From Promethearchaeum syntrophicum (GTDB taxonomy: Archaea > Asgardarchaeota > Lokiarchaeia > Sigyniarchaeales > Promethearchaeaceae): a DNA stretch of 32,000 bases. The DNA lies in assembly GCF_008000775.2 (NCBI RefSeq), contig NZ_CP042905.2:1170001-1202000 (forward strand). The letters are read 5' to 3'. Shown one piece after another: positions 1 to 32,000 of this stretch; within the stretch, counting starts at the first letter, position 1, and each line of letters opens with the position of its first letter. The notes beneath the pieces were generated by a model. That model was not told where the DNA came from, searched no databases, and saw nothing but the letters and a program-made list of their open reading frames with translations. The position numbers were made by a program, and so were the translations under genes.

Positions 1-1520
1 TCTTGTTCTTTCTCCAGAACATTATTGAATTGGTGAAAAATTGAGATTATTAGACCCTTTAATGAAAATTTTGCACGATTTAAAATAACTGTATAATCAT
101 CATCCCACTTATCTTTAATTGAAGTAATATTGACTCCTTTTTTCCTAAATCGATTGAAAGTATTATCTATATCATTTTTCATACTTGATATTTTCTCTTG
201 AAAATCATCTATTATCCCCTTTAATTCATCTATCTTAGGTATACTCTCTGGAATATAAGGAGCAGTAATTTTTTGATAATCTTTTAGAAGTATTTCCATA
301 TTAGTTATATTCTCCCGAGATAATCTCTCTAATTTTATCTTATCGCTATCGACTTGGATCGAGTTGGAATATTGTTCAAATTCTTCCAATTGCCTACTAA
401 TTTCGCCTCTAAGTTGTTTTAGCATCTGGTACGATTTTTTAAGAACATCTGGCCAAGGATTCATTAAATTAGAAATATTTTTTAATCTTAGTTCTATTTG
501 ATCGATAATTTCAAACAGTATTTTTCCATGTTCTTGGAGAATTTGATTAGCAGTATGAAAATCTCCATGATATTCGCTAGTAATTTCTTCTTGTTTTCGA
601 TTTAGCAAATCTAACATAGTACGTGGAATTTCTTTAAGTGGATTGACATCATCATCTCCAGAATACCCGATTTCATATTCTTTTGCTGCTTGTGACATCA
701 ATTGGTTTATAATATCATGGGAAAATAACTCAAGTTGTCTTTTTATTTGATTTTTCTTAACTTTTTCCATTTTTGAGTACAAATTTTCTGTTTTTAAAAC
801 CTTAAGTTCAAAAAGTAGGAAAAAAAGTTCTAATCTAAATGGTTTATCTTTAATACTTGGTTGGTTTATTAAATCTGACATGGTAAAGATCTCAGAAAGA
901 ACAAATTTTGATGATTTTAAGTTTCTAATTAAATAATCTACTTCTTTAAAATTCTTTAACCAAGGATATTTCTCAAAATTCAGGAAAAATTTAGATTCCT
1001 TAAGAAAAGCAAAAGAATACCAAATTTGAGGCTTATTCTCATAGGGGAGCTTGGGAGCTATGGAAAATTGCTTCGAATTTTTATCGTAATCACTGAGTTG
1101 AATCCATTTACTTAATAAAATTGTAAGATTTTTCTGACATCGATCATTCAATTGTTGAAGTTCTTTTATTGTTCTAGAAAAGATTGTATTTTCTTTATAA
1201 ATTAATCTTATCGAGCGTAATTTAGGAAGTAGCAAAGAAATCGAATTTTCTATAGTTGAAATCTCTGAGAATATAAGTTCAGGGATCGAGGTATAATCAT
1301 TAGAATTTAGATTTGTTAATAATAAATTAATACTCTGTAAATATTTAAAAATACGATTAGTAAAATTAGGTTTTATTTCACGTTCGATTTTTTTTAATTG
1401 TGATAGTGATGCTATCCTTTTATTTCCTTTATCATCAATTATTCTGGCTAAAATTTCATTTAATGTACTGAAAATTTTCCAATTATTGTTAATAATGTAA
1501 AATAACTGGTTATTGTTCAT
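1..1520 (-). CDS. Hypothetical helical/coiled-coil-rich protein, N-terminal ~506 codons; C-terminus lies outside the window
   Basis: This ORF is absent from the supplied track because it runs off the window edge. A reverse-strand ATG at 1520-1518 opens a frame that I translated by hand with no stop down to position 3 (MNNNQLFYIINNNWKIFSTLNEILARIIDDKG ... IISIFHQFNNVLEKEQ). The composition matches neighbouring genes and looks largely helical. I recognise no motif. Confidence 0.6.
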   Translation of the reverse strand, partial: MNNNQLFYIINNNWKIFSTLNEILARIIDDKGNKRIASLSQLKKIEREIKPNFTNRIFKYLQSINLLLTNLNSNDYTSIPELIFSEISTIENSISLLLPKLRSIRLIYKENTIFSRTIKELQQLNDRCQKNLTILLSKWIQLSDYDKNSKQFSIAPKLPYENKPQIWYSFAFLKESKFFLNFEKYPWLKNFKEVDYLIRNLKSSKFVLSEIFTMSDLINQPSIKDKPFRLELFFLLFELKVLKTENLYSKMEKVKKNQIKRQLELFSHDIINQLMSQAAKEYEIGYSGDDDVNPLKEIPRTMLDLLNRKQEEITSEYHGDFHTANQILQEHGKILFEIIDQIELRLKNISNLMNPWPDVLKKSYQMLKQLRGEISRQLEEFEQYSNSIQVDSDKIKLERLSRENITNMEILLKDYQKITAPYIPESIPKIDELKGIIDDFQEKISSMKNDIDNTFNRFRKKGVNITSIKDKWDDDYTVILNRAKFSLKGLIISIFHQFNNVLEKEQ

Positions 1521-1590
1521 TTATTTCTCAAATTTTTAAAATATTACATCATCAAAAACTTTTTGGATAATCAAAATGTTAATCTTTTGA

Positions 1591-2646
1591 ATGAATCAGA
1601 AAATTTGCAAAGAAAAAAGAGAAACAAAACTGTCTTCTCAATATATCGCGCAATATAAAAATTCTTCTCGAGGATTAATTTTTGCTTTAATTGTTTTAAT
1701 AGGGAATGGTTTACATCCGATTATTAATAATTTACGGCCAGAAGAATTTATTTCTACAATATTTGTACTGCAAATGTCATTATGGGAATTTTTCTGTGCT
1801 TTTATCGTTCTTTTACTCCAAAAAAGAAACAAGAAAGAAAAATCAAAAAGTCCAATTTCTAAAAATTCAAGTCAAATATGCTTTTCAAAAAAAAATATAA
1901 TATTTAGAATGCTGATTGTTGGTTTACTTTTTTCGATCGCTACTTATGGGTACGTTGAAGGATTAAAAGAAGCTGGTTCAATTTCTGGATCTATAGCATT
2001 AAAAATATCACCAATATATGCAATTATTATTGGGTTCCTGTTTCTAGGTGAAAGATTGAATGGTAAACCGATTCTTATTACAATCTTTATGCTTCTTGGA
2101 ATTTATTATTTAGGTACCAATGGGACTTTCCTAATTGATCAATTCTCAATCGGTTTTGCAATATTGTTGGTAGTTCCTTTCTTGTGGACAATTGCACATG
2201 CATTAACAAAACCTCTACTAGAAAACAAGATTTTAGTTCCAAATCAAGTTATTTTCATACGTACCGGTATCATTTCTTTTTCTTTCCTAATTATCAATCT
2301 ATTTATATATGATTGGAGTGAATTACTACTTTCATTTATTAATCCAAGTTTCCTCCTTTTCTCATTTCTAATGGGATTTACTTATTTTTTTATGCATTAT
2401 TCATGGTATTCTTCTATTATTATTATTGATTTATCTTTTGCAAGCGCGTTAGTGACCCCAAGTCCTGCTATTACTACTTTAATTGCCTTATTATTAGAAA
2501 TGGAGGATTTCCATTATTATCAACTAATCGGAATGATTTGGGCTTTTATTGGTTTGTATGGCTTAATAATTGTCAATAAGAATCCTAAAAAGAAAGAAAA
2601 AGAAAAGAAAGAAAAAAATGAAATAAAAGTAAATAACTTAATCTAG
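1591..2646 (+). CDS. EamA/DMT-superfamily membrane transporter (about 10 TM) with a Lys/Glu-rich C-terminal tail
   Basis: 351 aa polytopic protein with two halves of about five hydrophobic segments each, the typical drug/metabolite transporter layout (…GLHPIINNL…, …GSISGSIALKISPIYAIIIGFLFLGERL…). The substrate cannot be told from the sequence. Confidence 0.7.
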   Translation: MNQKICKEKRETKLSSQYIAQYKNSSRGLIFALIVLIGNGLHPIINNLRPEEFISTIFVLQMSLWEFFCAFIVLLLQKRNKKEKSKSPISKNSSQICFSKKNIIFRMLIVGLLFSIATYGYVEGLKEAGSISGSIALKISPIYAIIIGFLFLGERLNGKPILITIFMLLGIYYLGTNGTFLIDQFSIGFAILLVVPFLWTIAHALTKPLLENKILVPNQVIFIRTGIISFSFLIINLFIYDWSELLLSFINPSFLLFSFLMGFTYFFMHYSWYSSIIIIDLSFASALVTPSPAITTLIALLLEMEDFHYYQLIGMIWAFIGLYGLIIVNKNPKKKEKEKKEKNEIKVNNLI

Positions 2647-3009
2647 TTCAATTTCAAAATCTGCTTTATAAGGATCTATCTCATAAATTTGGAGAACCTT
2701 TACAATGAAATCAGTCAATTCTGGAATTTTCTGTTCAGAAAAATCAAATTCTTTCGAAAAATTACTTGATCTTGGTTCTTCTTCAAATCCCATTTCTTCT
2801 AATTTATCAATTTTTTCGTCAGATAATTTCTCCCTTTCTTCAAGAAGATGAGCATTTGACACTGCATCTAAATAAACTTTTGGGGCTTTTCTCCCCCCAA
2901 ATACTTGAATATAGTATGGATCTTTGTAAATTCCAAAGAAATTATTATCTCCGCCATCGTTATATATGGAGCTAAGATATTTCGAAATTTTTTTCATTGA
3001 TTTAATCAT
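2638..3009 (-). CDS. Hypothetical small acidic cytosolic protein
   Basis: The track ORF 2638..3042 begins with TTG. The first ATG is at 3009 (MIKSMKKISKYLSS…). No recognisable motif. Its end is convergent with the EamA gene and overlaps it by 9 nt. Confidence 0.45.
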   Translation of the reverse strand: MIKSMKKISKYLSSIYNDGGDNNFFGIYKDPYYIQVFGGRKAPKVYLDAVSNAHLLEEREKLSDEKIDKLEEMGFEEEPRSSNFSKEFDFSEQKIPELTDFIVKVLQIYEIDPYKADFEIELD

Positions 3010-3133
3010 AAATTCTAGGTTTAATATTATTTCTAATTTCAATGAAGTATCAAGGAAATGAGTTTTATTCTTTATTTCCTAGATTTTACTAAGGTTAATT
3101 TTTTATATTGGATATTCATTTAAAAATTCACTA

Positions 3134-3670
3134 ATGCCCTTTTCTCCTTTTCACTTCGGACATGCATTACCTTTTTGTTTTTTAGATTATAAAAATAAGC
3201 GAATCGATATTATTTCATGTTTAATTGGGAGTATAATTGTAGATATTCATGCTATCATTATTTTTTTCTTCAACCTCAACCAACCCTTACATGGTCCTGT
3301 GCATTCCTTTCTCATCGCAACGATTCTTGGAGTAATAACTGGGATTTTTGTTCATATAACTCAGAATTTCTGGAATAAAATTACTCGAATTTTTAAATGG
3401 GAGCAAAAAACGAGCCTAATCAGTAAAATTTTTTGGGCAATTTTGATGAGTTATCTCCATATATTTTTAGATGCTTTTTTATACCCGGAAATGAATTTTT
3501 GGTGGCCTTTTCTAAATGGAAATCCATTTTATGGCATTCTAAGCTCTCCAACTGTTTATTCAATTTGTACTATTGGAATTTTTCTAGGGATTTTTGAGTA
3601 TTTAATTTATTTAATTTATTATTTCAAAAAAATAGAAAATCAAAGAAATTCTTATATAAATCCTTTATGA
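3134..3670 (+). CDS. Small integral membrane protein, YdjM/DUF4184-like putative membrane-bound metal-dependent hydrolase
   Basis: 178 aa. It has the N-terminal MPFSPFHFGH motif, further conserved-looking His/Asp residues (VDIH, HGPVHSF, YLHIFLDAF) and 4-5 TM segments. The family assignment is from memory of the MPF(T/S)xxH signature. Confidence 0.5.
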   Translation: MPFSPFHFGHALPFCFLDYKNKRIDIISCLIGSIIVDIHAIIIFFFNLNQPLHGPVHSFLIATILGVITGIFVHITQNFWNKITRIFKWEQKTSLISKIFWAILMSYLHIFLDAFLYPEMNFWWPFLNGNPFYGILSSPTVYSICTIGIFLGIFEYLIYLIYYFKKIENQRNSYINPL

Positions 3671-3770
3671 ATAACTATTCATATTATATTCTTGATCTAG
3701 AAGATTTGATAAGAAAAATGAAGGCAATGGTAATTTAACTTAAAAGCAACATTTTTTAACCTTTGAAATA

Positions 3771-3805
3771 TTAATTATAATAGACATCATTTTAGACATG
3801 TCTAA
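3771..3805 (+). promoter_or_regulatory. Putative feoAB promoter: TATA-like box (3771-3780, TTAATTATAA) followed by an operator-like perfect palindrome TTAGACATGTCTAA (3792-3805) and an extra TAGACAT half-site (3781-3787)
   Basis: The 14-bp perfect palindrome was read directly from the sequence. It lies 12 nt upstream of the feoA TTG start, between the TATA-like element and the start codon. An archaeal repressor bound there would block initiation. Confidence 0.4.
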
Positions 3806-3816
3806 CAACAAGTGAT

Positions 3817-4092
3817 TTGAAATTGGTAGAAAGCAAAAATAATCTAAGAAATTTGTCTGAGATTCCAATAAATAATATTCCACTTGATACGATCGTTACC
3901 GTATCTCATATAAGAGCGGGATTAAAAGCTACTCAGCGTTTATCGGGTATGGGTATCACACCTGGAGTCCAAATTAAGGTTATTAGTCAAGCTCCGTTTC
4001 GAGGTCCAATTCAAATTATCGTACGTGGAACTAGATTAGCTATTGGAGCAGGATTGGCAATGAAAATCTTTGTATACAATAATTTCCACTAA
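3817..4092 (+). CDS. feoA: FeoA-family ferrous iron transport accessory protein
   Basis: 91 aa containing an SH3-like FeoA domain pattern (…VSHIRAGLKATQRLSGMGITPGVQIKVISQAPFRGPIQIIVRGTRLAIGAGLAMKIFV). It sits directly upstream of feoB. The start is TTG, preceded by AGTGAT (an SD-like motif), with no in-frame ATG nearby. Confidence 0.8.
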   Translation: MKLVESKNNLRNLSEIPINNIPLDTIVTVSHIRAGLKATQRLSGMGITPGVQIKVISQAPFRGPIQIIVRGTRLAIGAGLAMKIFVYNNFH

Positions 4093-4121
4093 TATAATTG
4101 CTTCTGAATTGGTGTTTTTAA

Positions 4122-6350
4122 ATGAGTAAATCTCGTTCCGAAGATAAAGTAATCCACATTGCTTTAGCAGGAAATCCGAATGTTGGCAAATCGGTAATTT
4201 TTAATCAACTTACAGGTATGAGTCAAATTGTTGGAAATTGGCCAGGAAAAACTGTAAAAAAAGCGGAGGGCAAATGTAAATTTAAAAACTACATTTTTAA
4301 AATCGTTGACCTTCCTGGAATATATTCCTTATCCACCTATTCAATTGAAGAGATAATTAGTCGAGAATATATTGTTGAAGAAAAACCGGATTATATAATT
4401 AATGTAATCGATTGCAACCAATTGGAACGTAACTTATTTTTTACAACTCAATTACAAATGCTAAATAGACCAATGATCCTTGCATTAAATCAATATGATC
4501 TCCTTCTCCAGCGTGGATTTGATATTGATGAATCGAAAATTGAAGAAATGCTTGGGATTAAAGCTCAAAAGGTTGTAGCTGTTCATAATCGTGGAGTTCA
4601 TGAACTATTAGAAAAAATTATCGAGATTGAAGAAGACAAACATCCTTATAATTCAAATTCAATAATATTTGGAAAAGAAATTGAAAATGAATTGCAAAGA
4701 TTAAGCACGGAATTAAAATTCAATGAAATTATTAAAGATGAAAGATACTCCTTGCAATTTTCCGCATTTAAAATTTTAGAAAATGATGATCATATAAAAA
4801 AACATTTGATTGATAACAATAATGATCAACTTGATCATTTCCTTTATATCGTTGAAGAAAAAAGAAAAAATCTAGAAATTTTTCATGGTGAAACAATATC
4901 AACAATACTCAATTCTGAAATTTATAATATTGCTCATAAGATCTACGAAGAATCTATTGTACTTAAGAAAGTTGATCGTAGTTTTAAAGTTCGTAATTTT
5001 TTTGATCATCTTACCATTCATTCCATATTTGGTTATTTAATATTGGCTGTAGTTTTATTAGGAACTTATTTATTGATCTTTCAATTTGGAAATTTTGTTT
5101 CAGGTTTAATGGATAATGTTTTTTTGAAATTTACTCCCAATGCAGAACAAATATTGGGAGGAGCAGAAAACTGGATTTTTAAATTAATATGGAATGGATT
5201 TGTTGGGGGATTATTAGCAGGAATTGGGGGTGTATTGCCATTTGTGATTCCGTTTTATTTTTTTATTGAAATATTGCAAGATATCGGATATTTACCCAGA
5301 GCTGCATATTTAATGGATAGATTTATGCATCGTATTGGAGTACATGGTAAAACTATAATTCCTGTTCTTCTAGGTTTTGGGTGTAGTGTTCCAGCTGTAT
5401 CTGCTTGTGCTATTATGGAAACTGAGAATCAAAGGAAAAGTTCTATCGTTATAAGCACAATGATTCCATGTTCCGCTATAACAACTATTGTATTAGGATT
5501 GGTTGCAAAATATCTTGGATTAGGGATCACAGCAATTCTTTATTTAATACTACTTGCTGTAATTATTTCTATTGGAAAAATTTTAACCCTGTTTAGCGAT
5601 GTAGACGAATCTGAATTAATTATTGAATTACATGATTTTAGAGTTCCAAATTTCAAAGTGATAATGAAGCAAACGTGGTTTAGAAGTAAAGAATTTGTTT
5701 TTATTGCTCTTCCGTTAATGGTTATTTTGGGTGTATTAATGCAGATATTTGTTGAATTCAATCTTCTTGAGTGGATGAATGTATTACTTTCTCCCGTTAC
5801 TGTTCGTTTTCTTGGATTACCAATTGGAATTGGAGTCTATTTGATATATGGTATTCTTCGAAAAGAATTAAATTTAATATTATTGCAACTATTTGTTGCA
5901 TCTTTGGGTCTTTCTATGGTAGATTATTTAAGCCCAATCCAAATGATAATTTTTACTCTAATGACGCTACTTTATATACCTTGCTTAGCTACGTTCATTA
6001 CAATTCGAAAAGAGGCGGGAAGAAAATTTGCTTCCCATGTTTTACTTTTTAGAATTTCTATTGCAGTAATAATTTCAGGATCGGTCTATTGGATTTTTCA
6101 ATTGGTGAGTTCTCTTAATCCAAGTTGGATGTTTGGTTATCAGATCGCCACTACCGTTCTTATTTTCTTTATATTTTTATATTTCGTTGTCTTTTTAATT
6201 GGAAAATTAATTAAACACCGTCGAAAAGGAAAAAAGAGAAGGTATCATCGTTTTAAAGAGTTCTCTGAAATAAACCGTTGCGAAAACTGTTCAAAATTTA
6301 ATAAATGTGCAATTGAAAAAAATAATAAATGTGAAGATTATGAAGGGTAA
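4122..6350 (+). CDS. feoB: Ferrous iron transporter FeoB (N-terminal G-domain plus polytopic permease) with a Cys-rich C-terminal tail
   Basis: G1 motif GNPNVGKS, G3 motif DLPG, G4-like NQYD. A long membrane domain follows, with the gate-type motifs (…GYLPRAAYLMDRFMHRIGVHGKTIIPVLLGFGCSVPA…). A GGTG SD-like motif lies 9 nt upstream of the ATG. Confidence 0.95.
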   Translation: MSKSRSEDKVIHIALAGNPNVGKSVIFNQLTGMSQIVGNWPGKTVKKAEGKCKFKNYIFKIVDLPGIYSLSTYSIEEIISREYIVEEKPDYIINVIDCNQLERNLFFTTQLQMLNRPMILALNQYDLLLQRGFDIDESKIEEMLGIKAQKVVAVHNRGVHELLEKIIEIEEDKHPYNSNSIIFGKEIENELQRLSTELKFNEIIKDERYSLQFSAFKILENDDHIKKHLIDNNNDQLDHFLYIVEEKRKNLEIFHGETISTILNSEIYNIAHKIYEESIVLKKVDRSFKVRNFFDHLTIHSIFGYLILAVVLLGTYLLIFQFGNFVSGLMDNVFLKFTPNAEQILGGAENWIFKLIWNGFVGGLLAGIGGVLPFVIPFYFFIEILQDIGYLPRAAYLMDRFMHRIGVHGKTIIPVLLGFGCSVPAVSACAIMETENQRKSSIVISTMIPCSAITTIVLGLVAKYLGLGITAILYLILLAVIISIGKILTLFSDVDESELIIELHDFRVPNFKVIMKQTWFRSKEFVFIALPLMVILGVLMQIFVEFNLLEWMNVLLSPVTVRFLGLPIGIGVYLIYGILRKELNLILLQLFVASLGLSMVDYLSPIQMIIFTLMTLLYIPCLATFITIRKEAGRKFASHVLLFRISIAVIISGSVYWIFQLVSSLNPSWMFGYQIATTVLIFFIFLYFVVFLIGKLIKHRRKGKKRRYHRFKEFSEINRCENCSKFNKCAIEKNNKCEDYEG

Positions 6351-6359
6351 ATTGAATTT

Positions 6360-6602
6360 TTAAGAATTATCTTTCTTCTCAATTTTTTTCATTTTTTTCA
6401 TAATTTTCTGTTCCCGTTTCAATAGATCTTTTTTTTCTGCATGTAAATGTTTTATTTGTTGGTCCAAATCTCCCGTATCTTTATGACCGTATTTACTTTC
6501 TGTTCGTTTTCTTTTTTCCAAAGCATGCAATTTATTATCGATTTGCTTGACTTTTTTCTTGTCTTTCTCATATTCTAATTTTAATCTATCTAATGATTGC
6601 AT
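6360..6602 (-). CDS. Hypothetical small Lys-rich coiled-coil protein
   Basis: 80 aa, highly charged with a heptad-like pattern. No homology recognised. It could be a chance ORF in AT-rich DNA. Confidence 0.35.
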   Translation of the reverse strand: MQSLDRLKLEYEKDKKKVKQIDNKLHALEKRKRTESKYGHKDTGDLDQQIKHLHAEKKDLLKREQKIMKKMKKIEKKDNS

Positions 6603-6759
6603 CGAATTTATTCATCTTCTAGAACTTTTGTAATAGTAATTCTTCCTAATATTTAAAAATTTGAAATTTGAAAACATATAAATGATCGTTCCACATAAGT
6701 AACGCTTGTTCCATTTTTATTTTTTGTTTTAGGAATTTAAAATTATTGGGTGAAAAATA

Positions 6760-6969
6760 ATGGCAGAATCAGTATATAAAATGATAGAATTAGTTGGAAC
6801 ATCGGAAAAAAGCTGGGAAGATGCAGTTAATAATATAGTACTTAAAGCTGCTGAAAATCTTCGAGATATCCGCATTGCCGAAGTATTAACTTTAGATGTT
6901 AAAATTGATAATAATAAAATTGCCCTCTATAGGGCTAAAGTGAAACTATCTTTCAAATTTGAGAAGTAA
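6760..6969 (+). CDS. Dodecin-family flavin-binding protein
   Basis: 69 aa. The full length matches the dodecin pattern (VYKMIELVGTSEKSWEDAVNNIV…A…LRDIRIAEV…YRAKVKLSFKFE). A GGGTGA SD-like motif lies 7 nt upstream. Confidence 0.85.
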   Translation: MAESVYKMIELVGTSEKSWEDAVNNIVLKAAENLRDIRIAEVLTLDVKIDNNKIALYRAKVKLSFKFEK

Positions 6970-7018
6970 TAAAAGAATCGGGAAGTATTTTTCGATTATT
7001 TTTTTCTTTATTTAAATT

Positions 7019-7828
7019 TTATATTTGCTCGAGGTGTTTTTTAAAAAATTCTGCAATATCAGATCCAATTTGCTTTCCAGAGACATCTAGAGGCATACAA
7101 TGGCTTGATTTATCATACCAGTTGATTGTAATAGAACCTTTAGCTTTCTTTTGAATTAACTCTGGAGCGGACGGATCAATTAATATATCATTATGAGAAT
7201 GGCATACAAGAGTTGGACATTTAATTTTGAATAGATTTTTTCGAGTATAGTTAGCTAATTTTACCAATTGCTTGGTGTCTTTCATATTTCTAAAAGCATA
7301 TACTTCGTTGAATATTTCTTCGTTTTCTAAATCTACTCGTATATTAATATTTAACCATCCAAAGAGAAAAGTAATAATCCCCGCAATTTTTGGTAATATA
7401 ATTGCTGGTGATGTAACGGCACACGCTTCCACCAAATTTTCAGAAGCCATTACCAGACTAATTGCTCCACCCATGGATTGACCATAAATAAAAACGTGAT
7501 CATAGATTTCACGAGCTTTTCTAATTTCCTTTCTAATTGCATTTAACCAATCTTCCATTTTTACCTTTCCCATGGCTTTTTGGGCTTGATTTATATCTTT
7601 TATTCCATGAGCAGGTAGGACCATCCCAACAACATCTAATCCTTCATTAAATATTTGTTCTGCAATTGGTCTGGATTCATAGGTAGTAGCCCCATGACCA
7701 TGAACACAAATTACTATAGTTTTTTTAAGTTCATTTGATTTATGCTTTAACCAGAAAGGTACTGCATTTGGAAATAGGATCTCATTTGGAATTGTCTCTT
7801 TTGGGGAAAATCCTGAATAATATCTCAT
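7019..7828 (-). CDS. Alpha/beta-fold serine hydrolase (carboxylesterase / monoacylglycerol-lipase-like)
   Basis: 269 aa. It has the HG oxyanion motif (VICVHGHG), the nucleophile elbow GQSMGG, an Asp in HSHNDILID and a His in SSHCMPLD. No signal peptide is apparent. Confidence 0.85.
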   Translation of the reverse strand: MRYYSGFSPKETIPNEILFPNAVPFWLKHKSNELKKTIVICVHGHGATTYESRPIAEQIFNEGLDVVGMVLPAHGIKDINQAQKAMGKVKMEDWLNAIRKEIRKAREIYDHVFIYGQSMGGAISLVMASENLVEACAVTSPAIILPKIAGIITFLFGWLNINIRVDLENEEIFNEVYAFRNMKDTKQLVKLANYTRKNLFKIKCPTLVCHSHNDILIDPSAPELIQKKAKGSITINWYDKSSHCMPLDVSGKQIGSDIAEFFKKHLEQI

Positions 7829-7907
7829 TTTTTATGTAAATTCTCGAAATATTATATACTTAATCAATCATAGAAAAATTTTTATTATAGAATTAAGTCA
7901 AATAATT

Positions 7908-8441
7908 ATGACTCGGTATTTTGAATATGCTTGCCAACGATGTGGCAATGGAACTGCTCATCAATTATTCGTTTTACAATGTCAAAATTGTGGTAAATCT
8001 CTTTGTAAAAAATGTGCTAAAGGGTCTTTATGTTTAGATTGTTACAATGCTCTACCTGATGATTTGCAAAAGAATTATAATCGACAGCTAAAAACTCCAA
8101 TAATAATTATAAGTGTTATATTATTGGCAATTTTCATACCATTGGGCATTATTATTCCAGAATTATTAATATTCTGTGCAATTCTCGGTGGTGCGGCATG
8201 GTTAATGGATCATGGAAGATTGAAAACCACTCCCAGAAGTGCAGTAAGAAAAGCAAAGGTAATTGTAGCTGATGCCCGTCAACGATTTCAAAACATAGGT
8301 CCCACTCATCAGAATTACCAACAACAACAACAGCAGCAACAACAATACCAAAATCAGCAGCAACCGCAAAAAAATAATCAACAAAAAACTTATCAAAAAG
8401 ATCCTGATGACAAATACGGAGGAACTTTCTGGGATCAATGA
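7908..8441 (+). CDS. Cys-rich zinc-finger protein with a 2-TM hairpin and a Gln-rich C-terminal tail
   Basis: The N-terminus carries eight Cys in CxxC-type pairs (CQRCGN…CQNCGKSLCKKCAKGSLCLDC). Two hydrophobic segments follow. The tail reads QNYQQQQQQQQQYQNQQQPQKNNQQ. Confidence 0.6.
   Translation: MTRYFEYACQRCGNGTAHQLFVLQCQNCGKSLCKKCAKGSLCLDCYNALPDDLQKNYNRQLKTPIIIISVILLAIFIPLGIIIPELLIFCAILGGAAWLMDHGRLKTTPRSAVRKAKVIVADARQRFQNIGPTHQNYQQQQQQQQQYQNQQQPQKNNQQKTYQKDPDDKYGGTFWDQ
8319..8345 (+). repeat. Uninterrupted run of nine CAA/CAG codons (poly-Gln tract) inside a larger Gln/Asn-rich segment (about 8310-8399)
   Basis: Read directly: caa caa caa caa cag cag caa caa caa, in frame with the 7908 CDS. 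Confidence 0.9.
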
Positions 8442-8486
8442 TATTTCTCTTTTTTCCTTTTCGTTATTATATATTAAATTTATCAT

Positions 8487-10640
8487 CTAGATATATCTAA
8501 ATTCACCTGATAATTCAATATCTTTTGAAGATCTTCCAATTAACACTGCAAAATCTCCCTCCTCTACCTTCCAATCATGAATTTCAGCATCATAAAATGC
8601 CAAATGAGAGGGATTTATTGAAAATTGTACTGTTTTAGTTTCTCCAGGCTCTAACGATATTTTTTCAAATCCCTTCAATTCTTTTTCAGGTCGAATTAAT
8701 GAACATTCTAGATCTTTTAGATAAAGTTGAACAACTTCCATGCCTCCCCGCTTTCCAGAATTGGTGATGTCTACTAAAACTTCTAAGGATTCATCCTTAC
8801 TTAATTTATTAGAACTTAATCTCAAATTATTGTAGGTAAAAGATGTATAAGATAACCCAAAACCAAAAGGAAATTGTGGTTCGATTTTATTAGTATCAAA
8901 ATGCCTATATCCCACCATTATGCCCTCCAAATAGTTTATTGGGAAAGAATTCCAACGATATCTTTTCGCTGTTCTAGGGATTATATGTTTAAATGATAGC
9001 CTTGATGGATGTTTCACATAGTTTTTAATACTAGAGAAATCATTCCAATTTTTTGCCATGGTAAAAGGTAATTTTCCTGAAGGGTTAATTTTACCAAATA
9101 AAATTTCTGCAATAACATCTCCTGAATTTTGACCCAAATAAAAACTAAGTAAAACTGCTGGAACTTTATGAATCCAAGATTCTGTTTTAATTCCACCTCC
9201 AGCATTAAGTACCACTATAGTAGAAGGATTTAAATTGACAACTTTTTTAATTAATTGGTTTTGTTTGTATGGCATCTTCCAATCTCTATCCCAAGATTCC
9301 CCATCTTGCAATTTTGATAATCCAACAGCTAAAATCACATAATCTGCAGATTCTATTACTTTTGCATCTGTTGGTTTAATTTTATCTTTTTTGATTGGGA
9401 GGTAAATAAGTTCGGTCATATTGCCAATAGTAGATTGTACCGCTTTCAATATACTATGAGTTCCATAAGCAATAACATCACATGCTCCCCCTCCACTTGT
9501 AGGGGTTGGATTTGAATTTTTACCGAGAATTACAATTTTCTGTTTTTTATTATTATCAAGGGGTAAAATCGCATTATCATTTTTAAGCAAGACGGGGCAT
9601 TCTTGTGCAACTTCTTTAGCGATTATATCATGTTTTCTTCCATATTCTAAATATTTTCCACTAACAGGTTTCCCATATACACCTGCATTTAAAAATGTCC
9701 TCAATAAGTTAATTACCCGATCATTGATCATTCCTTGTGAAATTTTCCCTTTTTGAAGTAAATCTTCTATTTTTTTATGGGAATAATATTTTGTTTTAGG
9801 CATTTCTAAATCCAATCCAGCCATTAATGGACCTTCGGTACTATATAATGAATACCAATCAGATATTACAAAGCCAGTAAATCCCCATTTTCTTCTTAAT
9901 ACATCGGTCAAAAGATATTTGTTTTCACTACAATGAACTCCATTCAAAAGATTGTAAGAACACATTATCCCTTTTGAACCTCCACGTTGAATTGCCGCTT
10001 TGAATGCGGGAAAATATATTTCATGTAATGTTCTTTCATCAACAATTGAGTTACTACGATGTCGATTATAATCTGAATTATTACATACGAAATGTTTTAC
10101 AGTTGTTATAATGCCGTGGTTTTGAACGCCTTGAATATAAGGAACGACTAATTCACTTGCTAAAAATGGATCTTCTCCTAAATATTCGAAATTTCTTCCG
10201 TTTGTTGGGACTCTGTAAATATTAATGCCTGGAGCTAAAAGAATTGAAACGCCTTTAGCGCGACATTCTTTGCCGATAATATCTCCTACTTTTTGCATTA
10301 CATCACGATTCCAACTAGCAGCCATAGCAATTGGAGATGAAAAAGCAGTACATCGGCCAAAATTATGAACTCCTGCGGTTGCATCTGAACACCATAATCT
10401 TTGTAATCCTAAACGCGGGATTGCTGAAATTCCAAATTCATTTTCTCCCGAAATTAAATCAATTTTTTCATTCAACGTCATCTCTCCAAATAAATGAGAT
10501 ATCATACCATTAATGTCTAAATTTTGGTTTACTTTAGGAAGTAGTATCTTTTCGTTTTTAGGATGGCTTTTTTCAGCAAAATTTTTATCTCTTTTAGTTA
10601 TTACTTCTGTAATTATCTTTCTTAGAAATTTTCCATGCAT
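8487..10640 (-). CDS. Glycoside hydrolase family 3 beta-glucosidase (BglX-like), apparently cytosolic
   Basis: 717 aa. It has the GH3 motifs KHFVCNN and GFVISDW (nucleophile Asp). An alpha/beta sandwich domain follows, and then a C-terminal fibronectin-III-like domain (…VVQLYLKDLECS…). The N-terminus is not signal-peptide-like. Confidence 0.92.
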   Translation of the reverse strand: MHGKFLRKIITEVITKRDKNFAEKSHPKNEKILLPKVNQNLDINGMISHLFGEMTLNEKIDLISGENEFGISAIPRLGLQRLWCSDATAGVHNFGRCTAFSSPIAMAASWNRDVMQKVGDIIGKECRAKGVSILLAPGINIYRVPTNGRNFEYLGEDPFLASELVVPYIQGVQNHGIITTVKHFVCNNSDYNRHRSNSIVDERTLHEIYFPAFKAAIQRGGSKGIMCSYNLLNGVHCSENKYLLTDVLRRKWGFTGFVISDWYSLYSTEGPLMAGLDLEMPKTKYYSHKKIEDLLQKGKISQGMINDRVINLLRTFLNAGVYGKPVSGKYLEYGRKHDIIAKEVAQECPVLLKNDNAILPLDNNKKQKIVILGKNSNPTPTSGGGACDVIAYGTHSILKAVQSTIGNMTELIYLPIKKDKIKPTDAKVIESADYVILAVGLSKLQDGESWDRDWKMPYKQNQLIKKVVNLNPSTIVVLNAGGGIKTESWIHKVPAVLLSFYLGQNSGDVIAEILFGKINPSGKLPFTMAKNWNDFSSIKNYVKHPSRLSFKHIIPRTAKRYRWNSFPINYLEGIMVGYRHFDTNKIEPQFPFGFGLSYTSFTYNNLRLSSNKLSKDESLEVLVDITNSGKRGGMEVVQLYLKDLECSLIRPEKELKGFEKISLEPGETKTVQFSINPSHLAFYDAEIHDWKVEEGDFAVLIGRSSKDIELSGEFRYI

Positions 10641-10743
10641 GTTAAAGTAATTAGCCTTTGATTTTCTAAAATAACTTTTTAATTTTTAATTTTATATATG
10701 AGAAAGTTAATTTAAGAATGAAAAAAATAGTTTTAATATTAGT

Positions 10744-11145
10744 ATGAGTCAACTTGTTCGGAAAAGGTATTTTTGTCGGATATGCCAAAAATCGCACACG
10801 ATAAAATTTCCTCGTCATTTTGCTGAAAATCAGAAACGCTATCCATTTGTTTTTTTCTCAATTCATAAATATTCTGGGGATTCGGATGAATTTATTGAAA
10901 AAAATGGAGCAGACATTATAACCACGTTTTATGTTGATAAAAACTTAACAATTCGGGATGTGGATGTTGCTTGGGAAGACTCTAGTTCAAATATAATGTC
11001 GGAAAACGATACTGAGAATTTAGTCATGTTTTTAACTGAAACAATTAATGAAATGCAAGAACAATATGACTCCTTATTGGAGAAATATACAAAATTACTC
11101 GAATCTTCAGATAAAAAGGATAAAAACTATGAAGAAAAACTCTAA
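10744..11145 (+). CDS. Hypothetical protein with a C-terminal coiled-coil
   Basis: 133 aa with protein-like composition and a single CxxC near the N-terminus. I recognise no family. Its end overlaps the end of cbiO (convergent) by 4 nt. Confidence 0.5.
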   Translation: MSQLVRKRYFCRICQKSHTIKFPRHFAENQKRYPFVFFSIHKYSGDSDEFIEKNGADIITTFYVDKNLTIRDVDVAWEDSSSNIMSENDTENLVMFLTETINEMQEQYDSLLEKYTKLLESSDKKDKNYEEKL

Positions 11146-11987
11146 TTATCTTTTCTAGTGTTTTTAAGTAATTCAAGAAAATCATTAATATCTCTTGGAA
11201 AATTCATTTTTTCTTTCAAATGTAATTCCTCTTTTAATTTAAGATACAAGATAGATAAAATTGGAAGATCTAAATTTGCTTTTTGTAGAATTTCCATCTT
11301 ATTATATAAATCATTGATAAGTCCATCAAATAAAATCTCTCCTTGATGAATTACAATTGTTCTTTTAATGAATTTAGGAATTTTATCGAGATCATGGCTT
11401 ATTATTAACATAGATTTTTTTTTTTGATTTAAATTTTCAAAGATTTCTGAAAATTCTTTTTTTGTTCGAGGATCTAAATTTGCATAAGGCTCATCCAGCA
11501 AATAAATCTCGGGATCCATTGAAAATATTGAAGCAAATGCTATTTTTTTCTTCTCTCCATATGATAAATGAAAGGTCTTTTTATCAATTAGATTATGCAA
11601 TTTTAATGTATCTATAACATATTTAATCCTTGATTTCAATTCCTTTCCATTAATTCCTAAATTAGAAGGACCAAATTCAAGTTCTTGTAGGACCGTCGGC
11701 AGAAAAAGTTGATCATTAGGGTTCTGAAACATTATACCAACTCTTTTTCGAATATCTTTTTCATTTTTCCTATTTACTTCTTTCCCACTAATTTCTATTT
11801 TCCCCGTATAATTTGGTAATAAGTTAAGTAAATTAAGGAAGAAAGTTGATTTTCCTGAACCATTTTCACCTAAAATTATTAGAGATTCCCCTTTTTTCAA
11901 TTCTAGATTAATTCCCTTCAAAATTTCATGCTGGGGGAAAAAGGAGAAGTGTAAATCTTTAACCTTTATTTGAAGTTCATTTGACAT
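11142..11987 (-). CDS. cbiO: ECF transporter ATPase component (CbiO/EcfA-type ABC ATPase)
   Basis: Walker A GENGSGKST, a degenerate ABC signature LSYGEKKK, Walker B IYLLDEP and an H-loop SHD. It is the last gene of the cbiM cluster. Confidence 0.9.
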   Translation of the reverse strand: MSNELQIKVKDLHFSFFPQHEILKGINLELKKGESLIILGENGSGKSTFFLNLLNLLPNYTGKIEISGKEVNRKNEKDIRKRVGIMFQNPNDQLFLPTVLQELEFGPSNLGINGKELKSRIKYVIDTLKLHNLIDKKTFHLSYGEKKKIAFASIFSMDPEIYLLDEPYANLDPRTKKEFSEIFENLNQKKKSMLIISHDLDKIPKFIKRTIVIHQGEILFDGLINDLYNKMEILQKANLDLPILSILYLKLKEELHLKEKMNFPRDINDFLELLKNTRKDN

Positions 11988-11993
11988 TATATT

Positions 11994-12809
11994 TCACACA
12001 AAAAATATCCAAATTAACGTATTTAGTAGAATCATACATAGTAGGTAAATTAATGTATTCAACAATTTCGGTCTGTAATTGATATCAGGGAGATCTCCGT
12101 TATAACAGCGAGCTAGCATTGCTTGATGAATTTTTGTTCCATGATTAAATGATCTAAGTAATAGCATTGAAAAAATTGTGCCAAGATGAGTGAACCTTTT
12201 TTTAAAAGCATATTTTTCAAACCGACGGCAATCATCAGCACGCAAAATTTTAATAAGATTTTCAAAAAATAAGAAAAAATATCTATATGTCAACGTAATA
12301 ATTGTGATTAATACAGATGGAAATCTTATTTGGTGAAGAATATGGATGATATGGGTAAAGGGAGTTGATAGAGTAAAGAATGTTATAATTGCTATATTTG
12401 CCAGTATTCTTAATAAGAAATTTCGTGCTAAATTAAATCCTAGTTGAGTAACTGTAAAATTAATAGAAAAAATATTAAAAGACCATATTGTTAAACCTTC
12501 ACTGGAAAAAAGCAGAGGAATCGTAACAATTAATGGAAAAAGAATACCTAATACGACTAAAAACTTGATATAACGCTTTATATTAATCTTCAATAGGGTA
12601 GCTGAAAGAATCAAGACAATGCTAATAACAATGTAACTTATATATGCATTTTCTGTTTTTATTGCATAATTTACAACAACAATCATCCATAAAGTTGAAA
12701 TTAATTTAATAAGTGGAAAAATATAAAATAGACGAGTTTTCTGAGTAGATTCATATTCTGTATTTAAATAATCCTGAAAATTTTCATTAACACGAACCAA
12801 AAAACTCAT
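11994..12809 (-). CDS. cbiQ: ECF transporter transmembrane T component (CbiQ/EcfT)
   Basis: Polytopic protein with the characteristic C-terminal ARxxR-type region (…HQAMLARCYNG…). The track start at 12824 is a TTG that overlaps the upstream gene. The ATG at 12809 lies 4 nt after the upstream stop and is preferred. Confidence 0.85.
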   Translation of the reverse strand: MSFLVRVNENFQDYLNTEYESTQKTRLFYIFPLIKLISTLWMIVVVNYAIKTENAYISYIVISIVLILSATLLKINIKRYIKFLVVLGILFPLIVTIPLLFSSEGLTIWSFNIFSINFTVTQLGFNLARNFLLRILANIAIITFFTLSTPFTHIIHILHQIRFPSVLITIITLTYRYFFLFFENLIKILRADDCRRFEKYAFKKRFTHLGTIFSMLLLRSFNHGTKIHQAMLARCYNGDLPDINYRPKLLNTLIYLLCMILLNTLIWIFFV

Positions 12810-12813
12810 AAAT

Positions 12814-13158
12814 TTATCCTTCAATAACTATTTGAGTGTTTTTTTCTTTATTTTTTCCTTTGATTAGAGTTAGTTTTAGTAATCCAAAAATAATTCCAAA
12901 AGTAATGATAGATCCAATAAGCCCAATGAGCCAAGAATGAATATAAGTATTATTTATGTTTAAAAATTCATAATCGGGAAAGAGGGCTCCTTCAAATGAA
13001 AAATCTGATTCAGGTTCATATTCATCATTACCTGTTAAATCAAATTGAACTTGTTCAAGTCCGTCAGGTCCGGCAATCATAGGCATCCATAAAAATGCTG
13101 CCAATATAATTAAAGTAAATGTAAATGTAAATAATAAAACTTTATTTTCACGTTTCAT
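12814..13158 (-). CDS. PDGLE-domain small membrane protein (CbiN/NikN-position component of the metal ECF transporter)
   Basis: 114 aa with an N-terminal TM, the literal motif GPDGLEQV, an acidic loop and a C-terminal TM. It sits between cbiM and cbiQ, where cbiN normally lies. Confidence 0.75.
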   Translation of the reverse strand: MKRENKVLLFTFTFTLIILAAFLWMPMIAGPDGLEQVQFDLTGNDEYEPESDFSFEGALFPDYEFLNINNTYIHSWLIGLIGSIITFGIIFGLLKLTLIKGKNKEKNTQIVIEG

Positions 13159-13167
13159 ATCAATTCA

Positions 13168-13860
13168 TTAACTCCATAGTGGTAATTTTTCTATTGGGGG
13201 GATATATTCAGGGGCATATTTTGCAAAAAAGCCAACAATAACCATAGTAATCAAACCTTCCCCTATTCCAATCAAAGCGTGATAACCAAGCATCGCAGGA
13301 ATTGTTAGTCCTATTCCATAAGGAAATTTTTCAGAGATTCCAATTTCAATTCCGCAGCATAAAGATGCAATAATAATTGAAATGTATGCTCCTACAAAAG
13401 CACTAATTAAAAGCCATTTTGTCTCCGCCGATTTTTCTCCACTTTGATTATCTGAATTTGTTTTGACGGTCTTCTTTCTAATTATCCAATAAGTGAAATA
13501 TCCAGGCATTGTGGCAATTCCCATATTGAAAATGTTTGCGCCGAGTGCTAACAACCCTCCATCTCCAAACATTAATGATTGTATTAGTAAAATCACTGAA
13601 ATCATGATAAACGCTGTCGATGGTGAGAAGAATATTGCCATTAGTACAAATCCCAACAGATGTCCGCTTGTTCCGGCTAAAACTGGAAAGTTTAACATTT
13701 GCAATGTAAAAACCATAGCGGTTATTACACTTATGATAGGAATTTGCTCTGGTTTTACAGATCCTCTCATTTTTAATAATGAGAATATCCCATATCCAAA
13801 AACAATAATCCAAAGGGGTATCAAAATGGATAAATCTAGTAATCCTTCTCCGATATGCAT
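13168..13860 (-). CDS. cbiM: CbiM/NikM-family substrate-capture (S) component of a Co/Ni ECF transporter
   Basis: 230 aa. The N-terminus MHIGEG matches the metal-coordinating Met1-His2 start of the CbiM/NikM family. It has about 6-7 TM segments. It is the first gene of a tightly packed four-gene operon with gaps of 4-9 nt. Confidence 0.9.
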   Translation of the reverse strand: MHIGEGLLDLSILIPLWIIVFGYGIFSLLKMRGSVKPEQIPIISVITAMVFTLQMLNFPVLAGTSGHLLGFVLMAIFFSPSTAFIMISVILLIQSLMFGDGGLLALGANIFNMGIATMPGYFTYWIIRKKTVKTNSDNQSGEKSAETKWLLISAFVGAYISIIIASLCCGIEIGISEKFPYGIGLTIPAMLGYHALIGIGEGLITMVIVGFFAKYAPEYIPPIEKLPLWS

Positions 13861-14201
13861 GAAGTTACACCAATTTTTAATATCAAATATTAATAATACT
13901 AATTTTTAATGAAAATTAAATAATACTATTTCATAAAATGATCATACTATAGAGTCTGGATAAATATGATTTTTGATTTTTCGAGTGAGGAAAATATTAT
14001 TGGAAATTTTCTAAAATAGTTGTTTTTTAATTAAAAATTACTCTATTTTAATACAAGTAAAAGTTTCAACTCCATTAATTATTCAAATTTCATTATTATT
14101 GACAAAAAAATGTGAGAAAAAAGTTATAATATATAGCAGAAATAAATAATACAATAAGTTTTCTCTATAATTTTGTCGACAATAGATTAAATTTAAATAG
14201 T

Positions 14202-14768
14202 TTGGGTCGAAAAATAGATTTAAGTTTAGATTTTAAGGAAAATTTTTTTGAGTTGGTGGCATTGGGTTTGGAAACAAATTTTGGAGAATCAGATTCATTC
14301 GGAGGTTATTATCATATACCTAAATATCTAGAGGACTTAATCGATGATTCTGTTAAACAAGATTTCTTAGAAGTATTACCTTTAAACCCCGAAGACCGAA
14401 AGCATGAAATGTATAAAGCGATGAAATTTTCTTTTGAGGCAAGTCATATAGATATACTTTATGAACGAAAAGTCATAAGTAAAGACGAAAATTCCCTAGT
14501 AATACCACATGAACAATTTCTTTTTGGATTTAGACCTAGTGAAGGATTATGTATTTTCACACAAAAAAAACAACATAAGGAGATGTTGTGTGATGGACCT
14601 ATTCGTGAACTTGCAAAACACTGTGTATTGACGCAAAGCTTGCAATATGCTTTAGTTCCTCTAAACGAATTTAGAGTTTGGAGCTACATTCCTGTTTGTT
14701 GTAGCGAGGATACATGCCCTTTAAAAACTCGTCCTTTCAACTTGAGACGAGATTTATTTGAAGATTAA
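14202..14768 (+). CDS. Hypothetical acidic protein with a Cys cluster near the C-terminus
   Basis: 188 aa. The start is TTG, and the first in-frame ATG is only at codon 70, although the upstream part looks like real protein. The C-terminal region contains VCCSEDTCP. No family recognised. Confidence 0.45.
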   Translation: MGRKIDLSLDFKENFFELVALGLETNFGESDSFGGYYHIPKYLEDLIDDSVKQDFLEVLPLNPEDRKHEMYKAMKFSFEASHIDILYERKVISKDENSLVIPHEQFLFGFRPSEGLCIFTQKKQHKEMLCDGPIRELAKHCVLTQSLQYALVPLNEFRVWSYIPVCCSEDTCPLKTRPFNLRRDLFED

Positions 14769-14824
14769 TGATACCAAATTTATGTTTTCAAAGTAAAATT
14801 TTTGTTAAAATTAATTATCTCTTT

Positions 14825-15541
14825 TCATAAATGCAATTTTAATCCGTTGTACAGTTCTATTGCCAAACGTTCTGTAATCTGATTTAGAATCAAATCATCT
14901 GGATGAACTTTAGTTTCAAGAATTTTCTTTTCTAGATGCCCCGCTTCGTAGGATAGTCTTTCTTTTTCATCAAAAGTTAGAGATTGTGGGTCTTTAATAT
15001 ATTGTTGGACAAGCTTAATCGGAGATTTTTGGTAGTATCGAAAAAGATCACCATAATTTTCAGAAAAGAATAGAGATTGACCTTTAGATAACAAGTTATC
15101 AGTAGGGATGTGAGCAATTTTTAATAATTCTAAGGGAATATTGGATAGACTTACAATTGGATTATCGGTTAAATCGAGATGTTGCAGATTTACAAGATTT
15201 CTGAAACTTTCCGGTAAAGAAGTTAATTTATTTCCCCATAGTTGGAGTTTTCGAACTTTTACAAGATTTCCGAAACTTTCCGGTAAATTTAATAATTGGT
15301 TCCAACCTAAATCGAGTTCTTGAAGATAAACAAGATTCCCAATATTTTCTGGTAAAGATATTAAATTTTTAATACCTGTAATTCTTAATTTGATAATTTG
15401 ACCATTTTTAACGTAATATCTTGGCCGTGGGGATATTTCTACCCATTTTCTTAATTCCCACTTTTTTTTTCTGTATATTTTTAATTCTGGGTATTTTTTT
15501 TTGAACGCTTTGAATACTGCTTTTTCTGAGTCTGAAATCAT
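14825..15541 (-). CDS. Leucine-rich repeat (LRR) protein, eukaryote-like 23-residue repeats
   Basis: Four consecutive LxxLxLxxNxLxxLPxxhxNL repeats (LPENIGNLVYLQELDLGWNQL / LNLPESFGNLVKVRKLQLWGNKL / TSLPESFRNLVNLQHLDLTDNPI). A helical C-terminal region follows. GTGA lies 8 nt upstream of the ATG. Confidence 0.85.
   Translation of the reverse strand: MISDSEKAVFKAFKKKYPELKIYRKKKWELRKWVEISPRPRYYVKNGQIIKLRITGIKNLISLPENIGNLVYLQELDLGWNQLLNLPESFGNLVKVRKLQLWGNKLTSLPESFRNLVNLQHLDLTDNPIVSLSNIPLELLKIAHIPTDNLLSKGQSLFFSENYGDLFRYYQKSPIKLVQQYIKDPQSLTFDEKERLSYEAGHLEKKILETKVHPDDLILNQITERLAIELYNGLKLHL
15120..15370. repeat. 69-bp (23-codon) tandem periodicity at DNA level underlying the LRR units
   Basis: acaagatttc[t/c]gaaactttccggtaaa occurs at 15192 and again at 15261. 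A diverged copy (caagattcccaatattttctggtaaa) is at 15331. The spacing is exactly 69 nt. Confidence 0.85.
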
Positions 15542-15561
15542 TAAAAGTCACAATAATAATA

Positions 15562-17313
15562 TTATTTTCTTGTCTTATCCCATTCTTTTTCCAATATTTT
15601 ATACGATAATTTTTGTGAAATAAAATTCCAAGGGTGTTGCCCAAATGAATTTCCTTTCATATCTTCAAAGAACTTAATAATATATTCATTCTCTCCAAGA
15701 TGTTCCCGTCGAGTTATTCGATACCATTTTTTAATCTCTCGACCAGTTTGATAATATTTTAAAATTAATTCACTCATTTCTGTTCCCCCCAAAGATAATA
15801 GTGTTTGGATGTAAGCTTCCTCAACGGGTAAGGTTTCAAATTTTATTTGCTTATCGCCCTTTAACGGATCATATATTTTTTTAAGTTTTTCTTTTAAAAT
15901 AATTAGATTTGCATCAGAAAAATTATCAATGTATGATTCAAATGGAGTATGTGCTTTAGGAATAAAGGGATTTATGCTTAGTCGAACTCCTTGTTTTCCA
16001 AAACCTAGCGCTGCAATTTCTTTAACTAATTTAGGAATCGCATCAATATCTTCTTTCGTTTCAAATGGCAGCCCATATAATATATAGAGTTTGACATTAG
16101 GAATGCCTGCTTCCAGTAATAATTGTGCTCCTTTCAAAATTTCTTCATTACTAATTTTCTTATTAATTTTTAAACGGAGTCGATCTGTTCCCGTTTCTGG
16201 TGCAAAAGCTACCGTTCTCATTCCACTTTTTGCTATTAATGAAGCTAATTCTTCAGATAATGTTTCGATTCGGATAGAAGGGATTGAAAATTCTACTTTC
16301 TGATCAATTAAGAATTTACATAATTCTCTAAATTTCGGATGATCTGTTACCGATGAACCAATTAAGACTACCTTGTTTACGCTAGAATTTTTAATTCCAG
16401 AAATTATAATTTCCTTCAAATTTTCAAGACTACGATTTCTAAAAGGTTTTAATTGACTTCCAGTCATACAAAATCGACAAAAATGGGGACATCCACGATT
16501 TATTTCTGCGTAGAAAGATTCTCCAAAAGGCAATGGATATTTTTCATGGGGTTTAACTTTAGGTATTATTTGTCTAATTGGATGTGGAAATTCATCTAAA
16601 TTTTTAACATAAACACGTTCGATATCACCATAATCTGTAAAGTTATAAATTTGAGGGATCCAAAAACCCGGTGTATTTTGGAGTGTCTTTAAAAAATTTC
16701 TTTTAATTTGGGCATAAGTATGTAAAGAATTTGAATTAATCGAATTAAACCATGAATTTATCATTACATCATTAACTGGTTCAATTTCTCCAATAAAAGC
16801 GGCATCTATAAATGGTTCTAATGGTAACGGATTTGAACGAATAACAGGCCCGCCTGCTAATATTATTGGAAAAATTTCTTCTTCTTCATTAATTATTTCA
16901 TTTTCTCCATGAATCTTTTTTGACATCCTATCATTTCTAAGAAATGGAATATGGCTATTATCTAATATCCATACCAAATTCGGAAAATCAAGTTCATAAT
17001 TAATCGAAAACGCAATAATATCAAATTTTTTTAATGGCATTTGGTTTTCCATACTTCGGATCGCTGGGTAAAACCGGGCAGGATTAGTATTAGAAACAAA
17101 ATTTGGAGGTAAATTCTTAGATTTAAAGGTTTTAATCTCTTTATTAGAGGGCATGAAGAAACGTTCACAAATTACGTTGGGGAATTTATTCCATAGGGCG
17201 TAAAGTGTTTGAATTGTTAAACCAGCCATTGAAGAATATATATTAGGGTAAACTAAAGCTATCCTTAAATGATCTTCACGCCATGGTTTTTTAATCATAT
17301 TCAATTCATGCAT
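15562..17313 (-). CDS. Radical SAM enzyme with an N-terminal B12-binding-like domain (COG1032-type, function unknown)
   Basis: 583 aa. It has the CxxxCxxC cluster motif NRGCPHFCRFCMTG. Its N-terminal pattern (IALVYPNIYSSMAGLTIQTLYALW) is typical of the uncharacterised B12-binding/radical-SAM fusion family. Confidence 0.9.
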   Translation of the reverse strand: MHELNMIKKPWREDHLRIALVYPNIYSSMAGLTIQTLYALWNKFPNVICERFFMPSNKEIKTFKSKNLPPNFVSNTNPARFYPAIRSMENQMPLKKFDIIAFSINYELDFPNLVWILDNSHIPFLRNDRMSKKIHGENEIINEEEEIFPIILAGGPVIRSNPLPLEPFIDAAFIGEIEPVNDVMINSWFNSINSNSLHTYAQIKRNFLKTLQNTPGFWIPQIYNFTDYGDIERVYVKNLDEFPHPIRQIIPKVKPHEKYPLPFGESFYAEINRGCPHFCRFCMTGSQLKPFRNRSLENLKEIIISGIKNSSVNKVVLIGSSVTDHPKFRELCKFLIDQKVEFSIPSIRIETLSEELASLIAKSGMRTVAFAPETGTDRLRLKINKKISNEEILKGAQLLLEAGIPNVKLYILYGLPFETKEDIDAIPKLVKEIAALGFGKQGVRLSINPFIPKAHTPFESYIDNFSDANLIILKEKLKKIYDPLKGDKQIKFETLPVEEAYIQTLLSLGGTEMSELILKYYQTGREIKKWYRITRREHLGENEYIIKFFEDMKGNSFGQHPWNFISQKLSYKILEKEWDKTRK

Positions 17314-17555
17314 TACAATTTATCAAGATCATTTCTCTTCTAAATTTTTTCAATCACAAATGAAACTTATTCTAACATAAAATGTAGTATTGCGAAGTTT
17401 TCAAAATAAAAAATATTTTCTGGCATTGTTTTTCCTTTTTTTTGATGAAATTAAAATTATCCCCAACCTTAAATGTAGTTAAATTTTCTTGGAATTTTTC
17501 CATTGAACAAGGATAAATACAGATGGGACGCTTAGCGTAATAGAAGTTGATCTTT

Positions 17556-17927
17556 ATGATCCTAACTTACAAAAATTTAACTGAAGAACGAGAGATTTAC
17601 TGGATGCTTAAACAAAATTACTTTGATGAATTTGAATATTATAGTGGAATAATTGAAAAATATGAAAATTCACGTAATACCATTAAAGATTTTTGTATTT
17701 CTACTTTTGTTTCACAAGAGATTATTGAGATTATGAATCAATATAAAAATATAATCAATTCTAATCCAAAATACACGGAAATCATGGATTGTATATTAAA
17801 AAATACTATCCTACTATTACAATCATTCCATATTGATGAAAATAACAACCAATATAAATTCTATTCACAATTGGAAACTCATGAACGAGAATTAATCAGC
17901 TCTCAACTAATTAATTTATGTTATTGA
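17556..17927 (+). CDS. Hypothetical small protein
   Basis: The track ORF starts at TTG 17547. The ATG at 17556 is preceded by GTTGATC (SD-like). The protein is N/I/Y-rich and no family is recognised. Confidence 0.4.
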   Translation: MILTYKNLTEEREIYWMLKQNYFDEFEYYSGIIEKYENSRNTIKDFCISTFVSQEIIEIMNQYKNIINSNPKYTEIMDCILKNTILLLQSFHIDENNNQYKFYSQLETHERELISSQLINLCY

Positions 17928-18256
17928 GAAAATTTCGTTTAATGAACGCAAATGAATATTCATTATCAGTTCATATCTTTTTGGTGATTTATCTAATCTA
18001 TTAGTCTTAAAATAGTGATTTGAATTTTTCCCCAAATGCCATAATAATCATAATATTCACGCAATACACGATTCATATAATGAATTCACTCAAAATTGCT
18101 CTTGAATCGAAAAACAATGCATTAATTTTGAAATTTTTTTATTCTTATATACCTATAATTATAAGGAAAATGAATTATCAGAATTTAAAAATTAAAACCA
18201 AAAAAATTTTTATCATGAATCCTTTTTAAATAATATTCTTAGGTGAGTACAACAGA

Positions 18257-18994
18257 ATGGATAAAGATAAAAAAGAGAATAAAAAGCAAGAAATTGAAGA
18301 AAAGGATAATAAAGTACAAGAAACAAACCCATCTGAGACTTTGAAACCAGATACAAAGAGTAAAAAAGATAAAAAGAAAAAAGAAAAGCCAAAAACAGAG
18401 ATCGAAATATTAAAAGATAAAGTTAAAAAATTAGAAAAACAAGTTGCTGAAGAAAAAAATAAATTTGCCTTTCTTCAAGCCGAACTTGAAAATACCAGAA
18501 AACATTACATCCGTCAGCAAGAAGCAGCTAAAAAAAGAACAAAAATCAATACGATTACATCCTTTACTCCTTTAATTGATAGTTTTGAACTCGCGTTTAA
18601 GAGTAATGAAAAATTATTAGAAAATAACAATGAGAAATGCCAAATAGAAACGTTCGTTGATGGATTTGAAAAACTCTATGAAAATTTGAAAACGATCTTT
18701 GATAAATATGGTGTGAAACCTATTGAAGAAACAAATATTCCCTCAGATTATAGACAGCACGAAGTGATTCTGAGAACCATCAATGATGAACTTCCTGAAG
18801 ATACTGTCCTGCAAATCGTTCATAAAGGTTATAAGATGAATGGTGAAGTAATTCGACCTGCTAAAGTAGTAGTATCAAAAAAAACCCCTATAGTATTACC
18901 TCCTGAACCAATTTCTGATTCTGATAATGGCGAAGAAAAGAATTTAGAAGAAGTAAAAAAGCCTGAAGGGGAAAAACAGATTCCGTTTGAGTAA
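18257..18994 (+). CDS. grpE: GrpE nucleotide-exchange factor for DnaK, with a long Lys/Glu-rich N-terminal extension
   Basis: The coiled-coil segment LQAELENTRKHYIRQQE matches the GrpE AEFxNxRKR region. The C-terminal beta-domain reads VLQIVHKGYKMNGEVIRPAKVVVSK. An AGGTGA SD lies 10 nt upstream. Confidence 0.85.
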   Translation: MDKDKKENKKQEIEEKDNKVQETNPSETLKPDTKSKKDKKKKEKPKTEIEILKDKVKKLEKQVAEEKNKFAFLQAELENTRKHYIRQQEAAKKRTKINTITSFTPLIDSFELAFKSNEKLLENNNEKCQIETFVDGFEKLYENLKTIFDKYGVKPIEETNIPSDYRQHEVILRTINDELPEDTVLQIVHKGYKMNGEVIRPAKVVVSKKTPIVLPPEPISDSDNGEEKNLEEVKKPEGEKQIPFE

Positions 18995-19002
18995 TTTTTT
19001 CA

Positions 19003-20070
19003 TTAACTATCTTCGATTGTTTTTATACCATTAATTAACAACAAGTTATCTACTTGATTTTCCATCCAATCAATTAATTCATTTATTCCTGCACGTTTTG
19101 GAAGACTCGAAAATATAATTTGCCAGTCACGATCATGAATATCGTTCAATTTAAATTTCTCACTTATTACTTTTAGATTTTTATCGCAACCAGGCAAATC
19201 GGTTTTATTTACTAAAAACAACAAAGGAATTCCTTTTAATTCATATAGATTTAACATATTCCAAAGCTCTTCTTTTGCTTCCAAAAATCTTTCTGAATCT
19301 GCACAATCCAAAACATATAATAATAAATTGCTAGCTTGTGCACCTCGTAACCAATCAGATCGAAATATTTTTTGTCCAGGCATATCCCAGCATACAAGTT
19401 TCACCCCAGAATCCAGTTTAACATTTGTGATTCTGAATTTTTTTGTGGGGGGAAAATAATCAAAATTAAATTTACCCGTGGATAATAAGCGCATAAGAGA
19501 AGATTTTCCAGCAAAATCAATGCCATAAACGAAAACTTTAACTAATGGGTTGCTGTTGGAATCAATCATCACTTTATTGATTTCTTTTTGAAAAACTAAG
19601 GATTCATCATCATATTTTCTTATATCGATAAATAATGTTAGTAATAAATTTGATTTATTTTTAATTTTATCAGTTTTATTAACTTTCTCGAAAGTTTCTA
19701 GGTATGAAACCATCAGATACTCTTGAAACAATCGAATCAGTTCATTACGGTAATCATATGGATTAGCATCTTTTTTAAAAACTAAACCTAAGATATATTG
19801 ATAAGGTAATGGAATGACTAATAAATTAACACCATTAACTTGAATCGCTTTTGAATTTGCATGTAAAAAATCATCTGTGAAGTGCTCAGGTTGATAGTTT
19901 TTTTCTAAAATAGTTTTTTGACTTATAATTATTTGCCGAACTATTTCATTAGAATCAAATAGTATATCTTCATCAGGATATGCAAGATACGCATTATTAA
20001 AATTGTCTGAATTTATTTCATTGCTATTATTTTCAGGGATCAAATTCATTAAGAAGATATTTTCAAGCAT
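19003..20070 (-). CDS. Arf/Arl-like small GTPase (C-terminal, about 19006-19542) fused to a ~175 aa N-terminal longin/roadblock-like domain
   Basis: G1 GIDFAGKSS. Switch I PPTKKF. G3 WDMPGQ, followed by an Arf-like interswitch/switch II (RSDWLRGAQASNLLLYVLDCADSERFLEAKEEL). G4 NKTDL. The N-terminal region has no nucleotide-binding motifs. Confidence 0.9.
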   Translation of the reverse strand: MLENIFLMNLIPENNSNEINSDNFNNAYLAYPDEDILFDSNEIVRQIIISQKTILEKNYQPEHFTDDFLHANSKAIQVNGVNLLVIPLPYQYILGLVFKKDANPYDYRNELIRLFQEYLMVSYLETFEKVNKTDKIKNKSNLLLTLFIDIRKYDDESLVFQKEINKVMIDSNSNPLVKVFVYGIDFAGKSSLMRLLSTGKFNFDYFPPTKKFRITNVKLDSGVKLVCWDMPGQKIFRSDWLRGAQASNLLLYVLDCADSERFLEAKEELWNMLNLYELKGIPLLFLVNKTDLPGCDKNLKVISEKFKLNDIHDRDWQIIFSSLPKRAGINELIDWMENQVDNLLLINGIKTIEDS

Positions 20071-20445
20071 GATACAAATTCATCCATAATAAGATACGTT
20101 TAATTCTATTGAAAAAATATATTTTTATTTTTAAATTCTCGCTATTTCATCATTTAATGAAAAAATTATTTATAAATTAACCCATTTTGGTTAAAATCTC
20201 GGGATTTTTATTATTCTTAATCATGTTTCCCAATATTTAAAAATATAAAAATTTTTGGGTATTTTAAACTCATTTCTGAGTATAACTTAAAATCGATAAT
20301 GATATAGAAAAAAGGATCATATTTTATTTGATTTTCAACCATTTATGAATAAGAAAAATAATTTTTTTAAGTTTTTGTAAGATTTTTATTCAAATAATTA
20401 TTAGAGTACTCACTACCTTAAATTTACAAATTAAGTGAGCATTCA

Positions 20446-22314
20446 ATGTATAATAATTTAATTTCAACAGTTGATTTAGAAAAATTAACTGCTTTAAACA
20501 ACCAAAAATTAATGGACATTGTAGATAAGGCCATTAAATTAATGAAGCCCGAAAAAGTCATTGTTTTAACAGACAATTCTGAGGAGATCGAAAACTTTCG
20601 CAATCTTACTATCGAAGCCAAAGAAGAAAAGAGCTTAGCTATCGAAGGCCATACGATTCATTATGATGGATATTATGACCAAGCCCGAGATAAAGGGCAT
20701 ACTGCTACATTGCTTCCAGCAGGAGAACAACTTAGTCGAGGATTAAATGTTATTGAAAGGAACAAAGGTTTAGAAGAAGTACTTGGTTTTATGGATGGAG
20801 CAATGCAAAACAAGACAATGATCATAAGATTTTTCTGTCTTGGGCCAACCAATTCTAGATTCTCCATTTCTGCATTACAAATAACTGATTCATTCTATGT
20901 TGCCCATTCAGAAGACATATTATATCGCCCCGGTTATGAACAATTTAAGAAATTAGAAGATAAAAATGATTTCTTCTATTTTTGGCACTCCGCGGGAAGG
21001 TTAGATGAGAGGAATACTACAGTTAATATTGATAAACGGAGGATATACATAGATCCTTTAGAAAATCGGGTTCTTTCAGTAAATAACCAATATGCAGGTA
21101 ATAGTTTAGCTTGTAAAAAATTAGCCCTAAGGCTTGCAATTTATAAAGCAAATCATTCAGATTGGTTAACAGAACATATGTTCATTTCGGCTTACTACTC
21201 TCCATTTAAAGATCGAAAAACATATTTTGCAGGGGCATTTCCATCAGCCTGTGGAAAAACCAGCACTGCAATGATTCCAGGAGCAACCATTGTAGGAGAT
21301 GATATTGCTTATATTAAAGAGGGTCCAGAAGGAGAAATGCGCGCAGTAAATATTGAACAAGGAATTTTTGGGATAATTAAAGATGTCAATGCACAGGATG
21401 ATCCTGAAATTTTTAAAGCAATCACAACTCCTAAAGAAATAATCTTTTCAAATATACTCACAACAGCAGATGGAAAAACCTATTGGCAAGGTATGGGAAA
21501 AAATGTGGAGATTCCAAAAGAGGGTTATAACCATTCAGGATCTTGGAAAGAAGGAGATAAAGATAAGGATGGAAATATTATCCCTCTTTCCCATCCAAAT
21601 TCTCGATTTACTGTTGGTATAAGTGAACTTGAAAATGTTGATGAAGCTTTGCATGCAAGTGAAGGCGTTCAAATTGATGCCATTTTATACGGAGGTCGAG
21701 ATAGTTATACAACAGTTCCCGTAGCGGAAAGTCTAAATTGGCGACATGGTGTCTTTATTGGTGCCACTATTGAATCTGAAACAACCTCTGCCACGCTTGG
21801 AAAATCTGGAGTTCGAAAATCAAATCCAATGGCTTGTATGGACTTTATAATTGTGCCTTTAAGCCTCTATTTCAAAAATCATTTAAAATTCGGTCGAAAA
21901 TTAAAGCAATGCCCAAAAGTTTTTTCCACTAACTATTTTCTAAAAGGGGAAAACGGGCAATATCTGAATACAAAGCTTGATAAAAAAGTATGGGTATTAT
22001 GGGCTGAAGGGCGAGTTCATGGTGATTATGATGCAATTCTCACTCCTATCGGTAATATTCCCAAATATGAAGATTTGAAAAATCTATTTTCTAATGTTTT
22101 TGACGGACGAGTTTACAGTAAAGAAGAATATAAAGAGCAATTTTCATTACATATTGATCTTTATTTAGAGAAATATCAACGAATGGAAGAGCTTTTCAAA
22201 GATGAACCGGATATGCCGTTAGAATTTTGGGATGAACTCACAAGAATCCGAAATGGATTGGAAAATCTTCAAAATCAGAAAGGGAAGAATGTAATATCTC
22301 CGTTCGATTTGTAA
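20446..22314 (+). CDS. pckG: Phosphoenolpyruvate carboxykinase (GTP-dependent)
   Basis: 622 aa. It carries the PEPCK-GTP signatures YAGNSLACKKLALRLA, kinase-1a FPSACGKTS, kinase-2 VGDDIAYI, HPNSRFT and YGGRD. Confidence 0.95.
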   Translation: MYNNLISTVDLEKLTALNNQKLMDIVDKAIKLMKPEKVIVLTDNSEEIENFRNLTIEAKEEKSLAIEGHTIHYDGYYDQARDKGHTATLLPAGEQLSRGLNVIERNKGLEEVLGFMDGAMQNKTMIIRFFCLGPTNSRFSISALQITDSFYVAHSEDILYRPGYEQFKKLEDKNDFFYFWHSAGRLDERNTTVNIDKRRIYIDPLENRVLSVNNQYAGNSLACKKLALRLAIYKANHSDWLTEHMFISAYYSPFKDRKTYFAGAFPSACGKTSTAMIPGATIVGDDIAYIKEGPEGEMRAVNIEQGIFGIIKDVNAQDDPEIFKAITTPKEIIFSNILTTADGKTYWQGMGKNVEIPKEGYNHSGSWKEGDKDKDGNIIPLSHPNSRFTVGISELENVDEALHASEGVQIDAILYGGRDSYTTVPVAESLNWRHGVFIGATIESETTSATLGKSGVRKSNPMACMDFIIVPLSLYFKNHLKFGRKLKQCPKVFSTNYFLKGENGQYLNTKLDKKVWVLWAEGRVHGDYDAILTPIGNIPKYEDLKNLFSNVFDGRVYSKEEYKEQFSLHIDLYLEKYQRMEELFKDEPDMPLEFWDELTRIRNGLENLQNQKGKNVISPFDL

Positions 22315-22326
22315 TTTTTTTTTTTT
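22315..22326 (+). terminator. Oligo-T tract (12 T) immediately after the PEPCK stop codon
   Basis: Read directly. Oligo-T runs are the usual archaeal intrinsic termination signal. Confidence 0.45.
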
Positions 22327-22522
22327 ATAAAGTTTTTTCCACGTTAATTTTGTGTGACTATTGAATGAAAAAGAAATAATTAATCGGTTAATATATTCTG
22401 GCTATAATTTTATTATAGTATGAAAGAAAAAATAGTAACATACCTCTGAATGTTTCAATATTTAGATCCAGTTTTGTGGAACAGAGGTTAATTTAATAGA
22501 AAAATAAGTTTAGGTGTAAATT

Positions 22523-23854
22523 ATGGGTTTATTTAATTTAAAAGAAAATAAAACAACAGTTAAAACTGAAATTATCGCAGGGATCACGACCTTTATGACT
22601 ATGGCGTATATCATAATTGTAAATCCTGCAATTCTCGAAGGAGCAGGTCTAGAATTTACCGGAATCTTGTTCGCCACTGTGCTGATTTCAGGTGTAATGT
22701 CGATTGTAATGGGTTTAATCAGTAATAATCCATATGCCGTTGCTCCCGGAATGGGGTTGAATGCCTATGTTGCGTATACTGTTTATACTGGCGGGATTAC
22801 ATGGGCAGAGGTAATGGGTGCTATTATTATAGCGGGTGCTATGTTAACCATTATGTCCTTTACTCCTGTTAGTAGCGGGCTCTTGAAAGCAATTCCTAAA
22901 TCTTTACGGTTTGGATTAGCGGCGGGAATTGGTATCTTTTTAGTTATTATTGGATTTTCGGATTCTGGTATAATTGTGACCGGGAGTGCTACAATTCTTG
23001 AATTAGGGCCGGTAAATCTTCAATTTGGGCTATTCATGTTCGGGTTGATTTTAACTTCATTCTTAATGATCAAAAAAGTAAAAGGTTCTTTCCTGATTGG
23101 AATAGTTGGAACCGCACTTTTGGGCGGTCTTTTCTCAATCGTTGGATGGGGGACTACATTTATTGATTCAACTTTCGAACCAATTGTGGTGGATTGGGCA
23201 AATATATTTGCATTGCCGAATACCGTGTATTTGTTTGACTTTGATCTAGGCGCAATTTTAAATCCTGCTTTGATCATTCCGATTTTCACATTGGCATTTA
23301 CCGACCTCTTTGATTCAATTTCTACTTTCTTGGGTGTTTCTGAAGTAGGAGGGTTGTTAGATGAAGAAGGAAATCCAAAAAATTTTAAAAGAACATTGAT
23401 TGCCGATAGTTTGACAACTATGATGTCAGGATTTGCGGGAACTTCCGACGCAACAACTTATATTGAAAGTGCCGCTGGTGTAGAACAAGGCGGACGAACT
23501 GGATTGACTGCGATTGTTACTGGTTTGTGTTTCTTGCCATTTATGTTTTTCAGCCCTTTACTTTCAGCAATTCCAGGATATTCAACTGGTCCAATTTTAG
23601 TTCTCTTGGGTGTTTTGATGTTCCGACCTCTGATGTCTCTTGATTGGTCCGATTATGAGGAAGCCATTCCAGCATTTGTTGCAATGATTATGATCCCATT
23701 GGCATATTCTATTACATATGGAATCATCTTCGGTATTTTATTCTATGTATTATTGAAAATCTTTGCTAAAAAAGCCAAGGAAATCAATGCATGGCTCTGG
23801 GTTACTTTTGCATTCGCCATTCTTGCCTTTGTCGCAGATAATTTCCTTTTGTAA
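22523..23854 (+). CDS. NCS2-family purine permease, AzgA subfamily (adenine/guanine/hypoxanthine)
   Basis: 443 aa. The N-terminal signature is TEIIAGITTFMTMAYIIIVNP. The protein has about 12-14 TM segments and the YIESAAGV motif. An AGGTG SD lies 7 nt upstream. Confidence 0.9.
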   Translation: MGLFNLKENKTTVKTEIIAGITTFMTMAYIIIVNPAILEGAGLEFTGILFATVLISGVMSIVMGLISNNPYAVAPGMGLNAYVAYTVYTGGITWAEVMGAIIIAGAMLTIMSFTPVSSGLLKAIPKSLRFGLAAGIGIFLVIIGFSDSGIIVTGSATILELGPVNLQFGLFMFGLILTSFLMIKKVKGSFLIGIVGTALLGGLFSIVGWGTTFIDSTFEPIVVDWANIFALPNTVYLFDFDLGAILNPALIIPIFTLAFTDLFDSISTFLGVSEVGGLLDEEGNPKNFKRTLIADSLTTMMSGFAGTSDATTYIESAAGVEQGGRTGLTAIVTGLCFLPFMFFSPLLSAIPGYSTGPILVLLGVLMFRPLMSLDWSDYEEAIPAFVAMIMIPLAYSITYGIIFGILFYVLLKIFAKKAKEINAWLWVTFAFAILAFVADNFLL

Positions 23855-23886
23855 TCTACTTGTTTAGTAGATTTCAATTTTTTTTT
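23854..23886 (+). terminator. Hairpin (7-bp stem ATCTACT/AGTAGAT, 5-nt loop, 23854-23872) followed by a 9-T run (23878-23886)
   Basis: Read directly. The stem starts at the last base of the permease stop codon. Confidence 0.55.
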
Positions 23887-24130
23887 ATATTTTGTTCTTT
23901 TTGATCTATTGGTTGTAATGCTAATTCTGAGATCCTATAGTAGAATTAGAACGTTTAAAACATGATTACTTTCCTCTATGGTGTAAATAGAGACTTAAGG
24001 TATAAAAAAAAAAGATAAATTTTCAATTCTTAACTGACATACTTCTTTAAAACGTTATAGGGCTATTCAAATTTGAAAGAGGTTAAGAAGAATGAAAAAA
24101 AACTCATTTCTGTATTTAGTCAATGAGATA

Positions 24131-24688
24131 TTATTTAGTGTTAAAACTGAATTCTTCAGGCCCCATGAACATAATTAACAAGGCTGGAAGAACTATTAAT
24201 ACAACTCCAGCACTGTATGTACATATCGCTACTATGATTCCATAGGCTAACATTTTTGGTATTTGAATGCTGCCAATAACAAAAACATCATTTACCAAGA
24301 AACTCCAGTCTTTTTCTTTCGATTTCTCGGCATATATTTTTCCATATGTCCAAACTAAATACGCCATGGCAACAACACTTAGCAAGTTCCATACTCCTGC
24401 AAAAATTCCCCCACCAATAAAGCTGATAATTGCACCTATTATTAAGAAAATTGATATTATTGCTAGAATTATCCATGAGAATTTTCCCAAAAATGAGACA
24501 AACTCTTCTAATGATTTCCACGTACTATCATCTCTAGTTCTTGGAGTTGCTTTTTTTTTAGCAATTTTGCTTGCTTCTTCGACAGTTGTTGGAGTTTCTT
24601 CCGGTATATCGTGGCCACACTTAGGACATACCTTCGCTCCTTCTAATCTTTGCCCACATTCGGGGCAAAACTTCTCAAAATACGACAT
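24131..24688 (-). CDS. N-terminal zinc-ribbon protein anchored by about 4 TM segments
   Basis: The N-terminus reads MSYFEKFCPECGQRLEGAKVCPKCGH, two CxxC knuckles. A charged linker and four hydrophobic segments follow. AGTGA lies 7 nt upstream of the ATG. Confidence 0.65.
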   Translation of the reverse strand: MSYFEKFCPECGQRLEGAKVCPKCGHDIPEETPTTVEEASKIAKKKATPRTRDDSTWKSLEEFVSFLGKFSWIILAIISIFLIIGAIISFIGGGIFAGVWNLLSVVAMAYLVWTYGKIYAEKSKEKDWSFLVNDVFVIGSIQIPKMLAYGIIVAICTYSAGVVLIVLPALLIMFMGPEEFSFNTK

Positions 24689-24810
24689 AAATTTTCACTT
24701 TATCACGAACCATATAGGTGTGATTGATTTATTCTATGGTTTTAATTATTTATATAAGTTTTTAAGCTGAAATTAATAAAATGAAAAAAATGAGAATTGG
24801 AAAAAATATT

Positions 24811-27090
24811 TTATAGGAATTCTTTAAAATGGGTTTCCACAAGTTTTCCGTCATCGGTAAAAAACCCCATGTTTCCAGTCCAATTTTCGAGAATATCTCC
24901 GTGTTTTTTTTCAAAATCTTCAATCGTACTTTTTAATGCCAATCGGATAGTAGAATTTTCCCGATCCGCAAATACGGCAGTAAAAAATGGAAATTTTTCA
25001 GAGTATTCTAAGATAACCTTTTTATCACCTGAATCAATGCCTCTTAGAAGGTCACTGCTTCTAGTTGTTTCTTGGATAAAGCCGGTTAAAGCACTAAACA
25101 TTCCGCTTACTAATGCGGGATCTACAGGTGAGCCTTTATCCCCTCTGAAATTGTAGTAAAATAGATCTCTTCCATCAATATAGAGTATATAAAGACCATC
25201 TATTCTCGCTTTTTCATGAGTAAATGAGAATTCAGGGACCCACCAAGATAAAATTTTCCTTTCAGTTAGATCTTTGAGTAAATCATGTAGATTCTGAGTT
25301 TCATATAAAGAATTGTAGAGTTCAGTTAATTCTTGACCAGTTAATCCATTGCTATTTTCCAATTTTAATATTAGATTTTTCAATTTAGGATCTTTTATTT
25401 CCGCTGTATCTATATTTTTGATGGTAATTAGATATTCGGGGTTTTTTTGGAAATCTTTGAAAGTAACCAATTCCTGTATGCTTGAATAGGTTATTTTCTC
25501 TACAAATTTATTTTCTTTAACAATTGTTTTTGTCATAAACTTCTTATTGATAAAAGCTATTAGATATCCATACAAAATAAATGAAACATATGGGCGTAAT
25601 ACTAAAAATGGATAAGCTAATATAGACAATACAATATTATTTGAAAAATTAGAGTTCATAAATCCTGTTCGCATGGTTATAAAATCGAAATTCATCTCCA
25701 TGCTAATTGGCGCGCTCGTAATCCACACAGCATCTGGACCTATATATGTGGGACTTAATGTTGAATAGAATTCAGGAATAAGTAAATAAAACAATATAGA
25801 TATTATAAACAAAAAGATACAGAAAAAGAATATTGATATTCCGCTGAAAGCATTTAATTGAATTGATTTTGCAAAGAAATATGCTATTACGAGCATTACG
25901 AGAATAACATGCAAAGAATCGATGAAAATTAGCAATTCTGTGATAGAAATAATGCCCAACGTAGGTGTTTCTGCAACTAAAGATAGTGTTAAGAAATCAA
26001 CTCCACCCTCAATAGTTGCAGTTATACTTAGTTTTAAAAACATTACTCCAAATTTAATAAAAATTACAATTGCAGCGGCAACGATGCTATAGGCAATTAC
26101 TATACTATTATTTGATATCTGTGATTTAACATTTTCTTTGGATTTCTTTTCCTGAGCTATTTTCCGCTCTAAGCGATTTTTTCTCCAATATATTAATTTC
26201 AAGAATATTAATATACTGATCGGCTCAAAAATTCGTAATAATATTATAAAAATAAATGCCCCCATGAAGAAATAAGCAAAAAAGTACAAAATAAGTACAA
26301 TACTATCAATTTTTTGTGCAATGAATAGAAGAATCGAAAGAATTGCAATAGGAGTACCTATTTGTGTCAAGCTTGTAAAAAATTTTGATTGAATTTGTTC
26401 CCCGATAAATCTCCCTTTAAACGATATCTTGCTTGATTTTATAAGCTGGTAGCAAAATAGAAATGTTACAATATATACAAAGAGAATTTCCAAAAACCAT
26501 CCTAATGCATCTGAAGATTCTGCCACATTCGTAGGTTCAACGTTAGCTATATCAAGAATTACAACTAAAATATATAAGGAGATTGGTAATAAAATTAAGA
26601 ATGCCATAAGCAATTCTTTTTCTTTTTTCCAATCCTTAGCCGTTAAGGATTTGATTATCATCTCTCGAGGACTTTCAGAGAATTCAAAATTAATTTTTGA
26701 ATATTTCTCATCCATTGTACCTGGTTCAGATTTTAATCGGAAATATAAAACCAACATCGATATAAATGGGGAGATGATGAATATTAGAGGTAAAATTACA
26801 AAAGGATATTGAAGATATAAGAGTAACATGGAAAAAGAGCGTTCAAATAAGAAAATTATTAAATAACCAATATTATTTTTTTCATTTTCTCCTAACGGGA
26901 TTTCTTTCACATCTTGGAAAATCGCAGGAAGAACCCAATAAATCAAGAAAAATATACATAGACCGAAATAAAACCTTCTGTAGATTAATCCGATTTTCTT
27001 TTTCCTTAAAAATATTAAGGGTATTGCAAAAATCAACACTGGAAACAAATTTATTACAATGCTTAATATAAAATCAATTGTTTCAGCCAT
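24811..27090 (-). CDS. Large polytopic membrane protein (about 14-15 TM) with a 241 aa soluble C-terminal tail; its last ~131 aa (about 24814-25206) look longin/roadblock-like
   Basis: 759 aa. Hydrophobic segments were counted by eye. The tail begins after …YGYLIAFINKKF. It contains a helical, possibly winged-helix-like, stretch (LTGQELTELYNSLYETQNLHDLLKDLTERKIL). It ends with a beta-beta-alpha-beta-beta-beta-alpha pattern (GLYILYIDGRDLFYYNF / PALVSGMFSALTGFIQETT / LRGIDSGDKKVILEYSEKFPFFTAVFADRENSTIRLALKSTIEDFEKKH). Confidence 0.8.
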   Translation of the reverse strand: MAETIDFILSIVINLFPVLIFAIPLIFLRKKKIGLIYRRFYFGLCIFFLIYWVLPAIFQDVKEIPLGENEKNNIGYLIIFLFERSFSMLLLYLQYPFVILPLIFIISPFISMLVLYFRLKSEPGTMDEKYSKINFEFSESPREMIIKSLTAKDWKKEKELLMAFLILLPISLYILVVILDIANVEPTNVAESSDALGWFLEILFVYIVTFLFCYQLIKSSKISFKGRFIGEQIQSKFFTSLTQIGTPIAILSILLFIAQKIDSIVLILYFFAYFFMGAFIFIILLRIFEPISILIFLKLIYWRKNRLERKIAQEKKSKENVKSQISNNSIVIAYSIVAAAIVIFIKFGVMFLKLSITATIEGGVDFLTLSLVAETPTLGIISITELLIFIDSLHVILVMLVIAYFFAKSIQLNAFSGISIFFFCIFLFIISILFYLLIPEFYSTLSPTYIGPDAVWITSAPISMEMNFDFITMRTGFMNSNFSNNIVLSILAYPFLVLRPYVSFILYGYLIAFINKKFMTKTIVKENKFVEKITYSSIQELVTFKDFQKNPEYLITIKNIDTAEIKDPKLKNLILKLENSNGLTGQELTELYNSLYETQNLHDLLKDLTERKILSWWVPEFSFTHEKARIDGLYILYIDGRDLFYYNFRGDKGSPVDPALVSGMFSALTGFIQETTRSSDLLRGIDSGDKKVILEYSEKFPFFTAVFADRENSTIRLALKSTIEDFEKKHGDILENWTGNMGFFTDDGKLVETHFKEFL

Positions 27091-27559
27091 GAATTAATAT
27101 TTCGAGAACTCATTAAAAAATTTGAGTGTTTTTCTTTTAACCACCATTTAGTTTCCCATAAAAAAGTCCCCAGAAAAATTCAATTTTCATTACAATTTGC
27201 CTCAAACCACACATTTGAGAGCAATCTTTAAAATCGATCTAAATAGCTATTTCCTATTGTTTCGGATTTTCTTAATATTTTTTACGATTTTTCGTATTAA
27301 CAAAATTTCTCATGAATAAAATAAGTTTGAATTACCTTATGGAGATATTATTGACATTTACGGCCGAATGTAAAGAAATAAGAGTTAGAATGATAAAAAA
27401 AATAAGTTTTAAATTAAAGTTTTTCTTACTTCTTTTGATATAATTTACTTGATTTTTTCCATGTTTCTTTTCCTAAACCACCCTAAACATTTTTTAGTAA
27501 TAAAAATCAACTTTTTTTTATCGAATAAAATCGTAATTAATTTCGATGATGTGAAAAAA

Positions 27560-29611
27560 ATGGCTAGGAAAAGAAAAAAGAAAGTAGAACCTCCAAAAGA
27601 GACCAAAATGGGTTTCGCAGCTGATGAACCTGTAGAGAAGCAACAAGCTGAAGAGATGAAAACTTATTCTGGTGGATCTGAGGAAATCCAATATAAGAAC
27701 CGTAGCGGAAATATTATTGAAACTTTTGATTCTGCATCAGGGAAGAAAGAAGGGGAAATTTCTTTAGGCTCACAAGGTGCTAAAGGAAAATTTGTAATGC
27801 TTGAAGTATTAGAAAAAACCGAAAATCATTATGAATATAATGGAGAAACCGACATTGAAGGTGACAGAAAAACTTCAGGTATATTCAAGATTAAAAATCC
27901 ATCAGATTCTGATAAAATTTGGGACATTGATGTCACTTTTAAAAAAGATAAACCTGTAGGGTTGGATGATGAAATTCATCTCAAAAATTTAGACCCAAAT
28001 GAGGAAAAGGAATATGAATATGAAATTGAGCAATTTGAAGAACCTGCTCTAAAAATATCTGAATTCGTTAGCACAATTAATGATGAAGATACCCTCAGTT
28101 ATTCCCTTGCAACGGGAGATGAAAATAAAGTATTATTTAAATTAGTTTTAAAGAACCTTATGGATTATCCTATTAAGAATATTGTGGTTAAGAAGGAAAT
28201 TCAAGAGGGTTATACTGATTTCAACCTACTTGGAGCTTCATTGGGATCTACAGATAATACTTCAGAATTTATTGAATGGAAGATTAATACGTTATCAGCT
28301 AATGCAGAAGCTGAATTAAAACTCAATATGAGTATCCAAATTGAAGATTCAAGCTCAAAAGTACGAACAGGGAAAATTACAGCAGAATATTCAACTCCAG
28401 ATAAAGCTTTAACCGGACTTGAAATAGATAAGTTTGATGCCTATTCAAATAACTTTGTGGGTGTTTTAGAAGAACAAAAAGATGATAAACCAGATGCGTA
28501 TGATTGTTCTGTGATGTTTATTAACGAAAGTGAATTTCAAGTAAAATTGGTTAATCTCGATGTAAAAAACGCTGTAACTGATAAAAAAGTTTTAGACATT
28601 GATCCAAATGAAATTCCAATTGTCGCTTCGGGTGCTACTTGGACATCATTACCATGGGAAACCGAAACTGATGATGGTTTAGAACCCCGCTTCCTTAAAA
28701 CAGTCGAATTCTTTTTAATTGCTTCACGAAAAGTCTCTACTCTAGGAACTATTGCAATTGATGATTTTGAATTGGCAGTGGCTGCTATTGCAGGAAAATT
28801 GGATTATTCCTTAGTACAATTAATGTCTTATAGAGTTACTCCATTTGATGCATTATTACAAGTCAAAAATACTGGTGGTGCCGATTTAAACGAAATTATT
28901 TTTGAAGAAACAATTCAAGAAGGATATGTGCCTCCAAATCCCGAAGATGTTGAAGTATACATAGTAAAAGATTATGAATCAGATATTGAAGAAGGAGATG
29001 CAGATTGGGAAAACTTGGGTGATCCTATTGAAATCGATACTGATTTAATTGAAATCAGTCCAAATAATCGAGAACCTGATACGGAACATGTTATTAGGAT
29101 TAAACTCACAGATCTAAAAGATCATGCAATGGGGATGTTCCTTCCAAATATGGTCATTCGGCTTAAATATCCTATTGAAGCATATAAACCTGCAAAAGAT
29201 TCAGAATATGTCTCAAATGTAAGATATATTGCCAACACTTATCCCGCAGGAGCTCCAATAGAATTTATTCCCGCTGCTAAAGCCAGAATTCCAGTTCTAC
29301 ATCTGAGAAGAAAAGTCCTTAAAGGGAAGAAGATTCACGCAATGGCGACAGAAGGTGAATATCAAATTGTTTTGACCATTAAGAACACAGGAGACACTTT
29401 TATTGAGAATGTCGAAATGAGAGATGTAGTACCAGACAATTTTGAGTATGGATCATATAGTTTTGAACCAGCATCAACTGATAACCTTGAAGGAAAAGAT
29501 TTATTAATCTGGAAGATTGATCGGATCGAAGCAAACGACGAATTTGAGATCACATATACAATCACCGGTAAGGGCGAATACAAAGCTAGTGATTCTCAAT
29601 TATCTGCTTGA
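27560..29611 (+). CDS. Acidic 683 aa protein of about five tandem beta-sandwich (DUF11/CARDB-like) modules, with a basic N-terminus and no signal peptide
   Basis: The recurring module pattern is h-x-h-x-h-x-N-x-(G/S)-…-I-x-N/D-h-x-h-x-D/E-x-h-P/Q-x-G-(F/Y)…, with a trailing amphipathic strand. Examples are IFKIKNPSDSDKIWDIDV, LFKLVLKNLMDYPIKNIVVKKEIQEGY, LLQVKNTGGADLNEIIFEETIQEGY and YQIVLTIKNTGDTFIENVEMRDVVPDNFEY…FEITYTITGKG. The preferred start is the ATG at 27560 (MARKRKKK). The upstream 37 codons of the track ORF are T-rich and intergenic-like. Confidence 0.75.
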   Translation: MARKRKKKVEPPKETKMGFAADEPVEKQQAEEMKTYSGGSEEIQYKNRSGNIIETFDSASGKKEGEISLGSQGAKGKFVMLEVLEKTENHYEYNGETDIEGDRKTSGIFKIKNPSDSDKIWDIDVTFKKDKPVGLDDEIHLKNLDPNEEKEYEYEIEQFEEPALKISEFVSTINDEDTLSYSLATGDENKVLFKLVLKNLMDYPIKNIVVKKEIQEGYTDFNLLGASLGSTDNTSEFIEWKINTLSANAEAELKLNMSIQIEDSSSKVRTGKITAEYSTPDKALTGLEIDKFDAYSNNFVGVLEEQKDDKPDAYDCSVMFINESEFQVKLVNLDVKNAVTDKKVLDIDPNEIPIVASGATWTSLPWETETDDGLEPRFLKTVEFFLIASRKVSTLGTIAIDDFELAVAAIAGKLDYSLVQLMSYRVTPFDALLQVKNTGGADLNEIIFEETIQEGYVPPNPEDVEVYIVKDYESDIEEGDADWENLGDPIEIDTDLIEISPNNREPDTEHVIRIKLTDLKDHAMGMFLPNMVIRLKYPIEAYKPAKDSEYVSNVRYIANTYPAGAPIEFIPAAKARIPVLHLRRKVLKGKKIHAMATEGEYQIVLTIKNTGDTFIENVEMRDVVPDNFEYGSYSFEPASTDNLEGKDLLIWKIDRIEANDEFEITYTITGKGEYKASDSQLSA

Positions 29612-29616
29612 TCTAC

Positions 29617-29639
29617 TTTTTTTATTCCATTTTTTTTTT
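29617..29639 (+). terminator. Two oligo-T runs (7 T at 29617-29623, 10 T at 29630-29639) just after the stop at 29611
   Basis: Read directly from the sequence. Confidence 0.45.
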
Positions 29640-29729
29640 ATTTATTTAAATTCGTAAATCATTCCTTTTCGTTAAAATGACGAATAATCATCTTGAAAAA
29701 ATTAAAAATATATACGGGATAAATAGCTT

Positions 29730-30650
29730 GTGTCAGAAAATACTTTAGGACTGTTCAAAGAAAAATATCATTATGTTTATTCCCCGTCTTCTTTGAGTAG
29801 GCAGAAAAAAGTAATCAAGGCAATTCCGAAATCTGAAATCATTATAAATAAATTACCTATACCTGATAAATTTAAACCAAATCTGGAGATTCCACAATAT
29901 CCCCCTGTGATAATTTTCCCTCCAACAAAGCATTTAATGTGGCCCGTGTCTTTAAATGGTGATTCACAGATTAAATCATATCGGATGTTCATTCCTAATG
30001 AATTTCCACTCTATATCATCAGCTATGATACTCATCTTCCCTCGGATCATACCAGTGAATCGATTGCAAGAGATTTTCATGAATTTTTACGAGATATCGT
30101 ACAAGAACCTGGAATCATTATGGGTATCTCCTATGGAGGCAGTATTGCAATTCCATTTGCAGCAATGTATCCGGAATGGGTTAATAAATTAATTTTAATG
30201 GTGAGTACTTATACCGTGCGCGGTGCCGGGGTTGAGTTAGCCAAAGAATTACTTCGTTTGGCTAAAGAAGGCAAACCATTCACCTTAAAACGCAAGATTG
30301 AAGATCTTTACCACTTAAAAATTCTACGAAAAATTTTTCAATTACAATTCTGGCGAGAATGGCCAGATTTAGAAGAATCTATGAATCCGTTGTCAACCTT
30401 TATTAATGCATATTCCCATCTTCTGAATTCTCCACAATCAAGAAAGAAGTACTTATCAAAGATCGATGCTCCCACATTAATTATTGGCGGTACCGAAGAT
30501 CAATTCGCCAGTGTTGAAGATTATGAAGAAACACGGGATTTGATTCCAAACGCGTTCTTAGAACTGTATGACGGTCAAACTCATACCGTTCCGATTGAAA
30601 AAATTTTCGATGTAAGTGACATCATTAAAAAATTCATTCGCAATCAATAA
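29730..30650 (+). CDS. Alpha/beta-fold hydrolase
   Basis: 306 aa with a GTG start. It has the nucleophile elbow GISYGGS, an Asp region GGTEDQFA and a His in GQTHTVP. The N-terminal ~90 aa lies outside the canonical fold. Confidence 0.8.
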   Translation: MSENTLGLFKEKYHYVYSPSSLSRQKKVIKAIPKSEIIINKLPIPDKFKPNLEIPQYPPVIIFPPTKHLMWPVSLNGDSQIKSYRMFIPNEFPLYIISYDTHLPSDHTSESIARDFHEFLRDIVQEPGIIMGISYGGSIAIPFAAMYPEWVNKLILMVSTYTVRGAGVELAKELLRLAKEGKPFTLKRKIEDLYHLKILRKIFQLQFWREWPDLEESMNPLSTFINAYSHLLNSPQSRKKYLSKIDAPTLIIGGTEDQFASVEDYEETRDLIPNAFLELYDGQTHTVPIEKIFDVSDIIKKFIRNQ

Positions 30651-30676
30651 TCTAATTTATGATGACACTATCGAAG

Positions 30677-30687
30677 TTTTTTTTTTT
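30677..30687 (+). terminator. 11-T run downstream of the hydrolase gene, in the 47-nt convergent gap
   Basis: Read directly from the sequence. Confidence 0.4.
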
Positions 30688-30697
30688 AATAAAGGTT

Positions 30698-31828
30698 CTA
30701 TTTCGTTTTGAAAAAATAAGGAATTTCTCCGATATTCTGAGCGACATTTAATGGAGTACCTAATTGATGCAAAATTAGATGTATTTTTTGTTCCAATTCA
30801 TCACATTTGTTCAGTGTTTCAGACCAATTTAAAGCGCAAATCAAAGGTAATAAATCAGGAAACCCCTTGGAAAAATAATGAGTTTGGGTTTTAGAAAAGG
30901 GAAGATATTCTCCAAAATATTTCTGTGGATTATCAAGATAGGATAATCGATCTCCAATCCAAAGTTGTAATTCAGAGGCGGCATAAGATGCAGTCATTAA
31001 ATCTTGTTTTTTGCAAGCAGCGCGAATTTTATTTAAATATTCAAGAAAACCCAAGAATTCTTCCTTTATATCATGAACTGGAGGATCTAAAGTTTCAATA
31101 TAAGCGTTTTCAATATCTTTCTGAGTTCTTTCCGATAGTTCCTCACATACGGTTAAAATTTGATTCCAGTCTTGAGATACTAGAAGAGTTTCTACTTTTT
31201 CTGGAAAATGTTTTGGTAGTTTTGAAAATTGAAATGCTTCATGCATATTAGATCCCCAGTTTTTTGTAAGATATGTGTCATTTAATCGAGCATACACAGT
31301 GATTATATTAAAAATAAGTTCCCAAATTCCGTAGCGACCACTAACCCGATCATTGATTTTAATAGATTGTTTTAAATGATAAAATATACTCCACGGGTGA
31401 TAATCTTTCTTTATCAATGCCACATTGTTTTTATGATCACTAATTATTTTTCTAATCTTCTGTTGAAATTTTGTAAAACGATTTGTACATTTTTCACCTC
31501 TACTATAAAGTATTTTACAATCAAGAAGTCCAGAAATTTGGTATAGCCACATCGATGATTTAATTTCTGTGGTTGTTTTTTCCAATTTTTCAAAAGAACT
31601 TGCCCATGCATCAACAGGATGCTCTTGAAACATAAAGTTTAGATTTACTTGTGATTTAAATTGTTCTTTATCAGCCTCTGAATCAAATAAAGTAATCATA
31701 TCTAAATCAGAATATTGTGAACTGGAATCTCGGGCGACCGATCCATAAACTACTATGAGTTCTATCTCTGCAATGGATTTACTTAAAGTAGAGGCTATCT
31801 CTTCAGCAAGTTCGAGAAGTGATGACAT
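30698..31828 (-). CDS. Pol-beta-superfamily nucleotidyltransferase domain protein with a ~300 aa helical C-terminal domain (KNTase/DUF4037-like)
   Basis: The N-terminal minimal NTase signature is VVYGSVARDSSSQYSDLDMI (GS … DxD). The preferred start is the ATG at 31828 (MSSLLELAEEIA…). The 22 extra codons in the track ORF (to 31894) are hydrophobic and low-complexity. Confidence 0.75.
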   Translation of the reverse strand: MSSLLELAEEIASTLSKSIAEIELIVVYGSVARDSSSQYSDLDMITLFDSEADKEQFKSQVNLNFMFQEHPVDAWASSFEKLEKTTTEIKSSMWLYQISGLLDCKILYSRGEKCTNRFTKFQQKIRKIISDHKNNVALIKKDYHPWSIFYHLKQSIKINDRVSGRYGIWELIFNIITVYARLNDTYLTKNWGSNMHEAFQFSKLPKHFPEKVETLLVSQDWNQILTVCEELSERTQKDIENAYIETLDPPVHDIKEEFLGFLEYLNKIRAACKKQDLMTASYAASELQLWIGDRLSYLDNPQKYFGEYLPFSKTQTHYFSKGFPDLLPLICALNWSETLNKCDELEQKIHLILHQLGTPLNVAQNIGEIPYFFKTK

Positions 31829-31926
31829 ATACAATTCTTTGGTGAAGAAATATAAAAAAATTTTGAATTTACATAAGCCCAATTTGAATTCCATACTTTT
31901 TTTACTAAGAAGATAGAATAATACTT

Positions 31927-32000
31927 ATGACTTTTTCAATCGTAGCTTTTGATCCCAAAACGGGGGATTTAGGCGTTGCCGTTCAAAGTAAGTTTCCATG
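31927..32000 (+). CDS. DUF1028-family (Ntn-hydrolase-like) protein, first 24 codons only
   Basis: ATG at 31927. The translation MTFSIVAFDPKTGDLGVAVQSKFP matches the highly characteristic DUF1028 N-terminus (MTFSIVA-D–TG-xGVAVQS). It is truncated by the window end. Confidence 0.7.
   Translation, partial: MTFSIVAFDPKTGDLGVAVQSKFP

Follow-up and report, generated by a model that had tools for sequence, protein, structure and literature searches.

The locus described here raises the question of what an Arf-type small GTPase does with a large additional domain in front of its G domain, and of whether that domain is real. The gene is complete on the minus strand at positions 19,003..20,070 of the window (by which we mean the whole stretch of 32,000 nucleotides that was analysed) and, according to the list of open reading frames, it runs from ATG to stop and encodes 355 amino acids. 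The window is AT-rich (27–35% GC), so an open reading frame of 1 kb is improbable by chance. The product matches WP_147662730.1 (QEE15831.1) of Promethearchaeum syntrophicum MK-D1 with 100% identity, and a database search returned 49 homologs of the 355-residue protein with E-values from 1e-232 to 1e-67. As MK-D1 is a cultured Lokiarchaeial Asgard archaeon, the Asgard-type origin put forward in the original prediction, which was made from the DNA letters alone, is borne out. The sequence strings on which that prediction drew are all present in the reading frame, namely GxxxxGKS (from G183), WDMPGQ (228–233), NKTDL (288–292), IFLMNLIP, EIVRQIIISQKTILEKN and AIQVNGVNLLVIPLPYQYILGLVFKKDANPYDYRNELIRLFQEYL. 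The N-terminus MLENIFL is kept in nearly all orthologs, which validates the annotated start codon. Residues 1 to about 170 are a genuine domain, being neither a linker nor the result of a mis-called start, and we are in little doubt that the protein consists of an Arf-type G domain and an N-terminal domain with the longin fold.

Fusions of this kind have been known since 2016. Klinger et al. 2016, as related in a passage of Dey, Thattai & Baum 2016 (PMC4917890), described five cases in which a Lokiarchaeum longin domain is joined to an Arf-like GTPase, and longin domains were reported among the N-termini of Asgard Arf proteins by Zhu et al. 2025. Structures have been predicted for 74 small-GTPase-related sequences of MK-D1, and 26 of these occur in combination with a roadblock or longin domain (Tran et al. 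2024, PMC10933270); in Supplementary Fig. 6 of that study WP_147662730.1 carries the tag "LG" (longin-GTPase). The protein itself was thus already catalogued in 2024, both as a longin-GTPase and as an ArfR, and its architecture does not differ from that of the other Lokiarchaeial longin–Arf-like fusions in the 'LG' class of MK-D1. The original prediction held the layout to be uncharacterised; this is right only in the experimental sense, since both the architecture and the protein have been published, and our literature search found no functional study of WP_147662730.1 or its orthologs. What is added here is incremental: the longin domain is an orphan by sequence, has hallmark motifs of its own and is found only in Arf fusions, its carriers are Lokiarchaeial (as far as named genomes go), it lacks the signature of GAP longins, and in the close orthogroup its gene lies between those for PEPCK and GrpE.

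The assignment of the C-terminal half to the Arf/Arl type is upheld by profile, sequence, structural and phylogenetic comparisons. The G domain (residues 175–346; 19,033..19,548, minus strand) is matched by the Pfam Arf family (PF00025) at residues 174–339 with E=1.1e-31 and 110.1 bits (cutoff 22.3), and the position at which this match starts agrees with the predicted presence of about 175 extra N-terminal residues. The scores against other Pfam families are 29.3 bits for Ras, 23.7 bits for Gtr1_RagA, which just exceeds the cutoff of 22, and 17.7 bits for SRPRB, which is below the cutoff of 25. In a phmmer search of the PDB, Arl3, Arl8, Arf1 and Arl6 were matched at 1e-24 to 1e-18, with Arl3 and Arl8 best at about 1e-24, and the Asgard HodArfR1 structures 8OUL and 8OUK at about 1e-21 to 1e-20. 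The full-length AF2 model was built from 37 orthologs and has a pLDDT of 80 and a pTM of 0.60. According to Foldseek, the modelled G domain fits Arl3, Arl1, Arl8 and Arf1 with an rmsd of 1.6–1.8 Å and target-normalised TM-scores of about 0.9 (0.89 for 8ouk), and it is nearer to the GTP forms of Arf proteins (rmsd 1.6–1.8 Å) than to the GDP forms (about 4 Å). The best 60 PDB sequence matches and the best 50 structural matches of the G domain are all Arf/Arl proteins. In Table S3 of Vargová et al., WP_147662730.1 has the entry 'ArfR', with 'tree' given as the basis of the assignment, and it is other MK-D1 proteins that they class as RagGtr; in their analysis SRβ is nested within the Arf family. 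An SRβ identity for the present protein was considered and rejected because of the SRPRB score and the published tree; moreover, the N-terminus is modelled as the first strand of a soluble domain, with no membrane anchor.

The elements needed for nucleotide binding and switching are in place. In the P-loop (G1, G183-IDFAGKS-S191; 19,498..19,524, minus strand), residues G183, G188, K189 and S191 are invariant in 37 of 37 orthologs, as are the N, K and D of G4 (N288-KTD291; 19,198..19,209, minus strand). Between them lies the G3/switch II block, W228-DMPGQKIFRSDWLRGAQASN248 (19,327..19,389, minus strand), which contains the catalytic Q233 together with R237 and W240, both of Arf type, and in which all 21 consecutive columns (residues 228–248) are near-invariant among the 37 orthologs. 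GxxxxGK[ST], T209, F212, W228, D229, G232, R237, W240, NKxD and S322 (G5) are found in every one of these orthologs, and the switch II glutamine Q233 is kept in all except one (36/37). The Arf-type switch I/II signature (PTxxF; WDxxGQxxxRxxW) and the motifs G1 to G5 are therefore intact. Because the nucleotide-binding motifs and the switch II glutamine are all conserved, the G domain should be a competent GTP/GDP switch, as far as can be predicted from its sequence. There is no domain C-terminal to it, the AF2 model ending nine residues past the last helix; with the longin domain at the N-terminus, the order of domains is, as had been proposed, the reverse of that in Rag/Gtr proteins.

The N-terminal domain (residues 1–160; 19,591..20,070, minus strand) was delimited by AF2, Foldseek and conservation. 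Modelled alone, it has a pLDDT of 76.7 (80–90 in the core) and a pTM of 0.74, with low confidence for β2 and the β1–β2 loop, and the same elements are present in the full-length model. Five strands (β1 2–9, β2 27–29, β3 74–78, β4 81–88, β5 92–98) are accompanied by helix α1 (32–57), a short helix (66–72), α2 (104–129) and α3 (about 132–160, or 132–167 as listed from the models), and a variable loop (10–26) separates β1 from β2. The resulting topology is β-β-α-β-β-β-α-α, without an N-terminal helix and with two C-terminal helices. It is by the absence of the first and the presence of the second that longins are told apart from roadblock domains (Tran et al. 2024, PMC10933270), and the topology in the model is on these grounds that of a longin and not of a roadblock. 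The original prediction had left the choice between longin and roadblock open. Its longin half is supported by the model, but its roadblock half is not: a roadblock/LC7 domain, as in MglB, LAMTOR or the C-terminal domain of Rag proteins, would show the topology α-β-β-α-β-β-β(-α) with an N-terminal helix, whereas the first element of the model is a β-strand, at residue 2, and its last two elements are helices.

Structural comparison points the same way. Longin or roadblock proteins make up 49 of the best 50 PDB matches found for the domain by Foldseek, although the significance of these matches is modest (best E=3e-3, TM-scores 0.35–0.5). The longest alignments, of 147–177 columns, are with true longins (AP-1 σ, the small subunits of TRAPP and ζ-COP), whereas roadblock matches span only about 120–130 columns; chains of MglB, Nprl, the FLCN complex and Mon1-Ccz1 are also among the matches. 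Sequence profiles lend the fold no support. Pfam gave no relevant match to the domain or to its 29 aligned homologs, a profile search of the PDB gave only spurious TPR matches, and hhalign detected no relation between the domain and the N-terminal longin domains of two MK-D1 paralogs (probabilities of at most 1.5%). Judged by its sequence, the domain appears to be an orphan, unrelated to the other longin domains of MK-D1. It may be mentioned that, when these paralog domains were themselves compared with Pfam, a single weak match emerged, to Folliculin (E=0.0027), on a different protein.

The domain is, all the same, well conserved within its own family. Among 29 aligned sequences, 16 columns of the N-terminal half are invariant, and the conserved motifs are A-Y-P-D/N-E, F-T-E-D-F-L, P-L-P...I-L-G-L-V-F-D, T-N-P-Y-D-Y-R-N-E and L-L-L-T-L-F-I-D-x-R. 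Two of these may be regarded as hallmarks. The first, N103-PYDYRNE110 (19,741..19,764, minus strand), lies at the junction of β5 and α2, with all columns invariant or nearly so; the second, L142-LLTLFIDIR151 (19,618..19,647, minus strand), lies in helix α3, and its D149 and R151 are invariant. A distant subfamily keeps MLxNIFL, NPYDY and [LI]FIDxR, NPYDY being retained, for example, in its members P0055, P0058, P0059 and P0067. A profile of the N-terminal domain alone found only 24 matches among 1.84 billion representative proteins. All ten of the distant full-length matches that were scanned have a C-terminal Arf domain, and the candidates for standalone proteins were rejected, the short matches being contig-end fragments, a frameshifted sequence (P0055) or a chimeric one (P0063); the family is accordingly known solely from proteins in which it is fused N-terminally to an Arf domain. 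When 185,579 species-representative genomes were scanned, eight loci were found. Three of the eight are labelled only "uncultured archaeon", and the named carriers are all Lokiarchaeial (Promethearchaeum spp., Lokiarchaeum ossiferum, Harpocratesius repetitus and Promethearchaeota MAGs), so that, judged on named genomes, this member of the Asgard ArfR clade is specific to Lokiarchaeia.

The surroundings of the gene offer no obvious partner. It is monocistronic. On one side it is flanked by a convergent GrpE gene (18,257–18,994), with 8 bp between the two stop codons, and on the other by a divergent gene for GTP-dependent PEP carboxykinase (PEPCK; 20,446–22,314), with which it shares an AT-rich intergenic spacer of 375 bp (20,071..20,445) that is presumed to be the promoter region. 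No candidate gene for a roadblock, longin, GAP or GEF protein lies nearby, and there is no operon partner. In agreement with this, Tran et al. 2024 (PMC10933270) remark that, as a rule, the GTPases of MK-D1 do not share operons with such genes. L. ossiferum, Harpocratesius and further MAGs also have the order PEPCK, longin–ArfR, GrpE, with different outer flanks, and loci L003, L006, L007 and L008 have retained the divergent PEPCK gene. The order is lost in one close locus (L005) and in three distant members of the subfamily; because of the loss in the latter, the synteny is probably a matter of local collinearity and not evidence of function.

What, then, might the N-terminal domain be for? 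It is helpful to consider what it has displaced. To Vargová et al. the defining feature of Arf proteins is an amphipathic helix at the N-terminus, which GTP binding sets free, and in the Asgard proteins HodArfR1 and GerdArfR1 (PDB 8OUK/8OUL/8OUM) this helix mediates nucleotide-dependent membrane binding, as described by the same authors, who set ArfRs with extra domains aside before their screen for the helix. WP_147662730.1 has the G-domain clade and the Arf-type switch II signature in common with these two proteins. They are single-domain proteins of about 180 residues, whereas WP_147662730.1 has no such helix and begins with about 160 residues of longin fold instead. The two domains are joined by a short linker of about 14 residues (161–174; 19,549..19,590, minus strand), which AF2 models mostly as coil with a pLDDT of about 65. 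Hydrophobic-moment windows of 11 residues across residues 125–180 revealed no amphipathic helix of Arf grade before the G domain: the maximum µH is 0.49 at a mean hydrophobicity of about 0, compared with 0.57 and 0.40 for residues 2–12 of Arf1. On the evidence of the model, the longin-fold domain would appear to stand in the place of the usual membrane-binding helix.

Several known systems are instructive by analogy. Rag/Gtr proteins are likewise small GTPases joined covalently to a domain of the longin/roadblock superfamily, although there the domain is a C-terminal roadblock and the G domain is of Rag type, in contrast to the N-terminal longin and Arf-type G domain seen here. Longin and roadblock folds also regulate small GTPases in MglA/MglB, FLCN-FNIP, GATOR1 Nprl2/3 and C9orf72-SMCR8, the GTPase being Arf in the last case; MglB and the longin GAP complexes act in trans, and WP_147662730.1 lacks the roadblock topology and has neither the GP motif nor the arginine finger. 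Within the signal recognition particle receptor pair SRX–SRβ, a longin fold (the SRX domain of SRα) has as its partner a GTPase belonging to the Arf/SRβ/ArfR clade, and SRX binds SRβ-GTP. The eukaryotic pair acts in trans, with SRβ anchored by a transmembrane segment, whereas the present protein is fused and is modelled without such a segment. No SRX structure is among the best 50 Foldseek matches of the N-terminal domain.

Taking all this together, we consider that the protein is best explained as an ArfR switch in which the longin domain serves as a dimeric platform, a reading to which we would give a probability of roughly 0.55. The longin domain would replace the amphipathic helix as the output or assembly element, and would be a platform for protein–protein contacts, most likely dimerising as in Rag/Gtr proteins, MglB, TRAPP and the adaptor complexes. 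The dimer would be a two-headed Arf-type switch with Rag-like logic and a reversed order of domains, and readout of the nucleotide state would go via the longin platform together with the very conserved switch II surface, not via insertion of a helix into the membrane. By analogy, the protein probably works like Rag/Gtr in dimerising via its extra domain. The idea of a dimer is supported by the typical longin/roadblock dimer interfaces that AF2 predicts for the longin-GTPases of MK-D1 (Tran et al. 2024, PMC10933270). The dimeric mechanism taken by itself, which is inferred, is put forward tentatively, the odds being slightly against it.

Alternatively, and this is the main rival to the dimeric platform, the longin domain might dock on its own G domain, as MglB does on MglA and SRX on SRβ, and be its internal effector, its lock or a co-regulator of the auto-GAP, auto-GEF or GDI-like kind, making the protein a self-contained timer. 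It would then be understandable that the N-terminal domain is never found without an Arf domain and that the linker is so short. The near-invariance of the 21-residue block formed by switch II and its C-terminal flank suggests a fixed partner, the invariant polar motifs of the N-terminal domain (NPYDYRNE and D149-x-R151) go beyond what the fold requires, and longin and roadblock domains bind the switch regions of small GTPases in many systems (Tran et al., PMC10933270). The models argue against such an arrangement, in that the full-length pTM of 0.60 comes with no confident packing of one domain on the other and the G domain resembles free GTP-form Arf proteins. The original prediction pointed to longin and roadblock domains as GAP/GEF platforms, but a GAP function is not indicated here. 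The GAP longins (FLCN, NPRL2, SMCR8 and C9orf72) have as their signature a GP motif just before or at β2 and an adjacent arginine finger (PMC12290439). As seen from the sequence and predicted secondary structure, no GP motif occurs in the β1–β2 loop, whose length and sequence vary, and the β3–β5 loops contain no conserved arginine; the motif that is conserved after β2 is A-Y-P-D-E. R151 was considered as a candidate arginine finger, which would have placed the domain among the GAP longins, but was rejected in the light of this missing arrangement, and it lies in the middle of a helix in the model, which is unusual for an arginine finger. A dedicated longin-GAP role is unlikely in view of the missing motif and finger. 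We regard regulation in cis overall as a good deal less probable than the dimeric platform, at about one chance against three.

A further suggestion is that the N-terminal domain is no GTPase platform at all but a sensor of a ligand or signal, an α/β sandwich of the PAS/GAF/longin-like kind through which a metabolite gates the GTPase. Longins do fall within the large PAS/GAF superfamily (Dey et al. 2016, PMC4917890), the domain has no sequence relation to curated longin families or to the longin domains of its MK-D1 paralogs, its conserved polar residues could line a pocket, and in the close orthogroup the gene keeps its place beside that of the GTP-dependent PEPCK. Against this, the best matches among solved structures are almost all GTPase-associated longin or roadblock proteins and not PAS/GAF sensors, and the PEPCK synteny does not extend to more distant members of the family, so we think a sensor improbable. 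Finally, the view that the G domain is Rag/Gtr-like or SRβ-like and the protein a domain-swapped Rag, in favour of which the marginal Gtr1_RagA score can be quoted, is largely refuted and very improbable, given how far the Arf score exceeds those for Gtr1_RagA and SRPRB, the uniformly Arf/Arl character of the best sequence and structural matches, the published ArfR placement and the absence of a C-terminal roadblock domain.

An ArfR switch with a dimeric longin platform thus remains the preferred reading, and it may be asked how such a protein relates to eukaryotic systems. One speculation, which we consider unlikely, is that in Lokiarchaeia the ArfR switch, ancestral to Arf and SRβ, does without a membrane-inserting helix and that its interswitch toggle repositions the fused longin platform instead, and that the protein is a fused, self-contained version of longin–Arf partnerships that operate in trans in eukaryotes. 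The partnerships concerned are SRX–SRβ, the σ and ζ longins with Arf1 in the AP and COPI coats, and C9orf72-SMCR8 with Arf; the invariant NPYDY and FIDxR motifs would then form a nucleotide-sensitive interface. Our literature search found no paper linking the longin–Arf fusion to SRX/SRβ.

The small GTPases of Asgard archaea and their longin and roadblock domains are central to the debate on the origins of membrane trafficking and GTPase regulation in eukaryotes. A protein in which a longin and an Arf are covalently joined could show directly how a longin platform and an Arf switch communicate, and it is experimentally tractable since both MK-D1 and Lokiarchaeum ossiferum are in culture. If the speculation about its relation to the eukaryotic pairs were true, the fused longin–ArfR protein could stand as a living model for the origin of the longin–Arf partnerships of eukaryotes, or as a relic of it.

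The longin-ArfR gene, which encodes a longin-fold N-terminal domain followed by an Arf-family G domain, occupies the middle of a three-gene block (window 18257-22314): it is divergent from the gene for GTP-dependent PEP carboxykinase (PEPCK) and convergent with that for a GrpE homolog, the two stop codons of the convergent pair being 8 bp apart. This order is kept at the homologous loci L003, L006, L007, L008 and L001, and is common to Promethearchaeum, Lokiarchaeum ossiferum, Harpocratesius and other MAGs. The outer flanks of the block vary between loci, and the order is absent from L005, a further homologous locus, and from those of distant subfamily members (L009-L011). The GrpE homolog itself (window 18257-18994, plus strand; E=4.6e-35) has a long N-terminal extension rich in Lys and Glu, and the extensions of its orthologs in L003, L006 and L008 are longer still. 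There was no match to the HSP70 family among the scanned window ORFs.

The conserved first seven residues of longin-ArfR, MLENIFL (window 20050-20070, minus strand), bear a superficial likeness to the sequence with which the amphipathic helix of Arf1 begins, MGNIFANLF. This resemblance is probably coincidental, because AF2 models the segment as β1 of the longin fold. Two short metagenomic proteins matching the N-terminal domain were considered as standalone versions of it and rejected: P0063 (178 aa) departs into unrelated sequence after the first ~56 residues of the family N-domain, and P0055 (225 aa) loses its reading frame exactly where the G domain begins. Both are probably assembly chimeras or frameshifts.

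Among the examined entries of Table S3 of Vargová et al., one more MK-D1 protein is given as ArfR: WP_162306576.1, encoded outside the window. Tran et al. (PMC10933270) apply their longin-GTPase tag, LG, to it too. Its N-terminal domain has no detectable similarity to that of longin-ArfR. The G3 motif is degenerate (LDVCCTEH in place of WDxxGQ), which suggests that the protein may be a pseudo-GTPase.

Elsewhere in the window, a gene for a small leucine-rich-repeat protein (14825-15541, minus strand; LRR_8/LRR_14) adjoins that for a radical-SAM enzyme with a Radical_SAM_N2 domain (15562-17313). A 126-aa ORF (17547-17927, plus strand) has zero Pfam matches, as does a 759-aa ORF (24811-27090, minus strand); in L001 the position of the former is taken by a 127-aa ORF, with GrpE on one side and the radical-SAM gene on the other. 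In a 720-aa ORF (27449-29611, plus strand), residues 218-332 match the Pfam adaptor-complex medium-subunit family (Adap_comp_sub, E=9.6e-9) and the C-terminal end carries a DUF11 repeat, an unusual pairing that adds a further eukaryote-signature-like domain to the window.

Follow-up and report, generated by a model that had tools for sequence, protein, structure and literature searches.

Asgard genomes encode dozens of small GTPases together with many longin and roadblock proteins, and how these GTPases are matched with their regulators and how they arrive at membranes are open questions. A survey of Promethearchaeum syntrophicum MK-D1 found it hard to match GTPases with regulators since the genes are not in operons, and in HeLa cells the GFP-tagged proteins of that study showed no membrane targeting (PMC10933270). 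In this study, we analyzed one gene in a window of 32,000 nucleotides of the MK-D1 genome (NZ_CP042905.2, positions 1,170,001 to 1,202,000), which raises the question of whether a polytopic membrane protein could carry a cytoplasmic docking site for small GTPases. A previous interpretation of the same DNA, here called the sequence-only reading, had described a protein with 14-15 transmembrane (TM) segments that ends in a longin/roadblock-like domain, and had suggested that this domain could pair with the N-terminal domain of a GTPase encoded nearby.

Gene identity and membrane domain

24811..27090 (-): membrane protein with cytoplasmic longin tail, 759 aa, DSAG12_01663 (QEE15836.1 / WP_147662734.1; open reading frame, sequence identity, AF2 model)
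25549..27090 (-): membrane domain, residues 1-514, 12 long hydrophobic helices (AF2, conservation; no Pfam, NCBIfam or Foldseek PDB match)
25654..25728 (-): extracytoplasmic beta-hairpin, residues 455-479, in the loop preceding the last TM helix (AF2 DSSP, K/R-poor loop)

The open reading frame was correctly delimited as a 759-residue protein: its translation was 100% identical to DSAG12_01663 (QEE15836.1) of P. syntrophicum MK-D1 and contained all three peptides quoted in the sequence-only reading. Because 147 homologs were found, with relatives in 135 Promethearchaeota species genomes, DSAG12_01663 is a real gene. It had no match in Pfam or NCBIfam, and no paper found by our literature search named it. 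The protein consists of a hydrophobic N-terminal part of ~515 residues and a soluble tail of ~245 residues, and a full-length AF2 model was obtained with a pLDDT of 83.6 and a pTM of 0.83.

The membrane domain contained 12 long hydrophobic helices in the AF2 model rather than the 14-15 TM segments counted previously, and one member of the modeled helix pair 74-120 probably does not cross the membrane completely. Loop charges averaged over 40 homologs indicated, by the positive-inside rule, an N-out/C-in orientation and hence a cytoplasmic tail. TM5-8 was the best conserved part of this domain, with E157, G197, E201, Y206 and other residues being invariant. The hairpin at residues 455-479, in whose alignment columns W456 and R474 were invariant, was placed outside because its loop is K/R-poor. 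The membrane domain has a fold that is confined to one Promethearchaeota (Lokiarchaeia-type) family: in an exhaustive profile search, matches to positions 1-~500 were restricted to family members, no Foldseek PDB match covered the membrane domain when the full-length AF2 model was used as query, and a test for internal repeats was negative. The earlier remark that no transporter signature could be recognized thus agreed with the lack of Pfam, NCBIfam and PDB fold matches and of a repeat, and the known transporter superfamilies (MFS, APC/LeuT, ABC, DMT and others) were rejected on profile, structure and repeat searches.

A longin domain at the end of the tail

25396..25548 (-): juxtamembrane linker, residues 515-565 (AF2 DSSP, loop charges)
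25213..25395 (-): three-helix winged-helix-like module, residues 566-626 (AF2 DSSP)
24814..25212 (-): C-terminal sybindin/Bet5-type longin domain, residues 627-759 (Foldseek, domain HMM, PDB profile search, conservation)

The last ~131 residues indeed form a discrete domain, which the domain HMM matched at residues 628-758 of DSAG12_01663 with an E-value of 2.7e-42. In the AF2 model of this domain, DSSP assigned strands 630-637 and 642-647, helix 658-675, strands 684-686, 691-696 and 702-708, and helices 713-735, 741-744 and 748-754. This order, beta-beta-alpha-beta-beta-beta-alpha(-alpha), is of the longin type (pLDDT of the tail model, 85). When the tail model was searched against the PDB with Foldseek, all top 50 matches were longin/roadblock proteins, mostly subunits of GTPase-binding platforms (E-values from 1.7e-4, probability 1.00, target-normalized TM-score 0.43-0.69). 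These included 2j3t_D/C, 5ldd, 3cue_C, 3tjz_C, 6b9x_B, 3kye_A, 7b6d, 1veu and 6ehr, and among the proteins represented were TRAPP Bet5/Trs23, Mon1-Ccz1, zeta-COP, AP sigma/mu-N and LAMTORs. The full-length model again retrieved longin/roadblock proteins, including Sec22b (TMt 0.73) and Ykt6. Since all top matches belonged to this class, structure modeling and Foldseek confirmed the longin/roadblock fold proposed for the terminal domain.

Sequence comparisons pointed in a similar direction at sub-threshold level. The best three matches of a clean domain profile among 177,635 PDB sequences were TRAPPC1 (E=0.03), Trs23 (E=0.11) and dynein roadblock (E=0.23), and other proteins carrying this longin gave Pfam matches to Sybindin (0.006), Fuz_longin_1 (0.01) and Robl_LC7 (0.008), all of them below significance. 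DSAG12_01663 itself did not match the curated Pfam longin families (Sybindin, Longin, Fuz_longin_1, Clat_adaptor_s and Sedlin_N) even at E<=10, and PDB sequence searches with the tail profile or a full-length-carrier profile returned nothing. Helix alpha1 of the domain (SGMFSALTGFIQETTRS) was nearly invariant across the DSAG12_01663 family; in known longin dimers, such as those in the TRAPP and Mon1-Ccz1 structures, alpha1 is the platform helix. An assignment to Roadblock/LC7 (PF03259) was rejected, as the domain opens with a strand, has its extra helices at the C-terminus (the longin order) and lacks a PF03259 match; the roadblock order was further ruled out because most carriers start the domain ~7 aa past a TM helix. 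Taken together, these data support a domain of the longin/roadblock class that a polytopic membrane protein exposes to the cytoplasm.

The same longin family in other archaeal proteins

The longin domain of the tail belongs to a large sequence family that has no Pfam model. An exhaustive profile search with the last ~130 residues gave 3,701 matches at E<=1e-3 and 853 at E<=1e-10; the taxonomic range of the family rests on few labeled proteins, and a word-indexed search with the domain alignment gave 29 matches. The same domain lies just below the membrane in other archaeal receptors and transporters, which number in the hundreds. Among 77 sampled carriers from outside the DSAG12_01663 family, 65 (84%) had a TM segment preceding the domain, the two being a median of 7 aa apart (IQR 5-10). 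Unrelated membrane carriers comprised MFS transporters (MFS_1), single-pass receptors with Ig-like ectodomains, 6-7-TM proteins and KaiC-ATPase fusions. This juxtamembrane longin architecture was not mentioned in the literature that we searched, and the earlier statement that no prokaryotic system with a polytopic membrane part and a longin tail had been described stood up to the same search.

Direct fusion to G domains was found in at least two proteins (L011:4636-5553 and L013:821-1705), whose N-terminal longin belongs to the family of the tail (HMM E=1e-13 and 1e-10, respectively). It covers positions 2-126 of the 129 in the HMM and is followed by an Arf/Roc/Ras G domain (Pfam ~1e-15). On the other hand, a scan of the 68 best non-family carriers revealed no G domain, and no HisKA, HATPase or receiver domain either. 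The gene neighborhoods of four other carriers contained one GTPase/longin/Vps4-like cluster (L085) and showed no systematic pattern besides. Of the 74 small GTPases that MK-D1 encodes, 26 are fused to roadblock or longin domains (PMC10933270); these fusions occur in the same organisms and share the fold class of the tail, and the two fusions above carry its very longin family. Liu et al. reported many Asgard longin fusions to signaling domains, including an 'NPRL2-like longin' with two-component domains (bioRxiv 10.1101/2020.10.19.343400). Because the 68 scanned carriers lack HisKA, HATPase and receiver domains, the family described here may be distinct from the 'NPRL2-like' one. The word 'transmembrane' is absent from the main text of both reports.

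The linker that follows the membrane part (residues 515-565) starts K/R-rich and continues with a beta-hairpin (518-538), a short helix and a short strand. The helical, possibly winged-helix segment anticipated by the sequence-only reading was recovered in the AF2 model at residues ~566-626 as three helices (568-579, 585-592 and 598-610) and a beta-hairpin, with a long strand (614-626) running into the longin sheet. Such a module could make the protein a membrane-tethered one-component regulator, in which it would bind DNA or a winged-helix partner (for example, of ESCRT-II type) while the longin would act as a sensor or partner-binding domain. Soluble relatives do join the same longin family to a genuine HTH (P0298, named 'transcriptional regulator', HTH_34 at 1.4e-14; P0260, HTH_20), and in L002 one homolog has Vps4, ESCRT-II and EAP30 genes at a distance of 1-4 kb. 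However, residues 566-626 matched no Pfam HTH family even at E<=10 and could not be aligned with the HTH of P0298, the module is missing in most carriers, whose longin sits directly on the membrane, and the ESCRT neighborhood was confined to that one locus, for which reason a general ESCRT linkage was rejected. We consider such a regulator highly improbable.

Gene neighborhood

27560..29611 (+): DSAG12_01664, divergent neighbor, 683 aa from the NCBI start (Pfam Adap_comp_sub, mu-homology-like; DUF11 repeats)
24131..24688 (-): QEE15835.1, 185 aa, N-terminal zinc ribbon and TM segments (Pfam Zn_ribbon)

We surveyed the flanks of the family gene at 83 loci (~82 distinct; 1.1 Mb of flanks). G domains were identified by jackhmmer, a single-sequence phmmer search having missed the GTPase of L001, and three 88-aa antisense open reading frames inside the family gene were excluded from the output as drift. 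Small GTPases were present within 10 kb in 9 of the ~82 distinct loci, at distances of 3.4-9 kb, on either side and on either strand. Their density in the flanks (~1 per 115 kb) was not enriched compared with that of the whole MK-D1 genome (1 per 58 kb). With no conserved GTPase adjacency at the 83 loci, an operon-encoded GTPase/roadblock module comparable to MglA-MglB, conservon CvnA-D or the Asgard LAMTOR1-like/Rab-like/DENN operon was rejected.

Conserved neighbors of another kind were found in the main clade of the family (74 proteins, pairwise identity 34-97%). A divergent HDAC-family gene lay ~100 bp upstream in 67 of 67 eligible loci, accompanied by a small ORF (65/65), an FtsX-like gene (59/60) and an ABC ATPase (55/55); the downstream side decayed faster (47/69). 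HDAC adjacency was kept in the divergent locus L006. The longin tail might instead serve a transporter- or enzyme-like membrane protein for regulation or dimerization and have nothing to do with GTPases; the protein would then act together with the HDAC-family deacetylase and the FtsX/ABC system, perhaps on an acetylated metabolite or a component of the envelope. The fusion of the same longin to MFS transporters in other proteins would fit such a role. However, neither the MK-D1 gene nor its closest relatives (L002-L005 and L067) have this block around them, which means that the linkage is not required, and strong synteny across one archaeal class may be a sign of relatedness and not of function. 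Moreover, a transporter- or enzyme-like role sits uneasily with a membrane domain that has no transporter signature, internal repeat or PDB fold match, and leaves the fusion of this domain to G domains unexplained. We regard this explanation as rather unlikely, but as the most serious competitor of a GTPase-related function.

The gene downstream of DSAG12_01663 on the same strand, that of QEE15835.1, is 122 bp away and may be co-transcribed with it; at E<1e-4, no homolog of QEE15835.1 was detected around the family gene at any other locus. On the other side, DSAG12_01664 matched Adap_comp_sub at 9.6e-9 (35.4 bits, over the gathering score of 31.6) and DUF11 at 2.2e-12. Eukaryotic mu-adaptins combine a longin and a mu-homology domain (MHD) in one chain, and the two neighbors could therefore form a split adaptor-like pair of a membrane-tethered longin and a mu-homology-like protein, all the more so as AP mu-N and sigma longins were among the Foldseek matches of the tail. 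Conservation of DSAG12_01664 beside the family gene was seen in the MK-D1-proximal clade only: it was the divergent neighbor in L003, L004 and L067 and lay 1.8 kb away in L006, but was missing from the flanks of ~75 main-clade loci. Furthermore, the MHD match spans 115 residues of a beta-sandwich protein with DUF11 repeats and may be generic Ig-like similarity, and DSAG12_01664 had no match among PDB sequences. Our literature search on Asgard and 'mu homology domain' found no paper. Such a pair seems most improbable.

The nearby Arf-like GTPase

19003..20070 (-): Arf-like small GTPase with an N-terminal domain of ~175 aa, QEE15831.1 / WP_147662730.1 (Pfam Arf 1.1e-31 at residues 174-339)

The sequence-only reading had singled out this GTPase as a partner, holding that the tail repeats the pattern of its N-terminal domain and that the membrane-embedded and GTPase-fused copies might heterodimerize and so bring the GTPase to the membrane. 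The proposed repetition was not recovered: the E-value was 39 in BLASTP and 2.1 for the domain HMM against the GTPase open reading frame, and hhalign gave a probability of 0.7%. The supplement of an AF2-based survey labels the protein 'WP_147662730.1-LG' (PMC10933270). We read 'LG' here as longin-GTPase, following the description of longin-fused GTPases in that paper, and this published label is the sole support for a shared fold of the two domains.

The GTPase gene is 4.7 kb from DSAG12_01663 and its ortholog is 4.6 kb from the family gene in L003, the closest relative with enough flank, but the flanks of the other ~80 loci lacked it. Because five genes on both strands intervene in MK-D1, the two do not form one operon, and with 74 small GTPases in 4.32 Mb the chance of finding one within 4.7 kb is ~15%. 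The N-terminal domain of the GTPase had four homologs in a word-indexed search, all at least 77% identical, which are too few for a good profile or phyletic comparison; judging from these sequences, it appears to evolve fast, whereas the tail is nearly invariant across 135 species. That longin-GTPase fusions bearing the tail's own longin family exist elsewhere lends support to the general idea of membrane-embedded and GTPase-fused longin copies, but for its specific application to this GTPase neither a detectable sequence relationship nor conserved linkage was found. Heterodimerization of the tail with this particular GTPase is improbable, and the partner of the tail is probably not specifically the Arf-like protein 4.7 kb away.

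Comparison with known systems and possible function

The TRAPP longins (Bet5/TRAPPC1 and Trs23/TRAPPC4, Pfam Sybindin) and the Mon1-Ccz1/Fuzzy GEFs were the best structural matches of the tail (2j3t_D/C, 3cue_C, 5ldd and 7b6d) and, at sub-threshold level, also the best sequence matches, with the order beta-beta-alpha-beta-beta-beta-alpha-alpha in common. TRAPP and Mon1-Ccz1 longins are soluble subunits of multi-protein GEFs that are bound to membranes via other subunits or lipids, whereas here one chain holds both the longin and a 12-helix membrane domain. Ragulator-Rag with SLC38A9/PQLC2 at the lysosome is conceptually alike, since a polytopic membrane protein is coupled to a roadblock/longin platform holding small GTPases, and LAMTOR subunits were among the fold matches (6b9x_B, 1veu and 6ehr). 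There, however, separate chains make up the transporter, the scaffold LAMTOR1 (which is lipid-anchored) and the roadblock dimers, and the roadblock fold has an N-terminal helix, in contrast with the longin found here. SR-alpha (SRX, longin-like) and SR-beta likewise bring a longin-class domain to a small Arf-like GTPase at the membrane, but the TM anchor of the SRP receptor is on the GTPase SR-beta and not on the longin; SRX was absent from the top 50 fold matches, and the Pfam SRPRB matches concern G domains only. Among prokaryotes, Streptomyces conservons (CvnA-D) and Myxococcus MglA/MglB also use a roadblock protein to regulate a small Ras-like GTPase. The conservon complex includes a membrane sensor kinase (PMC4316618; PMC13343842), and a Streptomyces Roadblock/LC7 structure (3kye) was among the fold matches. 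These are separate, operon-encoded proteins of roadblock topology, whereas DSAG12_01663 has a longin-type domain, fused and without a GTPase operon.

The best, if tentative, reading is that the membrane-tethered longin tail is a platform that docks or regulates small GTPases. The tail would dimerize on the inner face of the membrane, like the TRAPP, Mon1-Ccz1, Ragulator, SR-alpha and MglB platforms, and the dimer would dock or regulate a small GTPase, either by binding a G domain on its alpha1 surface or via a longin-GTPase fusion, with whose longin it would pair. GTPase signaling might thereby be coupled to the state of the membrane domain. In favor of a platform are the cytoplasmic longin fold with its GTPase-platform matches and weak TRAPP sequence agreement, the near-invariant alpha1, the juxtamembrane placement in most non-family carriers (65/77), the 'Rosetta-stone' link provided by the two G-domain fusions, and the large number of small GTPases in MK-D1 (74; PMC10933270). 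Against it, gene linkage was conserved with HDAC, small ORF, FtsX-like and ABC ATPase genes and not with any GTPase, soluble relatives with HTH fit a sensor or regulatory domain equally well, and no G domain occurred in the 68 carriers scanned. Longin domains also serve outside GTPase biology, in SNARE regulation and in the sigma/mu core of adaptors. More broadly, juxtamembrane sybindin-type longins could possibly serve the membrane receptors and transporters of Asgard archaea (and of some Thermoplasmatota) as a shared output module in the cytoplasm, each docking or regulating small GTPases, perhaps by longin-longin pairing with longin-GTPase fusions; this wider generalization is the more doubtful one.

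A longin module that is fused to membrane proteins and shared with longin-GTPase fusions offers a testable set of candidate membrane docking sites, and a longin of the TRAPP/Mon1 class, a eukaryote-type building block, serves archaea as a receptor-proximal domain. If the output-module reading is true, Asgard archaea would possess a receptor-to-GTPase signaling layer on membrane-tethered longin platforms. Ragulator/SLC38A9, SR-alpha/beta and TRAPP-type membrane GEF platforms would then have had a forerunner in prokaryotes, and the layer would answer how Asgard GTPases that have no lipid anchor find membranes. Should the link to GTPases fail, our results would still usefully define a new domain, carried by several thousand archaeal membrane proteins that are now called 'hypothetical'.

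A longin tail on the cytoplasmic side of a polytopic membrane protein

The genes of the window (G+C ~30%) considered here are listed below.

Genes of the window
24811-27090 (-): DSAG12_01663, 759-aa membrane protein with a C-terminal longin tail
27449-29611 (+), NCBI start 27560: DSAG12_01664, divergent from DSAG12_01663
19003-20070 (-): Arf-like GTPase (QEE15831.1 / WP_147662730.1)
between this GTPase and DSAG12_01663: GrpE, PEPCK, permease
15562-17313: 583-aa ORF, looks from its sequence like a candidate radical-SAM enzyme
14825-15541: small LRR protein
11142-13860: CbiM/CbiQ/ABC cobalt ECF transporter
10744-11145 (+): DSAG12_01648, 133-aa hypothetical protein
8487-10640: GH3 glycosidase
4122-6350: FeoB
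within 1591-17313: EamA transporter, alpha/beta hydrolase

The ORF at 24811-27090 encodes 759 aa and is identical in sequence to the hypothetical protein DSAG12_01663 of MK-D1 (QEE15836.1 / WP_147662734.1); all three peptides quoted in the sequence-only reading were found in its translation. It is a real gene, with 147 homologues at E<=1e-3 (nearly all ~740 aa, every one named 'hypothetical') and relatives in 135 genomes in a scan of one genome per species, whose labels were all Promethearchaeota or similar Asgard MAG names. Neither Pfam nor NCBIfam matched any part of the protein. The full-length AlphaFold2 model (40-sequence alignment; pLDDT 83.6, pTM 0.83) had 12 long hydrophobic helices within residues 1-514, instead of the 14-15 TM segments counted from the sequence, and an extracytoplasmic beta-hairpin (residues 455-479) preceding the last membrane helix; the two helices at 74-120 probably do not make two full membrane crossings. 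In the family average, K/R-rich and K/R-poor loops alternated consistently from loop 4 to the tail, and this puts the tail in the cytoplasm. The impression that no transporter signature was present held: Foldseek with the full-length model returned no PDB match for the membrane domain, and no internal repeat was found in it. Across the family, the best-conserved parts were the longin domain and TM5-8, and longin helix alpha1 (SGMFSAITSFIKETTKS in consensus) was almost invariant.

The tail was modeled separately (AlphaFold2, 26-sequence alignment; pLDDT 85.2) as a beta-hairpin linker (residues 515-565), a unit of three helices and a long wing strand (566-626), and a C-terminal domain of order beta-beta-alpha-beta-beta-beta-alpha-alpha (627-759). 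As suspected, the segment between the membrane part and the terminal domain was modeled with a winged-helix-like shape, but no HTH family matched it even at E<=10. In a Foldseek search of the PDB with the tail model, the best 50 matches were exclusively longin/roadblock proteins (E from 1.7e-4, probability 1.00, target-normalised TM-score 0.43-0.69), including TRAPP Trs23/TRAPPC4 and Bet5/TRAPPC1 (2j3t_D/C, 3cue, 7b6d), Mon1-Ccz1 (5ldd), zeta-COP (3tjz_C), AP sigma subunits and mu N-terminal domains, LAMTOR/p14-MP1 roadblocks and a Streptomyces Roadblock/LC7 protein (3kye). Searching with the full-length model reproduced these matches and added Sec22b and Ykt6. With strands first and helices C-terminal, the modeled topology is that of a longin and not of a roadblock. 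A weak sequence-level link pointed in the same direction: the three best matches of a profile of 30 diverse domain copies among 177,635 PDB sequences were TRAPPC1 (E=0.03, in register from TRAPPC1 residue 2), Trs23 (0.11) and dynein roadblock (0.23), and other proteins carrying the domain had sub-threshold Pfam matches to Sybindin, Fuz_longin_1 and Robl_LC7. Because Foldseek, topology and these weak sequence matches agree, the longin/roadblock fold predicted for the tail is confirmed; sybindin/Bet5-type longin is the name that we would give this domain.

Distribution of the tail domain

When 1.84 billion representative proteins were searched exhaustively with HMMER, the family profile matched 3,701 of them at E<=1e-3 and, at the stricter E<=1e-10, 853. 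The membrane-domain part of the profile matched family members only, whereas the longin domain (profile positions 615-742) was found in proteins of 160 to 2,171 aa. Among the best 150 matches, TM segments preceded the domain in 65 of the 77 non-family carriers (84%), with a median gap of 7 residues between the last TM segment and the domain (IQR 5-10). The tail domain is thus a widespread juxtamembrane module, which was unexpected. Carriers included proteins of ~360 aa with 6-7 TM helices, ~530-aa MFS transporters, and proteins of ~780 aa and 1,000-1,400 aa with a large N-terminal region (in some cases with Ig-like Big_7, CARDB or MG2 domains), one TM helix, the domain and sometimes then a KaiC-like ATPase. 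No Pfam model covered the domain in any of 68 carriers. Labeled carriers belonged to Helarchaeota, Lokiarchaeota, Hodarchaeota and Atabeyarchaeia among Asgard archaea, and also to Thermoplasmatota and Methanomassiliicoccales; plain BLASTP aligned a Thermoplasmatota carrier with the window tail at E=6e-14. DSAG12_01663 is unusual among carriers in its ~110-residue linker between membrane and longin domain. Soluble carriers were a minority, several with HTH domains; that DSAG12_01663 itself is a membrane-tethered winged-helix regulator seems very improbable.

Several individual carriers were also recorded. In Atabeyarchaeia (CP147779.1; L084:8001-12771), a 1,326-aa carrier joined Ig-like ectodomains and a single TM helix to the longin and ended in a KaiC-like ATPase, a fusion present in 4 of 68 scanned carriers, and a stand-alone 265-aa KaiC-like gene on the opposite strand overlapped its end. 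In the 4 kb after a receptor-like Helarchaeota carrier of 757 aa (L085:3362-9548; large N-terminal region, one TM, longin) came a Vps4-like AAA ATPase, two small Arf/Ras/RagA-like GTPases and a 254-aa protein that matched Fuz_longin_1 faintly. Among the 94 window ORFs, DSAG12_01648 gave a weak partial match to the longin-domain HMM (E=0.003, model positions 75-114 only), which may be noise; it had no convincing Pfam match. The rest of the window (1591-17313) is ordinary housekeeping.

Conserved neighborhood of the family gene

Around the genes for the 74 main-clade proteins, which share 34-97% identity in pairs, the upstream block was essentially invariant.

Genes near the family gene in the main clade (present/eligible loci)
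Divergent HDAC-family gene (PF00850), ~100 bp from family gene: 67/67
133-aa ORF, upstream: 65/65
FtsX-like permease, upstream: 59/60
ABC ATPase, upstream: 55/55
TM protein with double zinc ribbon, upstream: 45/48
PF04199 cyclase-family gene, downstream: 47/69

The order was a 340-aa multi-TM protein, the double-zinc-ribbon TM protein, ABC ATPase, FtsX-like permease, 133-aa ORF, HDAC-family gene and family gene (L001/L083 7000-12232 and ~70 other loci, e.g. L024 and L027), an arrangement found in most Promethearchaeota. The tail could accordingly be a regulatory or dimerisation part of a transporter or enzyme working with these HDAC/FtsX/ABC neighbors; MK-D1 and the relatives closest to it have lost the block, and we consider this reading unlikely, if the most serious of the alternatives. 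At a single locus among 83 (L002:13213-16878, homologue P0018), Vps4, ESCRT-II (PF05871) and EAP30 genes lay 1-4 kb from the family gene.

In MK-D1 and these relatives the divergent neighbor is DSAG12_01664. Its residues 218-332 matched Adap_comp_sub, the Pfam family for the mu-homology domain found in medium subunits of adaptors (35.4 bits vs a gathering score of 31.6); DUF11 repeats and a highly basic N-terminus without a signal peptide are further features of the protein. Its homologue adjoined the family gene in three loci (L003, L004 and L067) and stood behind the HDAC gene in L006. Eukaryotic mu-adaptins carry longin and MHD in a single chain, and the tail and DSAG12_01664 might form a split counterpart of them; no literature pairing 'Asgard' with 'mu homology domain' was found, and we regard such a pair as highly unlikely. 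The housekeeping genes of the window were not found adjoining the family gene elsewhere, except PEPCK and GrpE in L003.

Relationship with small GTPases

The sequence-only reading proposed that the tail repeats the N-domain pattern of the GTPase ~5 kb away and pairs with it. Residues 174-339 assign this protein to the Arf family of GTPases (Pfam 1.1e-31), and its N-terminal 175 residues were unmatched. No homology between its N-terminus and the tail could be demonstrated by BLASTP (E=39), the domain HMM (E=2.1, 0.6 bits on the whole ORF) or hhalign (0.7% probability, only a generic strand and helix aligned). A published AF2 survey covered every small GTPase of MK-D1, 74 in number and 26 of them longin/roadblock fusions. 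It labeled this one 'WP_147662730.1-LG' (supplement of PMC10933270), which we read as longin-GTPase from that paper's description of longin-fused GTPases; a shared fold class is therefore credible. However, the genomic evidence was against a specific pairing. First, the two genes have five others between them, lying on both strands, and a small GTPase within 4.7 kb of any gene has a chance expectation of ~15% (74 in 4.32 Mb). Second, among 83 family loci (1.1 Mb of flanks), an orthologue of this longin-Arf was present only in L003, the nearest relative whose flank was long enough (47% identity), in which general synteny is kept (PEPCK, GrpE, mu-homology neighbor). Third, an iterated G-domain search found small GTPases in only 9 distinct loci, 3.4-9 kb away on either side and either strand, and their density (~1 per 115 kb) was no higher than the MK-D1 average (1 per 58 kb). 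Finally, the N-domain of the GTPase evolves fast, while the tail hardly varies. Specific pairing with this GTPase thus appears improbable.

Eight further carriers were revealed when the domain HMM was run on the flanks at all 83 loci. Among these eight, L011:4636-5553 (-) and L013:821-1705 (-), both ~4 kb upstream of the family gene, were longin-GTPase fusions of ~295-306 aa, in which an N-terminal longin of the tail's sequence family (E=1e-13 and 1e-10, 2-126 of 129 model positions; without the family's C-terminal W-x-G motif) precedes a G domain of Arf/Roc/Ras type (Pfam ~1e-15). One sequence family therefore supplies both membrane-tethered and GTPase-fused longins, and by fusion ('Rosetta-stone') logic the tail domain is functionally tied to small GTPases. 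This keeps alive the idea that membrane and GTPase copies pair, though not for the GTPase in this window.

Longin and roadblock domains are known to be abundant in Asgard archaea and fused to GTPases (PMC10933270; Liu et al.). Complexes of membrane sensor, roadblock and GTPase are also known in Streptomyces, but as separate proteins (PMC4316618, PMC13343842). As the first reading supposed, we could not find the architecture described, namely a juxtamembrane longin that forms part of a polytopic or single-pass membrane protein, although supplementary asCOG tables may annotate it; the word 'transmembrane' is absent from the main text of both Asgard papers, and no literature naming DSAG12_01663 was found.

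Our results establish that this polytopic membrane protein bears a longin domain of the TRAPP/Mon1 class in the cytoplasm, and that the domain belongs to a large juxtamembrane family fused to G domains in some proteins. TRAPP, Mon1-Ccz1, Ragulator, MglB and SRX are known longin/roadblock platforms. By analogy with them, the tail would dimerise beneath the membrane and dock or regulate a small GTPase, and the state of the membrane domain might thereby be coupled to GTPase signaling, a mechanism that we propose tentatively, as a whole at slightly below even confidence.
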